From the NCBI GenBank assembly GCA_964352775.1, contig CAYGTK010000004.1, positions 594-64,593 on the forward strand: DNA of 64,000 nucleotides. Direction: 5' to 3'. Numbering within the stretch: the stretch's first letter is position 1; the number at the start of each line of letters is the position of its first letter. Made by a program: the position numbers and the translations under genes. Shown here one piece after another: positions 1-64,000 of this stretch. The notes below the pieces were generated by a model. It saw only the letters and a program-made list of their open reading frames with translations. It was not told the DNA's origin and searched no databases. This stretch comes from an uncultured Chitinophagaceae bacterium. GTDB lineage: Bacteria; Bacteroidota; Bacteroidia; Chitinophagales; CAIOSU01.

Positions 1-59
1 AGGGCATAAAGACTAATAAGTCTCCTTTTTACTGATCATTTGTGCCTTATCTTTACATT

Positions 60-2459
60 ATGATGAGACTCATCTCCATTTTATTCAGTGTTTCAATGTT
101 GTGGGCAAGTGCGTTCGCGCAACAACAATACCCATATCAACAAGAGTTTGACCAGGCCTATGCACAATATCCATCCGTTCCGAGGGGAATGTTGGAGGCT
201 GTGGCTTATACGCAAACGCACATCCAGCACTTAAGTAGTAATGAAGAATTTAGTTGTTCAGGTTTACCGCAGGCTATAGGTGTGTTCGGATTATCGGTAG
301 ACCCAAGTGGCTATTTTCGAAACAACTTGCAATTGGTGGCACAGCTGTCGGGACTCTCTGAACAGGATATAATTGACGATGCTGAAACGCACATCATAGC
401 CTACGCAAAGTCACTGGCGCAGTTACAGCAGGCTAACGGTAAAGTAAGTGGCGACCCTATAGTTGTAGCTGAACTTCTGCTTGAGCTTAGTGAATTACCG
501 ACTACCAACGACCCCATTAACGTTTTTGCTAGCAATAGTTTTTTGTACAGCGTGTTGAACTTCATGAGTACGAAGGAGCACGCTATTACCTATAATTTTC
601 CTGCTTACACTATTGACCTAATTGACTATTTTGGTTTACCAACCTACAAGCAACTATCTGCTAATAAGGTCAACATGGCTGGTTCTCGCTCTGCAGATTA
701 TGCTCCTGCTATATGGAATGCTGCACCTTCTTGTAACTACAGCTCAAGAGCTGGCACTCCTATTTCAGCGGTAACTATCCATACTATTCAAGGAAGTTAT
801 TCCAGCGCTATTTCTTGGTTTGGCAATTGTGCTGCACAGGTATCGGCACATTATGTGATCCGTTCCAGCGATGGACAAGTGACCCAAATGGTAGATGAAT
901 ACGACAAAGCTTGGCACGTAAGAGATGATAACCCCTACAGCATAGGTATTGAGCACGAAGGCTTCGTTAACGATGCTAGCTGGTATACCGTGGCTATGTA
1001 CCAAAGTTCTGCTAACCTTTCACGAGATATTACTCAGAGTGGTTATGGTATTAACCCACTTTCAGCTTATACAGGGAATGTGCAGAATGTGATCAATAGC
1101 TGCTATCGAATAAAGGGGCATGTACATTTTCCTTTGCAAACCCATACCGACCCTGGTGTAAACTGGGACTGGCCTTATTACCACGAGCTAATTAATGATA
1201 CGGTAGCTGAATTCAGGAACAATGGCTGCATCGGCACTTTTGTAGACAATGGTGGAAGCAATGGTAATTACGGCAGTTTTGAAAAATACTGGACTATTAT
1301 AGAACCTACTACCCCAGGGCAAATAGATCTAAGCTTTACCACCTTGGATCTGGAAAATGGTTATGACAACCTTTTCGTTTATGATGGTGATGAGGCTACG
1401 GGCACACTTATTGGCACTTATACTGGCTCAAATAACCCAGGTGTAGTTAGTGCCTATTCAGGCAAGATGTCTATACTTTTTGAAAGCGATTGCCAGAACA
1501 GCGGGCAGGGCTGGGAAGCCAATTGGAATTGCCAAAGCTGCGCAAACCCGTTTGTAAGTATTGTGGACTCGTTGAAAGAAGTAGAATGTAGCGATCCTAC
1601 CTCTGGATATTTAGCGCTTTCCATTAACGGCGGTTCTGGACCATTCACATACGCTTGGAGTGATGGAACGACGGGAAACGCGATCAGCGACCTAACTAAC
1701 AGCACTTATACTGTCACCATTAGTGATAATTCTGGTTGTGTGCGGGTAGAGCAATTTAACATCCCGAAAGAATCAGACCTTGAAACCCGAATGTTAAAGC
1801 AAGATATTGAGTGTGGGCAGAATACAGGCTTAGTAGCGGTAAGTCTAGTTTCTGGACAAGGCCCTTTCAGTTACCAATGGAATACCGGAAGTACCGACAG
1901 CAGCTTCGCAGTTACGGCTGGAGGAACATATCACGTTACTGTAACAGATGCCCTAGGTTGCACTACACTAGATAGCATTGCGGTAGATACAGATGACTTT
2001 CCTTACATCACCCAGTTATCTGTAAACGTGGGCAACCGTAGTATTGTAGTAAACAAAGTAAAAGGTGGTGAACCTCCATACACTTATAGTTGGAGTAATG
2101 GTGGCTCGTCTTCGGCTCAATTTAATCTTGATCCAGGAACGTATTCCGTTACTATAATCGATGATAAGGGCTGTACGATAGATACCTCCGTGCTATTAGG
2201 CACTACAGGGGTTGAGTTAGAAATAGCCAATAACTTAACCATTTACCCTAACCCAAGTACAGGGCGGGTTTTTGTGAAATTAACGAGCCCATCTTCCGCT
2301 GACTTACAAGTATTAGATGTTTCAGGAAAAGTAGTGCATAGTGCGACTATGACTAGTGGGGCTGGTCAGATAAACCTTAGCCACCTTTCTAAAGGAAGCT
2401 ACTTTATCAAAGTACAGCAAGAAGAAAGCTTCAGCTATGCTAGAGCAATATTATTCTGA
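60..2459 (+). CDS. Secreted multidomain N-acetylmuramoyl-L-alanine amidase (Amidase_2/PGRP type) with a CUB-like domain, SprB/HYR-like repeats and a T9SS type A C-terminal sorting domain
   Basis: ORF 42..2459 trimmed to the ATG at 60, giving signal peptide MMRLISILFSVSMLWASAFAQ. Amidase_2-like block: AVTIHTIQGS..AHYVIRSSDGQVTQMV..AWHV..IGIEHEGF. CUB-like block: GYDNLFVYDGDEATGTLIGTYTGS..SGKMSILFESD. About four ~75-aa repeats follow the pattern GG.GPFTY.WS...TVT..D..GC. The C-terminal tail is YPNPSTGRVFVKL..GSYFIKV. Confidence 0.8.
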   Translation: MMRLISILFSVSMLWASAFAQQQYPYQQEFDQAYAQYPSVPRGMLEAVAYTQTHIQHLSSNEEFSCSGLPQAIGVFGLSVDPSGYFRNNLQLVAQLSGLSEQDIIDDAETHIIAYAKSLAQLQQANGKVSGDPIVVAELLLELSELPTTNDPINVFASNSFLYSVLNFMSTKEHAITYNFPAYTIDLIDYFGLPTYKQLSANKVNMAGSRSADYAPAIWNAAPSCNYSSRAGTPISAVTIHTIQGSYSSAISWFGNCAAQVSAHYVIRSSDGQVTQMVDEYDKAWHVRDDNPYSIGIEHEGFVNDASWYTVAMYQSSANLSRDITQSGYGINPLSAYTGNVQNVINSCYRIKGHVHFPLQTHTDPGVNWDWPYYHELINDTVAEFRNNGCIGTFVDNGGSNGNYGSFEKYWTIIEPTTPGQIDLSFTTLDLENGYDNLFVYDGDEATGTLIGTYTGSNNPGVVSAYSGKMSILFESDCQNSGQGWEANWNCQSCANPFVSIVDSLKEVECSDPTSGYLALSINGGSGPFTYAWSDGTTGNAISDLTNSTYTVTISDNSGCVRVEQFNIPKESDLETRMLKQDIECGQNTGLVAVSLVSGQGPFSYQWNTGSTDSSFAVTAGGTYHVTVTDALGCTTLDSIAVDTDDFPYITQLSVNVGNRSIVVNKVKGGEPPYTYSWSNGGSSSAQFNLDPGTYSVTIIDDKGCTIDTSVLLGTTGVELEIANNLTIYPNPSTGRVFVKLTSPSSADLQVLDVSGKVVHSATMTSGAGQINLSHLSKGSYFIKVQQEESFSYARAILF

Positions 2460-2843
2460 CCCTTCTCCTTCGGGTGCTTCTCCCTCTGGCGTATCTCCCT
2501 TATTTACCTCTTTCAATAGATCATTTATGCGAAGTGCTTGGTCTAAAGTGTCATCCTTATAAAACTCCAATTCTGGCATCATCCGCAGCATGTAGCGTAT
2601 CCGTTGGTGCAGTCGACGCTTAATGTCATAGTGACTCTCTTCTATCTTGGTTATAATGCTATCCTTATCTTCTACGTTATAGATGCTCAAGTACACACGA
2701 GCTAAAGATAGATCGGGGGGAACGTTCACTTGGGTAATGGTTACAAAGGCCTTACCATAATACGATACCCCGTTCCTTTGGAACACTTCGCTCAAAGCCT
2801 TTTGTATCTCGTTGGCTACTTGTTGTTGTCGTTTAGAACTCAT
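2451..2843 (-). CDS. rbfA: Ribosome-binding factor A
   Basis: 130 aa. RQQQVANEIQKALSEVF and VTITQVNVPPDLSLARVYLSIY are typical RbfA blocks. The C-terminal tail is acidic. Confidence 0.9.
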   Translation of the reverse strand: MSSKRQQQVANEIQKALSEVFQRNGVSYYGKAFVTITQVNVPPDLSLARVYLSIYNVEDKDSIITKIEESHYDIKRRLHQRIRYMLRMMPELEFYKDDTLDQALRINDLLKEVNKGDTPEGEAPEGEGSE

Positions 2844-2885
2844 AAGCTACTATTGTTTTAGGCCTCGTAGGCCGCTGAATATAAA

Positions 2886-2893
2886 CAAAACTA
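2886..2893 (-). promoter_or_regulatory. Candidate Bacteroidota -7 promoter box (TAGTTTTG = TAnnTTTG) for rbfA
   Basis: The reverse complement of caaaacta gives a perfect TAnnTTTG, 43-50 nt upstream of the rbfA ATG. I saw no clear -33 TTTG. Confidence 0.35.
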
Positions 2894-2914
2894 ATTCATA
2901 ACTTCGTTACCTGC

Positions 2915-4753
2915 ATGAAAGGCTTTTTACGGATACTTTCCTATATCAAGAGATACTATGGTTATGCCATAGGTAATCTGCTTTTCAATATCCTCACTAT
3001 CCTCTTTTCGCTGGTTTCGTTAACAATGTTAATACCAGTTTTGGGCCTTTTGTTCAAGACGGATATTGTGAATACAAAAGTACCTCCTGCCCCCAAATTT
3101 TCCCTCTCAGCAGACTATGTGATCGAGGCATTTCAGCATTGGTTCATTCCAATAGTATTGGAAGACAGAAAAGAGGCTTTGATCGCTATCTGTATATTAG
3201 TGCCTATCATCTTTTTCCTGAAAAATCTATTCCGCTATCTAGCACTTTTCTGTCTAGCCCCCATCAGAAATGGCGTAGTAAAAGATATTCGAAAAAACCT
3301 TTACCGCACAATATTAGGACTGCACTTAGGATATTTTAGCGATGAAAGAAGGGGCGATATTTTGACTCGGATGACCTCTGATGTGCAAGAGATAGAGCAT
3401 AATATCATCAATACCGTTGAAGTCCTCTTTAAAGAACCTCTTACAATTATCTTCTTTTTGGGCTCCCTTTTTTACATCAGTCCATCATTAACCATTTTCG
3501 TGCTCGTAATGATAGTAGTAGCTGGTGTTGTAGTGGGCAGCATTGGGAAAACGCTTAAGAGAACTTCCACCAAAGGGCAAGAAAAATTGGCCGAACTCAT
3601 CTCCATCATTGACGAATCTTTAGGAGGGGTGCGAATTATTAAAGCCTTCACTGCGGAAAAGCATCAAGACACCAAGTTCTACCATCATAACATAGCCTAT
3701 GCTGGCATTATGACCAAGTTGCTCCGCAGAACTGGGTTATCATCGCCGTTAACTGAGTTTTTGGCTATCGGCATTATTTCCATTGTATTATGGTACGGTG
3801 GAAGCCTTGTATTAGAAGGAAATGGTCCAGAACAAATACAACCAGAAGTGTTCATCACCTTTATGGTCATCTTCTCGCAAATGATAGCTCCTGCAAAGGC
3901 ATTTTCTGCTGCTTTTTATAATATTCAGCGAGGTATGGCTTCCGCTGATAGGGTATTCGCTTTATTAGATACGGAAAACACCATAAAAGAGGCTCCAAAC
4001 GCAAAGAGCATCAATCAATTCAAGGAGAGTATTGAGTTTAAGAACGTCTCCTTTTCCTATAAGAATTATGATGACAAACGCATTCTTGATGATGTGAACT
4101 TGACCATCAAAAAAGGAAAAATGATAGCTTTGGTCGGTCCTTCAGGAGCAGGTAAATCAACCATGGCAGACTTGATACCACGCTTTTACGATATTGAAGA
4201 AGGCGTAATACTTATTGATGGTGTAGATATACGGGAGTACAAGATAAAAGAGCTACGCATGCTACTAGGTATGGTATCTCAAGAGGCTATTCTATTCAAC
4301 GATTCCGTATTCAACAACATATCATTTGGCCTAGAAAATGCGTCTAAAGAAGATGTAATAGCCGCCGCCAAAGTGGCCAATGCTCACGACTTCATTATGA
4401 AGCTAGAAAACGGTTATAATACTATGCTGGGCGAGCGCGGCAACAAACTAAGTGGTGGACAAAAACAGCGCATTACCATTGCCCGTGCTATATTGGTAGA
4501 CCCGCCTATTCTGATACTAGATGAGGCTACATCAGCTTTAGACACCGAAAGTGAAAAGCTAGTACAAGAGGCTATTTATAAATTGATGCAGAACCGTACT
4601 TCATTAGTTATAGCTCACCGTTTATCTACCATTCAATTTGCGGACGAGATATTGGTGATACAAGACGGAAAAATAACTGAACGCGGAAATCACATCGGCC
4701 TAATGGCCAAGAACGGCAGCTATCGCAAACTGGTAGATCTGCAAGCTTTTTAG
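2915..4753 (+). CDS. ABC exporter, fused permease/ATPase (MsbA/lipid A export-like)
   Basis: N-terminal six-TM exporter domain followed by an NBD. Walker A GPSGAGKST, signature LSGGQKQR, Walker B ILILDEATSALD, H-loop AHRLST. Confidence 0.9.
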   Translation: MKGFLRILSYIKRYYGYAIGNLLFNILTILFSLVSLTMLIPVLGLLFKTDIVNTKVPPAPKFSLSADYVIEAFQHWFIPIVLEDRKEALIAICILVPIIFFLKNLFRYLALFCLAPIRNGVVKDIRKNLYRTILGLHLGYFSDERRGDILTRMTSDVQEIEHNIINTVEVLFKEPLTIIFFLGSLFYISPSLTIFVLVMIVVAGVVVGSIGKTLKRTSTKGQEKLAELISIIDESLGGVRIIKAFTAEKHQDTKFYHHNIAYAGIMTKLLRRTGLSSPLTEFLAIGIISIVLWYGGSLVLEGNGPEQIQPEVFITFMVIFSQMIAPAKAFSAAFYNIQRGMASADRVFALLDTENTIKEAPNAKSINQFKESIEFKNVSFSYKNYDDKRILDDVNLTIKKGKMIALVGPSGAGKSTMADLIPRFYDIEEGVILIDGVDIREYKIKELRMLLGMVSQEAILFNDSVFNNISFGLENASKEDVIAAAKVANAHDFIMKLENGYNTMLGERGNKLSGGQKQRITIARAILVDPPILILDEATSALDTESEKLVQEAIYKLMQNRTSLVIAHRLSTIQFADEILVIQDGKITERGNHIGLMAKNGSYRKLVDLQAF

Positions 4754-4792
4754 AAGCCCTTTCTTTTTTCTTAATTTTCGGCACAAGCATAG

Positions 4793-6295
<1,503 letters not shown>

Positions 6296-6925
6296 TCAGT
6301 TAATGCCCTTTACCACGGAAACTACCCCGTTAATGATGAACTGAACCCCTACCGCCATGGTGATAAAGCCAATGATGCGAGCTACGGATTTCATACCCGC
6401 AACTCCTAATACTTTAACCAATTTGGGAGACATACGCAGTATCAAAAAGGTGACTAAACCTACCGAGATTATAACTGCTGATATTACTACGTAAGAAAAG
6501 TTGTCTTGCTGTTCACCAAACCAGCCAATAAGCATAGACATTGATCCTGGGCCAGCCAACAGCGGGATAGCTATCGGGGTAAGAGAGGAGTCGTCACTAT
6601 CTTTCGCTTCGCTGTGTACCTTCTTATCTATCGATCGGCTTTTGGCAAAATTATCAGACAATAAGCCATATCCTGAGCTAAGAATTATAAGCCCGCCAGC
6701 TATACGAAGCGCATCAATGCTGATGCCAAAGAAAAGCAATATATAGTGCCCTATAAAGAAGGAGACGATCAAGATAATAACGAAATAGATACTGGCTCTA
6801 GTTGCTGTATTCTTTCTTTCGGCATCGTCTTCGCCCTCGGTTAACGACAAAAATATAGGCATGGCCCCAAGTGGATTCACCACCGAGAATAATGCTGTAA
6901 ATGCTGTTACAAATAGTGTTAACAT
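6296..6925 (-). CDS. MarC family (UPF0056) integral membrane protein
   Basis: 209 aa, about six TM helices. The N-terminal FSVVNPLGAMPIFLSLT motif is typical of the MarC/NAAT family. Confidence 0.7.
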   Translation of the reverse strand: MLTLFVTAFTALFSVVNPLGAMPIFLSLTEGEDDAERKNTATRASIYFVIILIVSFFIGHYILLFFGISIDALRIAGGLIILSSGYGLLSDNFAKSRSIDKKVHSEAKDSDDSSLTPIAIPLLAGPGSMSMLIGWFGEQQDNFSYVVISAVIISVGLVTFLILRMSPKLVKVLGVAGMKSVARIIGFITMAVGVQFIINGVVSVVKGIN

Positions 6926-6955
6926 ATTGACGATCCAATTATCGCCGCAAAGGTA

Positions 6956-7384
6956 TTAATTCCTTACCCAGCTTTTCGTTTTAATTCCTCTAATAATTAA
7001 ATAAAGCATCAGTCCAACGGGGCCAAGCATAAGGGTAAATACCAAACACGGAATAACTACATATTGGGAGATGCCATTAGCCTCTGCATCTTTCACTTCC
7101 CAACTACCGATAAACATATCGAACACTAAGTAGTGGATCCATGCCAACACAATAACTGCATCAGAACCAAAGGACTCTCGCAATTCAGCTATGCTACCCA
7201 TCCCTCCACTTGGGTCTAAAAAACTATAAATAAGTAGCGCTAAATAGGAAAGCCCTAGAAAGAAAGGGTAGAAATAAGAGTACACCACATAATGGGTAAC
7301 CTTACTTTTGGGGAAGAATATCATCAACAGCCATGCAGGCAGAATACTCATATTGAAGAGCTTGAACAGTAACTCGAAGTCCAT
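6956..7384 (-). CDS. Small four-TM membrane protein, DUF4281/ABA4-like
   Basis: 142 aa. The N-terminal LFKLFNMSILPAWLLMIFFP pattern and overall topology resemble the ABA4-like family. Assigned from memory only. Confidence 0.5.
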   Translation of the reverse strand: MDFELLFKLFNMSILPAWLLMIFFPKSKVTHYVVYSYFYPFFLGLSYLALLIYSFLDPSGGMGSIAELRESFGSDAVIVLAWIHYLVFDMFIGSWEVKDAEANGISQYVVIPCLVFTLMLGPVGLMLYLIIRGIKTKSWVRN

Positions 7385-7423
7385 ATTGATCGCTTTTGTA
7401 TAATTTAACCAAAATAATAGGCT

Positions 7424-8476
7424 TTGGTTAAACGAACGGCATTTTGGTTACTGCTATTGGCACTACTATTTCTAGTAGTTGAGGTAGCTTCGCGGGCCTA
7501 CCTCTCTTCACGAGGATATACACTTGGCAACTACATTCCCTACTGGGAAACCTTTGAACAAACAGATTCATTAGTCGTCAAAAATCACTTTTTTACCGAT
7601 AGCCTAGGCATTTACAGAACCAATGATGGACTGTGGAAGGAAAATGAAAGCGTACGAATTAATAAAGCTGGCTTTAGGGGGAGAGAATATACCTTTTCTT
7701 CACAGGATAGTGCTAAACTCAAAGTTCTTCACATTGGCGATTCCTTTACTTGGGGGGCAAGCGCAAGTAGTTATGAAAATTGCTTTGTGAGGCAAGCAGA
7801 GAAACTAATGCCAAATAGTATTCACCTAAATGCGGGAGTTTCTGGTACCGACCCCGCCCAATACGCCTTACTCGTAAAACACCTTAGCTCCTCCTTAAAA
7901 CCAGATGTAATTGTCGTACATCTCTATTTAGCTAATGACCTTATGGCTATCCCTAGGCCAACTTTACCCAACCAAATGCTATACTACCAAACAAACATAG
8001 GCTGGTTACCAGGCTATTGGGATGGACAAGTTTTCGGAACCGCTCAAGCATCGTATAATTACTTTGCTAGGCGCTATATCCCAGAAAGTGGGCTAGAGAA
8101 ATTTGCTGCTAATACGGGTATTGGAAATATAATTCTATCAGCCCCACTTCGCTGGAAAGAATACCAATTTTGGCAAGCCTGTTTAGAAGGAGAGGTGACT
8201 AATTCTTACTTAAAAGAGATACAAGAAGTCTGCAAAGTCCGAAACATACGTTTTGAGTTATTCGTCATTCCCAATAGCTATGCTGACTTTAAAGGCAAAA
8301 GCAGCTCTATTGAAGACTATGTGCTAAGTGAATATCAACCTGTTTTTGAAGGAATAGATAATGTTCACGTATACCCTGCTCAACTGAATGACTACGAACC
8401 TGCCCCCGATGCACATTTTAATGATGCTGGGCACTTAATGGCTGGGCAAACAATAGCTAAGGTATTGGGAAATTAG
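7424..8476 (+). CDS. SGNH/GDSL-type hydrolase family protein
   Basis: TTG start followed by an N-terminal TM/signal segment. GDS block HIGDSFTWG and C-terminal DxxH block DAHFNDAGH. Confidence 0.6.
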   Translation: MVKRTAFWLLLLALLFLVVEVASRAYLSSRGYTLGNYIPYWETFEQTDSLVVKNHFFTDSLGIYRTNDGLWKENESVRINKAGFRGREYTFSSQDSAKLKVLHIGDSFTWGASASSYENCFVRQAEKLMPNSIHLNAGVSGTDPAQYALLVKHLSSSLKPDVIVVHLYLANDLMAIPRPTLPNQMLYYQTNIGWLPGYWDGQVFGTAQASYNYFARRYIPESGLEKFAANTGIGNIILSAPLRWKEYQFWQACLEGEVTNSYLKEIQEVCKVRNIRFELFVIPNSYADFKGKSSSIEDYVLSEYQPVFEGIDNVHVYPAQLNDYEPAPDAHFNDAGHLMAGQTIAKVLGN

Positions 8477-10527
8477 CGGCGACTATGCGCTCCGTTCAAA
8501 GCGTTGTTCCACTCGCGTTCAGTCTTGATGATCTCGAACTCTACTCGGCGGTTTATCCAACGATCTTCTTCGGTTTTCTCTTCCTTAATTATCGGTCGTG
8601 AACTTCCGTAGCCTATCGCCTGGACCCTATCGGTAGATATTCCACCATTTTGTTCCAAGTATTTCTTGATAGCATCGGCGCGCTTTTGAGAAAGTGTTAA
8701 GTTTTGTTCCGCTATACCTTCACTATCCGTGTGGCCAGAAATGATCAACTTATAGTCAGGATTATCAACCATAAAGTCGAGCAACTTATCTAAGTCGGGC
8801 CGCATCTGTGGCAATATTTCTGAGCTGTTCGATGCAAATTCAACACTAGCGAATTCTATCCGCTTAAAGTCGATAGAAGGTGTACGCACATTCAATATAG
8901 TATCACCGTTCAAGTTTATCTCTTGCTCAATTCGGAAGAAATCTTCCCCCTGAATAATTAGCAAATATCTATTGTTGTCTATCAAGTCAAACTCAAAAGA
9001 ACCATCAGGGCGGATATAACGTGGTGCTACTTCAATACCATTATCTACATCAATAATAGATACAATACCTTGATATGGCTGTCCACTTACCGAGTCCGTT
9101 AACGAACCCATGAATTTGGTTATCGCCATTGGCTGCCCTTCCATTGGTAGTGGGAATGAGAACAAGTCTAGGTTGCTCATCTGGTCCATTTCCGACCGAG
9201 CGTAGAATATGTATTCTGATGCAGCATCAATGGCAAAGTAATACTCATCGCCCTTACCATTAACTAGTGGGCCAATATTCCTAGGTTCCGTCCAGCCGTT
9301 AGGCACTTTGTACGTCTTAAAAATATCTACGAAACCGAAATTGAGTATCTGGCTGTTACTGCTGAAGTACATTACATTGTGCACGGGATGGAAGAATGGA
9401 CTTAACTCTGCCTCACGGGTATTTATTACTGGACCCATATTTTCCGCAGGCATCCATTTACCGTTCTTTCCTTTTGCTGTGTAATAAATATCAGTAGATC
9501 CGAATCCTCCATTACGGTCGGAAACAAAGAATATAGTGTCCTCTGAGTGTGATAGCGATGGTTGCGAATCCCAATCAGGGCCATTAACATTAACCCCAAG
9601 GTTAGTTACATCTCCCCAGGTACCATCATCTTTTCTAGTAGCTTGAAAAATATCACAATTACCATAGCTGTCAGGTGAGTTACAACGTACAAAATACAAA
9701 GTATTGCCATCGCGAGTTAAGCATGGCGAACCTTCGTTGTAAGGTGAATTTATTTCTCCCTCAAAAGCACGAGCTGTATCCCAAGTGGTAAAATCCAAGT
9801 ACTTAGAATAGTACAAGTCTTCATTATAAGCCTCTTCTCCACCAAAACGTGTTCTATTTCGTTTACTGGAGAACATCATTACATCATTAAGAATACTAAG
9901 CGATGGTCCGTAATCTTCGTAAATAGAATTCACTTCACCACCCATATTCACCAATACCCCTCTTGGCGGACGAACGGTATCTATCTGCTGGCGGTAATCC
10001 ACCAGTTCATAGTAATACTTAATGGGTACGTAATAATCTTTATCCAACGAAGTAAGATCATCGTAATACTGCCAAATGTATTTGATGTCGCTTTCTTTAT
10101 GCTTAAGCACCATGCGATACACTGCCTTAGCTTTGGCTAATTGATCTGTCTTTTCAAATGCTTGACCTAGCTGCCAAAGTAGTTCAGAGTCTCTATTGAA
10201 ATTTTCTATCCCAAACTGACTAACGTAATTGATCATCAACGGAATAGCTTCGGAATAATTCTTATCCTCTACCAGCTTGTTGATGAGTTTCAGTTGCTTT
10301 GGATCTTCAAAGTACGGAGTACTATTAAGGTTTTTAAAGCTTACCGGAAGGGCCATAAATTGGTCAGACTTCCGCTTCTTCAGTTTCGAAGGCGAAATAA
10401 GATATTTGTCTTTCTTGTTCTTACCTTTTTCATTGGTTTGAGCAGAAAGCGGCATGGCCAGCCATAATAATATGCCTAGCACCAAGCCTACCTTGGTTAA
10501 CAAGCTATGCATGTGTGTGTATTTCAT
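8473..10527 (-). CDS. OmpA-family peptidoglycan-associated protein with TPR and TolB-like beta-propeller repeats
   Basis: Signal peptide ..AMPLSAQ. TPR-like N-terminal region, then repeated WD40-like (PD40) units (SPCLTRDGNTLYF, PSLSHSEDTIFFVSDR, LSPFFHP..MYFSS). C-terminal OmpA domain ISGHTDSEG..NLTLSQKRADAIKKYL..NRRVEFEI. Confidence 0.8.
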   Translation of the reverse strand: MKYTHMHSLLTKVGLVLGILLWLAMPLSAQTNEKGKNKKDKYLISPSKLKKRKSDQFMALPVSFKNLNSTPYFEDPKQLKLINKLVEDKNYSEAIPLMINYVSQFGIENFNRDSELLWQLGQAFEKTDQLAKAKAVYRMVLKHKESDIKYIWQYYDDLTSLDKDYYVPIKYYYELVDYRQQIDTVRPPRGVLVNMGGEVNSIYEDYGPSLSILNDVMMFSSKRNRTRFGGEEAYNEDLYYSKYLDFTTWDTARAFEGEINSPYNEGSPCLTRDGNTLYFVRCNSPDSYGNCDIFQATRKDDGTWGDVTNLGVNVNGPDWDSQPSLSHSEDTIFFVSDRNGGFGSTDIYYTAKGKNGKWMPAENMGPVINTREAELSPFFHPVHNVMYFSSNSQILNFGFVDIFKTYKVPNGWTEPRNIGPLVNGKGDEYYFAIDAASEYIFYARSEMDQMSNLDLFSFPLPMEGQPMAITKFMGSLTDSVSGQPYQGIVSIIDVDNGIEVAPRYIRPDGSFEFDLIDNNRYLLIIQGEDFFRIEQEINLNGDTILNVRTPSIDFKRIEFASVEFASNSSEILPQMRPDLDKLLDFMVDNPDYKLIISGHTDSEGIAEQNLTLSQKRADAIKKYLEQNGGISTDRVQAIGYGSSRPIIKEEKTEEDRWINRRVEFEIIKTEREWNNALNGAHSRR

Positions 10528-10652
10528 GTCGGTTCTCGATTATACGTATTGTAAACCGAAAGGTTGTTTTACCCGTTAAACACCAAAATAATTGGCGATA
10601 TTCGGAAAATGGCTGCAAAGCTACATCATTTAATATACGGAACATTAACGAA

Positions 10653-11801
10653 ATGATAAAAAGACTAGTATTTACAATTGGTTTATTAACCAGCTCATTC
10701 TTATTAGCTGAGGCACAATCAGGCAGCTTAACACACGACGGAGAATCACGTACTTACATATACAACCTGCCTCCTGGGCATGATGCTTCAGGTAGCTATC
10801 CTTTAGTGCTTAACCTGCATGGGTTCGGATCTAATAACCTTCAACAGCGCTTCTATTCTGAAATGAATACAGAGTCTGATGCTAATGGCTTTATAGTGGT
10901 ATACCCATTAGGTTTGGCCCCCAATGGCTTAGATAATGCGTGGAATAGCGGCTGGGGTACTGGTGTAGACGATATTGGTTTTTTAGATAAATTGATAGAT
11001 GAGTTCATAAACAACTTTGGCGCAAACCCAGACAGGGTATACTCCACAGGCATGTCTAACGGCGGTTTTATGAGTTACACTTTGGCTTGCGAATTGGAAG
11101 ATAAAATAGCAGCTATTGCTTCAGTTACGGGAAGTATGTCGGTTACTACATTTAATACTTGCAACCCAACGCGTGCCATGCCTGTAATGCAAATACATGG
11201 CACCAATGACCTTACCGTTCCTTATATAGGAAATTCTACCATGACCCATGTAGACACCATAATGGCTTACTGGGCAGGCAACAATAACAGCCCTACTACG
11301 CCTACGGTAGAAGCTGTGCCCAATACTGTGTTAGAAGACAGCACAACTTCTGAAATATACACTTACGGCTATGGCGATGATTCTACCCAAGTAATACTCT
11401 ATAAAGTAACTGATGGAGGTCATACTTGGCCAGGTGCTTTCGACCTGTTAGGTATTCGCACTAGTCAAGACTTCAGGGCTTCTGCCGTTATTTGGGAATT
11501 CTTTGATGAATACGACATCAACGGTAAGCGTGATAAAACAGTTACTAGCATTAGAAACGAAAGACCTGAAGTTCAAGTAAATGCTTACCCAAATCCTTTC
11601 CAAGAAAGTTTGACCTTAACCAATGTGTCTGCACAGGCAACAATTAGCATAGTAGACATTAATGGTAAAGTGCTTATTCAAGAAGATGTTGTTAGTGGAA
11701 GCATCCACCTTAATACAGCAGAATTGGCTACGGGCACCTATTTCTTAACTATTGACAGCAAAGAGGGCTCAAGTATTCAAAAAGTCGCAAAAGCTTATTG
11801 A
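10653..11801 (+). CDS. Secreted alpha/beta hydrolase (PHB depolymerase / feruloyl esterase-like, COG3509 type) with T9SS type A CTD
   Basis: ORF 10515.. trimmed to the ATG at 10653, giving MIKRLVFTIGLLTSSFLLAEAQ. PLVLNLHGFGSN, nucleophile elbow GMSNGGFMS, HGTND, DGGHTWPG. C-terminal YPNPFQESLTL..GTYFLTI tail. Confidence 0.7.
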   Translation: MIKRLVFTIGLLTSSFLLAEAQSGSLTHDGESRTYIYNLPPGHDASGSYPLVLNLHGFGSNNLQQRFYSEMNTESDANGFIVVYPLGLAPNGLDNAWNSGWGTGVDDIGFLDKLIDEFINNFGANPDRVYSTGMSNGGFMSYTLACELEDKIAAIASVTGSMSVTTFNTCNPTRAMPVMQIHGTNDLTVPYIGNSTMTHVDTIMAYWAGNNNSPTTPTVEAVPNTVLEDSTTSEIYTYGYGDDSTQVILYKVTDGGHTWPGAFDLLGIRTSQDFRASAVIWEFFDEYDINGKRDKTVTSIRNERPEVQVNAYPNPFQESLTLTNVSAQATISIVDINGKVLIQEDVVSGSIHLNTAELATGTYFLTIDSKEGSSIQKVAKAY

Positions 11802-11891
11802 TCAAGCATTAATGATGGTGTTTTTCGGTAATTTGTAATAAAGCGCGATATTCGTTCTATTCATTTTTGAATATCATTTAGCTCTTTACAC

Positions 11892-13037
11892 ATGAGATCA
11901 TCCATCCTCGTTGCCCTATTTATAGGTGCATTCTCTTTTTTACAAGCGCAAATACAGTCTGGAACGTTGACCCATGATGGGGAAGTACGCGACTATTTCT
12001 TCTACTTACCTAGCGATCATAATAGCACGGATAAATATCCGCTAGTGCTTAACTTACATGGGCGTGGTTCTAATGCTGGGCAGCAGCAATTTTTGACAGA
12101 TATGAACGCTGTAGCAGAAGCCAATGGCTTTATCACCGTTAACCCCGATGCAATAAGTAATGAATGGAACCTGCTAGTTGGCCTTGGTGGGGTAGATGAT
12201 GTTGGTTTCCTATCTGCATTGATAGATAAGTTCGTAGCCGACTTTGGTGCCGACCCGAATAGAGTATATTCTGCAGGAATGTCTTTGGGTGGGTTTATGA
12301 GTCATACCCTAGCTTGCGAGATAACCGATAAAGTAGCCGCCATTGCCTCCGTAACTGGGTCTATGGCAGCACCTGTATTTAGTAATTGTACCCCTACACG
12401 CCCAATACCTGTAATGCAAATGCATGGCACTGCAGATTCTGTAGTTCAATATACTGGTGCGCCAGAGTATGCCCCTATTGAAGATGTAGTGGCTTTTTGG
12501 GTGGGTCATAATAATTGCCCTACCACTCCTGAAATAGCATCCGTTCCTGATAATGATATGACCGATTCTACGACTGCCATGAAGTCTACTTACTCTTGGG
12601 GTGACGATTCGTCTCAAGTTATCTTTTACCGAATTGAAGATGGTGGCCACACTTGGCCAGGAGGATTAACACTATTGCTTCCAGGAATTGGCTTTACCAA
12701 TCAAGATTATGTAGCCTCAGAAGTTATCTGGGATTTTTTCGACGAATACGACATCAACGGTAAGCGCGACAAAACAGCCACCAGCATTAAAAGCTTAAGA
12801 CCTGCAACCGAAGTATTAGCTTTTCCCAACCCTTTTAATGAAAGTCTTAAATTATCTGCTGTAGAACAAGGCGCTACCATTAGGATAACAGATATTAACG
12901 GACTTATAGTACTTCAGGAAGTTAGCTCTAACAGCAACACTAGATTGAACACAGCTAACCTAGCTAGTGGTACTTACTTCCTTACTATTGAGGGCAATAA
13001 TGGCACGAGCATTCAAAAGATTGTGAAGGCCAATTAA
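11892..13037 (+). CDS. Secreted alpha/beta hydrolase, tandem paralogue of 10653..11801, with T9SS type A CTD
   Basis: Same architecture: PLVLNLHGRGSN, GMSLGGFMS, HGTADS, DGGHTWPG, FPNPFNESLKL..GTYFLTI. Long identical stretches with the upstream paralogue, e.g. FFDEYDINGKRDKT. Confidence 0.7.
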   Translation: MRSSILVALFIGAFSFLQAQIQSGTLTHDGEVRDYFFYLPSDHNSTDKYPLVLNLHGRGSNAGQQQFLTDMNAVAEANGFITVNPDAISNEWNLLVGLGGVDDVGFLSALIDKFVADFGADPNRVYSAGMSLGGFMSHTLACEITDKVAAIASVTGSMAAPVFSNCTPTRPIPVMQMHGTADSVVQYTGAPEYAPIEDVVAFWVGHNNCPTTPEIASVPDNDMTDSTTAMKSTYSWGDDSSQVIFYRIEDGGHTWPGGLTLLLPGIGFTNQDYVASEVIWDFFDEYDINGKRDKTATSIKSLRPATEVLAFPNPFNESLKLSAVEQGATIRITDINGLIVLQEVSSNSNTRLNTANLASGTYFLTIEGNNGTSIQKIVKAN

Positions 13038-13039
13038 GC

Positions 13040-14947
13040 TTACTGCTTCACCACACTTTCTTGCAAAATGATGTTCAGGCCGCTATCCATTATCAGCAGT
13101 TCGTAATTGCCTTGAGCTAATGGGTCTATAGAGAAGGCGAATCTGTTCGTTCCTTTTTTTACTCTATCGCTTAGCAAGGTCTTTACCAGTTTCCCCTGCA
13201 TATCATATATCTGGAAAGTCAGTTTATCCTCATTCTGCAACTCGAACTCTACCGTAAATCGTTCCACAAATGGATTGGGGAATGTTTTGATGGTAGGGGT
13301 TTTTGAAGCAGAAGGTTCTTCAATTGCTACTGGATAACCTTCTACGGGGCTTTCTACTTCCGCTACAAAAGCCAGATTAAATCTAGGCCGCCCTACTTGT
13401 CCTTGAATTGTGCGCCTTGCGCCAAACATAGCTGCCATCCATACTTTTCCTGGCTCATTGTACTTACGTTGCGTGCCTGAGTAATCGCCCCATCGCTCAT
13501 TATTTCCACTAAGTATGTTGATGAAGGTCTCTCCCTCTTTCAAGGTCTTCCGCTCCGAATACTCAAATCCGCCTTGATGAAATACAGCTGATATACCTGC
13601 GGCAGAGTCTATCGAAGTATGGTTGAAAGTGATCATAGCTTGATCATCGCCACCAAGACCTGTGTAGGAAATATTGGGGTAACCAAAATCCATACTGTAA
13701 TCACCTATCACATTTGTCTTTACTATCGGGGTGTTCTCTATATCCAGAATATAACCATGATACACGCCTGCCCTGTTGCTATCTGGTAATACAGAGTTTC
13801 CAACGAAGTGTAAGATACCGCTCTCTAGATAACCGCCTAACACACGAGAATCGTTGGTTTGTAGGCGGTTTGCAGTAGTAGGTTGAATTCCATCAGGAGC
13901 AAGACCGTACGGGGTTGTGGCTACATGCGCACTAATGTTTAAACTGAAAGGATTAGCCGCTAAATTGTTAGGCACTTCCATCATGAATATAGTATCGTTC
14001 GACGCATCGAAGTTCCGGTTACTCAACAAATACATATTCGGGCCATAAGTACCCGAACCGCCTTGAATAGGGCATAGGTTTCGGATGGGTTTGCCGTTCC
14101 ACCGCACATCGTTCCAAACTTTGGTGTCTAGGTTTCCGCCTGTATAGCCGTCTTCTTTGTCAATTTGCCAAATGTAGCTTTCCTTGAACAAAAATTTCCA
14201 GCTATCAGAAGTATTTACCGTGTCGTTTATCAGTGCATTAACTGTAATGAACAACTCATCGTCAGAAATGGCTACGATCGGGTAATCTGACCACACCCCA
14301 TCATTCAATGGATTACCTGAAAGCGCATAGATATTCCAAGGATCCATAGGGTCGTTAGTGGTAGAGAAGCTAACGATTATGTTACTAGTGGAATCATTGT
14401 TGCCACTCAAGTAGATCATGATGAATTTATCCTCATTAGGATCATAGATCAACTTAGGGTCGTACATGTTTTGGGGCAAGTTCAGCGAAGCAGCAAAATC
14501 TTCTAAGCTGATCATCATGTACAAACTGTCTTCATCCATATCGTAAAATTGGATGTTGGAATTAACTACAGAGATAAGCTTGTTCCCATTTGAAATAGCT
14601 ACATCATTATCGCAAGGCACGCTACCATCCCAAGGGTTAGTCTCAAAGCCTTGCAAGTAGTTCAATTCTGGGGCATCACCCAATACGGCTATGCCGCCCG
14701 TTTTGGCTGTTCCGTTCTTAGGCTTCAGCTTAGCTTTTTCACGTAGCAAGAATGATCGGTAGGAGTTACCTCCAGGAAAAGCCGCTTCTAGGTTAACCAC
14801 TTCTGGTGCCCATTTTTGCTGAATGGTACTTGGGTTTACCGTAGCTGCTTTAGCATAGCTTATTAGTGGGGTAACCTTGTTGCTACCTTGTGCAAATACC
14901 AAGTTAGCTGCTAATAAAAGCAGTACTATCAATACATTAGTTCTCAT
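13040..14947 (-). CDS. Secreted protein of unknown function with T9SS type A CTD
   Basis: Signal peptide MRTNVLIVLLLLAANLVFAQ. C-terminal FPNPFVERFTVEFEL..GNYELLI tail. I recognised no catalytic motif. Confidence 0.6.
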   Translation of the reverse strand: MRTNVLIVLLLLAANLVFAQGSNKVTPLISYAKAATVNPSTIQQKWAPEVVNLEAAFPGGNSYRSFLLREKAKLKPKNGTAKTGGIAVLGDAPELNYLQGFETNPWDGSVPCDNDVAISNGNKLISVVNSNIQFYDMDEDSLYMMISLEDFAASLNLPQNMYDPKLIYDPNEDKFIMIYLSGNNDSTSNIIVSFSTTNDPMDPWNIYALSGNPLNDGVWSDYPIVAISDDELFITVNALINDTVNTSDSWKFLFKESYIWQIDKEDGYTGGNLDTKVWNDVRWNGKPIRNLCPIQGGSGTYGPNMYLLSNRNFDASNDTIFMMEVPNNLAANPFSLNISAHVATTPYGLAPDGIQPTTANRLQTNDSRVLGGYLESGILHFVGNSVLPDSNRAGVYHGYILDIENTPIVKTNVIGDYSMDFGYPNISYTGLGGDDQAMITFNHTSIDSAAGISAVFHQGGFEYSERKTLKEGETFINILSGNNERWGDYSGTQRKYNEPGKVWMAAMFGARRTIQGQVGRPRFNLAFVAEVESPVEGYPVAIEEPSASKTPTIKTFPNPFVERFTVEFELQNEDKLTFQIYDMQGKLVKTLLSDRVKKGTNRFAFSIDPLAQGNYELLIMDSGLNIILQESVVKQ

Positions 14948-14950
14948 TAT

Positions 14951-16987
14951 CTATGCCTTTTCTTTGAACTTATCTTCAAATATAGCCTGTATTTCATAGA
15001 GCTCGTCGCGCAGGCGGGCTGCTTCTAAAAAGTCGAGTTCTTTTGCGGCTTTCTTCATTTTGCTGTCGGTGGTCTTTATTAGCTTTTCCATTTGCTGGCG
15101 GTTCATATACTGTATCACCGGGTCGGCCACTAGGCTTATGGTTTCTTCCTCTTCTATATAACTGCCGCTTACCTTTCTAATATCCAGCACGGCAGTTTGT
15201 TTCATTATCTGCTCTTTGGTTCTTGTTATCGTGGTAGGTGTTATGTTATGAAGTTCATTGTATTTCAATTGCTTTTCACGCCGTCTGTCGGTTTCGTCCA
15301 TGGTACGCCGCATTGAATTTGTGATCTTATCAGCATACATTATCACCAGTCCGTTCACATTACGTGCTGCCCTACCAGCTATCTGCGTAAGCGACCGTTC
15401 AGAACGTAGGAAACCTTCCTTATCAGCGTCTAATATGGCTACCAACGATACCTCTGGAAGGTCTAGCCCTTCTCGAAGTAGATTCACCCCTACTAACACA
15501 TCGAATTTACCCAATCGCAAGTCGCGAAGAATTTCTACGCGCTCCAATGTATCTACCTCTGAGTGGATGTATCGGCTACGGATATTTATCCGCTGCATGA
15601 ACTTCTGCAGTTCTTCAGACATGCGCTTGGTAAGTGTGGTTACCAATACCCTTTCATCAGCTTTTATGCGCAGATCTATTTCTTCCAATAGATCATCTAT
15701 TTGGTTCTGGCTCGGGCGCACATCTATTATAGGGTCAAGCAAGCCCGTTGGGCGTACTACCTGCTCTACTACTACACCATCGCACATTTCTAATTCCTTA
15801 TCCCCTGGCGTGGCACTTACAAATACTGTCCGCTGCATAAAATCCTCAAACTCTTGATAATTGAGCGGGCGGTTATCTAGTGCCGAGGGTAATCGGAAAC
15901 CGTACTCCACTAAGTTGGTTTTTCTAGCACGGTCGCCACCATACATTGCGCCTACTTGCGATAGAGTAACATGGCTTTCATCTATCACCATCAAAAAATC
16001 ATCTGGAAAATAATCTAATAAACAGAAAGGGCGGTCGCCAGGGTTTCGCCTGTCTAAGTAGCGCGAGTAATTCTCAATACCCGAACAGTAACCCAACTCA
16101 CGTATCATCTCTACATCAAAGGTTATCCGTTCTTCCAGTCGCTTAGCTTCCAGATACTTTCCTATCTCTTTAAAGTAATCTACTTGCCTATTCTTCTCAT
16201 CTACTATTTCGTCCAACACTATTCGCAGTTGATCTTTGGGGGCAATGTATAAGTTGGCTGGAAAAATGGCCACATCGGTCATTGGCGCTATCTTTTTACC
16301 ATTGGTTGGGTCAAAACTCTCTATTTCTTCTATCTCGTCGCCCCAAAAAGTAACCCGATAAGCATAATCAGCATACGGCAAATTAATATCTACCGTATCC
16401 CCTTTTACTCGAAAAGTACCATTCCCGAATTCCGCTTCTGTTCTAGAATATAAGGCATCTACCAATTGATGAAGCAAGCCGTTTCGGCTAATTGTTTGCC
16501 CAACTGATAGCCGTGTGGTGTGGTTTTGATACTCTATTGGGTTACCAATACCGTATATACATGATACTGATGCAACCACTATAACATCCCTACGGCCAGA
16601 TAGCAAGGCAGAAGAAGCACTTAACCTTAGCTTTTCTACCTCTTCATTGATCGAAAGGTCTTTCTCGATATACGTGTTAGATGTTGGGAGATAAGCCTCT
16701 GGCTGATAATAATCATAGTACGATACAAAATACTCTACCGAGTTATTGGGGAAGAACTGCTTGAACTCGCCGTATAACTGGGCTACAAGTGTTTTATTAT
16801 GACTTAGCACCAGTGTTGGGCGCTGTACTTCTTGTATCACATTGGCCATGGTAAAGGTCTTTCCAGACCCCGTTACCCCTAATAGTGTTTGAAACCTATC
16901 GCCATTATTAACGCCCTCTACTAACTCTTTTATAGCTGTAGGCTGGTCGCCCGTAGGCTTGTAGTCTGATGTTAGCTCGAACTTCAT
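14951..16987 (-). CDS. uvrB: Excinuclease ABC subunit B
   Basis: 678 aa. N-terminal YKPTGDQPTAI, Walker A GVTGSGKT, DESH box (VIDESHVT), helicase motifs and the C-terminal UVR domain (LEAARLRDEL). Confidence 0.95.
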   Translation of the reverse strand: MKFELTSDYKPTGDQPTAIKELVEGVNNGDRFQTLLGVTGSGKTFTMANVIQEVQRPTLVLSHNKTLVAQLYGEFKQFFPNNSVEYFVSYYDYYQPEAYLPTSNTYIEKDLSINEEVEKLRLSASSALLSGRRDVIVVASVSCIYGIGNPIEYQNHTTRLSVGQTISRNGLLHQLVDALYSRTEAEFGNGTFRVKGDTVDINLPYADYAYRVTFWGDEIEEIESFDPTNGKKIAPMTDVAIFPANLYIAPKDQLRIVLDEIVDEKNRQVDYFKEIGKYLEAKRLEERITFDVEMIRELGYCSGIENYSRYLDRRNPGDRPFCLLDYFPDDFLMVIDESHVTLSQVGAMYGGDRARKTNLVEYGFRLPSALDNRPLNYQEFEDFMQRTVFVSATPGDKELEMCDGVVVEQVVRPTGLLDPIIDVRPSQNQIDDLLEEIDLRIKADERVLVTTLTKRMSEELQKFMQRINIRSRYIHSEVDTLERVEILRDLRLGKFDVLVGVNLLREGLDLPEVSLVAILDADKEGFLRSERSLTQIAGRAARNVNGLVIMYADKITNSMRRTMDETDRRREKQLKYNELHNITPTTITRTKEQIMKQTAVLDIRKVSGSYIEEEETISLVADPVIQYMNRQQMEKLIKTTDSKMKKAAKELDFLEAARLRDELYEIQAIFEDKFKEKA

Positions 16988-17046
16988 GCAGTTATGCTCA
17001 TAAAATTATTAGTAATTTCGCAACCCAAATAGATAAAGATAACTAC

Positions 17047-17580
17047 ATGGATCTTAAAGAAATAGTTTCAGTAAGTAACTTACCAGGGCTACACAAAGTA
17101 GTAGCACAACGGAATGACGGGTTGATAGTTCAACAATTAGGTGAAGAGCGTTCTAAGTTCGCATCAAGCCGCTCGCACATGTTCACACCATTGGATGGTA
17201 TTACTATTTATACCGAAGATGATAGCGCTACGCTAAGCGATGTACTTTGGACTATGAAACAACTAAGCGAGACTAACACACCACCCAATGGCAAAAAGGC
17301 CAGTAGTGCTGAGTTGAGCGAGTATTTCCGCAAAGTTCTTCCTGACTATGATGAAGAGCGCGTATACGTTAGCGACATTAAAAAGCTGCTAAAATGGTAC
17401 GAGTTACTTGACGCACACGGTTTAATAACAGAGCCTGTTGCAGAAGAAGAAACCGCTACGGAGGTTACTGAAGAAAAGGCAGAAGAGAAAGCTGAAGCAG
17501 AAGAGCCGAAAGAGGAAAAAAAGAAACCGGCCAAGAAAAAAGCTAAGAAAGCCAAAAAGGAAGAACCTAAAGACAAATAA
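17047..17580 (+). CDS. DUF5606-like protein with a Lys/Glu-rich C-terminal tail
   Basis: ORF 16969.. trimmed to the ATG at 17047, because the longer form would overlap the uvrB start. MDLKEIVSVSNLPGLHKVV resembles the DUF5606 N-terminus as I recall it. The tail is EEKAEEKAEAEEPKEEKKKPAKKKAKKAKK. Confidence 0.5.
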   Translation: MDLKEIVSVSNLPGLHKVVAQRNDGLIVQQLGEERSKFASSRSHMFTPLDGITIYTEDDSATLSDVLWTMKQLSETNTPPNGKKASSAELSEYFRKVLPDYDEERVYVSDIKKLLKWYELLDAHGLITEPVAEEETATEVTEEKAEEKAEAEEPKEEKKKPAKKKAKKAKKEEPKDK

Positions 17581-17698
17581 TAACAACCATTTCTATATAT
17601 AATTAGCTCTACGGTACTGCTAATGTTGAGATATTGTTATTATCAATAACATTTTTCTTAATTTTAGCAGTTCGTAAATCAAAGAAACCAAATTACAC

Positions 17699-20600
17699 AT
17701 GAGAACCACACTGTTACGCGTTAGTGCTACGCTGGTATTAGCACTTGCTCTTTTCACCTCCCCCGCTACGGCGCAGGTGATATTTTCAGAAGATTTTAGT
17801 TCAATACCCTTAAATGCAGATGGCTACGCTACTGCGGCTTCACAGGGTTTTACCGCTATTAATGTAGATGGTACTGCGCCAGACCTTGGTAATGCCAATG
17901 GTAGCGGAATACCTTTCCCTACAGAGGGTTGGTTCATTTCAGGTAGTGGCCTTGGTGGTGATACTGCTTTAATAAGTACTTCTTGGATCAGCCCAGCTGG
18001 GCAAGTTGACAGATATGTAGCATTACCACAACTTACTATGGGTACTAACAATCAGCTTCGCTGGACTGCTAGAAGTGCAGATGGTGGATTTTTAGAAACT
18101 TATGAAGTGCGCATTTCTACAACTACACCTACAGAAGCTGGCTTTCTGGCTAACCCTGCTATAGCTACTATTACTAATGAGCTTGATGTAGATAATCCTA
18201 GAAGTCTATTCATTCCTAGCACATACGACAATCAACCTGTGTTTATCGCTTTCCGCAATATATCTGATGATAAATTTTGGATCGTTCTATCGGAGCTAGA
18301 AGTAGAAATAAATCTTGCTGCTAGTAATGATATAGGTATCTCTAGCATTTTCACTGGTGAGTACACCTCTTATGCAGAGTCTCAAATTCGTCCTATTCCT
18401 ATTTCTGCTGAAGTAGAAAATTTAGGTGCTAATAATGCTACTAACGTTCAAGTACGTCTGGATATACTTGAAATATCTAACGCGCCTGTTAACGTTTTAA
18501 CCCAAACTACTATTACAAATCCAACAATAGCGCCGGGAAATACGAATGTTTTCAACTTCCCTAACTGGACACCTACTGATACAGGTGCATACTTCATCCG
18601 GTTCATTACTTCCATGACGCAAACTGACGGTAATACTACGAACGACACGGCATCAACCTTTATATTGGTTGACGAAGAAACCTTCGCTCGCGACGATGCA
18701 ATTCTTTTTGGTAGTGTAGATGGAAACTTAGGTTTTGGCGTAAATGCTGCTGGTGCTGATATTGGTAACACTTTTGAGCTAACAGCTAGCGATGACCTGC
18801 AAAGTGTAACGTTCTTTGTTTCTACGGCTGATATTGGTAATACCATTAGTGCAAACGTATACAACTTCTCTCCTACCACTGGTGTAGGTACACTTGTAGC
18901 GTCTACCGTTACTCAAAACATAGTAACAGCAGCAGACACTGCTGGCCTATATGAATTAGCTATTGCTGGTGGGGCGGTAACCCTTCCGGCTGGTCAATAC
19001 TTTATTGGTGTACGGGGTGCCAACCAAGTTGGATTAAACGACAACAATTATACCCCTGGTACTATTTGGGGTGGAGACCCAGTTGGTGGTTTCTTCCAGT
19101 TAGATACCATCACAGGTCAAAACTTTGCTGGTGCATTCCTTATTTGGGCTAATTTAAACACAACTAGCACCGCAGTAGCGCCAGTAGTTGATTTTTCAGG
19201 TACACCTACAACGGTAACAGTTGGTGGTACAGTTGACTTTACCGATCTATCTACTGGAAGTCCAACACAATGGGCATGGTTGTTCCCTGGTAGTGTACAA
19301 GCCGCTTCAACTGCACAGAACCCAACGGGCATTACTTATAATACTGTTGGTCAATTTGCTGTTTCTTTAGAAGCTAGTAATGCGACTGGAAGCGATATTG
19401 AAACCAAAAACTTATACATCAATGTGATCGCAGGTGGTGGCCCATGTGCTAATCCAGATACGCTTAACTATCCGCTAGTTAATGCAACAGCAGCCTCATT
19501 ATTTGGTGCTGGAACTGGTTTTGTATCTGGAACTAACGCCGCCAACCTTCAAGTAGGGCAATACTACCCTGGTTCTGGAAATGTTGAATCTGTATCTATT
19601 TGGTTTGGCTATAAAGATATTATTGGCGCACCAGACAACTACGACCTAAGCGTTTATGCTGTTGGGCTTGATAGTTTGCCTGTAGGCGCTCCACTAGCAT
19701 CTATCACATTAAATAGCGCGACTATTGATACTTCAGCACAATTTGCAACTGGATTTAGTGATTTCATCTTCAGTCCAGCACCAGCTGTTACCAATGGTTT
19801 CGTGATAGCAATGGAAGTTGATGGACCTGCTAAAAACGACACCTTAGTTATAGTGAGCAATGGTCAAAACGATGCTGGCGGAAACGGTGCTGGAGTCTTA
19901 CAGACAAATACAGGCGTTTGGGCCAAGAGTCGTAATTTTTGGTCTTTCGGTCCTGGTAACCCAGCTGACTTTGACCTATTTATGTTTCCGGTTCTTTGCC
20001 CTTCAACTGTTCCTACTTGTAACGTTACAGTAAGCGAAACAGCTAACACAGATAACACCTCTTGTAATGGTACTCCAAGTGGGTCGTACACAGTTACTGC
20101 CGCTGGTGGTACTGCTCCTTATACTTATAATAATGGTACTGCATCAAACAACAATGGAATTTTCGTTGGTGCTACTGGTGCATACTCCATTACTGTAACA
20201 GATGCACTGGCATGTACGGCTACTATAAGTGGTACTGTAGCAGCCATTCCTGCAACGGTTAATGCTAATGTTTCTGCCGTCACACCGAACACCTCTTGTG
20301 GTGCGCCAAATGGTTCATACACAGTAGTAGGTAGCAATGGTGCCGGACAATACACTTATACAGACGGAAGCACAACTAACAGCAATGGTATATTCACTGG
20401 TGTAGTTGGTGCATTCTCTGTAACTGTTACAGATGCTAATGGATGTTCTGAAACAACTTCTGGAACTGTAGCTGATAACCAACCTAATATTACTGTAACA
20501 GAGTCTGCTAATACTCCTAATACATCTTGTGGTACTCCTAACGGGTCGTTCACAGTTGTTGGTGGTAACGGCGCTGCACCTTACACATACTCGGATGGTA

Positions 20601-22852
20601 GTACTACCAACCAAACTGGTGTATTCAATAATCTTGTAGGAACATACACAGCTACGGCTACAGATGCTAACGGTTGTTCTGCAACAACTTCTGTAACAGT
20701 CGCTGATAACCAACCTACTATTTCAGGCTCTCAAACTGCAAGTACGCCAAACAGTGCTTGTGGAACGCCTAATGGTTCTGCAACAATTACTGCAAGTGGC
20801 GGTGTTGCTCCTTATACTTATAACGATGGTTCTACTAGTAACACTACTGGTTCTTTCACCAATGTTGTAGGTATGTTCACTGTTAGCATTACTGATGCTA
20901 ATGGATGTACTGGTTCTGTAATGGCAAATGTTGTAGATAATGCTACTACACTAACGGTTACACAATCTACTAGCACACCTAACACAGCTTGTGGAACGCC
21001 TAACGGTGCTGTAACACTTACAGCTAGTGGTGGTGCTGCTCCGTATACTTATAACGATGGTGCTTCAAGCAACACATCTGGAGTATTCAATGGAGTTGTT
21101 GGTACATTCACAGTTACTGTAACTGATGTTAACGGTTGTACTGGCTCTACATCTGCTAGCGTAGCTGACAATGCTACTGTTGTAAGCTTAACTGCTACTT
21201 CAAACACACCTAATACATCTTGTTTAACGCCTAATGGTGCATTAACTGTTACTGCAAGTGCTGGAACAGCTCCTTACACCTATACTGCAAGTGGTTCTAG
21301 TAATACTACAGGTTCTTTCACAGGACTTGTTGGTATGATCAATGTAACTGTGGTAGATGCTAATGGATGTGCAGGGTCATTAATGGTAACGGTAGCAGAC
21401 AACACGCCTACCATTAACGTAAACACAACACCTACGGCTAACACTTCGTGCGGAACGCCTAACGGTGCTGTTTCTACAAACTCATCAAGTGGTACTGCGC
21501 CTTATACTTATGACCTTGATGGTGATATTAACACCACTGGTTCATTCGGTTCTTTAGCTCCAAACACCTACACGGTAGATGTTACTGATGCTAATGGATG
21601 TACTGCCTCTTCAACATTCACTATTGCTAACAACGCACCTACTTCATTAACGGTTACTGAATCGGCAAACACTCCAAGTACATCTTGTGGTGCGCCTGAT
21701 GGGTCAGTTACTGCTTCTGCAACTGGTGGTACTGCACCTTACACGTATACTGCTCAAGGTTCTTCTAACAACAATGGAACATTCAGCAATACTGTTGGCT
21801 CGTTCAATATAAGTGTAGTTGATGCTTTAGGTTGTACAGGAACACTTTCTGTAACTATTGCTGATAATGCGCCTACAATAACTGTTACGGAAGTACCAGG
21901 TAGTAGAGAGCCAAACACGTCTTGTGATGCTAATAACAGAAATGGTGAAGTAAGTATTTCAGCTTCTGGCGGTACTGCACCTTATACTTATTTAGATGCA
22001 GCATCTGGTAACTCGAACACCAATGGTGTATTTGACGAACTATTCGGTTCAGTATCTTTCAATATAACTGACGCTAACGGTTGTACAGGAACTATTACTA
22101 TAGCTATTACAGATAACTCTGGAACACTTACAGTAACAGAATCTGCTAAGAGCCCTAACACGAGTTGTGCTACTCCTAATGGAAGTGTTACACTAGGTGT
22201 TTCTGGTGGAAGCTCTCCTTACACATACTCTGATGGTAACTCAACAGGGCCTAACAACCAATTTGATGGTTTATCAGGCGGAAACTTTAGCGTAACGGTT
22301 ACTGATGCTACTGGTTGTACTGGTACTATCACAGCAACCATTAACAGCAATACTGCCAGCCCTACAGTAACTGTAGCTACTACAGATGAAACTAGTTCTG
22401 CTACTGCCGACGGTTCTGCTACTGCAACTGGTGCAGATGGTACTACTCCATACACTTATAGCTGGTCTAACGGTGGCTCTGGTGCTGCAATTACAAGCTT
22501 AACTGGTGGACCTTACTCAGTAACAGTTACTGATGCTAATGGATGTACTGGAACTGCTGGTTTCGTAATTGGAACTGGTGTAGGAATTGACGGTATCGAT
22601 AACTTGATCGGCTTTGAATTGTTCCCTAACCCAACTAGCGGTATGGTAACTATTAAAGTAGCTTTAGGTAATGCAGAAGAAGTGAACATCGAATGGATGA
22701 ACATCCTAGGTGAGCGCATTACTGTAGAGAACTTCAGCAACACAACTAACATCGATCAGCAATTTGATCTAAGTGGTGTGGCTAAAGGAATTTACTTAGC
22801 TAAGATCACTGTTGGAGACAAAGTAAAAGTAGAAAAGGTGATAGTAAAATAA
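17699..22852 (+). CDS. Giant T9SS-secreted surface protein: choice-of-anchor-J-like N-terminal domain, PKD domain, 11 tandem SprB-like repeats, type A CTD
   Basis: Signal peptide ..FTSPATAQ. N-terminal FSEDFSS..TEGWF block. PKD-like segment VDFSGTPTTVTVGGTVDFTDLSTGSPTQWAWLFPG..NTVGQFAVSLEASN. Repeats of the form TPNTSCGTPNGS.TV...GG.APYTY.DGS..N..G.F...VG.F.VTVTDANGC. C-terminal FPNPTSGMVTIKV..GIYLAKI tail. Confidence 0.85.
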   Translation: MRTTLLRVSATLVLALALFTSPATAQVIFSEDFSSIPLNADGYATAASQGFTAINVDGTAPDLGNANGSGIPFPTEGWFISGSGLGGDTALISTSWISPAGQVDRYVALPQLTMGTNNQLRWTARSADGGFLETYEVRISTTTPTEAGFLANPAIATITNELDVDNPRSLFIPSTYDNQPVFIAFRNISDDKFWIVLSELEVEINLAASNDIGISSIFTGEYTSYAESQIRPIPISAEVENLGANNATNVQVRLDILEISNAPVNVLTQTTITNPTIAPGNTNVFNFPNWTPTDTGAYFIRFITSMTQTDGNTTNDTASTFILVDEETFARDDAILFGSVDGNLGFGVNAAGADIGNTFELTASDDLQSVTFFVSTADIGNTISANVYNFSPTTGVGTLVASTVTQNIVTAADTAGLYELAIAGGAVTLPAGQYFIGVRGANQVGLNDNNYTPGTIWGGDPVGGFFQLDTITGQNFAGAFLIWANLNTTSTAVAPVVDFSGTPTTVTVGGTVDFTDLSTGSPTQWAWLFPGSVQAASTAQNPTGITYNTVGQFAVSLEASNATGSDIETKNLYINVIAGGGPCANPDTLNYPLVNATAASLFGAGTGFVSGTNAANLQVGQYYPGSGNVESVSIWFGYKDIIGAPDNYDLSVYAVGLDSLPVGAPLASITLNSATIDTSAQFATGFSDFIFSPAPAVTNGFVIAMEVDGPAKNDTLVIVSNGQNDAGGNGAGVLQTNTGVWAKSRNFWSFGPGNPADFDLFMFPVLCPSTVPTCNVTVSETANTDNTSCNGTPSGSYTVTAAGGTAPYTYNNGTASNNNGIFVGATGAYSITVTDALACTATISGTVAAIPATVNANVSAVTPNTSCGAPNGSYTVVGSNGAGQYTYTDGSTTNSNGIFTGVVGAFSVTVTDANGCSETTSGTVADNQPNITVTESANTPNTSCGTPNGSFTVVGGNGAAPYTYSDGSTTNQTGVFNNLVGTYTATATDANGCSATTSVTVADNQPTISGSQTASTPNSACGTPNGSATITASGGVAPYTYNDGSTSNTTGSFTNVVGMFTVSITDANGCTGSVMANVVDNATTLTVTQSTSTPNTACGTPNGAVTLTASGGAAPYTYNDGASSNTSGVFNGVVGTFTVTVTDVNGCTGSTSASVADNATVVSLTATSNTPNTSCLTPNGALTVTASAGTAPYTYTASGSSNTTGSFTGLVGMINVTVVDANGCAGSLMVTVADNTPTINVNTTPTANTSCGTPNGAVSTNSSSGTAPYTYDLDGDINTTGSFGSLAPNTYTVDVTDANGCTASSTFTIANNAPTSLTVTESANTPSTSCGAPDGSVTASATGGTAPYTYTAQGSSNNNGTFSNTVGSFNISVVDALGCTGTLSVTIADNAPTITVTEVPGSREPNTSCDANNRNGEVSISASGGTAPYTYLDAASGNSNTNGVFDELFGSVSFNITDANGCTGTITIAITDNSGTLTVTESAKSPNTSCATPNGSVTLGVSGGSSPYTYSDGNSTGPNNQFDGLSGGNFSVTVTDATGCTGTITATINSNTASPTVTVATTDETSSATADGSATATGADGTTPYTYSWSNGGSGAAITSLTGGPYSVTVTDANGCTGTAGFVIGTGVGIDGIDNLIGFELFPNPTSGMVTIKVALGNAEEVNIEWMNILGERITVENFSNTTNIDQQFDLSGVAKGIYLAKITVGDKVKVEKVIVK
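20018..22570 (+). repeat. Tandem array of 11 coding repeats (~77 aa / ~231 bp each), SprB-repeat-like
   Basis: I parsed the translated sequence by hand. Each unit runs from (A)DN.PT..VT to TD(A/V)NGC......V. Successive units such as 20470 and 20701 begin with the same gctgataaccaacct string. Confidence 0.85.
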
Positions 22853-22872
22853 CATCACCAGCTTTTAAGCAT

Positions 22873-22907
22873 AAAAAAAGGCCTCCGAATTATCGGAGGC
22901 CTTTTTT
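22873..22907. terminator. Bidirectional Rho-independent terminator between the adhesin gene and bcp
   Basis: aaaaaaaGGCCTCCGAattaTCGGAGGCCtttttt. Perfect 9-bp GC-rich stem with a 4-nt loop, an A-run upstream and a T-run downstream. It lies between convergent genes. Confidence 0.85.
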
Positions 22908-22957
22908 ATTTAGCGTACTTCTTAAAATAGAATTAGTCCGTATAGTTTCATTGAGCC

Positions 22958-23428
22958 TTAATTAACGGCAGCTAGTTCTTCTAGTAATTGAGCCGTAGCT
23001 TCTTTAGTTTTCACTTTCTTAATAACCAACTCGATATTCCCCGTTTCATCTATTACAAATGTAGTTCGGTGGGTGCCATCATACTCACGGCCCATAAACT
23101 TCTTCAAGCCCCATACTTCGTATGCATTATGCACGGCTTTATCTTCATCACTTATTAGGGCAAAAGGCAAGTCGTATTTAGCAATGAATTTCTGATGCTT
23201 CTTCTCTGGGTCTGGACTTACACCTATCACCTCAAAACCTTTTGCTTGTAGCGAAGTATAGTTATCTCTAAAATCGCAAGCCTCTTTAGTACAGCCAGGC
23301 GTGTCATCTTTAGGGTAGAAGTAAAGCACTACCTTTTTCCCTTTGTAGTCGCTTAGGTTAATAATGTTTCCTTCTTGGTCTTTGGCCGAGAATTCAGGGG
23401 CCTTATCGCCCTCTTTTAATGTTGTCAT
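22958..23428 (-). CDS. bcp: Thioredoxin-dependent thiol peroxidase (peroxiredoxin Q / Bcp)
   Basis: 156 aa. KVVLYFYPKDDTPGCTKEAC active-site block is typical of Bcp. Confidence 0.9.
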   Translation of the reverse strand: MTTLKEGDKAPEFSAKDQEGNIINLSDYKGKKVVLYFYPKDDTPGCTKEACDFRDNYTSLQAKGFEVIGVSPDPEKKHQKFIAKYDLPFALISDEDKAVHNAYEVWGLKKFMGREYDGTHRTTFVIDETGNIELVIKKVKTKEATAQLLEELAAVN

Positions 23429-23432
23429 CTGT

Positions 23433-25163
23433 TTACTGCTTAAATTTTAACTTAAGAATTGTTCTATTATCTACCTCATCGGTAACTTTTAGAACAAATT
23501 CATGCTCACCCTGTTCAAGCGGCCGCTGCAAATTTTCGAATAGAAAATGAAGTCGAGCATTCTTAGCGTCGTATTCTACCAGTACCCAAGTACCATCTAC
23601 ATGGGCCGAATAAGTATTAATGCCCGACAAATTATCTACTGCTTTTATGCTAAAACCCTTACTCAGCCCTATGGCAGCTCCGCTAACTATGCTTGCGGTT
23701 AACTTTGGGGCTACGGTGTCTACCGCAAGGTAATAATCGCCAATATTACGGGTACGTATGGTATATTCATCTCCATTTAACTTGCCTTTTATTGCATCGC
23801 GGCTTCTGCCATTATCGTAAATAGCTACTGCCTTATTCGTTAAGTCGTTAGGTAAACAAACGGGACTGATAGACAGGTCAAAGTATTTGTGAGATGCTAC
23901 AGCGCTAGATCGAAGTTGATGTACCTCGGATAGTGGACTGCGTTTATCATCATTTTTAGCTTGATAGGAAAAATAGGTGTCTTCATAAAAAGAGCCTTTC
24001 GGGAATACCACTTTCATGTTTTCATTTGAAAAGCTATTATCCATGTTGTAAGGCATGTGCTCGGTCAATTGATGATGGTCGATATGAAAGGCTGATGCTT
24101 TATCTGAATACTTCAGCACGATCTTCATCTCCTCCTCGTTCCCAAAAATATCGCTTACGCCAAATAGCACTTCAACTGGTTTACCTGGCTCAAGGGCTAT
24201 CAAACCTTTGTTTACAATGGTATCATATACGCCAAGGCGGTTACCAGGTAATTGAAAGAAGCGTTGAAGTTTAATACGTTTATCCTGCTTTACCTTATGG
24301 TCAATATGTGCGTTGATGTAGCGCGTTTCGTGAAATGCGAACCTATCCATCTTAAAATGATAGATAGTGCCTCCATTTGCCTTCAAGCTAGCCTCATAAA
24401 TACCATTTACATTGTTTGCTCCATTAGCCTTATCAAAGGTTTCTAAACCGAGGCCTACCCTTTTAGCATTAACGTACAATGTATCCTTGTTGATAGAATA
24501 CCTTCCATTACTATTGGTAACGGTGTATCGTTTAGGGTCGGGGCTTAGGTCTTCTTCGCTTCTATCATACACCCATAAGGTCTTCAACCAAGGGCTGATG
24601 TCGTCCTTTACTTCAAAACCATAAAGCAGAGGGTTTAAAGGTTCCTGTGTTTTTTGGTCACGCACCTCAAAATGCAAGTGTGGTCCTGAAGACCCACCAG
24701 TATTGCCTGAATAGGCTATCACATTTCCCTTTCCTAATCTAATGGTAGTAGCATCAAAGTATTGATCGATAGCAAAACTGCGTTTTGCGTATTGAATGTT
24801 ACGAACCACTTGCTCAATGTATGGGCTGAACTTTTTCAAGTGCGCATACACAGTAGTAGTACCATTTGGGTGATTGACATAAATAGCCTTCCCAAAACCA
24901 TAGGGAGAGATCTTTACACGCGATACGTAGCCGTCGGCTACTACATATACAGGTAAGCCCTCACGGCCTTGCGTTTTTATATCAATACCCGAGTGGAAAT
25001 GATTACCTCTTAGTTCACCAAAGGTACCAGCCAAAAAAAGCGGAATATCTAGCGGAGAACGGAAATATCCTGGTCTGGAATTATAATCATCAGCAGGCGT
25101 ATAGCTTACCAACGAAACACAAACAGTAAGTAGTACTAAAAGGAGAAGTTTCGATCGCATCAT
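23433..25163 (-). CDS. M23 family metallopeptidase (LytM-like) with a large C-terminal extension
   Basis: Signal/anchor segment. HFHSGIDIKT and GNTGGSSGPHLHFEVR are M23 zinc-site motifs. About 380 further residues are of unknown fold. Confidence 0.8.
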   Translation of the reverse strand: MMRSKLLLLVLLTVCVSLVSYTPADDYNSRPGYFRSPLDIPLFLAGTFGELRGNHFHSGIDIKTQGREGLPVYVVADGYVSRVKISPYGFGKAIYVNHPNGTTTVYAHLKKFSPYIEQVVRNIQYAKRSFAIDQYFDATTIRLGKGNVIAYSGNTGGSSGPHLHFEVRDQKTQEPLNPLLYGFEVKDDISPWLKTLWVYDRSEEDLSPDPKRYTVTNSNGRYSINKDTLYVNAKRVGLGLETFDKANGANNVNGIYEASLKANGGTIYHFKMDRFAFHETRYINAHIDHKVKQDKRIKLQRFFQLPGNRLGVYDTIVNKGLIALEPGKPVEVLFGVSDIFGNEEEMKIVLKYSDKASAFHIDHHQLTEHMPYNMDNSFSNENMKVVFPKGSFYEDTYFSYQAKNDDKRSPLSEVHQLRSSAVASHKYFDLSISPVCLPNDLTNKAVAIYDNGRSRDAIKGKLNGDEYTIRTRNIGDYYLAVDTVAPKLTASIVSGAAIGLSKGFSIKAVDNLSGINTYSAHVDGTWVLVEYDAKNARLHFLFENLQRPLEQGEHEFVLKVTDEVDNRTILKLKFKQ

Positions 25164-25867
25164 TAAAAGTTCGGGCGCAGTTCGTGGTCATCTTTATAGA
25201 AATCGCTCACAGCTTTTACAGCTTCATTTACATCATCGGTCAGGGTAAATAGCTCCATATCAATAGGGTTGATGTTGCCCTCAACTGCCATTGTATTGTT
25301 CAGCCAATCGAGCAAACCTGCCCAATATTTTTTACCCATCATTACTATAGGTACTTTATCTATTTTTTTAGTCTGAATTAGTGTAAGGCTTTCGAATAAT
25401 TCGTCCATTGTGCCGAAGCCACCAGGCAGTAGAATTATAGCCTGCGCATATTTCACGAACATCACCTTGCGAATAAAGAAATAGTTGAAGGTGATCAACT
25501 TTTCAGGATCTACATATGGGTTGGCAAATTGCTCCATTGGGATATCAATATTCAATCCAACCGATTTACCACCAGCCTCTTGTGCGCCTTTATTGGCCGC
25601 TTCCATAATTCCAGGTCCGCCACCTGTTATTATACCGTAGCCCTCATTGGTGAATTCTTTAGCTACCTCTACCCCCATTTTGTAATACTCATTCTCGGGG
25701 TCAGTTCTAGCCGAGCCAAAAATAGATACGCAGGGGCCTATTTTGCTCATTTTCTCAAAACCCTCTACAAACTCGCTCATTATCTTGAATATCGTCCAAG
25801 ATGATTCTGCTTTGAGTTTCGTCCAGTGTTTCGGGTTGTATTTATGTTCTTCTGTCATAGTTTTCAC
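25163..25867 (-). CDS. LOG family / TIGR00730 Rossmann-fold nucleotide-binding protein
   Basis: ITGGGPGIMEAANKGA and LLPGGFGTMDELFE are the hallmark LOG motifs. Confidence 0.85.
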   Translation of the reverse strand: MKTMTEEHKYNPKHWTKLKAESSWTIFKIMSEFVEGFEKMSKIGPCVSIFGSARTDPENEYYKMGVEVAKEFTNEGYGIITGGGPGIMEAANKGAQEAGGKSVGLNIDIPMEQFANPYVDPEKLITFNYFFIRKVMFVKYAQAIILLPGGFGTMDELFESLTLIQTKKIDKVPIVMMGKKYWAGLLDWLNNTMAVEGNINPIDMELFTLTDDVNEAVKAVSDFYKDDHELRPNF

Positions 25868-27326
25868 TTTTACTTATTAATAGTAGGCCCAAAAAGGTAA
25901 GGGCCCCATTTATAGCTATAATTTCTAGGCCAAATTGGTAGCCTTCTTCATTTAGTTTCAGCAATTCATTCAATAGGTATATCAAAACGGGTGCCACAAA
26001 GCAAACAGCTAGAATTCCTGCGCCTTTCACCATGCGTTTAGTGAACATGCCGAAGCTGAATAATCCCAGAAGTGGCCCATAAGTATAACCAGCAGCCTTA
26101 AATAGCTCCCATATCAAACTCTCTCCTTCATTCATCCTGTTGAACACCACAATGACCAAAAAGATCAAGACCGACATGGCAACATGCACTATTTTTCGAG
26201 TACGTTCTTGCTGCTTTTCTTCCTGTTTATCCGTCTCTAAAAGATCGATGCAAACAGATGTGGTTAAAGCTGTTAGGGCTGAATCAGCGCTAGAGTATGC
26301 TGCGGCTATCAGGCCCAGCAAAAAGGTAACGCCCAACCATGGCGAAATGTTACCCTGCAAAGCAATAGTAGGGAATAATTTATCAGCGCCTCTACTTTCG
26401 CCAGCCATTAGCTCTACAATTTCAGGGTGTGCATCTGTATACAGATATAGTAAACCACCTAAGGCTAAAAAGGCAATATTAACCGCAAAAAGCACACCGC
26501 TGAAGCTGATCATATTCCATTGAGCTTCTTTCAAATTCTTGCAGCTTAAGTTCTTCTGCATCATATCCTGATCTAGCCCCGTCATACATATAGTGATGAA
26601 CGCCCCGGCAATAATCTGTTTAATGAAATAATTCGATGCTAAATAGTTTTCCGTAAAAAACCATTGGCCCATATCAGCATCACGAATGGCGGGCATTACA
26701 GAAGAAACACTAAGGTCTAGATCTCCCATGATGTGATGGATGCTCAAGCCTAAGGCTAATAGCATAAAGAAAGTCTGCAGGGTATCGGTCCAAACAATAG
26801 TTTTTATTCCACCCTTAGCGGTATATACCCATATCAAGAATATGGATAGGGCTACTGTTAACTCAAACGGAACTCCCAAGGCATCGAACACAAAGGTCTG
26901 CAGCACAAGCGCGACTAAGAATAATCGCAGAGAAGCACCAATTACACGAGAGATAAGAAAATAGATAGCCCCCGTTCTATAGGCCCAATTATCAAACCGC
27001 TGCTGTAAGTAGGTGTATATGGAAGTAACGTTGAGTCGGTAGTATAAGGGCAACAGCACATAGGCTACCACCAAATAACCTATCAAGTAGCCAATAACCA
27101 CCTGCATGTAACCGAACTGCGATTTTTCTACCGTGCCGGGAATGGAAATAAAGGTGATGCCTGAAAGCGAAGTGCCTATCATACCAAAAGCTACCAGGTA
27201 CCACTTAGAGTTTCTGTCGCCTACGTAGAAACTCTCATTAGTCGCATTTCTACTGGTGAAGTACGACACCAACAGCAGCACTAAAAAGTAGCCTACTACA
27301 ATGGATAATATGAGTAATGGAGACAT
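25842..27326 (-). CDS. Sodium:solute symporter family transporter
   Basis: 494 aa, about 13 TM helices with SSF-like organisation. Its 3' end overlaps the LOG gene start by 26 nt. Confidence 0.75.
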   Translation of the reverse strand: MSPLLILSIVVGYFLVLLLVSYFTSRNATNESFYVGDRNSKWYLVAFGMIGTSLSGITFISIPGTVEKSQFGYMQVVIGYLIGYLVVAYVLLPLYYRLNVTSIYTYLQQRFDNWAYRTGAIYFLISRVIGASLRLFLVALVLQTFVFDALGVPFELTVALSIFLIWVYTAKGGIKTIVWTDTLQTFFMLLALGLSIHHIMGDLDLSVSSVMPAIRDADMGQWFFTENYLASNYFIKQIIAGAFITICMTGLDQDMMQKNLSCKNLKEAQWNMISFSGVLFAVNIAFLALGGLLYLYTDAHPEIVELMAGESRGADKLFPTIALQGNISPWLGVTFLLGLIAAAYSSADSALTALTTSVCIDLLETDKQEEKQQERTRKIVHVAMSVLIFLVIVVFNRMNEGESLIWELFKAAGYTYGPLLGLFSFGMFTKRMVKGAGILAVCFVAPVLIYLLNELLKLNEEGYQFGLEIIAINGALTFLGLLLISKSENYDRRT

Positions 27327-27377
27327 GCCTTAAAGAAACGAATTGCCCAGCAAGAAAATTCTGGGTTTATGAACAAC

Positions 27378-28400
27378 TTATTTGCCCGATAATCGCTGCT
27401 GCCAAGCCCAAGCAGAACGCATCATAGTATCGATGTCGTGATTGGTTTGCCATTTTAACTCGGTACTAGCTTTAGTATTATCAGCATATATAGCTACCAC
27501 ATCACCTTCCCGGCGGCCGGCCATATCATAAGTCAACTTTTTGCCGCTTACTTTCTCAAAGGCTGCTATTAGCTCTAACACGGTCAATCCATCGCCGGAG
27601 CCTAAGTTATAGGCTTCTGTCTGCTCCGGCTGCTCATCGTTGAAGAGTTTCATTAAGGCCAGTGTGTGTGCGTGGGCAATATCGCTCACGTGGACGTAGT
27701 CACGAATACAAGAACCATCACGGGTAGGGTAATCGCTACCATACACTGCCATTTTTTCTCGTTTCCCTATTGCCGTTTGGGTAATAATGGGTACAAGGTT
27801 CTCTGGTTTATCTTCAGCATACTCTCCAATTTCAGCTGTTGGATGTGCTCCAACGGGATTAAAATACCGAAGTAAAGTGAACTTAGCATTTGGTCGAGTG
27901 CTAGCCGAGTCGTGGATGATGCCTTCCCCCATTTGTTTGGTACGTGCGTAAGGAGAGCGTGCTTCATTCCATGGGGTAGACTCAGTTACTGGCAATTGCT
28001 CTGCATCGCCATATACCGAGCAAGAGGAAGAAAAAACAAAAGCATTAATATCATTCTCTTCCGCTACTTGCAACACATTGATAAGCGAGCTAAGATTATT
28101 CTGGAAATACTTTAGTGGCTCTCTTGCTGATTCGCCCACTAGCTTTAAAGCGGCAAAATGAATTATACCGTCTACTTGCCCCTCTTCTGCCATAACTGAC
28201 CGTAATGCCTGTATATCGCATAGGTCGATGGCGTAATTTTTCACTTTTTTGCCTGTAATGGCCTTAATACCATCTAGAGCTCTTTCTGATCCATTAACAA
28301 GACTATCAATGGAGAACACCTCAAAATCGTTTTCTATAAGATCGACCAAAGTGTGTGAGCCAATATAGCCACACCCGCCGGTCACCAACACTTTAGGCAT
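27378..28400 (-). CDS. galE: UDP-glucose 4-epimerase
   Basis: VLVTGGCGYIGSH Rossmann motif, SSSCSVYG, YARTK (YxxxK) and the overall GalE pattern. Confidence 0.85.
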   Translation of the reverse strand: MPKVLVTGGCGYIGSHTLVDLIENDFEVFSIDSLVNGSERALDGIKAITGKKVKNYAIDLCDIQALRSVMAEEGQVDGIIHFAALKLVGESAREPLKYFQNNLSSLINVLQVAEENDINAFVFSSSCSVYGDAEQLPVTESTPWNEARSPYARTKQMGEGIIHDSASTRPNAKFTLLRYFNPVGAHPTAEIGEYAEDKPENLVPIITQTAIGKREKMAVYGSDYPTRDGSCIRDYVHVSDIAHAHTLALMKLFNDEQPEQTEAYNLGSGDGLTVLELIAAFEKVSGKKLTYDMAGRREGDVVAIYADNTKASTELKWQTNHDIDTMMRSAWAWQQRLSGK

Positions 28401-29343
28401 AAGAAAAGGTCTCTTTAAACCACTCCGAACCCATTACATCGCGAATACCTTTTTCTAAAGGAATGATCTCTTCTGTCAAAAGGTCTTTCATCTTCGTAAT
28501 ATCTGGAACACGACGCATCATATCTCCCTCCGCCAAAGGTGGAAGGTGAATGATCTTAGAGTTAGAACCTGTTACATCTATAATAAGCTGCGCTAGGTCT
28601 ACTATCGGAATTTCAACATCGCTACCGATGTTTACCGTATCGTTGATGTATTTATCATGATACAAGCAATTAGTCGTAGCAGTAATATTATCATCTACAT
28701 AACAGAATGTTCTGGTTTGCTGTCCATCGCCAAACACGGTAATATCCTCATTATCCATGGCCATCTTAATAAAGCGAGACATTACAAAGTCAGTGCTCTG
28801 TTTTGGTCCATAGGTATTGAAGAAACGATAGATAGTATAATCCAGATCGTACTCTACTTTGTATGAGCGACAGAACGCTTCACCGATGTTTTTCACTACC
28901 GCATAAGGTAGGCGTGAGTTCAATGGCGTAGTGTACTCATTCTGTGGAAGCGTAGTCGGCTCTCCGTAGACTTCTGATGAAGAAGCAAAGAAAACACGTT
29001 TTACACCTGTGTTCTTACACAATTTTAAAACATTGTCGATACCAGCAATATCGTTTAATACCATTACTGGATTCTCAAGTGTGCGTTGCACACCTACTAC
29101 TGCAGCATAATGAAATACATAGTCGAAAGAATATGACACCATTACTGGCGAAATATCATTCACATCGTTCACATCACATTTGATGAACTTCCAGTTCTTT
29201 TTATCTGGACCTGGTAAGCGAGATTTCTTTCCTGTTAAGAAGTTATCTACTATCACCACAAAGTTCTCCGGGTCTTCTATCAATTTATCTGCCAAACAGC
29301 TGGCTATAAATCCAGCTCCGCCTGTTACTAGTATCTTTCTCAT
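28393..29343 (-). CDS. NAD-dependent epimerase/dehydratase (extended SDR; UDP-sugar decarboxylase/epimerase-like)
   Basis: ILVTGGAGFIAS, ASSSEVYG, YAVVK (YxxxK). Substrate not assignable by eye. Confidence 0.8.
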   Translation of the reverse strand: MRKILVTGGAGFIASCLADKLIEDPENFVVIVDNFLTGKKSRLPGPDKKNWKFIKCDVNDVNDISPVMVSYSFDYVFHYAAVVGVQRTLENPVMVLNDIAGIDNVLKLCKNTGVKRVFFASSSEVYGEPTTLPQNEYTTPLNSRLPYAVVKNIGEAFCRSYKVEYDLDYTIYRFFNTYGPKQSTDFVMSRFIKMAMDNEDITVFGDGQQTRTFCYVDDNITATTNCLYHDKYINDTVNIGSDVEIPIVDLAQLIIDVTGSNSKIIHLPPLAEGDMMRRVPDITKMKDLLTEEIIPLEKGIRDVMGSEWFKETFSYA

Positions 29344-29344
29344 G

Positions 29345-30211
29345 TTAGTCGTTGTTTACCAAGTTGAGCAGGTATTGTCCGTAGCCGCTTTTCAGCAAGC
29401 CATTGGCCAATTCTACCAACTGTTCTTTATTTATGAAGCCCATGTTAAAGGCTACTTCTTCAATACATCCCACCTTAAGGCCTTGGCGTTGTTCTATCAC
29501 CTGAACGAACTGACTAGCCTGCATTAGTGAATCAAAAGTTCCAGTATCTAACCAAGCGGTGCCTCTGTCTAATATAGCCACTTTCAAATTGCCTCTACGC
29601 AGGTACTCCTTATTCACATCGGTTATCTCATACTCTCCACGTGGACTTGGCTCCAGCTCTTTAGCTATTTGCACTACGTCATTATCGTAAAAGTACAATC
29701 CCGGTACTGCGTAATTTGATTTGGGTTTGGTCGGCTTTTCTTCAATAGATACCGCTACATTATTTTCGTCAAACTCTACCACTCCATATCGCTCAGGGTC
29801 AGATACATGGTAGGCATATATTACACCCCCATCAGGGTCGTTATGCTCTACCAAAGTTTTACCTAGGCCCGTGCCGTAAAAGATGTTATCCCCCAGTACT
29901 AATGCCACCTTATCATCGCCAATGAACTCTTCACCAATAACAAAGGCTTGTGCTAGGCCATTGGGCACTTCTTGCACTGCATAAGTGAATTCGCAGCCTA
30001 AGCTTTTACCGTCGCCTAATAAGCGCTCAAAGTTAGGTAGGTCTATCGGGGTAGATATGATCAATATTTCACGAATGCCTGCCATCATTAAAACTGATAG
30101 CGGATAATAGATCATCGGCTTATCGTAAATAGGCATGCTTTGCTTACTGATAGCAAAGGTTATCGGGTGTAGACGAGTGCCGGAACCTCCAGCTAGTATT
30201 ATTCCTTTCAA
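29345..30211 (-). CDS. rfbA: Glucose-1-phosphate thymidylyltransferase
   Basis: [36 protein letters not shown] and the [17 protein letters not shown] blocks. Confidence 0.9.
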
Positions 30212-30304
30212 ACTGACAATTAGTTGATAATGGGCGGTAAAATTACGGGAACTCTACGGCACTGCGAAATGCTTGGCAATAAAGCTGTTATAAGGCTTTG
30301 TTAA

Positions 30305-32026
30305 CTACACTTGACCAGCAAGTGTTTCACTTACGTTCATCAAGTGGTCACCTATTTTTTCTGAGCGATTCACATAGTCAAGGTAAATAACCCCTGCTTG
30401 CGGCTTATAGATGTTTTTTTCTAGTCGCTCGTAATGGTTTTTAACCAATTGCTTCCGCTTTTTATTGATCTCTTTCTCTAGCGCATAGGCGGCTTTAAGC
30501 TCCTCCTCGTTTACCACACCTGTGTTCAAATGACCTCGAACTAACTGCACTGCTTGATAAGTGAGGTCGTGTAGCTCTCTGAACTCTTCAATAGCGTCTA
30601 CTGGCAGGGTGATCTTCAGCTTACTCATCCGCTGGTAATTACGTGCCATCTGGTAGTATATGTCCGCTATCCGCTCAAATTCATTGGCTATAGAGATCAT
30701 ACCCCTTATGCGCTCAATAGAGGCTGCGCTTAGATCCGACTCTGCCACTTTTGATAGGTATTCTACCAATTGTACTTCTATCGTATCAGTCAGCTCTTCT
30801 CGTTCCTTTATCTTGCTAATCAGCATTTCAGGTTTCTTCGGCTTATCAAAAATGAGTGCGGCGAAGGTGAAACTCATCTTTTCAATGATCTTAGCGAACG
30901 ATTGCAATTCTTTCAATGCTTCTCCAATGGATAATTCTGGAGTGGAGAGTACACCTCCTCTAATGAACATAAGAGTAGATTCCTCATCACCATCTCCTTT
31001 TGACGGCACCATCTGTATTACTATTCGCTCAATGTATGGTACAAAGCCAAATAAGAGGACCACGTTCAACACATTGAACATCGTATGGAAAATAGACAGT
31101 TTTATCGTATCGTCTACACTAGCTACATCACCTGTTTTTTTAACTGTTGCAGAAACTAGCCCTTCAAAAAATTCACTGAAGTTTTCGGCCAAGTAATTCA
31201 CCCCATCTAAAAACCAACCCATGAACAAAAGCATCCAGATAACACCCACTACATTAAAAATGAGGTGGAATCGTGCTGATCGCTTGGCATGAACATTTCC
31301 TATAGAGGCTGCAATATTTGCAGTAATTGTAGTTCCAATATTCTCCCCCAATACCATGGCCGCTCCAATATTAAGGTCTATCAACCCATTGGCCATCATC
31401 ACCAAAGTAACTGCCATGGTTGCACTAGATGATTGGATAACAATGGTAAGCAAGGTGCCTATTATTACGAAAAGAAGGGTGGAGAAAAAGCCTTTATCAG
31501 TAAGCGGGGCTACAAAGTTCAGTAACTCTGGGTTATTCTGTACATCAGGAACCGACTCTTTTAGAAAATCTAAACCAATAAAAAGGATACCAAAGCCGAT
31601 AACGAACTCCGCTATGTGCCGCATACGCTCGCGACTAGAGAACAGAAACCCAAAAAACAATCCGATAAGTATTTTGGCTACTATGGTTATTTTGAACTTA
31701 AAGCCGATGAGCGATAGTATCCAAGCCGTAATAGTAGTCCCAATGTTGGCCCCCATGATAACCCCCATGGACTGAGTAAGGGTTAATAAACCTGCATTTA
31801 CAAAACTAACCACCATTACTGTAGTGGCCGATGATGATTGAATAACTGCTGTGGTAAGAAAACCTGTAAAAATACCGCTGACCCTATTTGAGGTCATGCC
31901 TGCAAGTATTTTACGTAGTTGATCGCCTGCTACTTTTTGTAGCCCCTCGCTCATCATCTTCATTCCGAAAATGAAGATGCCTAGCGAGCCAAGTAGTTGT
32001 AGAAAATCAATTATGGAATAGTCCAT
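30305..32026 (-). CDS. Na/Pi cotransporter family protein with C-terminal PhoU-like domains
   Basis: Duplicated Na_Pi_cotrans repeats (QSSSATTVMVVSF.. and QSSSATMAVTLVM..GENIGTT), followed by a helical PhoU-like C-terminal half. Confidence 0.85.
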   Translation of the reverse strand: MDYSIIDFLQLLGSLGIFIFGMKMMSEGLQKVAGDQLRKILAGMTSNRVSGIFTGFLTTAVIQSSSATTVMVVSFVNAGLLTLTQSMGVIMGANIGTTITAWILSLIGFKFKITIVAKILIGLFFGFLFSSRERMRHIAEFVIGFGILFIGLDFLKESVPDVQNNPELLNFVAPLTDKGFFSTLLFVIIGTLLTIVIQSSSATMAVTLVMMANGLIDLNIGAAMVLGENIGTTITANIAASIGNVHAKRSARFHLIFNVVGVIWMLLFMGWFLDGVNYLAENFSEFFEGLVSATVKKTGDVASVDDTIKLSIFHTMFNVLNVVLLFGFVPYIERIVIQMVPSKGDGDEESTLMFIRGGVLSTPELSIGEALKELQSFAKIIEKMSFTFAALIFDKPKKPEMLISKIKEREELTDTIEVQLVEYLSKVAESDLSAASIERIRGMISIANEFERIADIYYQMARNYQRMSKLKITLPVDAIEEFRELHDLTYQAVQLVRGHLNTGVVNEEELKAAYALEKEINKKRKQLVKNHYERLEKNIYKPQAGVIYLDYVNRSEKIGDHLMNVSETLAGQV

Positions 32027-32084
32027 ATGGGTTAGCGCTAATGCTGCGCAAATTTAGGATAACCGAAGGGTCGCCGACCTAAGC

Positions 32085-34460
32085 CTATGTTAAGTTATTG
32101 TTAACGGCTGCTGCTTTTACCTTCAAATGGGCCTTTGCGCTCGCTTTTATTACCTCTTTATCCCAAAGCATAGGGATGGTCTCTCCGTTTAGCCACTTTT
32201 TAAATAGGTCGCTATAATGGGGGCTAGCCACATTACCTGATTGCCCTGGAGGCATAATGCATTCACTTTTTTGCCATTTTGCAGGAGTAAGTATCTGCCG
32301 GTATGATGCTGCTACTAATTGGTAACCCATTCTATTATTGGCCGTTGTAGCGGTTTGGCATACTGTATCCGTATTTCCACCAATAGGAAATGGGCCGAGG
32401 TTAAATATTTTATCCATTGGCGCTTGCACACTTAATGGGTGACTTAATTGCACTTGATGCAGCCTGCCATAAGTCCATTTTTCAGGATCTTTTCCAAAGT
32501 GCTTTTCCAAGTATTCTTTGGTCAATTCTAGTGACCGCAACACCCATTTTTCTTTACCGCCATATTGCTCTACCCACTTGCTCTTCTCAGGGTCTTTAAG
32601 CATCCTGATGATATTATAGGTGTCGTGCCCATAAAATTCATTGTGAGTAAGAATTATTGGAGTAAGGCTTTCACCCATTACTTCCTTGGCTAATTCTTCG
32701 CCTAGCCCTTCAGTAACTATCTCTTTGAACAGATAATAACGAAGTACCTCGTATACCGTGGATGCTGTACTGTAGGTCTTTAAGTTCCCCTTCCAAGGTT
32801 TGAATTTGTCGGTTAAGGGCAAGTACTCTTCAGGTATTTCTATCGACTTCAGTTCTCTAACCAATACCAAGGCTGGTGGGCAATGCACATCTATCTGCCA
32901 AGCCTTCATATCTCGTTTACGAATGGGTTCGGTCACATCAGCAAAAAGCTGCTCTACCCGCTTAGCTCGGTAACCATTCATCCAGCTATCGCCCAAGTAA
33001 TGGGGATAATTCTCATCCACTACTTTATGGTTACAGCTAATGATATAACCTCGTTCAGGGTTAAGCGTGTGTGGCATTTCATTAAAGGGCACAAAATCGC
33101 TCCATTCGCCTTCACCACTTGCTCCGTCTTGAGGTAACCGCCCTTCTCCTTTCTGGCGTTTAGGTACTTTACCACTTACCCAATAGCCGATATTCTTTTT
33201 ATCAGCATACATAATGTTCAATCCAGGGGCATCTATCTTCTTTACTCCATCCACGAAATCATTCCATCCTTTCGCTTCATTTATCTCATACCAAGCTTGC
33301 AGTATGTTCAAGTCCTGAAAACACATCGACCGAAGGGCCAATTTCTTCTCAGGTTTGCCTAGTATATCAGAAATAATAGGGCCATTATGCGTTTCCACTA
33401 CTTCTTCTAAATGAGGCTTGGCGTCTTTTACCTTTATCTCTTCCTGGTGAATTTGGGCTGCTTTTGTTTCTCCTTTATAACTGTAATCTGTTTTAGAAGA
33501 GAAGGTCTCTATTACCACATCCTGAATATCAGTGAACGAGAGGGTGATGCCCCAACCTATCTTCTGATTATGCCCAATAAGTACCAACGGTAAACCAGGA
33601 ACGGAAGTGCCCGTTACCTCTAACCCACCGCCACTTAGGTGATTCATGTACCACACAGCAGGGAGTGATAAGGATAGATGTGGGTCGTTGCACAGAATAG
33701 GGTCGCCGCTAGATGTATGCTCACCACTTACCGCCCAAGCATTACTACCACTAATGGTTTTTAGGTAGGGACCATTAATTGCGCCCAAACGACCATCGTC
33801 GGCCAATTCAAAGCACTCACCGCTTTTTTGTAGACCTACAGGGTTATTGGGATCGTAGTGAATGTCTAGCTCGGCGGCCATTTCGGGGCCTACTTTTTCT
33901 ATTAAAGTTGCTCGGGTTATCTCGCTTAGCCAGGCATAAGACATCTGGAAAGCCATCAGCCTAGCAATAGACAACACATCCGACACGTCCCACTTTCTAG
34001 GTTCAAATTTCAGCAATCGGAATTCAACAGGTAATGCTCGCTGTTGATCAATAGCAGCGTTTACACCTTCTACATAGCGTTCTAGTAAGCCTAGTAATTC
34101 GTCTGTTAAAGTAGCTTTATCGGCCTTTGCCATTCGGTGGAAGCCGAAAGTTCGGCTGGCTCTATCGGTGTCCAATGCTCCTTGTCCTACTACTTCCGAT
34201 AGTTCTCCTTTTGCCACCCTTCGGGTCAGCTCCATTTGAAAGAGACGGTCTTGTCCGTGACAGTAGCCTTGTAAAAAGCTAAGATCACCTTTACTTTTTG
34301 CGTAAATGTGCGGCACACCCCACTTATCGCGGTAGATGTCGCCATTGGCAGAAAGCCCATCTAGCTTAACCCGACCCGATACTTTTGGCAGACTCTTTTT
34401 CGCTAAGTAGTTTACATACCAGCGAAGGGGTGGGGTAATTAGCTTTTGAATAAAAGACAT
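32085..34460 (-). CDS. Penicillin acylase family Ntn-hydrolase (possible acyl-homoserine-lactone or beta-lactam acylase)
   Basis: 791 aa. DRLFQME in the alpha part. The predicted autoproteolytic site GSNAWAVSG supplies the beta-subunit N-terminal Ser nucleophile. NDPHL follows. Confidence 0.85.
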   Translation of the reverse strand: MSFIQKLITPPLRWYVNYLAKKSLPKVSGRVKLDGLSANGDIYRDKWGVPHIYAKSKGDLSFLQGYCHGQDRLFQMELTRRVAKGELSEVVGQGALDTDRASRTFGFHRMAKADKATLTDELLGLLERYVEGVNAAIDQQRALPVEFRLLKFEPRKWDVSDVLSIARLMAFQMSYAWLSEITRATLIEKVGPEMAAELDIHYDPNNPVGLQKSGECFELADDGRLGAINGPYLKTISGSNAWAVSGEHTSSGDPILCNDPHLSLSLPAVWYMNHLSGGGLEVTGTSVPGLPLVLIGHNQKIGWGITLSFTDIQDVVIETFSSKTDYSYKGETKAAQIHQEEIKVKDAKPHLEEVVETHNGPIISDILGKPEKKLALRSMCFQDLNILQAWYEINEAKGWNDFVDGVKKIDAPGLNIMYADKKNIGYWVSGKVPKRQKGEGRLPQDGASGEGEWSDFVPFNEMPHTLNPERGYIISCNHKVVDENYPHYLGDSWMNGYRAKRVEQLFADVTEPIRKRDMKAWQIDVHCPPALVLVRELKSIEIPEEYLPLTDKFKPWKGNLKTYSTASTVYEVLRYYLFKEIVTEGLGEELAKEVMGESLTPIILTHNEFYGHDTYNIIRMLKDPEKSKWVEQYGGKEKWVLRSLELTKEYLEKHFGKDPEKWTYGRLHQVQLSHPLSVQAPMDKIFNLGPFPIGGNTDTVCQTATTANNRMGYQLVAASYRQILTPAKWQKSECIMPPGQSGNVASPHYSDLFKKWLNGETIPMLWDKEVIKASAKAHLKVKAAAVNNNLT

Positions 34461-34502
34461 TGGCGTGCTTTAAGGTTAGCCCTTAAAGTTATAGATCCCT
34501 TG

Positions 34503-35261
34503 CTAATTGTTCAGGTTCCAGTTATACGATAGGTGCTTCACTTTCGCCTTTTCGGAAACAGGTTTGTCAGCATATTGATTAATGTATGCTATCAGCGAGC
34601 CATTCTTGGTAAAATCACCCTTAAACCAACTGAATATTTTAGATAACTGCACTTTGTCTTCTGCCAATATGTTTTTAGTCGGGTCATTAACAAAGCTTTT
34701 AGCTTGAGCTGTTAATTGCTGCTCTAACTTCTCTGCCGTGAAGGCCTCATTCAATAAGTTCGGACAAGAAACCGACGCACACACAATAGCGAAATGGATC
34801 CGTGGCTCATCAAACTTCTTTCTTAAGATCTTATGTTCTATTTCATCCAAGTTCATTTCCACGCCACCAATTTTGAAAAATTTGATGTGCCAAGGGGTGT
34901 TCACCAAAGGGATGTGAAGTTTCTTTATATCAGTTATACTCTCTAAAGGGTAATGGCGCAGTATCAACTCTACTGTAAAAGCATTGTAAGCATTTATCCA
35001 GTAAGCCAAGCGTTCTTCTTCTGTCCATTTTTCAGGATGGGGGTGGTTGTTGCTTAATAAGTCTAAGTAACCTTTCAGCGTTGCCCTATCTTCCATAAAA
35101 CCATCATAATTCACCTTTCCATCAGCTGATACATGCTCCACTAAAAGGGCATTCCATTTTTCATGCGAAATGGCCTTTTCAGCATATTGCGGTTGGGCAG
35201 AAGAACATCCTGAGCTGATCAATAAAACGATGAGAAAAAGGAATTTTATCATTGAATTCAT
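34503..35261 (-). CDS. DUF547 domain-containing lipoprotein
   Basis: Lipoprotein-like signal LLISSGCSS. AYWINAYNAFTVELI is the DUF547 hallmark. Confidence 0.7.
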   Translation of the reverse strand: MNSMIKFLFLIVLLISSGCSSAQPQYAEKAISHEKWNALLVEHVSADGKVNYDGFMEDRATLKGYLDLLSNNHPHPEKWTEEERLAYWINAYNAFTVELILRHYPLESITDIKKLHIPLVNTPWHIKFFKIGGVEMNLDEIEHKILRKKFDEPRIHFAIVCASVSCPNLLNEAFTAEKLEQQLTAQAKSFVNDPTKNILAEDKVQLSKIFSWFKGDFTKNGSLIAYINQYADKPVSEKAKVKHLSYNWNLNN

Positions 35262-35395
35262 ACTGTAGTAAAGTTAAGCTGTTCCGAAGTATTACAAGGT
35301 CATGGAAAAGACTTACCAACAACACCGAAAAAATCGGGTCAGAACTTTGATTAGCGGCCATGTATTAGTTATTTTGTGATGTAATTAGCAGCCCC

Positions 35396-38300
35396 ATGAA
35401 TATCTCTGCTATTTCTAAACCAACAACCCTATCTAAGCTTTGGCTTCTGGGGCTTTGCTTTGCCCTTTTTCAACTGCCCATTTTTGCCTCGCATTCTGTT
35501 GGTGCCGACCTTACTTATGCCTGTAATGGTAACGACAATTATACCATTACCATGAACTTCTATCGCGACTGTGATGGTGTTCGTGCCCCTGCCACAGCCC
35601 TTATTAACCTAAGCTCTGCCTCTTGCGGATGGTCGCAAACATTAACGCTTTTCAAGCAATCATTCTCTGCTGTTCCTGCAATTTGTCCCTCTCAAGCCAA
35701 TCAAACTACCTGTAATGGCGGCACTTTACCAGGTGTGGAACAACATATTTATTCGGGTAACATCACCTTACCTCAATGTCCAGACATTGTAATGAGTTAT
35801 GATCTCTGCTGTCGAAATGGAGCTATTACCAACCTTTCCAACCCAGGTAGTCAAGATATGTATGTGGAAGCCGTACTCAACAATACCTTGCCTACTTGCG
35901 ATAACTCCCCTGTTTTCACTACCCTGCCCGTTCCATACGTATGCGCTGGACAAACAATTTTTTACAACCATGGCGCCATTGATTTTGATGGCGACCAATT
36001 GGTATACACCATGATAAACCCACTAGATGGGCCTGGTTTAGGTATTGGATACACTGGTGGCTTTGGCGTAAACAACCCCATGTCAACTACTGGCGGATTT
36101 AATTTCAGTAGTACTACTGGTCAAATGACTTTTGACGCTAATCCTAATCAAAACGCTGTAATAACGGTTCTTGTTGAAGAATACAGGAACGGTGTGCTAA
36201 TAGGGTCAACCATGCGCGATATTCAAGTAGTGGTGCTTGCTTGTAACAATCTACCCCCATCCGTTACGGGTATAAATGGAACCAGCGATTTCTCCATAGA
36301 TGTTTGTGTAGGCACGCCTTTATGCTTCGACCTATTTACCAGCGACGCTGATGCCACCGACAATGTTACCATAGGGTGGAATAGTGCTATCGCCGGGGCA
36401 ACATTTACCGATAATGGCGGAAACCGACCGACTGGCACCTTCTGTTGGACTCCTGGTCTTGCGGATGTTGGAGCCAACCTTTTTACGGTTACCGTTCAAG
36501 ACGATGCCTGCCCCATATTCGCCAGTCAAGTTCAGGCTTATACAGTCAATGTTATTGGTTCTTCGTTCAATACTACTACCGCTACCACAGATGCAACTTG
36601 CCCACAAGGAACGGATGGAAGTATGCAAGTGAATATAACTGGAGCAATTCCTCCAGTAACTTATTCCTGGAGTACTGGTGACGTTACGCCTAGTGTTCCA
36701 ACAATTAGCGCAGGTACGTATAATGTAACCACTACCAACGGTGACGACTGTGCTTTGATAGATACTGTAGTAGTTAGCGCCCCGCCCGACTTTCAGATCA
36801 ACTTTGTGGCTACTGATGCGGTATGCAATGGTGATGCTAATGGAACGGTAACTGCTTTCCCAAGTGGAGGAACGGTAGCTGCTGATTACACCTATTTGTG
36901 GTCACTTCCGCCAAGTGCGGGTAATAACACCAACTTTATTGATAGCCTTGGTTCGGGAAGCTACACGCTTACCATTACTGATGATGTGGGATGTACTTAC
37001 GACTCCGCTTCTTTTGTTTTCCAACCTGGGCCGATCGTTCTGCAGGTAAGCGCTACTTCTACCAGTAATTATAATGGAGAAGATATTAGCTGCTATGGCG
37101 AGAGCGATGGAGAAGTAACGGTAACCTCCAACGGTGGTAGTTTGCCATACACCTACTTGTGGTCGAGTAATGCGGCGGGCCAAACCACCCCCGTTATCGC
37201 CAACTTAGCAGAAGGTACTTACGCGGTAACCGTAACCGACGGAAACAGCTGTAACGTTGGCACACAGGTAACCCTAGTTCAACCTGACTCTATAAGCTTA
37301 GCTTTAGATACCCTTGCAAATGTTAGCTGTTTCGGCTCTAACGACGGACAGGCAGAAGCCCTAGCGGTAGGTGGAACAGGGGCATATACTTACTCTTGGG
37401 ATGCAGGCGCTACTGGACAGAACACCGCTACAGCATCTAACTTACCAGCAGGTACTTATTCCGTAACAGTTAGCGATGCTAACGGATGTACTACTAATGG
37501 CAATGTTGCCGTAACTATTACCCAACCCAATGCCCTTACTGTAAGAGTAACCCCTACCACGGATTATGCAGGCTTTAATATTACTTGTAACGGAACGGAT
37601 GACGGCGCTGTATTAGCTGATGTAACGGGCGGTGTAGAACCTTATACCTACGCTTGGAACGTACCAGGAAGTACCGCCTTTTTAACAGAGGTATTTGCAG
37701 GAACATATACCGTAACGGTTACAGACTCTAACGGTTGTATTGCCATTCACGATAGTATATTAACAGAGCCGCCAGCACTTACTTTGAGTGCCGCTATTAC
37801 CAGCAACTATAGTGGAAGTGACATTTCCTGCTATGGCGAAGCAGATGGTGAAGCTACTGCTACACCAGTTGGTGGAGTGACCCCATACCTATATGATTGG
37901 AACGACCCAACAAATCAGAGCACGGCTATAGCTGTTGGGCTTTCTCCTGATATAACTTATGTTGTTATTGTTACCGATGAGAACGAGTGTACGGCTATTG
38001 ATTCCGTTACTTTAACAGAGCCTGATTCTGTAATGGCTTTGGCTTCTGTTTTCTCTGATTTTAACGGGGAAGACATCAGTTGTTTCAATGGAACAGATGG
38101 CGAAGCTACAGTGGCAACAATTGGTGGTACAGGAGCATACACTTACACGTGGGGTGCCAGTGCTGGGAGTCAAAATACGCAAGTGGCTACAAGTTTGTCT
38201 ATTGGGGTTTATCAAGTTACCGTCTCGGATGCTAATGGATGTATAGACACCTCGTTTACCACATTAACCCAACCTGACAGCATTACTATTACCACCCAGT

Positions 38301-40513
38301 TGGTTAACCTCTTTAATGGCTCACCAGTGAGCTGCTTTGGTGCTAACGATGGGGAGGCTTCCGCAATTGCTACGGGGGGTGTACCTAACTACAACTACAC
38401 TTGGCAGAATAACACATCTGGTACGTCTGACTCTGTAGCTACAGGATTAGCGGCGGGCATCTACACCATTGTGCTTACCGACTTAAACGGTTGTACCAAT
38501 GTGGGAAGTATTACGCTTACTGAACCCGACTCCGTCATGGTTCAAGCGATTGTAAATACAGACTTTAACGGCTTCAATATCTCTTGTGAAGGCGGAAGCA
38601 ATGGAGAAGTGGAAGCTCTGGCTTCTGGTGGCACAGGTGCTTACACCTATGCTTGGAACACTGCTGATTTAACGGCAATAGTTACTGGCTTAGATACGGG
38701 ATCGTATACCATTACTGTAACTGATGCGAATGGTTGTACAGCAGTTGACGATACACTACTAACACAACCAACCGCATTAGACTTAAGTATTGCGATAACA
38801 AGTAATTATAATGGGGAGGACGTAAGTTGTTTTGGCGCAACTGACGGAGAGTTAACGGCTAACCCTAATGGAGGAGTAAGCCCATATCAATATGCTTGGA
38901 ATGTTGGCGGGCAAACAACTGCCATTGCAACTAATTTAGCGGCTAATACAACCTACGAAGTTACTGTGACCGATGATAACGGTTGCGTCATAGTTGCCGA
39001 TACCATGTTGACCGAGCCAGCCGAATTGATAGCAAGCACCGTAGTTTCTTCTGACTATAATGGGGTAGATATTACCTGCTTTGATGCCGCCGATGGCGAA
39101 GCTACTGCTTCGGCAATTGGTGGCACGGGAGCTTATGGATATACGTGGGATGCAAATGCTGGTGGTCAAACTACCGCAGTTGCCAATAGTTTGGCAGAAG
39201 GTAATTACACGGTAACCATTACCGATGACAATGGATGTACTAGTACTTCAGTAGTTACCATCACCGAACCCACTGAAATAGGCGTAAACACCAGCGTTAT
39301 ATCCGACTTTAACGGGGAAGATGTGAGCTGTTTTGGCGCGAATGATGGTGAAGCCAGTGCTGCTGGTAATGGTGGCGTACCTGATTATTTCTACCTCTGG
39401 GAAACCAGTATTCTGGGAGCTTCTGACTCCATTGCACGGGGGCTTTCGGCTGGTACTTACAGTATTACCATCACCGACTTGAATGGTTGTACCACATTGG
39501 GTAGCGTTACCTTGACAGAGCCTGATTCTATAGATCTGATCACCGCTTCGGTTGATCCGCTTTGTTTTGGAGATAATTCTGGCAAGGCCGCTGTTTCTGC
39601 TTCGGGCGGAACGGGTATCTATGTTTACAGTTGGGATAATACACAAACAACCTCTACTGCAGTTGGGCTTGGCTCTGGAACATATGATATTACCGTAACT
39701 GATGCAAATGGATGCACAAATACCGCGAACGCCATAGTAGTTGAACCAGATGAGTTATTGCTCGACCTGGATGTTACCGACCCATCTTGTGAACTAATAG
39801 GTGACGGTTCTTTACAAGCATTGGCTAAGGGAGGTGCTCCAGGTTATGAATACTTATGGAGTACGGGTGATCTATCAGCTTCTATTATTGATCTTATTAT
39901 TGGGGGTTATGCTATTACTGTTACGGACGCTAATGGGTGTTCAGTAATAGATAGTAGCACTTTGATCTCTGCCCCGCTAGCCGAAATTTCTATTTCGACA
40001 GATAAGGATACCGTGCTTTACGGCGGCGCTGCACAATTGACCGCAACCGTAATTAACGACCCCAATGGATTAGCTACCGATAATTTTGAGTGGGAAGAAA
40101 ATACTTGGTTAAACTGCACGTTCTGCACTAACCCTTTGGCTTCAGGGCTTTTGAGCGACACCATCTTCACCGTTACTTACTATGATGCTGGTGGCTGCCC
40201 TGTGGTAGATTCTATAAGCATCGTGGTATTGGAGAATGAGAAAGTACTATTCACGCCAAATATTTTCACACCTAACAACGACCAAGTAAACGACCATTTC
40301 AAACCAATAGCCTTAGGCGCCCGCATCTCTTATGTAGGAATATTCACCCGCTGGGGGGCCAAGGTTTTTGAGACCGACAACTTAGTAAATGGTTGGGATG
40401 GAACTTTCAATGGAAAAGAAATGAACCCAGGCGTTTACGCTTACAAAGTCACTTTGGTGTTCCAAGATGGTAAGAAGGAGTTGCGCGCAGGTAGCGTAAC
40501 ACTCATCCGCTAG
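35396..40513 (+). CDS. Giant gliding-motility-associated C-terminal-domain (T9SS type B CTD) surface protein with 14 SprB repeats
   Basis: Signal peptide ..QLPIFASHS. Cys-rich N-terminal region (GADLTYACNGND..FYRDCDG). Repeats of the form NGEDISC(Y/F)G..DGEA.....GG...Y.Y.W.........L..GTY.VTVTD.NGC. The C-terminus FTPNIFTPNNDQVNDHFKP..WGAKVFE..GWDG..NGKEMNPGVYAY matches the type B (TIGR04131-like) sorting domain. Confidence 0.85.
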   Translation: MNISAISKPTTLSKLWLLGLCFALFQLPIFASHSVGADLTYACNGNDNYTITMNFYRDCDGVRAPATALINLSSASCGWSQTLTLFKQSFSAVPAICPSQANQTTCNGGTLPGVEQHIYSGNITLPQCPDIVMSYDLCCRNGAITNLSNPGSQDMYVEAVLNNTLPTCDNSPVFTTLPVPYVCAGQTIFYNHGAIDFDGDQLVYTMINPLDGPGLGIGYTGGFGVNNPMSTTGGFNFSSTTGQMTFDANPNQNAVITVLVEEYRNGVLIGSTMRDIQVVVLACNNLPPSVTGINGTSDFSIDVCVGTPLCFDLFTSDADATDNVTIGWNSAIAGATFTDNGGNRPTGTFCWTPGLADVGANLFTVTVQDDACPIFASQVQAYTVNVIGSSFNTTTATTDATCPQGTDGSMQVNITGAIPPVTYSWSTGDVTPSVPTISAGTYNVTTTNGDDCALIDTVVVSAPPDFQINFVATDAVCNGDANGTVTAFPSGGTVAADYTYLWSLPPSAGNNTNFIDSLGSGSYTLTITDDVGCTYDSASFVFQPGPIVLQVSATSTSNYNGEDISCYGESDGEVTVTSNGGSLPYTYLWSSNAAGQTTPVIANLAEGTYAVTVTDGNSCNVGTQVTLVQPDSISLALDTLANVSCFGSNDGQAEALAVGGTGAYTYSWDAGATGQNTATASNLPAGTYSVTVSDANGCTTNGNVAVTITQPNALTVRVTPTTDYAGFNITCNGTDDGAVLADVTGGVEPYTYAWNVPGSTAFLTEVFAGTYTVTVTDSNGCIAIHDSILTEPPALTLSAAITSNYSGSDISCYGEADGEATATPVGGVTPYLYDWNDPTNQSTAIAVGLSPDITYVVIVTDENECTAIDSVTLTEPDSVMALASVFSDFNGEDISCFNGTDGEATVATIGGTGAYTYTWGASAGSQNTQVATSLSIGVYQVTVSDANGCIDTSFTTLTQPDSITITTQLVNLFNGSPVSCFGANDGEASAIATGGVPNYNYTWQNNTSGTSDSVATGLAAGIYTIVLTDLNGCTNVGSITLTEPDSVMVQAIVNTDFNGFNISCEGGSNGEVEALASGGTGAYTYAWNTADLTAIVTGLDTGSYTITVTDANGCTAVDDTLLTQPTALDLSIAITSNYNGEDVSCFGATDGELTANPNGGVSPYQYAWNVGGQTTAIATNLAANTTYEVTVTDDNGCVIVADTMLTEPAELIASTVVSSDYNGVDITCFDAADGEATASAIGGTGAYGYTWDANAGGQTTAVANSLAEGNYTVTITDDNGCTSTSVVTITEPTEIGVNTSVISDFNGEDVSCFGANDGEASAAGNGGVPDYFYLWETSILGASDSIARGLSAGTYSITITDLNGCTTLGSVTLTEPDSIDLITASVDPLCFGDNSGKAAVSASGGTGIYVYSWDNTQTTSTAVGLGSGTYDITVTDANGCTNTANAIVVEPDELLLDLDVTDPSCELIGDGSLQALAKGGAPGYEYLWSTGDLSASIIDLIIGGYAITVTDANGCSVIDSSTLISAPLAEISISTDKDTVLYGGAAQLTATVINDPNGLATDNFEWEENTWLNCTFCTNPLASGLLSDTIFTVTYYDAGGCPVVDSISIVVLENEKVLFTPNIFTPNNDQVNDHFKPIALGARISYVGIFTRWGAKVFETDNLVNGWDGTFNGKEMNPGVYAYKVTLVFQDGKKELRAGSVTLIR
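36560..39976 (+). repeat. Tandem array of 14 coding SprB-type repeats (~81 aa each)
   Basis: I parsed the translation by hand. Units are delimited by T(E/Q)P(D/T/P)... and each contains one ..SC.G..DG.. block and one TD.NGC block. Confidence 0.85.
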
Positions 40514-40938
40514 CTTTCCATTTACAAATGAGCATAAGTTTTGGCGGGTTTTGTGATGTTTTTTCGAGAAGCTAAGCACCTATACAACCTGCGTTTCAGC
40601 GCTTTTTTAGCTCTTCATAAGATATCTAAAATTTATGCTGATCACGCTCGTTGCTTCATTACTAAGCTATATATGCCTTTCAAGGCCGACGGTTTTTTCC
40701 CAATTTATTGGGTGCACCGTTTTGTACCTTTTTGAGCAGAAACTCGTGCTTATTGAACTTCTGCATGCACAATTCAGAATAAGACGCTTACCTGTAGTAC
40801 ATTTATGGTCTTTAAGAATTGTACCGACCCCCCTTTTAGATGTTTCACCTTCACGACAGTAAAAATTTCCTCCAAAAAGCTTCACTGAAGAAGTTGTGGA
40901 ATGCTGGGCAGGTGGAGAGTAGTTACCAGCAGTCGAGA

Positions 40939-41859
40939 ATGTTGGGTGTGCCAAATATGGCTGGAATGCCCATGACCATTTCGTTTGAGCCTACTACGGC
41001 TTGTAACTTGCGCTGCCCAGAATGCCCTAGTGGTTTGCGGTCATTCACTCGGCCTAGGGGGATGTTGCAAGAAGATCTGTTCCGAAAAGTGATGGATGAA
41101 GTGGGAGATGATCTGCTCTATTTATACCTCTATTTTCAAGGGGAGCCTTATTTAAATCCCAATTTTTTAGACTTAGTTAGCTATGCGCACAAGAAGAAAG
41201 TATATAGTGTAACCAGCACCAATGCCCACTTTCTGGATGATGAGAACGCCAGGCGCACGGTAGAAAGTGGTTTGGATAGGTTGATCATCTCTTTAGACGG
41301 TACTACGCAAGAAACCTATGAGAATTACCGCATAGAAGGCGAGTTGGATAAAGTAATTGAGGGTACTAAGAATTTGATAGCTTGGAAGAAGAAGTTGAAA
41401 AGCAAAACCCCACACACCATTTTCCAATTTCTGGTGGTGAAGCCAAATGAACATCAAATACCTGAGGTATATCGATTGGCCAAAGAGCTAGGTGTGGATG
41501 AAGTAAAACTAAAAACCGCACAGATATACGACTATGAAAATGGGAACGAGCTAATACCTTCTATAGATAAGTATTCGCGCTACCGTAAATTACACAATGG
41601 CAAATATGAGCTAAAGAACGAGCTTGAAAATGGCTGCTGGAAGATGTGGCACTCCTGTGTAGTTACTTGGGATGGCAAGGTAGTACCTTGCTGCTTTGAT
41701 AAAGATGCCAACCACAAACTAGGCGACTTGAGCACTACTGGCTTTAAAGAAATTTGGAATAGTGAGGGTTATAATAGCTTCCGCCAACACCTGTTGACTG
41801 CTAGAAAAGAGGTAGATATTTGTACGAATTGCACCGAAGGCACTAAGGTGTGGGCCTAA
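40939..41859 (+). CDS. Radical SAM enzyme with C-terminal SPASM domain
   Basis: CxxxCxxC cluster TTACNLRCPECPSG close to the N-terminus if translation starts at ATG 40939 or 40957 (the ORF track starts at 40840). GGEP-like FQGEPYL. SPASM Cys pattern CWKMWHSCVVTWDGKVVPCCFD...ICTNC. Confidence 0.8.
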   Translation: MLGVPNMAGMPMTISFEPTTACNLRCPECPSGLRSFTRPRGMLQEDLFRKVMDEVGDDLLYLYLYFQGEPYLNPNFLDLVSYAHKKKVYSVTSTNAHFLDDENARRTVESGLDRLIISLDGTTQETYENYRIEGELDKVIEGTKNLIAWKKKLKSKTPHTIFQFLVVKPNEHQIPEVYRLAKELGVDEVKLKTAQIYDYENGNELIPSIDKYSRYRKLHNGKYELKNELENGCWKMWHSCVVTWDGKVVPCCFDKDANHKLGDLSTTGFKEIWNSEGYNSFRQHLLTARKEVDICTNCTEGTKVWA

Positions 41860-42419
41860 ACGGTCATTATTTCGGTTTCCTTCTTCTCTACATGCTTATC
41901 TATTTTAGCATTGTAGGAATTGGTCAGGTCTTGCACCTCCGCTTCTGCGTCTTTGGCTAAGTCTTCTGATAAGCCATCTTTCTGCAAAGCTTTGATGCCA
42001 TCATTAGCTTCTTTACGGGCACTTCTAATACCTACACGTGAGTTCTCTGCCTCATTCTTCACCATCTTAACCAATTCATGACGACGCTCTTCCGTCATAG
42101 GTGGTAAGTTAATGCGAATGGTTTCCCCATCGTTCATCGGATTGAAACCTAGGTTAGCTGCATGTATGGCTTTCTCAATATCTGCTAAAATGCTTTTTTC
42201 CCAAGGCTTAACAGTTATGGTCTTTGCATCAGGGGTACCTATAGTAGCTGCTTGCGCTAATTGGGTTTTTACACCATAATAATCAATGAACACACTATTA
42301 AGCATAGACACGTTGGCCTTTCCAGCACGTAGTTTTGAAAGCTCTGCCTCTAAATGGTCAATAGCTTTCTCCATATTTTCCTTGGCTTCCTCCAAGTACA
42401 TTTCTACTTCCTCGCTCAT
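41856..42419 (-). CDS. frr: Ribosome recycling factor
   Basis: 187 aa. RAGKANVSMLNSVFIDYYG and PPMTEERRHELVK are classic Frr blocks. Confidence 0.95.
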   Translation of the reverse strand: MSEEVEMYLEEAKENMEKAIDHLEAELSKLRAGKANVSMLNSVFIDYYGVKTQLAQAATIGTPDAKTITVKPWEKSILADIEKAIHAANLGFNPMNDGETIRINLPPMTEERRHELVKMVKNEAENSRVGIRSARKEANDGIKALQKDGLSEDLAKDAEAEVQDLTNSYNAKIDKHVEKKETEIMTV

Positions 42420-42438
42420 AACTGTTGGTTTTTATTGA

Positions 42439-43143
42439 TCAGGATACTAGCGTTCCTACATTTTCGCCATGCAACACCTGCAATAGATTGCCCTTTTTAT
42501 TCATATCGAACACAATAATAGGTAGTTCGTTCTCCATACACAAGGTAAACGCGGTCATATCCATAATATTAAGGCTCTTCTGTATCACCTCCATAAAACT
42601 GATCTTCTCATAGCGTTCTGCCGTTGCATCTAATTCAGGGTCTGCTGAGTAGATACCATCTACACGTGTTCCTTTCAATATTACGTCTGCCTCTATCTCA
42701 ACTGCACGAAGCGATGCTGCAGTATCTGTAGTAAAATAAGGGTTTCCCGTTCCCGCTCCGAAAATAACTACACGACCTTTTTCCAGATGTCGGATAGCTC
42801 TACGGCGGATATATGGCTCAGCAACTTGCTGCATTTCAATGGCGGTAAGCAAGCGGGTATAAATACCAGCGGCCTCTAAAGCACCTTGTAATGCAATACC
42901 GTTAATAACGGTGGCAAGCATGCCCATGTAATCGCCTTGAACACGGTCAATACCATTCTCTGCAGCCTGTAATCCTCTGAAAATATTACCGCCGCCGATA
43001 ACAATGGCCACCTCTAATCCGAGGTCGAGCACACTCTTGATGTCGGCTGCATATTGCTGTAATCGTTTTGGGTCGATGCCGAATTGTTTGTCGCCCATTA
43101 ACGACTCTCCGCTCAGCTTAAGCAATACGCGTTTGTACTTCAT
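42439..43143 (-). CDS. pyrH: UMP kinase
   Basis: Trimmed to [15 protein letters not shown]. The longer ORF-track start would run through the tsf terminator hairpin. GGGNIFRG and [13 protein letters not shown] motifs. Confidence 0.93.
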
Positions 43144-43159
43144 GTGGTCAAAATTAATC

Positions 43160-43190
43160 AAAAAAAAAGAGAGAATTTTCATTCTCTCTT
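43160..43190 (-). terminator. Rho-independent terminator downstream of tsf
   Basis: Minus strand reads AAGAGAGAAT-gaaa-ATTCTCTCTT followed by a run of Ts. 10-bp perfect stem with a 4-nt loop. Confidence 0.75.
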
Positions 43191-43215
43191 TCTCTATTTT
43201 ATCTTAAAATTTAGC

Positions 43216-44049
43216 TTAGCTACCTAGCGCAATACGCTTAAAGTCAACTACTGCTAGATCAGCACTTACTTCTTTCAATGCCTTCTCAACAGTTTTGCTA
43301 CCGTCTTTAACGAATGCTTGATGAACTAAGGTGTTCTCTTTGAAAAATTTCTTCAAACGACCTTCAGCTATCTTGTCAACCATTTGATCTGGCTTACCTT
43401 CAGCTAATGCTTGGTCGCGACCTACTGCGAATTCACGATCACGTACTTCTTGCGGTACACCGTTCTCGTCAACAGCTACAGGGTTCATTGCTGCTACTTG
43501 CATAGCTGCATCGCGACCTATTTCGCTTACGCCGTTCTTAGCTTCTTGGTTAAGCGATACTAACACACCAATACGGTTACCCATATGGTTGTAAGGCACA
43601 ACACCTTCGCCAGATACTTTTTCGTATGCTGATAGTTTGATGTTCTCGTTGATCTTACCAACTAGCTCCGTTACTTGATCACCTACTGTACGGCCATTAA
43701 GGTCTAATGCAAGTAATCCTTCCAAGTCATCTGGTAGTTCGCTCAATGCTAATGAAGCTATATCATCAGCAAATTTGATGAACTCTTCATTCTTCGCTAC
43801 GAAATCAGTTTCGCTACTCAAGCGTACGATAATTCCAGTTTTACCATCGGCAGTGGTTTTTGCAACCACCATACCTTCGTTGGCATCTTTTCCTGAACGT
43901 AGCTCAGATACTTTCTGACCTTTTTTACGCAAAAAGTCAATTGCGGCCTCCATGTCGCCATCAGTGGCGGTTAAGGCTTTCTTACAATCCATCATACCAG
44001 CTCCGGTACGTTGGCGTAGTTCATTTACTTGTTTGGCAGTAATACCCAT
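43216..44049 (-). CDS. tsf: Translation elongation factor Ts
   Basis: ITAKQVNELRQRTGAGMMDCKKAL UBA-like N-terminus and full-length EF-Ts pattern. Confidence 0.95.
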   Translation of the reverse strand: MGITAKQVNELRQRTGAGMMDCKKALTATDGDMEAAIDFLRKKGQKVSELRSGKDANEGMVVAKTTADGKTGIIVRLSSETDFVAKNEEFIKFADDIASLALSELPDDLEGLLALDLNGRTVGDQVTELVGKINENIKLSAYEKVSGEGVVPYNHMGNRIGVLVSLNQEAKNGVSEIGRDAAMQVAAMNPVAVDENGVPQEVRDREFAVGRDQALAEGKPDQMVDKIAEGRLKKFFKENTLVHQAFVKDGSKTVEKALKEVSADLAVVDFKRIALGS

Positions 44050-44083
44050 CGTTTCCTCTAAGAGTTTTTATAAAAAAAAACGG

Positions 44084-44881
44084 TTACTTTTTTGCAGCTG
44101 GTGTGCGCTTACGGGTAGCAGGTTTTTTCTTCTCGCCACCTTCAGCTTTCGCTTCAGCCTTTTTTTCCTGTTTAGGCTCATCAAGTTTTTCCTTTCTGCG
44201 CTCATCCAGGCCTTCCATCACTGCGTGAGTGATATAGTCTACTATGAAACCAACAGATTTCGAAGCATCATCATTCGCTGGGATAGGGAAGTCAACCACA
44301 TTAGGGTCTGAGTTCGTATCCACCATTGCGAAAGTGGTCATGTTCAATTTCTGAGCTTCTTGTATTGCGATATGCTCGTGCGTTACGTCTACCACAAAGA
44401 TAGCTGCTGGAATACGGTTCAATTGTGCGATACCGCCAATTACACGCTCTAGCTTTTCACGCTCGCGGCTTAACACCAGGCGTTCTTTCTTTGTAATGTT
44501 TTCGTACGATCCGTCAGACAACATCTTATCGATTGTCTGCATTTTTTTGATCGATTTACGAATAGTAGCGAAGTTGGTTAACATACCACCTAACCAGCGT
44601 TCAGTAACGAAAGGCATGTTCACTTTACGTGCTGCTTCTTCCACTATACCTTTCGCTTGTTTCTTGGTAGCTACGAACAAGATCTTCTTTCCACTTTTAG
44701 CAATGTTTTTCAAAGCGAAACTCGCTTCTTTCAACTTGCGATTAGTTTTATTCAGATCGATGATGTGAATACCTTTCATTTCCTTGAAAATGTAAGGTAA
44801 CATCTTCGGGTTCCACTTCTTTTTTAGGTGACCGTAATGTACGCCGGCCTCCAGCATTGCTTTGTTGTCAATAGGTTCCAT
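44084..44881 (-). CDS. rpsB: 30S ribosomal protein S2
   Basis: LLEAGVHYGH, ILFVATKKQA, RWLGGMLTNF blocks. Lys-rich C-terminal extension. Confidence 0.95.
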   Translation of the reverse strand: MEPIDNKAMLEAGVHYGHLKKKWNPKMLPYIFKEMKGIHIIDLNKTNRKLKEASFALKNIAKSGKKILFVATKKQAKGIVEEAARKVNMPFVTERWLGGMLTNFATIRKSIKKMQTIDKMLSDGSYENITKKERLVLSREREKLERVIGGIAQLNRIPAAIFVVDVTHEHIAIQEAQKLNMTTFAMVDTNSDPNVVDFPIPANDDASKSVGFIVDYITHAVMEGLDERRKEKLDEPKQEKKAEAKAEGGEKKKPATRKRTPAAKK

Positions 44882-44899
44882 ATATCTTCTATGCCGATA

Positions 44900-45286
44900 T
44901 TAACGTTTACTAAATTGAGGTCTTTTCCGTGCCTTGCGCAATCCTGGTTTTTTACGCTCTACAACTCTTGAGTCGCGAGCCATCAGGTCTTGTGCTTTAA
45001 GTAGTGGCTTTAACTCTTCGTCGGTTTTAACTAGAGCACGAGCAATGGCCAACTTAATGGCATCTGCTTGTCCTTTAATTCCACCACCATTGACGTTCAC
45101 TTTTACGTCGTATTTACCAACGCCATCCACAGCAAGGAATGGTTCGTTGATCTTAGCGCTCAAGTGAGGAACGGTAAAGAAGTCTTTGTAATCTTTTCCA
45201 TTTACGGTCACGTTACCTTTTCCTGAAGATAGGTATGCGCGAGCTATGGAAGCCTTTCTACGGCCTACTGCATTTACAATGCTCAT
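44900..45286 (-). CDS. rpsI: 30S ribosomal protein S9
   Basis: 128 aa. GRRKASIARAYL, GGG..GQADAI and a C-terminal KARKRPQFSKR. Confidence 0.95.
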   Translation of the reverse strand: MSIVNAVGRRKASIARAYLSSGKGNVTVNGKDYKDFFTVPHLSAKINEPFLAVDGVGKYDVKVNVNGGGIKGQADAIKLAIARALVKTDEELKPLLKAQDLMARDSRVVERKKPGLRKARKRPQFSKR

Positions 45287-45289
45287 ATG

Positions 45290-45733
45290 TTACAGTTTAA
45301 TGAGTTCAGGTTTCTGGGCAGTATGTGGATGCTCGTTGCCAGTATATACATACAGCTTCTTGTACATCGCACGTCCCAATTTATTTTTTGGCAGCATACC
45401 CTTTACAGCCTTCTCAATAATGAATGCTGGATTTTTCTCCAACATCATTTTAGGAGTTGACTCACGCTGTCCACCGGGGTAACCAGTGTGACGTAGGTAA
45501 ACTTTATCATTCATCTTGTTACCAGAAAAGCGAACTTTCTCAGCATTGATGATGATAACGTTGTCTCCTGTGTCAACGTGAGGGGTATAACTTGGCTTGT
45601 GCTTACCGCGTAACAAGGTTGCTACTTTGGTGCCCAAACGGCCTACTATCGCGTCTTCCGCGTCTATTACATACCAACCGTGCGTTACTGTTTGCGCGTT
45701 GGCAGAAATGGTTTTATAACTTAAGGTGTCCAC
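45290..45733 (-). CDS. rplM: 50S ribosomal protein L13
   Basis: 147 aa. WYVIDAEDAIVGRLGTKVATLLRGKHKP is the L13 signature. Apparent GTG start. Confidence 0.95.
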   Translation of the reverse strand: MDTLSYKTISANAQTVTHGWYVIDAEDAIVGRLGTKVATLLRGKHKPSYTPHVDTGDNVIIINAEKVRFSGNKMNDKVYLRHTGYPGGQRESTPKMMLEKNPAFIIEKAVKGMLPKNKLGRAMYKKLYVYTGNEHPHTAQKPELIKL

Positions 45734-45765
45734 AATATTTAGTTTACCTTTTTTAAAATGGATTG

Positions 45766-45797
45766 CAAAGGTAGCCTTATCCTATGTAGCTAGCAAA
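45766..45797 (-). promoter_or_regulatory. Candidate Bacteroidota promoter (-33 TTTG, 20-nt spacer, -7 TACCTTTG) for the rplM-rpsI-rpsB-tsf operon
   Basis: On the minus strand, TTTG lies at 45797-45794 and TACCTTTG at 45773-45766. The -7 box ends about 32 nt upstream of the rplM start. Confidence 0.5.
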
Positions 45798-45910
45798 CAT
45801 TTACTTAAATAAAAACACAACTTACCTCGTAACTCATTGAGGATCAGGTGAATTTTTGTCCACAATAGACCAACACCCATTTCCGTTTTAGTTCGCAACT
45901 TTGCACTTAC

Positions 45911-47506
45911 ATGACCAAAAGCACCCCATTAGAGCAAAAGCTGTGGCCCTTTTTATTAATAGGGCTGGTGTTCTCGCTGTTTTGGAATCTGGGTTTACCA
46001 GCGTTTTACAATGAAGAACCGCGCCGTGCCTTAATAGCCCTAGAGATGTTGCTTCGCAACGATTGGCTTGCCCCTACTGAGTTCGGTATTCAATATTGTA
46101 AGAAGCCACCAGTATATAATTGGCTGATAATGGTAGGCTACAAACTAACGGGTATTTATACCGAATGGTGGCCGCGATGTATCACCGTTATCTCTCTTTT
46201 ATTAATGGGGGTGTTACATTTTCGCATCACCAAACACTATATAAGTAAACGACAGGCATTCTACTCGGCTATCTTCTTTATCATTTCAGCAGACATCTAT
46301 TTTGGCTTCAGTAAGTTGGGTGAGATAGACCTGTTTTATAGCCTTATTACTTACGCCGCTATGTTGCTCACCTTCCATTTGGGGCAGAAGCAGAAGTACT
46401 GGGCACTTTTTTTAATTACTTATCTAATTACCGCAATAGGTACTTTAACCAAAGGGGTGCCATCGCCTGTTTTTCAAGGACTTACCTTACTTACCTATTT
46501 CATTTGGTCGGGTAAATGGAAGAAGCTATTAAGCCCTGCGCACTTTGCTGGCATTGGCTTGTTTGCGATAATAGTTGGTGGTTACGCATATCTATATAGC
46601 CAACACAATGATATTACTTGCTACTTAAACGACCTATGGTCGCAATCGAGCGAGCGTACTGTTTTAGAGAAAAGCATTTGGGATACTGTTAAAGGGTTCT
46701 TCATCTTTCCTTTAGATCTGCTACGGATCACTTTGCCTGCAGCCATTTTTCTGCCGCTGCTTTTTCTTAAGGATGTTAGGCAGGCTATTTGGCAGAATAA
46801 GTTCTTACAGTTTGCCCTAATTGTGTTTGCGGTGAACGTATTGCCCTATTGGGTTTCGCCTGGATCTCGACCTCGTTATATATATATGTTGTTACCATTG
46901 GTGATAACGGTGGCAATTTTTGCTTTCAGTAGTATTCATAAAAAACCTATCGCCAACTGGTTTGATGCAATTGCAATGTTCGCCTGTGGTGGAGTTAGCG
47001 TTGCTTTTGTGTGGGGAGGAGTCTTCTTAGCTGGAAGAGCAATAGTGCCCAGCCCGATGATAGTGCTGATCTTAGGAGCCGTACTGCCAGTAATTATAGC
47101 ATTCATCGTAAAAAGGATCGGCATTCTATTTGGAATCGTTTGTCTGTTCCTGTTGTGCCGTATTCTAGTTGTAGATGCAATGGCCCAACAGTTCATGGTG
47201 AAAAAAGGCGAACACGTAGAGTACTACAACCAAGCAATTACCATCAGCGAAATTGCAGGCAATGAACAGGTACTGATATACACCCCTTGGGATGACCAGA
47301 GCGTTTCGCGCTCTCTAGGATTTTACATTACTCGCGAAACGGGCCACATTACCCAAATGACCCAAGAGACTAATTGCGAGAACTACTATTTGGTGAAAGA
47401 GCACTTTATACCAGAGCTACCTTATGACACCTTTCATTCTTTCGAGAGTAGAATGGGCAAGTATGTGCTGCTGAAATTCACCCATTGCGATGATGCTGAT
47501 GGATAA
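45911..47506 (+). CDS. Polytopic glycosyltransferase, family 39 / ArnT-PMT-like
   Basis: 531 aa, more than 10 TM helices. The first periplasmic loop EEPRRALIALEML resembles the conserved acidic loop motif of GT39/ArnT enzymes. Confidence 0.65.
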   Translation: MTKSTPLEQKLWPFLLIGLVFSLFWNLGLPAFYNEEPRRALIALEMLLRNDWLAPTEFGIQYCKKPPVYNWLIMVGYKLTGIYTEWWPRCITVISLLLMGVLHFRITKHYISKRQAFYSAIFFIISADIYFGFSKLGEIDLFYSLITYAAMLLTFHLGQKQKYWALFLITYLITAIGTLTKGVPSPVFQGLTLLTYFIWSGKWKKLLSPAHFAGIGLFAIIVGGYAYLYSQHNDITCYLNDLWSQSSERTVLEKSIWDTVKGFFIFPLDLLRITLPAAIFLPLLFLKDVRQAIWQNKFLQFALIVFAVNVLPYWVSPGSRPRYIYMLLPLVITVAIFAFSSIHKKPIANWFDAIAMFACGGVSVAFVWGGVFLAGRAIVPSPMIVLILGAVLPVIIAFIVKRIGILFGIVCLFLLCRILVVDAMAQQFMVKKGEHVEYYNQAITISEIAGNEQVLIYTPWDDQSVSRSLGFYITRETGHITQMTQETNCENYYLVKEHFIPELPYDTFHSFESRMGKYVLLKFTHCDDADG

Positions 47507-47542
47507 TTTCTAATTTCACCATCTCAAAAGCCTTCTCAACCA

Positions 47543-48421
47543 TTGTTAAAGAATTTACCATCGTGGATTAAAACTGCAATCAAGCTGTTAGTAACGGCTT
47601 TGGCCCTCTACTTTGTATTTAAAAAGGTAGATAGTAAAGAGGTGATCACCATTCTAAAGAATGTACACCTAGGCTATTTCATTGCTGCAGTGGTGGTTTT
47701 CAATGTGGCTAAGATCATTTCCATCTTTCGTTTCAAAGCTTTCTTGAAATACGTGCCGATGAGCATCAGCGACTGGTTCAACCTGAAGATCTATTATATC
47801 GGCGCCTTCTACAATCTATTTCTTCCCGGTTCTGTAGGTGGCGATGGCTATAAGGTTTACCTACTGAAACAGCAGACCGAAGAACCCACCAAGCACCTAA
47901 TAAGCACCGCCCTGCTCGATCGCGTTAGTGGGTTAGTGGCCCTTGCCTTTTTAACGGGGGTGCTGATACTTATTTACCCTGGAGAATACGACTACCGTCA
48001 ACCCATAAGGTGGTTGAGCATAGTGGGCTTAATAGCTTGCTATCCAGCATATTATTTACTACTTCAGGTGGTCTTCAAACGATTTTTAGGGGCTTTCCAT
48101 ATCACCAATTTCATCTCCTTGGTTTCGCAAGCCGTTATTCTATTAAGCACCTTGTTGCTGCTTTATGCCGTGGGTGTACCCGATAAGTTCTTGGCTTATT
48201 TGGCGGTATTTATGGTCAGTTCAGTTGTGGCAGTAGTGCCATTTACTTTGGGTGGACTTGGTGCACGCGAGCTTGTATTCGTGCTCAGCTACCAATACAT
48301 TGGCCTAGATAAAGACTTAGGCGTTGCCTTCTCCGTCAGCTTTTTCGCGGTTACTGCACTTTCTAGCTTGGTGGGTTTGGTGTGGAGTTTGGTTGGTGGA
48401 GTGAAAGAGCCAAGCAGCTAG
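47543..48421 (+). CDS. UPF0104 / lysylphosphatidylglycerol-synthase-TM-like (flippase-like) membrane protein
   Basis: 292 aa, about 8 TM helices. The LPGSVGGDGYKVYLL motif is typical of the family. TTG start. Confidence 0.6.
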   Translation: MLKNLPSWIKTAIKLLVTALALYFVFKKVDSKEVITILKNVHLGYFIAAVVVFNVAKIISIFRFKAFLKYVPMSISDWFNLKIYYIGAFYNLFLPGSVGGDGYKVYLLKQQTEEPTKHLISTALLDRVSGLVALAFLTGVLILIYPGEYDYRQPIRWLSIVGLIACYPAYYLLLQVVFKRFLGAFHITNFISLVSQAVILLSTLLLLYAVGVPDKFLAYLAVFMVSSVVAVVPFTLGGLGARELVFVLSYQYIGLDKDLGVAFSVSFFAVTALSSLVGLVWSLVGGVKEPSS

Positions 48422-48438
48422 ATCTTTAACTTAGCAAA

Positions 48439-48927
48439 GTGATACTCTTCTTAGATATTGACGGCGTACTTGCCACTTCCCCTCCTTGGAAAATGCCCAT
48501 TATTGTCAAAGATGGCTACTCGCAGTTTGATGAGGAATGTGTAAACAACTTAAACCAACTGCTTGGTAGGTATAAGTTTGGGATTTGGCTAAGCTCTACA
48601 CGTAGAGCCGCGAAAAGCCTGGTGGAGATGAATAAAATATTTGGACGGCGAGGCGTAAAGCAAGCAATTCATGCTTACGTGCCTATAGCAGATCAACCAC
48701 TTTCAAGAGCCGAAGAGCTAGAACGTTTTATTTCGAAGAAGGAGTTAAAAAATTTCTTGATCCTAGACGATGACACTAGCTTGAACGGCCTATCATCCTT
48801 TTATACGGATAGGTTGGTGTTAACGGAATTAACTAGGGGGTTTACCAAAGAGAAGTTGGAAGAGGCGAGGGGGAAGGTTAACCTAAACTTTGGATCAAAC
48901 ACTTCACCGCAACTACCTAGTAGGTAG
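48439..48927 (+). CDS. Small HAD-superfamily-like protein
   Basis: GTG start. The N-terminal FLDIDGVL is HAD motif I (DxD), and a late ILDDD acidic motif is also present. Its size and pattern remind me of stand-alone HAD domains seen in RNA-repair contexts, which I could not verify. Confidence 0.5.
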   Translation: MILFLDIDGVLATSPPWKMPIIVKDGYSQFDEECVNNLNQLLGRYKFGIWLSSTRRAAKSLVEMNKIFGRRGVKQAIHAYVPIADQPLSRAEELERFISKKELKNFLILDDDTSLNGLSSFYTDRLVLTELTRGFTKEKLEEARGKVNLNFGSNTSPQLPSR

Positions 48928-49383
48928 TATTACTGTTCCTTTCCCCCATTCATATCCAGCCGGAAAAGTTGGTGATACAATATGAAAAGGTGCGCTACCC
49001 TTAAACATGGCCTTTTCAACAGTACTCACTTGGTCTGAACAGATGTTAGCCATCATGACTGTTGAAGTAGAGGTGGTTTCATACACGCTTAAGTTCACCC
49101 AACGGGGTATTCCTGTTCGGGTGCAAATAGTATTTAGAAAAACATCTTCGTTTACCTTTTCTGGAATATTATTCCTTCCGCTTAGATCCTCAAAGTCTGC
49201 AATAAACTCTCTATTACTATAGCGATGGTTGCTAATGGAGTACATAATGTACTCTTGCCGTTCAGGGAAAATCATTCGACCCGCCATTACTCCAGCCAAA
49301 TACTTACATGTAATACTTGCAGTTTTAAGGTTGTGGCTAACCTCGGCCTTGTTCATTTCCCTATTTCTGTCGCGGAAGAACAC
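48913..49383 (-). CDS. Hypothetical protein
   Basis: 156-aa ORF with no recognisable motif. Its 3' end overlaps the convergent HAD-like gene by 15 nt. Confidence 0.35.
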   Translation of the reverse strand: MFFRDRNREMNKAEVSHNLKTASITCKYLAGVMAGRMIFPERQEYIMYSISNHRYSNREFIADFEDLSGRNNIPEKVNEDVFLNTICTRTGIPRWVNLSVYETTSTSTVMMANICSDQVSTVEKAMFKGSAPFHIVSPTFPAGYEWGKGTVILPTR

Positions 49384-49407
49384 GATGATTGAAGTTTAAG
49401 AAACTTA

Positions 49408-50109
49408 TCAATCCCGTCTTCCCAAGAAGATCATCACATAGTAAGCCAAGGTCATTAATGAACCCAAAGCGGCTACTACATAAGTCATGGCAGCCCATTT
49501 AAGCGCGTCTTTTGCGCCTTCGTGCTCTTGCCCTGTGGTTAGGCCTGCTCCATCTAACCAAGCCAAAGCGCGGTTGCTGGCATCAAACTCTACTGGCAGG
49601 GTAATGAAACTGAAAAAGGTCAATATAGCATAACAGCCAATGATAATGGGCAGCGCTACCATAAATAGGTTCGTGCCTAAAAGGTTGTTCAACACAAAGC
49701 CTCCAATAATAGAGCCTATCAAAACCATATTCAAAATGCGCCCGCTAGCCGCCTGCATAGGCACTAACTTTGAACGAAAGGTTAACCAGGTATAAGAGTT
49801 GGCGTGCTGAACGGCGTGACCACACTCGTGAGAGGCAACTGCTGCTGCAGCAATGCTTCTGCCTTGATACACCTCTGGACTTAGGTTTACTGTTTTGTTA
49901 ACTGGGTTGTAGTGGTCGGTCAATTTTCCTTGAACAGATTGCACTTTTACGTCGTGAATACCATTGTCGCTCAACATGCGTTCTGCTATTTCGCGACCGC
50001 TCATTCCTGCTCTAATGGGAATTTGGGAGTACTTCTTGAATTTGCTCTTCAGCATCTGACTAGCACCAAAGCTTAGCCCGAAGATCACTATCATTAGTAT
50101 GATGTACAT
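49408..50109 (-). CDS. Membrane zinc metallopeptidase (Zn_peptidase_2 family)
   Basis: N-terminal TM, KFKKYSQIP..GMSGREIAERML, HExxH site AVASHECGHAVQH, and C-terminal TM helices. Confidence 0.8.
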   Translation of the reverse strand: MYIILMIVIFGLSFGASQMLKSKFKKYSQIPIRAGMSGREIAERMLSDNGIHDVKVQSVQGKLTDHYNPVNKTVNLSPEVYQGRSIAAAAVASHECGHAVQHANSYTWLTFRSKLVPMQAASGRILNMVLIGSIIGGFVLNNLLGTNLFMVALPIIIGCYAILTFFSFITLPVEFDASNRALAWLDGAGLTTGQEHEGAKDALKWAAMTYVVAALGSLMTLAYYVMIFLGRRD

Positions 50110-50185
50110 AGTCTTATTTTATTTTGAAAGATACACAGCAAAAAACTTGCCCGATAGTAAATAGATGAAATTATGTCAGGTGATA

Positions 50186-51190
50186 CTAGACTAATACCGG
50201 TTGTCCGTCGACATAAGCAAAATCCTCCGCTATCTGATCCAGAACATTATAAATAACCTTTGCATCGTCCTCTGTCACCAACTTCATACGGTAAGGTTTA
50301 ATGTTAGGGAAGCCACGGAAGTAGTTAGTATAATGCCTGCGCATTTCCATTATTCCTACAATATCGCCCTTCCACTCTTGCGATCTTTTCAGGTGTTGTT
50401 TGGCAGCTGCTACACGTTCTTCTATAGTAGGCGGGGCTAGTTGCTCGCCAGTGGCCATAAAATGCTTTATCTCACGGAATATCCACGGATAACCAATAGA
50501 GGCACGGCCTATCATCACTCCATCTATTCCATATTTCTCACGAACAGCTACGGTTTTTTCACCACTATCTATGTCGCCATTACCAAATACAGGGATGTGC
50601 ATACGAGGGTTGTTCTTCACCTCGCCTATCAATGTCCAATCAGCATCGCCTTTATACATCTGTTTCCTGGTCCGCCCGTGTATAGAGATGGCCTTTATAC
50701 CTATATCTTGTAATCGCTCGGCTACATCAACTATGTATTGGGTATTGCTATCCCAACCCAGGCGGGTTTTAACGGTTACGGGCTTATCGGTCATTTTGAC
50801 AATAGCTTCCGTTAACTCTACCATTTTGGGGATGTTCTGCAATATTCCTGCGCCCGCTTCTTTGTTTACCACCTTTTTTACTGGGCAACCAAAGTTGATG
50901 TCAATAATGTCGGGGTTGGCGCGCTCCACTATGCTGGTGGCTTCTATCATGGAATCTATCTGCCCGCCAAATATCTGAATACCAACGGGGCGTTCATAGT
51001 CGTAGATGTCTAGCTTCTGCACACTTTTATCCGCATAACGGATGAGCCCTTCCGAAGAAATGAACTCAGTGTACATCACATCAGCACCGTTCTGCTTGCA
51101 TAATTCACGAAAGGGAGGGTCACTCACATCCTCCATGGGTGCTAACAATAAGGGAAACTCTCCCAACTCTATGTCGCCTATCTTTACCAT
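50186..51190 (-). CDS. dusB: tRNA dihydrouridine synthase
   Basis: LAPMEDVSDPPFR, INFGCP and HGRTR motifs, plus a C-terminal helical domain. Confidence 0.9.
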   Translation of the reverse strand: MVKIGDIELGEFPLLLAPMEDVSDPPFRELCKQNGADVMYTEFISSEGLIRYADKSVQKLDIYDYERPVGIQIFGGQIDSMIEATSIVERANPDIIDINFGCPVKKVVNKEAGAGILQNIPKMVELTEAIVKMTDKPVTVKTRLGWDSNTQYIVDVAERLQDIGIKAISIHGRTRKQMYKGDADWTLIGEVKNNPRMHIPVFGNGDIDSGEKTVAVREKYGIDGVMIGRASIGYPWIFREIKHFMATGEQLAPPTIEERVAAAKQHLKRSQEWKGDIVGIMEMRRHYTNYFRGFPNIKPYRMKLVTEDDAKVIYNVLDQIAEDFAYVDGQPVLV

Positions 51191-51259
51191 TTTTGCGATA
51201 TACTAACCTTTTTGCTCTGAAAATGGTTGCTATGCAAAGGTACAAAAAACGTAGGGTGG

Positions 51260-52204
51260 ATGTTTAACGACGGCTTAGAGCCGAACAAGGCGCAAAAGTA
51301 TTTAAGCTACACAGTTCTACTGTGGCTAGTGGGCACATTGGTTGGTGGTGTTATCAGTTTATTGTTCATCCTTGTTTTTAGCGAGGGCGGTATGTCTGCG
51401 GCTATAGACGAGCCTAGTAAAATGTATGAACTGGCCAGTACCAATACTATTCGCTGGGCACAGATATTGGCTTCTCTTTTTTCTTTTGTTATCCCTGTAT
51501 TTGGTGCTTTATATTTCTTGGGCTTAAGGCCTATTAAGTATTTAGGGCTAAATATTTTACCGCATTTAGCATTACTGAGCATGATAGCCTTCATCGTAAT
51601 GTTCTTTATGCCTTTGGTGAACATTACCCACCAACTAAATGCTAGTCTTGATCTGCCTGATGCTTTACAGTGGTTAGAAGATTGGATAAGACGTGGTGAG
51701 AACGATGCCAACTCCATTTTACTGCGGGTGTTACAAATGGGCTCCGTAGGGGCATTACTCTTGAACCTTTTAATGATAGGCGTACTGCCCGCTTTAGGAG
51801 AAGAACTCTTTTTTAGGGGGATGGTGCAAAAATTTGCCTCTCGCGCTTGGGCTAATCCCCATATCGCTATAATTTTTACCGCTTTCTTTTTCAGCTTCAT
51901 TCATTTTCAGTTCTTTGGCTTTCTGCCAAGGATGCTGCTGGGTATTATGTTCGGTTACCTCTATTTTTGGACCAACTCACTGTGGTACCCCATTTTCGCG
52001 CATTTGATATACAATGGCTCACAGGTAATAATGGCCTATCAGCTTCAGTTACAAGAAGGCGCAGAAGCTTTGAGTATGGACCCTTCAGGAGTGGATATTC
52101 CTTTAACGACTCTATTACTTAGCACGGTGGTATTTTTTGCGTTGATGGCTTTTTATCAACGGCTTGCTTCCATTCATCATAAACGCATTTTAGATGAGTA
52201 CTGA
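51260..52204 (+). CDS. CPBP family intramembrane glutamic endopeptidase (CAAX protease-like)
   Basis: Trimmed to the ATG at 51260. Motifs EELFFRG, FSFIHF and HLIYN. Confidence 0.8.
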   Translation: MFNDGLEPNKAQKYLSYTVLLWLVGTLVGGVISLLFILVFSEGGMSAAIDEPSKMYELASTNTIRWAQILASLFSFVIPVFGALYFLGLRPIKYLGLNILPHLALLSMIAFIVMFFMPLVNITHQLNASLDLPDALQWLEDWIRRGENDANSILLRVLQMGSVGALLLNLLMIGVLPALGEELFFRGMVQKFASRAWANPHIAIIFTAFFFSFIHFQFFGFLPRMLLGIMFGYLYFWTNSLWYPIFAHLIYNGSQVIMAYQLQLQEGAEALSMDPSGVDIPLTTLLLSTVVFFALMAFYQRLASIHHKRILDEY

Positions 52205-52424
52205 CAGTTGGGCACTGGTTTACAGCACTAAGCAACCTTGGCGGGCCGAGCTATTAAAAGCCTATTTAGCCGAGGCAGAGATAGGTGCCTTTATCATGAA
52301 CAAGCAAGATTCTGCCTATATTTCCATCGGCGAAATAGAAGTGTGGGTGAAAAAAGACCAAGTGGTACGAGCCCTTCACACCATAAAAAAGTATGAACAA
52401 GAAGAACCTGATACAGAGGGCTAG
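52194..52424 (+). CDS. DUF2007-like small protein (putative signal-transducing fold)
   Basis: 76 aa. W..VYST..PWRAELLKAYLAEAEI.AFIMN pattern. Overlaps the CPBP stop by 11 nt and the cdsA start by 32 nt. Confidence 0.55.
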   Translation: MSTDSWALVYSTKQPWRAELLKAYLAEAEIGAFIMNKQDSAYISIGEIEVWVKKDQVVRALHTIKKYEQEEPDTEG

Positions 52425-53226
52425 AACAGCAGTAGTGTTTGTGGGCTTACTCATTGCTATGGTAATGATAAACCAGTATACCTATGCCATATTGATGGGT
52501 GCTGTAATTGCCTTGAGCATTTTCGAGTTCATGAAACTCTCGTTCATGGCGCGCGAAAAGAATCGCATATCGCACCTTTACATGCCCTTAGCCATTGGTA
52601 TGGGCTTAACCTCCTTTGTGCTTACTTTTTTGTCGGTAAATGGAATTATTCCCGAAACCTGGGCTATCTTTTTTCCTGTAGCTCCGCTACTTTTCTTTGT
52701 GCTAGAATTATGGGCTGATTCTGCCCGCCCCTTTACCAATGTATCCATCAACATACTCAGCCTTTTCTACTTAGCCTACCCTATAAGCTTATTGAACTTC
52801 ATTGCTTTCCCCGGCGGGGAATACAATCGCTGGATAGTATTGTCCATGTTGCTCTTGATCTGGGTATATGATGCTGGAGCCTATGTATTTGGTTCTTTGT
52901 TTGGCAGAAACAAATTATTTCCACGTATCTCCCCAGGAAAAACTTGGGAGGGTAGCCTTGGTGGGCTATTTGCAGCCGAAATAGTTGCTTTTTTGATCTA
53001 CAAAATATTTGGTATTTACGAGCTACACCATTGGGTGGTAATAGCCATTATTATCTGCTTGTTCGGTACATTGGGCGACTTGATAGAATCGATGATGAAG
53101 CGTGGCTTAAAGATCAAAGATTCAGGAAATATATTACCTGGTCACGGGGGTATGCTCGATCGGTTCGATGCCTTTTATTTCATGATCCCTTTCGTTTACC
53201 TCTATATAAAGTTGTTCGTTAATTGA
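52393..53226 (+). CDS. cdsA: Phosphatidate cytidylyltransferase
   Basis: Polytopic membrane protein. C-terminal signature SPGKTWEG...GDLIESMMKRGLKIKDSGNILPGHGGMLDRFD. Confidence 0.9.
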   Translation: MNKKNLIQRARTAVVFVGLLIAMVMINQYTYAILMGAVIALSIFEFMKLSFMAREKNRISHLYMPLAIGMGLTSFVLTFLSVNGIIPETWAIFFPVAPLLFFVLELWADSARPFTNVSINILSLFYLAYPISLLNFIAFPGGEYNRWIVLSMLLLIWVYDAGAYVFGSLFGRNKLFPRISPGKTWEGSLGGLFAAEIVAFLIYKIFGIYELHHWVVIAIIICLFGTLGDLIESMMKRGLKIKDSGNILPGHGGMLDRFDAFYFMIPFVYLYIKLFVN

Positions 53227-53437
53227 TCTATCTATTAGACGCAAAATATTAAAACACAACTTTAAGTAATCCAATTTTTTTAACCAGTATTTAAATGCTG
53301 CACTTATTATTTAAATTCGGCGTTATACTTATTATTCATGACGCTTTTGGTTATCCTAAGTCTTTATTTATCAAATAGTCTCTACTATAGTTTATCCTTT
53401 TCTTAATTTTAATAACCTTTAAACAAGAGAAAAAAGC

Positions 53438-54067
53438 ATGAGTTTAAGGAAAGAAGTTTACACAATTGGTCATTCAAATCATACAATCGAATACTTTCTT
53501 GAATTATTGCAGTCACAAAACATTAACTGTTTAATAGACGTAAGAAGCAACCCTGTAAGTGGTTATAACCCGCAGTTTAATAAGGTTTCGCTTAAGGACT
53601 TTTTAAAGTCGAGCCGTATTGTTTACATGCATTTTGGTAAAGAGTTTGGCGCAAGGCATGAAGACTCGGATGTTTTAGATAATGAAGGTGTTGTTGATTT
53701 TGTTTCCTTTCGCAAGTCATTTGCCTTCCAGCAAGGGGTTGAAAGAGTTGATATGGGACTAGATAAAGGATACAGAATTGCACTCATGTGTTCTGAAGGT
53801 AATCCGCTAGAATGTCATAGATTTTCTATGATCTCCGTACACTTAGAAGAAATTGGCATATCTGTAAAGCACATTTTAAAGGATAAGACTGTAAAGTCGC
53901 ATATAGAGTTAGAAAAAGAACTTCTTAAAAAATATTCCGCCAAAATTCCTCGTCCTTCATTGTTTCAATCATCCGTTAACGAAGAACAACAAATTAGCCA
54001 TGCTTATAACCTACACAACAAAGAAATAGGTTGGCGATCTGACAGGCAAAAACACCTCACCAAGTAA
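53438..54067 (+). CDS. DUF488 domain protein (long form, with ~70-aa C-terminal extension)
   Basis: VYTIGHSNH N-terminal motif, LIDVRSNP, and the C-x-E-x5-CHR motif MCSEGNPLECHRF, as in DUF488/YeaO-like proteins. It is the first gene after a 211-bp AT-rich spacer. Confidence 0.75.
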   Translation: MSLRKEVYTIGHSNHTIEYFLELLQSQNINCLIDVRSNPVSGYNPQFNKVSLKDFLKSSRIVYMHFGKEFGARHEDSDVLDNEGVVDFVSFRKSFAFQQGVERVDMGLDKGYRIALMCSEGNPLECHRFSMISVHLEEIGISVKHILKDKTVKSHIELEKELLKKYSAKIPRPSLFQSSVNEEQQISHAYNLHNKEIGWRSDRQKHLTK

Positions 54068-54068
54068 C

Positions 54069-54509
54069 ATGATAGAATTATATACAATCGGCTTTACTAA
54101 AAAAAATGCGGAGAAGTTTTTCACCCTTTTAAAAAGTAACGATGTAGGAGAGATAGTGGACACAAGGATCAATAACACCTCTCAGCTTTCTGGCTTTGCA
54201 AAAGCAGATGACTTAAAATTCATTGGGAAATTAGTTGGAGATATAGATTATTCGCATAATATTGACTTTGCGCCCACCAAAGAGTTACTAGCCGAGTATA
54301 GAAAAAAGGGGCTTTCGTGGGAAGAGTATGAAGTAGAGTATTTAAACCTATTAGATATGCGAAATGTGGCGAAGAAGGTTAATGTAGACCATCTACATAA
54401 AAACTGTTTGTTATGTAGCGAGCACACACCGGAAAAGTGTCACAGAAGGCTGTTAGCTGAATATTTACAGCACGTGAAGGGAGGAATAAAAATTATACAC
54501 TTACAATGA
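54069..54509 (+). CDS. DUF488 domain protein (short, divergent paralogue)
   Basis: LYTIGFTKK replaces the GHS motif. IVDTRINN and LCSEHTPEKCHRRLLAEYL are present. Its start lies 1 nt after the upstream stop. Confidence 0.75.
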   Translation: MIELYTIGFTKKNAEKFFTLLKSNDVGEIVDTRINNTSQLSGFAKADDLKFIGKLVGDIDYSHNIDFAPTKELLAEYRKKGLSWEEYEVEYLNLLDMRNVAKKVNVDHLHKNCLLCSEHTPEKCHRRLLAEYLQHVKGGIKIIHLQ

Positions 54510-55150
54510 GGATTCTCTGTTTAGCCAATTCCTTTAAAACAGGAGGTAGATGTTTAGCGGGTATCTTATTAGATGAAAACAACACCCCTATATTAGAACA
54601 TAACAGACCAGTATGGATAAGGCCGATTTGTGACACAGACCATGGTCAGGTACCAAAGCATTTATGCGAACACTTCAGGCTTGGAGACATAATTGAATTG
54701 AACAACACTGTAAATGTTGGAGAAGGCTACCAAGCAGAAAACACAAGTTTTGATGAGAAATCTCTTCGAAAAGTAGGAGAGTATTCAAGTTCAATAACAC
54801 CATTTTGCGAGAACAGTTTTCGCTTTAACCTATTCGGAAACAGAGGTGGAGCAGTTATAAAAGACCAAATTGATAAAATCAACTATTCACTTTCATTAAT
54901 AGAAGTAAATAAATTTGAGATAGTTCAAAGGAGTTATGAGGGAAAAGAGCATCCCCAGATAAGAATGAAATTTACTTTTCAAGGGGCAGAATACGATTTA
55001 CCGATAACAGACCCAGCATTTCTAGAGCGATTAAACAAAAAACCTCACATTCTAGGTGATACCGATTCAATTTTTCTTACACTTTCACTTGGTGTAGAAC
55101 ATGAGGGGTGGTATTCTAAGCTGGTTGCAGCAGTTATTGTTCCCAAGTAG
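54506..55150 (+). CDS. Uncharacterised Cys/His-rich protein, third gene of the DUF488 cassette (possibly a dual-OB-fold protein)
   Basis: ATGA start/stop overlap with the upstream gene. N-terminal MRILCLANSFKTGGRCLAGILLD..WIRPICDTDHGQVPKHLCEH. I recall similar N-termini annotated as dual OB domain-containing protein, which I could not verify. Confidence 0.55.
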   Translation: MRILCLANSFKTGGRCLAGILLDENNTPILEHNRPVWIRPICDTDHGQVPKHLCEHFRLGDIIELNNTVNVGEGYQAENTSFDEKSLRKVGEYSSSITPFCENSFRFNLFGNRGGAVIKDQIDKINYSLSLIEVNKFEIVQRSYEGKEHPQIRMKFTFQGAEYDLPITDPAFLERLNKKPHILGDTDSIFLTLSLGVEHEGWYSKLVAAVIVPK

Positions 55151-55216
55151 ATGTATGGTAAGCTAATATAAAACGCCTTACTGCTAACCATTAAATACTA
55201 CAATTAGAACCATCGT

Positions 55217-55250
55217 TAGCCATAGCTGTTAGCTATGCTACGATTTTGTT
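55217..55250 (+). terminator. Possible terminator hairpin after the DUF488 cassette
   Basis: TAGCCATAGC-tgtta-GCTATGCTA is an imperfect 9-bp stem with one bulged C, followed by cgATTTTGTT. Confidence 0.35.
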
Positions 55251-55251
55251 C

Positions 55252-55259
55252 TATTTTTG
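55252..55259 (+). promoter_or_regulatory. Candidate -7 promoter box (TATTTTTG) for psd
   Basis: Perfect TAnnTTTG ending 27 nt upstream of the psd ATG. No clear -33 element. Confidence 0.4.
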
Positions 55260-55285
55260 AGCCCTATTAGAGATTCTTTACACGA

Positions 55286-55942
55286 ATGACCATACATAAA
55301 GAAGGATATAAAATACTAGCCGGAGTGGTTCTATTTCTGGTTGGCCTTAATGCCGTTTTACGGTATTTACTGCACGACTACGGATTGCTTATAACCGCGG
55401 TTACTATAGTTTCTGTCGCTCTGTTCCTTTTTGTGCTGTTGTTTTTCCGTAGTCCGCGACGCTTAATTTTTCAAGATGAGACTAACGTTATCTGTCCTGC
55501 AGATGGTAAGGTGGTTGTAATAGAGCAAACGGAAGAAAATGAGTATTTCAATGACAAACGTATTCAGGTATCCATTTTCATGTCGCCAAGCAATGTGCAT
55601 GTGAATAGACATCCTGTAAGTGGAATAGTAAAGTACATTAAGTACCACCCTGGTAAGTACTATGTAGCTTGGAACCCCAAATCATCCACTAAGAACGAAC
55701 GCAACACAGTAGTTGTGGAGTCTGGTGGTGTTGAGGTGCTAATCCGCCAAATAGCTGGAATGGTTGCCCGCCGCATAGTTCATTATTTAGAAGTAGGTGA
55801 AGAGGTAGAGCAGGGTAACGAACTTGGTTTTATAAAATTCGGATCGCGAGTAGATCTTTTTTTACCGTTAGACGCGGAAATTCTAGTAGACCTTAAACAA
55901 AAAGTGAAGGGTGGTAAGACTGTAATTGCCAAGTTGGCTTGA
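55286..55942 (+). CDS. psd: Phosphatidylserine decarboxylase proenzyme (short, Bacteroidota type)
   Basis: 218 aa with two N-terminal TM helices. ICPADGKV, SPSNVHVNR, and the self-cleavage motif FIKFGSRVDLFLP (G-S). Confidence 0.9.
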   Translation: MTIHKEGYKILAGVVLFLVGLNAVLRYLLHDYGLLITAVTIVSVALFLFVLLFFRSPRRLIFQDETNVICPADGKVVVIEQTEENEYFNDKRIQVSIFMSPSNVHVNRHPVSGIVKYIKYHPGKYYVAWNPKSSTKNERNTVVVESGGVEVLIRQIAGMVARRIVHYLEVGEEVEQGNELGFIKFGSRVDLFLPLDAEILVDLKQKVKGGKTVIAKLA

Positions 55943-55980
55943 TAGTTGCTCCCTTTTCATTATATTTGAACACTAAATTA

Positions 55981-56349
55981 ATGATCATGAAAAATTTGAT
56001 GACCCTTTTATTTGTAGTTGCTTTTGGCGCAATGTCTTTCGCACAAACTAGTACTACTGCTACCATGAAAGCGGTAAACCAAAAAGAAGTTGCTCAGCAA
56101 ACTGCTGAAGCTAAAACCATTACCCCTCTAAAAGAAGGTGTAACACAAGCAACGGTTACTGCTGATAAAGTAATACCTACAACGCCTAGCGTTGAAAGAT
56201 CAAAAGAAGCATTAAGCAAAACTGCTGCTAAGCCAGCTTGTACTGCAGCACAGAAGAAAAGTTGTGCTAAAACTTGTTCTGCTAAGAAAAAGTCAAGCAC
56301 TGCTGCTAACGTAGTTCCTGCTAAGACTACTGCTGCAAAAACCGAATAA
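55981..56349 (+). CDS. Small secreted low-complexity (Ala/Thr/Lys-rich) protein
   Basis: Trimmed to MIMKNLMTLLFVVAFGAMSFAQ. The mature part is A/T/K-rich and carries a Cys cluster, CTAAQKKSCAKTCSAKKK. A strong terminator follows. Confidence 0.5.
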   Translation: MIMKNLMTLLFVVAFGAMSFAQTSTTATMKAVNQKEVAQQTAEAKTITPLKEGVTQATVTADKVIPTTPSVERSKEALSKTAAKPACTAAQKKSCAKTCSAKKKSSTAANVVPAKTTAAKTE

Positions 56350-56373
56350 GTATTGCAGACTAACTAATTATAT

Positions 56374-56404
56374 AAAGCCCTTATGGTTCCATAAGGGCTT
56401 TTCT
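56374..56404 (+). terminator. Rho-independent terminator
   Basis: AAAGCCCTTATG-gttc-CATAAGGGCTTT, a 12-bp stem running into TTTTCT. Confidence 0.75.
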
Positions 56405-56466
56405 ATTACTTCATGAACTTTTTGCAAGCCGCTGTGTTTGCACCCTATCTTAAGAACACATCAATT

Positions 56467-57732
56467 ATGAGAACTTATCTAGTTTTTTTATTAGCTCTTT
56501 TAACAATTGGCACCACCTTTGCGCAAACTAAGTGGTCGCAAGTAGCCGATTATAATGGCGATGCACGTCATCACCCGATATGCTTTGCTATAGACTCTTT
56601 TGGTTACATCGTTTCTGGTAGTAACAACGCTGATGTAGCTTTTCCTGATGTTAATCGTTACAACGGCAATACTGGAACTTGGGATGAATTAACTGATTTT
56701 CCTGGCGGACCTCGTGGTTTCGGTGTTGGATTAGCTTATGACGGAAGTGGATACCTAGGGTTTGGGCTTGACAATGGTTTCCCGCAAATATTATATGATG
56801 ACTTATGGCGTTTTGACCCAGCTACTGAAACTTGGACAGAACTTGCGCCTTTACCCGACAGGCCAGGAGCAGCAGGTTCAGGAGGAAGGTTTCACCCAGC
56901 ATTTGTAGCCCTTAATGGGAAAATATACGTTGGTTTAGGTGGCGGTCGTTTCGGTAACGATAGCGACTGGTGGGAATATGATATTGCTACCAACGTTTGG
57001 ACACAGAAGGCTGATTTTCCTGGATTACAACGTCATCACCCTTATTATTTTGCCATTGGAGACCATGCTTACGTAGGCCTTGGCCACGGAGACAATGTTG
57101 GTGGACAGTTTAATATTTTCAATGATTTTTACAGATACGACCCAGCAACCGATACTTGGACAGCCATTGCCAGCTTACCTTCTCAAGGTCGTGTAGCAGG
57201 TACTCAGTTTGACTATGAAGGAAAAGGATATGTATTGGCTGGTCAAGATGAAAACCACGCTCACTTTGAAGGAGAGCTTTGGGAATATGACCCAGATTTA
57301 GACACATGGACACAATTAGAAAGTTTCCCATTACCAGGAGGACGCTGGGCACCAGGTTCTTTTGTTATCGATAGCTCTTTGTACTTCAATAGTGGTGAAG
57401 GGTCTAACAATCAGGTAAACAACGATGTTTGGAAATATCAGCTGCCAGCACCAGTTGTACCGGTAGACACTACACAAGACACTACCATGGTATCTGTGAA
57501 CGGTATCGCTCAGTTAGAGATCATCAAATTGTACCCTAACCCAGTTCAAAACCAATTGATAGTAGAGCAATTATCGCAAACACCTGTTTCTGTTAGTTTG
57601 TTAGACCTAAGCGGTAGAACAATGACAACTACAGTAGCTGAAGGTGTATCAACTATTGATATGGCTAACCTTCCATCTGGAATGTACATTGTTGCCATAG
57701 GTGAGAATCGCTACAAAGTGATAAAAGAGTAA
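56467..57732 (+). CDS. Kelch-repeat beta-propeller protein with T9SS type A CTD
   Basis: Trimmed to MRTYLVFLLALLTIGTTFAQ. Repeated ..W(E/R)YD(P/I)AT(D/E/N)(T/V)W(T)... Kelch-like units (WRFDPATETWTEL, WEYDIATNVWTQ, YRYDPATDTWTAI, WEYDPDLDTWTQL). C-terminal YPNPVQNQLIV..GMYIVAI tail. Confidence 0.75.
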   Translation: MRTYLVFLLALLTIGTTFAQTKWSQVADYNGDARHHPICFAIDSFGYIVSGSNNADVAFPDVNRYNGNTGTWDELTDFPGGPRGFGVGLAYDGSGYLGFGLDNGFPQILYDDLWRFDPATETWTELAPLPDRPGAAGSGGRFHPAFVALNGKIYVGLGGGRFGNDSDWWEYDIATNVWTQKADFPGLQRHHPYYFAIGDHAYVGLGHGDNVGGQFNIFNDFYRYDPATDTWTAIASLPSQGRVAGTQFDYEGKGYVLAGQDENHAHFEGELWEYDPDLDTWTQLESFPLPGGRWAPGSFVIDSSLYFNSGEGSNNQVNNDVWKYQLPAPVVPVDTTQDTTMVSVNGIAQLEIIKLYPNPVQNQLIVEQLSQTPVSVSLLDLSGRTMTTTVAEGVSTIDMANLPSGMYIVAIGENRYKVIKE

Positions 57733-57860
57733 TGAACGGGGGATTCGGTAATGAACATTCGTTTACTATAGTAGCCGTAGGGCTGGTATTTGTATTTGCC
57801 CTTATTTTTTACGGAGTATACTTAGACTATAAGCGCGTAAGTGGTGGCGATGATGACTAA
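57732..57860 (+). CDS. Possible 42-aa single-TM small protein (not in the ORF track)
   Basis: My own translation: MNGGFGNEHSFTIVAVGLVFVFALIFYGVYLDYKRVSGGDDD. Its ATG overlaps the Kelch gene stop (TAATG). It has a hydrophobic core of about 20 aa and a charged tail. No other support. Confidence 0.25.
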   Translation: MNGGFGNEHSFTIVAVGLVFVFALIFYGVYLDYKRVSGGDDD

Positions 57861-58564
57861 ACGCTTTCTTTAACTAGAAGCTTTAGTCCTCTGCCATGTA
57901 CGCTCATTATCTCTACTTTATCGTCTTGCTTTAAGTGCTTGCGCAGCTTACTGATGAATACATCCATACTGCGGCCAGTAAAGTAACTGTCGTTATCCCA
58001 AACTAGTTTTAGAGCTATCTCGCGCTCCAGCACCTCGTTTTTATTGAGGCATAACAAGCGAAGTAGATCAGCTTCTTTGGTAGTAAGGCGGTTGCTTTCG
58101 CCATTCAATACTAGCGAGCGGTCAGAGTATTTGAACGTGTAGTCACCAATTTCGAATTCAGTTTGTGTTTGTGGCGAAGTGCTGTCACCCATGCTTCTGC
58201 GAAGTACAGCTTCTACACGTAACTCCAACTCCTCCATGCTAAAGGGTTTGGTGATGTAATCATCTCCACCGATCTTGAAGCCTTCTATCTTATCTTCCTT
58301 CATGCTCTTAGCTGTCAAGAATATGATAGGTATCTTCTTATCTATCTTCCGCACCTGCTTGGTGAACGAGAAGCCATCCATTTTGGGCATCATAATATCT
58401 ACGATACAGATGTCAAATTGCCCACCATTGAATGCTCTTAAACCCAACTCACCATCTTCTTGTAGTGTTACGTTATAACCATTGTGCTCTAAATATTCTT
58501 TCAATACAAAACCCAAGTTCGGGTCGTCTTCTAGTAGTAGAAGCTTTGCTTTTATCTGGCTCAT
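57857..58564 (-). CDS. OmpR/PhoB-type response regulator (RprY-like)
   Basis: Receiver domain (LLLEDDPNLG, phospho-acceptor region DICIVDIMMPKMDG, LTAK) plus a winged-helix DNA-binding C-terminal domain (LTTKEADLLRLL..GRGLKL). Confidence 0.9.
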   Translation of the reverse strand: MSQIKAKLLLLEDDPNLGFVLKEYLEHNGYNVTLQEDGELGLRAFNGGQFDICIVDIMMPKMDGFSFTKQVRKIDKKIPIIFLTAKSMKEDKIEGFKIGGDDYITKPFSMEELELRVEAVLRRSMGDSTSPQTQTEFEIGDYTFKYSDRSLVLNGESNRLTTKEADLLRLLCLNKNEVLEREIALKLVWDNDSYFTGRSMDVFISKLRKHLKQDDKVEIMSVHGRGLKLLVKESV

Positions 58565-60330
58565 AGGGTTTCGTTTTTGTTGTTATTGTATGTTGGTAGG
58601 GTCAGTTCAAAAGTACTGCCCTTGCCTAATTCACTTTGTAAATGTACCGTGCCGCCATGTGCTTCCACCATCAGTTTCACATAGCTTAAGCCAAGCCCAA
58701 AACCTTTCACATCGTGGATGTTACCCGTAGGTACTCGGTAAAATTTCTCGAACACGCGTTTCTGCGATTCTTTGTTCATGCCGATGCCTTTGTCCTTTAC
58801 CGAGATGAATATACCGTTAGCCACATCCTTAGTAGTAATAGTGATATTGGGGGTTTCTTTGGAGTATTTAATGGCATTGTCTAACAGATTGAAAAGCACA
58901 TTGGTAAAGTGCACTTTGTCTGCATCAGCAAAAACCTGTGTGGCTTCTAGCTGGGTGTGTACCTCACCTTCTCTAGTTTCCAATTGCAAACTCAACTGAT
59001 CCATAACTTGCTGAAGAAGCTCATGAACGTTCACGGATTGTTTTTTTAGCTTAAAATCACCTTTGTCTAGCACTGCCATTTGCAATACGCGTTCTACTTG
59101 ACCACCTAGTCGTTTATTCTCGTCATGAATAATTCCTGCAAAGCGACCTCGTTTTTGTTCGTCTGCCGCAATAGTAGGATTAGTCAGCATTTCGCTGGCT
59201 AGTGATATCGTTGCTATTGGCGTTTTAAGCTCATGCGTCATGTTATTGATAAAATCCGTTTTCATATCCGACAATTTCTTCTGGCGGAAAATGATGTATA
59301 TGGTATAAGCAAAACACAAGCTGATGGCCAATATCAACACCATGGAAGTGATAGACATAGTACCCAAACTCTGAAAGATATAAGCGTCTTGCGCAGGAAA
59401 TTGAACCGACAAGAACAATGGCTGACTGAACATATCACTACCGAACAGCGATACTTGGTGCGCGTTAACGCTTGTCCGCTCGGGGTAGCTGTTTCCATTG
59501 AAATTGACACTAGTAACTAATGGCCTTCCGCCCCTGTGGTGTACGTTATATTCAAACGGTGTATGTATACCTCTAGCGGCTAACTCTTCCTTCAGTAAAA
59601 ACTCTATCTCCGCGGTATCTATTCGCTCCAACGGTGAGCGTGATGTTTGCAAGAAGTCGAAGAATAGATCACTGAACATACCCTTATGCGAGCTGAACTG
59701 GTTCAGACTCTTATTTATGGTTTGTTCCAGTCCGTTCAGTGTGTTGCTGTTCACATTAAAGGTGTGAACGGAATCGTCCATCTGTATTTTTATCTTGCTG
59801 TTGAACGAGTATTCGCCCAATGTATCTACCTCTACCACTGTATCCACCCCTATTCTGATATCGGAAAGGAAGTCCATTTTCTCTAGCCGCTTCCTATCTT
59901 TTATGCCCGTTTCTGGTTGTTTCTTACTAAAGATCCCTTTGCGGCCTTCCTCTAGCTCTATCTCTTCTTCCTCTTGATCATTAATTACTTGTAGCAGTTG
60001 TTTAAAGGCCTTAGCATTAGTATCGGTCAACGATATGTTCTGGTCAAAACTCAGCACCATACCTGGATTACGGCCCATCATATTCATGAAGTTGGGTGAT
60101 GGGGCTACGGTGCTTTGGCGCATCCAATCAAATCGGGTAGAAAGAAAGGAGAAGGCGTCTTGTTTCTCTAGTTTGTTCGACACCTCATCTAAAGCCTGAC
60201 CCACAGCGGTGTTGAACTGCGCCTCGCGCAATATCATCGCATTACGTATCCAGTATACTTGGATAACCACTAGGCAGGTAAGCACCAAGCCCATCAGTAT
60301 CGCAAAAGCTGTAACAGTCCTTTTATTCAT
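58561..60330 (-). CDS. Sensor histidine kinase (HisKA + HATPase_c), cognate to the adjacent regulator
   Basis: Trimmed to MNKRTVTAFAILMG. Two TM segments flank a periplasmic domain of about 290 aa. H-box FINNMTHELKTPIA, N-box LLDNAIKYS, G-boxes DKGIGM and GFGLGLSYV. The stop overlaps the regulator start by 4 nt. Confidence 0.85.
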   Translation of the reverse strand: MNKRTVTAFAILMGLVLTCLVVIQVYWIRNAMILREAQFNTAVGQALDEVSNKLEKQDAFSFLSTRFDWMRQSTVAPSPNFMNMMGRNPGMVLSFDQNISLTDTNAKAFKQLLQVINDQEEEEIELEEGRKGIFSKKQPETGIKDRKRLEKMDFLSDIRIGVDTVVEVDTLGEYSFNSKIKIQMDDSVHTFNVNSNTLNGLEQTINKSLNQFSSHKGMFSDLFFDFLQTSRSPLERIDTAEIEFLLKEELAARGIHTPFEYNVHHRGGRPLVTSVNFNGNSYPERTSVNAHQVSLFGSDMFSQPLFLSVQFPAQDAYIFQSLGTMSITSMVLILAISLCFAYTIYIIFRQKKLSDMKTDFINNMTHELKTPIATISLASEMLTNPTIAADEQKRGRFAGIIHDENKRLGGQVERVLQMAVLDKGDFKLKKQSVNVHELLQQVMDQLSLQLETREGEVHTQLEATQVFADADKVHFTNVLFNLLDNAIKYSKETPNITITTKDVANGIFISVKDKGIGMNKESQKRVFEKFYRVPTGNIHDVKGFGLGLSYVKLMVEAHGGTVHLQSELGKGSTFELTLPTYNNNKNETL

Positions 60331-60478
60331 AGCAAGTACAAATGTAACGTGCAAAGCGCCTCAATACTATTTCGTTAACATGTTTTAACATGGGCAGAAC
60401 CCTGAAACCGTAGACTCCTCTTAACATTCTTTAACTGTCATTAACTTTTCCTTAACCACTTCCACCTAGGCATTCATA

Positions 60479-60486
60479 TAGCTTTG
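60479..60486 (+). promoter_or_regulatory. Candidate -7 promoter box (TAGCTTTG) for the acidic T9SS cargo gene
   Basis: Perfect TAnnTTTG ending 32 nt upstream of the ATG at 60518. Confidence 0.4.
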
Positions 60487-60517
60487 AAATCATTCAAACA
60501 ACAAAACCCCATTTGCT

Positions 60518-61453
60518 ATGAAAACGCGTATCCAAACCTACAAAGCTGTATTTCCAGCGCTACTGTTCACCTTTTTAATGGGCTATCACGATTTCGTGTG
60601 GGCACAAGATGCTGATAACGAACAAGAACCCATCACCATAACCCACGACATTGAAATAGAAGATGACGGTACTAAACAACCTGTGGTGCAAAACACCTTC
60701 CACTCTAACCTAGAAGAAATAAACCCCGAGGCTTTTTCCGAGTTACAACAGCTAATGAGCCAAATGAACATAGATATTCTAAAAACACACGATTCTGCTT
60801 CTTTAAAGAGTGTAGATATAGACATCAGCACGCTAGAGTCGTTACCAGAGGATGTTAAGCTGCTAATGGAAGAAATGGGCTTCTCTGGCGAAATGGAGGT
60901 GATGTTAGACATTGACATCGACAACCTAATAAGTGAAGAAATTGAGATGCTATCAGGTGGTGAAGGGCCCATCAAAAAAGTAATAATGATAGATGAAGAT
61001 GGCGAAGAGCAAGAGATAACAATTAAGCACTTTGACTTTGATGGTGCTGACTGGAATGTAGGTAATGATGCCCAGGTGGTGATACAAAAGGTCATAATAA
61101 TGAAAATGGAAATTGAAGACCTAGAACTAGAGGAGGCTGCAGCTATTAAAAAGCTAGACGAAACCACCAACGGAAAAACCGCTGAAGCAAAAACACTAGC
61201 GGTTGATGCATTACAAGTGTTCCCCAACCCAAATCAAGGGGTGTTCCAATTGCAATTCAATTCTGCCGAAAAAGGAAAGCTGACCATTCGTGTAGCCGAT
61301 ATGCAAGGGCAACTACTTTACGAAGAAATACAGAAAGGTTTTAGCGGAAGCTACAGCAACAAGGTAGACCTAAGTGAACAACCAGCAGGCACTTACCTGC
61401 TACAAATAGTACATGGCAAGCGGGTAGCCAATAAAAAACTAACCATACAGTAA
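60518..61453 (+). CDS. Highly acidic secreted protein with T9SS type A CTD
   Basis: Signal-like N-terminus ..HDFVWAQ. The next ~200 aa are very rich in E, D, I and M (e.g. EMEVMLDIDIDNLISEEIEMLSGGEG). C-terminal FPNPNQGVFQLQF..GTYLLQI tail. Confidence 0.65.
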   Translation: MKTRIQTYKAVFPALLFTFLMGYHDFVWAQDADNEQEPITITHDIEIEDDGTKQPVVQNTFHSNLEEINPEAFSELQQLMSQMNIDILKTHDSASLKSVDIDISTLESLPEDVKLLMEEMGFSGEMEVMLDIDIDNLISEEIEMLSGGEGPIKKVIMIDEDGEEQEITIKHFDFDGADWNVGNDAQVVIQKVIIMKMEIEDLELEEAAAIKKLDETTNGKTAEAKTLAVDALQVFPNPNQGVFQLQFNSAEKGKLTIRVADMQGQLLYEEIQKGFSGSYSNKVDLSEQPAGTYLLQIVHGKRVANKKLTIQ

Positions 61454-61476
61454 GCTTTTTTCATACCTGTAGTATT

Positions 61477-61509
61477 CGGCTCGCTGTGGTGGCGGGCCGT
61501 TTTTTGTTT
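61477..61509 (+). terminator. Rho-independent terminator
   Basis: CGGCTCGC-tgtggtg-GCGGGCCG, an 8-bp stem with one G.U pair, followed by TTTTTTGTTT. Confidence 0.6.
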
Positions 61510-61513
61510 GATC

Positions 61514-62224
61514 TTAATCCGCCGGCAGCGCAACTGGCCCATCACCATAAAATGGAACCAACTGCTCTTCACTAGCAGAAGACCTAGAGTTTTTTACCCC
61601 CTCTTCAGGTGTTCTGGTTACCCATATGGAGGAGTTTCCCTGTATACCGATGTATAGCTCTTTGCCCTCATAAAATGGTTCTTCGGCAATTACCTCATCC
61701 ATCATATCAAGCAGTTCTGGTCTAACCGACTTATCTAGATCGTTAATTTTGGGCAGTTTCAATATTATCAATACTCTATTAAGCTCTTTGTTCTCCTTAA
61801 CTAAACAGGCTGTGTTCTCTGGCTCTAGCTCATCTACAAGTGAATATCTCATGTAACTGGTAAATGTTGCCGCTAAAGAATCTATACCAGCAGTTTCGGC
61901 AGCGTCTAACTCATCCTGGTCGGCTTCCAGTAAAGTATATCGGTAATCGGTAGACTCTTCCGTAAATAGACTCGGTGCTTTAGAAAAAGCCGTAACCCCC
62001 AACACAACTACTATAGCTGCAAAAACATGAGTAGGCACAAAGAAGATAGTAGGCATTCCTGAATAACCCTCTCCCTTTGTGGATGCTTTAACCGAGGCCG
62101 CCACACCCACTAAGCCTGCAAGTATCATCGACAGTCCAGCGTTTATATCGAGAAATGCCAAGCCAACAAAAACGGCAACGGTAATAATGGCAACAAAAGC
62201 GCCTTTGATGTTATAAATTATCAT
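61514..62224 (-). CDS. Hypothetical membrane protein
   Basis: 236 aa. Three N-terminal TM helices and then a soluble domain of about 150 aa. No recognisable motif. Confidence 0.5.
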   Translation of the reverse strand: MIIYNIKGAFVAIITVAVFVGLAFLDINAGLSMILAGLVGVAASVKASTKGEGYSGMPTIFFVPTHVFAAIVVVLGVTAFSKAPSLFTEESTDYRYTLLEADQDELDAAETAGIDSLAATFTSYMRYSLVDELEPENTACLVKENKELNRVLIILKLPKINDLDKSVRPELLDMMDEVIAEEPFYEGKELYIGIQGNSSIWVTRTPEEGVKNSRSSASEEQLVPFYGDGPVALPAD

Positions 62225-62357
62225 GAGTAAACTTTATGTTTGGATATGTTGACCTTAAAATTAATGTTTTGGTCTTCATTTAGAAGTCTTTTACATGCGC
62301 ACTCCATTACCTAGGTCAACACCCTAAACTTATACACAACTTCTCCACCTAAATTTG

Positions 62358-62365
62358 TATATTTG
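62358..62365 (+). promoter_or_regulatory. Candidate -7 promoter box (TATATTTG) for the rimP-nusA operon
   Basis: Perfect TAnnTTTG, 53 nt upstream of the rimP ATG (62418) and 17 nt upstream of the leader hairpin. Confidence 0.45.
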
Positions 62366-62381
62366 CACCAGTATTGATGAT

Positions 62382-62409
62382 GAGGGGACTTCGAGTCCCC
62401 TCTTTTTAT
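62382..62409 (+). terminator. Intrinsic-terminator-like hairpin in the rimP-nusA leader (candidate attenuator)
   Basis: GAGGGGACT-tcg-AGTCCCCTC, a 9-bp GC-rich stem followed by TTTTTAT. It lies between the predicted promoter and the rimP start. There is no upstream same-strand gene for it to terminate. Confidence 0.6.
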
Positions 62410-62417
62410 ACGAGTGT

Positions 62418-62885
62418 ATGGATATTCAAGAGGTGAAAGAAAGGCTACAAGCCTTGGTAGAAGAGCGTTTTAAAGACGACCCCGAGCATTTTCTCGTTGA
62501 TGTAAAAATTGCTGGGCGGCGAATAACCGTGTTTATTGATGGTGACGATGGCATTAAAATTGCCGAATGTGCCAAGATGAGCAGACACTTGGAGAGTTAC
62601 CTTGACGAAGGCCAATGGATGGGGGAGAACTACATCCTTGAAGTGTCTTCACCAGGTATGAGTAATCCGTTGAAAGTATTGCGTCAATACAAACGAAGGA
62701 TAGGCCGTGAGGTGAGAGTAGTGAAAACGAATGGCGAAGGAGTGGAAGGAGAATTGAGAAGTGCGGATGAAGAAAAGGTGGTACTAGAGTACATAAAACG
62801 CAAAAAAGGTAAAGTGCTGGAACGAAAAACGTTCGAGATACCATTTGAAGAGATAAAAAACACAAAATTGATACTTAATTTCTAA
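62418..62885 (+). CDS. rimP: Ribosome maturation factor RimP
   Basis: Trimmed to MDIQEVKERLQALVEERF. LEVSSPGMSNPLK is the RimP signature. Sits immediately upstream of nusA. Confidence 0.85.
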   Translation: MDIQEVKERLQALVEERFKDDPEHFLVDVKIAGRRITVFIDGDDGIKIAECAKMSRHLESYLDEGQWMGENYILEVSSPGMSNPLKVLRQYKRRIGREVRVVKTNGEGVEGELRSADEEKVVLEYIKRKKGKVLERKTFEIPFEEIKNTKLILNF

Positions 62886-62889
62886 GGAA

Positions 62890-64000
62890 ATGGATACGTT
62901 AAACCTTGTTGAATCATTTTCGGAGTTTAAAGACTTTAAAAACATTGACCGCCCCACCATGATGAAGGTGTTGGAGGATGTTTTCAAAACCTTGCTACGC
63001 AAGAAATACGGCTCCGACGATAATTTCGACATCATTGTGAACACAGACAAGGGTGACCTGGAGATATGGCGAAACCGCGAAATAGTGGAAGACGGTGAAG
63101 TAGAAGACGAACTTAAAGAAGTAGCTATTTCAGAAGCCTTATTGATAGAAGCAGATTACGAAACAGGAGAAGATGCTTACGAGCAGATAACCATTGAGAG
63201 CTTTGGTCGCCGTGCAGTATTAGCTGCCCGCCAAACGCTTATTTCAAGGGTGCTTGAGCTAGAAAAAGACGAAGTATACAAGAAGTATAAAGATCGCGTA
63301 GGCGAAATAGTTACCACCGAAGTATATCAAGTATGGAAACGCGAAATACTTTGCTTGGATGAGGATGGCAATGAGCTTATTCTTCCTAAAATGGAGCAGA
63401 TACGTAGCGATTACTTCAAGAAGGGAGACAACGTTCGTGCAGTAGTGGCTCGTGTTGAAATGAAGAACAGTAGCCCTGTAGTTATTCTATCAAGAACTGA
63501 CAATGCCTTCTTGGCCAAATTGTTAGAACTAGAGGTGCCAGAAATATTTGATGGTTTGATAACTATTAAGAAGATAGTTCGCGAACCAGGAGAGAAAGCA
63601 AAAGTAGCTGTAGAGTCATACGACGACCGTATTGACCCTGTAGGTGCTTGTGTAGGTATGAAGGGTTCTCGTATTCACGGAATTGTTCGTGAATTGAAGA
63701 ACGAAAACATCGACATTATAAACTATACTGCTAACTTACAGTTGATGATAACACGATCTTTAGCACCAGCTAAGATCACCTCTATGGATATAGATGAGGA
63801 GAAGAAAAGGGTGTCGGTTTACCTACGTCCTGATCAAGTTTCTCTAGCTATTGGTAAGGGGGGAATGAACATCCGTTTGGCTAGCCGAATGGTAGAGTTG
63901 GAGATAGACGTTTTCCGTGATACGGAAGAAGGTGAAGATTACGATATTGATCTGGAAGAATTTGCAGATGAAATAGATGGCTGGATACTCGATGAGTTGA
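62890..64000 (+). CDS. nusA: Transcription termination/antitermination factor NusA (3' end beyond the window)
   Basis: My own translation, since the ORF is open to the window end and absent from the ORF track: MDTLNLVESFSEFKDFKNIDRPTMMKVLEDVF.. Includes the S1 region (GEIVTTEVYQV), RIDPVGACVGMKGSRIHGIVREL and QVSLAIGKGGMNIRLAS KH motifs. Confidence 0.9.
   Translation, partial: MDTLNLVESFSEFKDFKNIDRPTMMKVLEDVFKTLLRKKYGSDDNFDIIVNTDKGDLEIWRNREIVEDGEVEDELKEVAISEALLIEADYETGEDAYEQITIESFGRRAVLAARQTLISRVLELEKDEVYKKYKDRVGEIVTTEVYQVWKREILCLDEDGNELILPKMEQIRSDYFKKGDNVRAVVARVEMKNSSPVVILSRTDNAFLAKLLELEVPEIFDGLITIKKIVREPGEKAKVAVESYDDRIDPVGACVGMKGSRIHGIVRELKNENIDIINYTANLQLMITRSLAPAKITSMDIDEEKKRVSVYLRPDQVSLAIGKGGMNIRLASRMVELEIDVFRDTEEGEDYDIDLEEFADEIDGWILDEL

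What the first reader, a model, noticed from the sequence alone, without database searches (positions are those of the whole stretch)
53227..55285. Three-gene DUF488 / DUF488 / Cys-His-rich orphan cassette between cdsA and psd: candidate undescribed nucleic-acid-directed (conflict or repair) module
Seen in the sequence:
- Three same-strand genes (53438-54067, 54069-54509, 54506-55150) are tightly coupled, with a 1-nt gap and then an ATGA start/stop overlap.
- A 211-bp very AT-rich spacer precedes them. A hairpin (55217-55250) and a fresh TAnnTTTG box for psd (55252-55259) follow them.
- My spot counts of three 60-nt samples inside the cassette gave about 30-38% G+C. Two samples in cdsA and psd gave about 40-48%. 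This suggests foreign composition but needs a proper calculation.

From established knowledge: cdsA and psd are consecutive steps of phospholipid synthesis and, as I recall, are commonly adjacent in Bacteroidota. The cassette therefore looks like an insertion into a conserved pair.

DUF488 (E. coli YeaO family) has no established function, and none of the three genes has an experimentally defined role that I know of.

Inference: the cassette has the shape of a self-contained accessory operon. A duplicated putative enzyme domain is paired with a putative nucleic-acid-binding partner, as in small defence or nucleic-acid modification/repair modules. The cassette carries no integrase, transposase or tRNA, so how it was acquired is unclear.
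Basis: partly seen in the sequence, partly recalled or inferred. Interest (0 to 1): 0.8.

Follow-up and report, generated by a model that had tools for sequence, protein, structure and literature searches.

The report
Inserted three-gene candidate defence cassette
A small, horizontally acquired operon of two DUF488 enzymes and a double-OB nucleic-acid-binding protein has been inserted between two phospholipid-synthesis genes; it matches PDC-M45, a catalogued but untested candidate anti-phage system, so it is a new copy of a known candidate, not a new kind of system.

Summary
Three tightly coupled same-strand genes (53438-55150) sit between cdsA and psd, and they are the lowest-G+C stretch of the 64-kb window.

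They are not orphans. Genes 1 and 2 are DUF488 paralogues, and gene 3 is a full-length Pfam DuOB (dual-OB) domain. Together they match all three components (B, C, A) of PADLOC candidate system PDC-M45. That candidate was predicted by "guilt-by-embedding", and I found no experimental test of it.

In three relatives that share the Dus|Rce1-DUF2007-CdsA-Psd block, cdsA is followed by psd after 82-147 bp. The cassette is therefore a lineage-specific insertion.

In all 79 loci recovered from other species, DuOB lies next to DUF488-B, and next to DUF488-C in 76 (fused to B in two, not called in one). No locus lies next to cdsA or psd. Contexts include:
- embedding inside Hma systems;
- islands with CBASS, PARIS-like, GAPS4 and GmrSD genes;
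- a second insertion into a housekeeping operon (Dyadobacter trp).

Most likely function: a mobile conflict module in which DuOB binds nucleic acid and a DUF488 B/C heterodimer, a cysteine enzyme of rhodanese/phosphatase type, processes a terminus. The mechanism is inferred, not shown.

Verdict: new member of a known but uncharacterised kind; moderate interest.

The parts
52393..53226 (+). cdsA (phosphatidate cytidylyltransferase), the upstream border of the insertion site
   Evidence: Pfam CTP_transf_1, E 4.7e-61. In relatives L080, L093 and L095 this gene is followed by psd after 128, 147 and 82 bp.
53227..53437 (.). 211-bp AT-rich spacer upstream of the cassette (25.1% G+C). It holds no perfect TAnnTTTG box; a one-mismatch box, TAATTTTA, lies 27 nt before the ATG.
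   Evidence: There is no Rfam match and no DNA similarity to the upstream regions of other trios.
53438..54067 (+). Gene 1: canonical DUF488 protein, equivalent to PDC-M45B (209 aa). It has a Rossmann-like alpha/beta core plus a helical C-terminal extension.
   Evidence: Pfam DUF488, E 7e-20. PADLOC PDC-M45B, E 7.8e-56. AlphaFold2 mean pLDDT 91.6. The family-invariant residues G11, D34, R36, S41, Y63, C118, E120, P123, C126-H127-R128 and H145 are all present.
54069..54509 (+). Gene 2: divergent DUF488 paralogue, equivalent to PDC-M45C (146 aa).
   Evidence: Pfam DUF488, E 1.2e-16, and DUF488-N3a at 33.9 bits against a cut-off of 27. PADLOC PDC-M45C, E 3.1e-58. Profile-profile match to the gene-1 family at 97.6% probability. 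It keeps the C116-S-E118-x2-P121-x2-C124-H-R motif.
54506..55150 (+). Gene 3: DuOB (dual OB-fold) protein, equivalent to PDC-M45A (214 aa).
   Evidence: Pfam DuOB, E 9.6e-40, covering positions 1-210 of 210. PADLOC PDC-M45A, E 1.9e-32. AlphaFold2 mean pLDDT 94.1, with two beta-barrel halves. Weak Foldseek matches to the tandem-OB DNA binders LEF-3, HIN-200 and RPA70.
55205..55262 (+). Stable imperfect hairpin followed by a T-rich tail. It is the likely intrinsic terminator of the cassette and overlaps the psd promoter box TATTTTTG (55252-55259).
   Evidence: Folding energy -19.5 kcal/mol, z = -5.0 against shuffles. Box located. An identical TATTTTTG box precedes psd in relative L080.
55286..55942 (+). 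psd (phosphatidylserine decarboxylase), the downstream border of the insertion site
   Evidence: Pfam PS_Dcarbxylase, E 1.2e-46. The closest relative found is 76% identical and lies directly after cdsA.

Best explanation
The cassette is an intact copy of the three-gene system catalogued as PADLOC candidate PDC-M45. It was acquired horizontally and inserted, in the same orientation as its neighbours, into the cdsA-psd intergenic region of a Chitinophagales-like Bacteroidota genome.

It most likely works as a biological-conflict (anti-phage or anti-mobile-element) module that acts on nucleic acid, in three steps.
1. The DuOB protein, a tandem OB fold, binds single-stranded nucleic acid or a DNA/RNA end. 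It acts as sensor or substrate adaptor. This is inferred from its fold and its fusions.
2. The two DUF488 paralogues form a heterodimer. This is inferred from strict co-occurrence, translational coupling and natural B-C fusions.
3. Each DUF488 protein has a Rossmann-like fold with an invariant cysteine at the end of a central strand. A loop and a C-H-R helix start follow it. This is the active-site layout of rhodanese/cysteine-phosphatase enzymes. I therefore infer that they carry out a cysteine-dependent phosphate or sugar-phosphate transfer or removal on a nucleic-acid terminus or a nucleotide. That would make invading DNA or RNA unusable, or damage the host's own nucleic acid abortively.

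Shown here: the identity of the three genes, that they travel as a unit, the insertion, the foreign composition and the defence-island contexts. Inferred only: the binding target, the chemistry and the biological outcome.
For: Identity:
- All three PDC-M45 component models match, with E-values from 1.9e-32 (A) to 3.1e-58 (C).
- Pfam DUF488 matches twice and DuOB once, all above their curated cut-offs.
- Every residue conserved in at least 90% of each family is retained in the window copies.

The genes travel as a unit:
- In 79 of 79 loci from other species, DuOB is adjacent to the B gene; in 76 a separate C gene is also called. B and C are fused in two loci and C was not called in one. The loci span Bacteroidota, Ignavibacteriales, Chloroflexota, Actinomycetota, Acidobacteriota, Nitrospira, Pseudomonadota, Desulfobacterota and one Methanobacterium bin.
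- Similarity scores of A, B and C to the window proteins co-vary across loci, with rho about 0.8.
- B and C are fused into one protein in L055 and L072.

Insertion and horizontal transfer:
- Relatives L080, L093 and L095 have Dus|Rce1-DUF2007-CdsA-Psd with only 82-147 bp between cdsA and psd.
- The cassette is the lowest-G+C stretch of the window.
- In 58 of 68 other loci the trio has lower G+C than its flanks. The median difference is -4.5 points, Wilcoxon p = 2e-10.
- None of the 79 loci has cdsA or psd nearby.

Conflict context:
- The trio is embedded between HmaB and HmaC in L072 and L079.
- On an Agrobacterium conjugative plasmid it lies next to CBASS, HORMA, ImmA/IrrE, TcmP-DUF5131 and an integrase.
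- In L091 it lies next to GmrSD, GAPS4b and an AAA_15+DUF4276 (PARIS-like) pair.
- In L090 it lies next to nSTAND3, AIPR and HigB.
- Among the immediate neighbours of the other loci are hits to REase_II, MTase_II, pAgo, DpdF and PsyrT models; a PDC-S02-type YhcG nuclease lies directly downstream in L024.
- DuOB is found fused to typical sensor or DNA-binding modules: LRR+Sel1, FGE-sulfatase and HTH_40.

Folds:
- The DuOB model has pLDDT 94. Its only PDB similarities are tandem-OB DNA binders: LEF-3, p202/AIM2/IFI16 HIN domains and RPA70.
- The DUF488-B model has pLDDT 91.6. Its weak PDB hits are PTP-fold cysteine phosphatases (4kyr, 2i6i, 5z59, 5bx1, 7mpc) and tetrapyrrole-type methylases.
[quoted passage not shown] I could not read that paper here and recall it from memory; its citation appears.
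Against: - No experiment exists for PDC-M45. The PDC candidates were predicted by embedding and were not tested. No paper in the library mentions PDC-M45 or DuOB in its text.
- The window copy and the Dyadobacter copies sit alone inside housekeeping operons, not in defence islands.
- Many neighbours in other loci are ordinary metabolic genes.
- Structural similarities are weak, with TM-scores of about 0.35. No solved homologue exists by sequence, even with profiles.
- The motif is C-x9-R, not the phosphatase signature C-x5-R.
- DuOB carries many invariant polar residues (C5, N8, S9, K11, R15, C16, R39, Q76, E78, N79, T168, D169, K205). It may therefore be an enzyme or a small-ligand binder and not a plain DNA binder.
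- A subset of trios carries an ACP-LnmK acyltransferase/decarboxylase gene, which the model does not explain.
Confidence: 0.5

Rival explanations
1. The trio is a selfish or counter-defence module of mobile elements and not a host defence. Examples would be an addiction (toxin-antitoxin-like) cassette or an anti-restriction/entry function. It spreads as a minimal cassette and persists wherever it lands.
For: - It occurs on a linear Rhodovastum plasmid, among many small hypothetical genes and next to a giant SNF2-related protein.
- It occurs on a conjugative Agrobacterium plasmid and on three IMG/VR viral contigs; A, B and C are all present on L085 and L086, while L084 shows only A and C.
- One homologue cluster is labelled Caudoviricetes by a source.
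- It inserted alone into two different housekeeping operons, with no defence neighbours: cdsA|psd here and trpB|trpA in Dyadobacter.
Against: - No match in 50,697 GenBank phage records and only 2 of 72,556 plasmid records.
- The 'Caudoviricetes'-labelled homologue sits in a bacterial-looking defence island, next to carB, GmrSD and PARIS-like genes.
- Embedding inside Hma systems is typical of defence genes.
- There is no small antitoxin-like partner. All three proteins are conserved and similar in size across phyla.
Confidence: 0.15
2. The trio is an accessory nucleic-acid repair or end-healing module working on the cell's own DNA or RNA. DuOB would recognise damaged single-stranded regions or ends, and DUF488 B/C would remove or transfer blocking phosphate or sugar groups. 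Invaders would not be the target.
For: - The tandem-OB fold resembles RPA, LEF-3 and SSB-type proteins.
- DUF488 shows a cysteine-phosphatase-like layout.
- RecG and other DNA-metabolism genes are among the neighbours.
- Several copies sit in housekeeping contexts.
Against: - The distribution is sparse and patchy: 361 matching stretches in a collection of 185,579 species genomes.
- Composition is foreign in most hosts.
- The trio recurs in or inside defence systems.
- The fusions to LRR and FGE-sulfatase sensor domains are not features of core repair pathways.
Confidence: 0.15
3. The trio acts on a small molecule and not on a polymer. The substrate could be a nucleotide, an NAD/ADP-ribose derivative or an acylated metabolite. 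DuOB would be a ligand-binding or enzymatic subunit, and the system would be a signalling or biosynthetic module.
For: - In 12 loci of the clade closest to the window cassette, a fourth gene follows DuOB directly. It encodes an acyl-carrier-like domain fused to an LnmK-family acyltransferase/decarboxylase, at 136-150 bits against a cut-off of 100.
- DuOB has an unusually large set of invariant polar residues on the first OB barrel.
- Related clades of the same superfamily (DUF4326) are proposed to process phosphates on ADP-ribose products (PMC9503650).
Against: - The fourth gene is absent from the window and from most trios, so the core function does not need it.
- The only structural neighbours of DuOB are DNA binders.
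- DuOB is fused to HTH_40 DNA-binding domains.
Confidence: 0.1
4. The three genes are native, vertically inherited members of the phospholipid-synthesis operon.
For: - They have the same orientation as cdsA and psd.
- No perfect Bacteroidota promoter box lies in the upstream spacer, so read-through from cdsA is possible.
Against: - They are absent from the same junction in three syntenic relatives.
- They are the lowest-G+C stretch of the window.
- They are never next to cdsA or psd in 79 other loci.
Confidence: 0.02

Closest known systems
PADLOC-DB candidate system PDC-M45 (Payne et al., bioRxiv 10.1101/2024.01.29.577857; cassette CAS_00153, three protein families)
   Same: All three component models match the three window genes one-to-one: A = DuOB, B = long DUF488, C = short DUF488. 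It has the same three-gene cassette composition. I also found the trio embedded inside and beside defence systems, which is the criterion used to nominate PDCs.
   Different: - The window copy is only 59% (DuOB) and 75% (DUF488-B) identical to the nearest homologues of those two proteins; gene 2 was not searched.
- Its gene order is B-C-A, as in most Bacteroidota, whereas the supplement lists three families in an order I could not map.
- It is not embedded in a defence system. It sits alone between two lipid-synthesis genes.
- PDC-M45 itself has no experimental validation that I could find.
DUF488 family (Pfam PF04343; E. coli YeaO) within the rhodanese/cysteine-phosphatase superfamily
   Same: - Both genes pass the Pfam cut-off.
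- Both have a Rossmann-like fold with an invariant Cys at a strand end, followed by a loop and a helix start carrying C-H-R.
- The weak structural neighbours are PTP-fold phosphatases and tetrapyrrole-type methylases.
   Different: - YeaO-type proteins are single short proteins. Here two diverged paralogues are always paired, and sometimes fused, and are always linked to DuOB.
- The Cys-to-Arg spacing is C-x9-R, not the C-x5-R of classical phosphatases.
- No biochemical activity is known for any DUF488 protein. One paper states 'no literature describing yeaO' (10.1101/2024.05.24.595836).
Tandem-OB nucleic-acid binders: baculovirus LEF-3, HIN-200 domains (AIM2, IFI16, p202) and RPA70 DBD-A/B
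   Same: Two consecutive OB-like beta-barrels in about 200 residues. These are the best and only significant PDB matches (E 4e-4 to 5e-3), and LEF-3 and SSB proteins recur in the viral library. Like the HIN domains, DuOB lies in an immune context.
   Different: - TM-scores are only about 0.3-0.4 and sequence identity about 10%.
- The relative orientation of the two barrels differs.
- DuOB has its own invariant polar signature (CLANSxK, GRC, WxRP, QxEN, TDP), which is absent from those families.
- Membership in any of them is not supported.
Hma-embedded and other 'embedded' defence candidates (HEC/PDC class)
   Same: In L072 and L079 the trio lies between HmaB and HmaC, in the same orientation. 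This is the same kind of embedding by which HECs were found, seven of which were confirmed experimentally.
   Different: The confirmed systems are other gene families. The trio has not been tested, and the window copy is not embedded.

Membership tests
PADLOC PDC-M45 | A protein matching the PDC-M45A model (DuOB component) | tested here: met
   Gene 3 against PDLC04653, E 1.9e-32, covering 6-225 of 230 model positions.
PADLOC PDC-M45 | A protein matching the PDC-M45B model (long DUF488) | tested here: met
   Gene 1 against PDLC04657, E 7.8e-56, covering 4-197 of 204 model positions.
PADLOC PDC-M45 | A protein matching the PDC-M45C model (short DUF488) | tested here: met
   Gene 2 against PDLC04658, E 3.1e-58, covering 2-144 of 145 model positions.
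PADLOC PDC-M45 | The three genes are adjacent in one cassette | tested here: met
   A 1-nt gap and a 4-nt overlap, all on the same strand. DuOB and DUF488-B are adjacent in all 79 other loci, with a separate C gene called in 76.
PADLOC PDC-M45 | Anti-phage function | not testable with these tools
   The candidate was predicted by embedding. No validation was found in the searchable literature.
Pfam DUF488 (PF04343) | Score above the curated gathering cut-off (22.2 bits) | tested here: met
   Gene 1 scores 72.3 bits and gene 2 scores 61.8 bits.
Pfam DUF488-N3a (PF22751, 'active' subclade) | Score above the cut-off (27 bits) | tested here: met
   Gene 2 scores 33.9 bits over residues 66-135. Gene 1 has no match. 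The 'inactive' N3i model scores only 17.4 bits, below its cut-off.
Pfam DuOB (PF22557) | Full-length match above the cut-off (27 bits) and a two-OB-barrel architecture | tested here: met
   137.3 bits over positions 1-210 of 210. The AlphaFold2 model shows two all-beta halves at pLDDT 94.
Rhodanese / cysteine-phosphatase superfamily | Rossmann-like fold with a catalytic Cys at the end of a central strand, followed by an anion-binding loop and a helix N-terminus | tested here: inconclusive
   The topology and the invariant residues fit: C118 ends strand 114-118, and C126-H127-R128 start helix 127-138. But Foldseek matches to PTP-fold enzymes are weak (best E 2e-3, TM 0.36). The loop is C-x9-R, not C-x5-R. 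The paper that makes this classification could not be read.
Rhodanese / cysteine-phosphatase superfamily | Cysteine-dependent phosphate, sulfur or related group transfer activity | not testable with these tools
   This needs biochemistry.
HIN-200 / RPA / LEF-3 tandem-OB DNA binders | Detectable sequence or close structural homology to the family | tested here: not met
   No sequence match, even with a profile. The structural matches have TM-scores of only 0.3-0.4 at about 10% identity. The similarity is at fold level only.

The most novel reading that the evidence does not exclude
PDC-M45 could be a mechanistically new immune system. In this reading, a dedicated double-OB protein captures a specific nucleic-acid end or single-stranded intermediate of an invader. 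It presents that substrate to a two-subunit cysteine enzyme of a barely explored rhodanese/phosphatase clade, which chemically alters the terminus by phosphate or sugar-phosphate transfer. In the four-gene variants an ACP-LnmK partner would add acylation. The cassette would be so compact and self-sufficient that it spreads by landing inside housekeeping operons without any recombinase of its own.
Probability: 0.25. Interest if true: 0.8.

Novelty: new member of a known kind. Interest (0 to 1): 0.45.

Why it matters
The three-gene system is one of many catalogued but untested defence candidates, and no DUF488 or DuOB protein has a known activity. This instance adds four things:
- a clean natural 'insertion versus empty site' pair, cdsA|psd with and without the cassette;
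- evidence that the trio is a strict, phylum-crossing unit with two gene orders and natural B-C fusions;
- direct embedding in Hma systems;
- a previously unlisted fourth partner (ACP-LnmK) in the closest clade.

Together these make PDC-M45 a well-defined, compact target of 1.7 kb for experimental work. Characterising it could give the very widespread DUF488 family (including E. coli YeaO) its first biochemical function. It would not overturn current views: small accessory defence cassettes of unknown mechanism are now common finds.

Tried and rejected
- PDB sequence searches with single proteins and with family profiles found no homologue for any of the three genes.
- An Rfam scan of 52900-55600 found nothing meaningful: one miRNA model at E 0.42.
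- A search for target-site duplications or terminal inverted repeats around the cassette found only 10-17-nt chance-level matches.
- No tRNA lies nearby, so the insertion mechanism remains unknown.
- Alignment of the cdsA-psd intergenic DNA with three relatives could not define the exact insertion borders, because the sequences are too diverged.
- The upstream spacer shows no DNA similarity to the upstream regions of other trios.
- The simple sigma-70 and terminator scan was uninformative for this organism and missed the bulged hairpin.
- An exact-sequence look-up of the window's Psd found no record.
- tblastn of DuOB against GenBank phages found nothing. IMG/VR gave only three distant loci.
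- Literature searches returned no text hits for 'PDC-M45', 'DuOB' or 'DUF488-N3'. DUF488 and YeaO papers give no function.
- The key comparative paper, Burroughs & Aravind 2023 (PMC10034599), is not held.
- I considered whether DuOB is the 'ARPP' protein described with rhodanese-phosphatase enzymes in PMC9503650. The described fold differs (a duplicated beta-meander with an inserted barrel), so I did not equate them.
- I considered a zinc site for the Cys/His residues of gene 3. Only C5 and C16 are invariant, with H46 near-invariant and C42 variable, so a four-ligand site is not conserved.


Full report

Yes. ORF listing gives three same-strand genes at exactly the stated coordinates: 53438-54067, 54069-54509 and 54506-55150. 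They are flanked by CdsA (52393-53226, Pfam CTP_transf_1, E 5e-61) and Psd (55286-55942, PS_Dcarbxylase, E 1e-46).

- Gene 1 ends in TAA at 54065-54067. One base (C) separates it from the ATG of gene 2. Genes 2 and 3 overlap in ATGA.
- The upstream spacer is 211 bp at 25.1% G+C.
- The downstream hairpin folds at -19.5 kcal/mol, z = -5.0 against dinucleotide shuffles. A T-rich tail follows, and the TATTTTTG box lies at 55252.
The cassette coding sequence is 36.7% G+C against 42.4% for the window. This is z = -3.1 among 1713-bp windows, lower than every non-overlapping window. The three genes are the three lowest-G+C ORFs of 51.
- No tRNA lies within 45000-64000.
- There are no flanking repeats above chance and no Rfam family in the region.

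**2. What the genes are**

Genes 1 and 2 are both DUF488, at 72 and 62 bits against a cut-off of 22. Gene 2 also passes the Pfam 'active DUF488-N3' subclade model. Gene 3 is not an orphan: it is a full-length member of Pfam DuOB, 'dual OB-containing domain', at 137 bits.

Against PADLOC-DB the three proteins match the three components of one candidate system, one to one:
- gene 1 = PDC-M45B (E 8e-56);
- gene 2 = PDC-M45C (E 3e-58);
- gene 3 = PDC-M45A (E 2e-32).

PDC systems come from Payne et al. (bioRxiv 10.1101/2024.01.29.577857). These authors nominated uncharacterised cassettes found embedded in BREX, DISARM or type I RM systems and added them to PADLOC. Only the Hma-embedded candidates were tested experimentally. 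Their supplement lists a three-family cassette, CAS_00153, 'Assign as candidate PDC-M45', with the number 68 in the first column. I take that number to be a count, but I did not read the column header. [quoted passage not shown] No paper in the library mentions PDC-M45 or DuOB in its text.

**3. Is it an insertion?**

The organism has no close sequenced relative. The best Psd homologue is 76% identical and the next ones about 65%. Even so, three relatives keep the window's gene order:
- L093, whose Psd is named by a source as from a Chitinophagales MAG;
- L095;
- the short contig L080, which carries the closest Psd.

That order is Dus (minus strand) | Rce1-like - DUF2007 - CdsA - Psd - small ORF. 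Only 147, 82 and 128 bp separate cdsA from psd in these relatives, against 2059 bp in the window.

In a Pedobacter genome and two other lineages psd lies elsewhere. The cdsA-psd pair is therefore conserved only locally in the phylogeny.

The intergenic DNA is too diverged to place the borders exactly. How the cassette got in is unknown.

**4. Does the trio travel as a unit?**

A scan of one genome per species (185,579 species) with a DuOB alignment found 361 stretches encoding a relative, and 79 loci were kept. I searched the six-frame ORFs of those loci with the window proteins.

- The DuOB gene is adjacent to a gene-1-like DUF488 in all 79, and to a separately called gene-2-like DUF488 in 76. 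In two loci the paralogues are fused into one protein with two DUF488 domains. In one locus the second paralogue was not called.
- The hosts span Bacteroidota, Ignavibacteriales, Chloroflexota, Actinomycetota, Acidobacteriota, Nitrospira, Pseudomonadota, Desulfobacterota and a Methanobacterium bin.
- Two gene orders dominate: B-C-A in 49 loci, as in the window, and A-B-C in 15. Variants with a duplicated DuOB also occur.
- Similarity scores of the three proteins co-vary across loci, with rho about 0.8.
- None of the 79 loci has cdsA or psd nearby.
- In 58 of 68 loci with enough flanking sequence, the trio has lower G+C than its flanks. The median difference is -4.5 points, the largest is -26, and Wilcoxon p = 2e-10. 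This is the usual mark of recent horizontal acquisition.
- Family size is modest: 3395 representatives at 50% identity among 1.84 billion proteins.

**5. Genomic company**

Contexts are heterogeneous, but defence contexts recur.

- In an Acidobacteriota bin (L072) and a Nitrospira bin (L079) the trio lies between HmaB and HmaC of an Hma system, downstream of HmaA.
- On Agrobacterium plasmid pAt1D1108a it lies between a CBASS-HORMA-AAA operon with an HTH/ImmA pair and a TcmP-DUF5131 pair. An integrase and an antitoxin gene are close by.
- In L091/L092 it lies between GmrSD-carB and GAPS4b plus an AAA_15+DUF4276 (PARIS-like) pair.
- In L090, which carries one of the closest DuOB homologues to the window's, it lies beside nSTAND3, AIPR and HigB-HTH/M78 genes.
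- In Hanamia a PDC-S02-type YhcG nuclease is directly downstream.
- In five related loci, four Dyadobacter species and an uncultured Cytophagales MAG, the trio sits inside the tryptophan operon: trpC-trpF-trpB-[B-C-A]-Dabb-trpA. This is a second case of a lone cassette inserted co-directionally into a housekeeping operon, as in the window.
- The trio is rare on sequenced plasmids (2 of 72,556), absent from GenBank phages, and present on only three IMG/VR contigs.

**6. Structure and likely mechanism**

*DuOB.* AlphaFold2 with a 26-sequence alignment gives a confident model, pLDDT 94 and pTM 0.91, made of two all-beta halves. No solved structure is close. The only PDB matches with E below about 5e-3 are tandem-OB DNA binders: baculovirus LEF-3, HIN-200 domains of p202/AIM2/IFI16, and RPA70. 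Their TM-scores are 0.3-0.4. The viral library gives the same picture. The family-invariant residues lie mostly on strands 1-3 and 5 of the first barrel, the usual OB binding face: C5-L-A-N-S9-x-K11, R15-C16, W37-x-R39-P40 and Q76-x-E78-N79. A second cluster lies in the second barrel: S128, T168-D169-P170 and K205. DuOB is found fused to HTH_40, to a Gp157-like region, to FGE-sulfatase, and to LRR+Sel1 repeats. These are DNA-binding and sensor modules typical of conflict systems.

*DUF488-B.* The model (pLDDT 91.6) is a five-stranded Rossmann-like alpha/beta domain with a helical tail. Invariant residues sit at the C-terminal ends of the strands:
- G11-H12-S13 after strand 1;
- D34-x-R36-S37 after strand 2;
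- Y63 in strand 3;
- C118-x-E120 at the end of strand 4;
- then a loop and C126-H127-R128 at the start of the next helix.

*DUF488-C.* Gene 2 keeps the same C-S-E-x2-P-x2-C-H-R motif and is a clear paralogue, with 97.6% hhalign probability.

*Fold class.* Foldseek finds only weak neighbours. They are cysteine phosphatases of the PTP fold and tetrapyrrole-type methylases. [quoted passage not shown] They predict DNA-end-processing roles for this clade in conflict systems. I could not read that paper, so this is a lead and not a test. A related paper from the same group proposes phosphate processing on ADP-ribose products for DUF4326 (PMC9503650).

*Model.* I infer that B and C form a heterodimeric cysteine enzyme acting on a phosphate-bearing sugar at a nucleic-acid end or on a nucleotide. 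DuOB would supply the nucleic-acid recognition. The outcome would be interference with invading DNA or RNA. Each of these steps is inference; nothing about activity is shown.

**7. What does not fit**

- Twelve loci of the clade closest to the window cassette carry a fourth co-directional gene directly after DuOB, and another has a remnant. The twelve include the two closest relatives, L089 and L090.
- That gene encodes an acyl-carrier-like domain fused to an LnmK-family acyltransferase/decarboxylase (TIGR04098, 136-150 bits against a cut-off of 100). It has no PADLOC model.
- The window lacks it, with only 135 bp between DuOB and psd. It implies acyl chemistry that my model does not explain, and it keeps a small-molecule reading alive.
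- The density of invariant polar residues in DuOB would suit an enzyme or a specific-ligand binder as well as a DNA binder.

**8. Comparison with what is known, and verdict**

The cassette meets every sequence-level criterion for PDC-M45, DUF488 and DuOB. It is fold-level similar to tandem-OB DNA binders but is not a member of those families. Its link to the cysteine-phosphatase superfamily is inconclusive.

The window copy is a diverged new member: 59% (DuOB) and 75% (DUF488-B) identity to the nearest homologues of those two proteins; gene 2 was not searched. It belongs to a known but experimentally uncharacterised candidate system.

Interest is moderate. This is a compact, well-delimited target that could give the widespread DUF488 family its first function. 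For E. coli YeaO one paper notes there is no literature at all (10.1101/2024.05.24.595836). But finding one more copy of a catalogued candidate is not surprising in itself.

Noticed in passing
L003, L004, L006, L008, L010, L013, L015, L016, L017, L019, L089 (7730-8827), L090 (8643-9737, split); remnant in L027 (8304-8531): A fourth gene of about 360 aa follows DuOB directly in the clade closest to the window cassette, while the other flanks are unrelated. It is an acyl-carrier-like domain fused to an LnmK-family acyltransferase/decarboxylase (TIGR04098, 136-150 bits against a cut-off of 100). It has no PADLOC model and is absent from the window. It suggests acyl chemistry in a four-gene variant of the system.
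   Followed up: partly
L029, L030, L033, L034 (Dyadobacter spp.) and L057: The trio is inserted, co-directionally, inside the tryptophan operon between trpB and Dabb-trpA. This is a second independent case of the lone cassette landing in a housekeeping operon without any recombinase gene.
   Followed up: partly
L072 (2913-14019) and L079 (2881-15100): The trio is embedded inside an Hma defence system, in the order HmaA ... HmaB - [DuOB - DUF488 - DUF488] - HmaC. The PADLOC E-values for the Hma components are 0, except HmaC in L072 at 1e-262.
   Followed up: yes
L055 (8812-9984) and L072 (10678-11736): The two DUF488 paralogues are fused into a single protein with two DUF488 domains, in B-then-C order. 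This is a natural fusion arguing that B and C act together as a pseudo-dimer.
   Followed up: partly
L038, L042, L045, L051 (Prevotella); proteins P0393, P0434, P0419, P0472, P0499: Prevotella loci carry two DuOB genes (A-B-C-A'); in L038 the second was scanned and has a C-terminal Siphovirus-Gp157-like region. Elsewhere DuOB is fused to FGE-sulfatase, to HTH_40, and to LRR+Sel1 repeats plus HTH_40.
   Followed up: partly
L087 (Rhodovastum atsumiense linear plasmid RHOApe, trio at 8980-10776): The trio sits in a run of small hypothetical genes, next to a small zinc-finger gene and a very large SNF2-related protein. This looks like a mobile-element 'entry' region and leaves open a counter-defence role.
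   Followed up: no
window 55939-56349 (+): A 136-aa ORF overlaps the psd stop. It is Ala/Lys/Thr-rich with an N-terminal hydrophobic stretch and has the lowest GC3 (0.24) of the window's ORFs. ORFs of 116-120 aa without Pfam hits follow psd at the same place in L093 and L095, so it may be a conserved small gene.
   Followed up: no
window 53288-53336 and 53207-53264: The AT-rich spacer contains two imperfect direct repeats about 20-25 bp apart: TATTTAAATGCTGC / TATTTAAATTCGGC, and ACTTATTATT twice. A 17-nt inverted repeat brackets the cdsA stop codon. These could be a regulatory or terminator element, but they are not conserved upstream of other trios.
   Followed up: partly
L061-L064, L069 (Chloroflexota chromosomes): Directly upstream of the duplicated DuOB genes is a DUF4928 protein (E 1e-87), preceded by a protein of about 540 aa. 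This may be a restriction-modification pair; it was not examined further.
   Followed up: no
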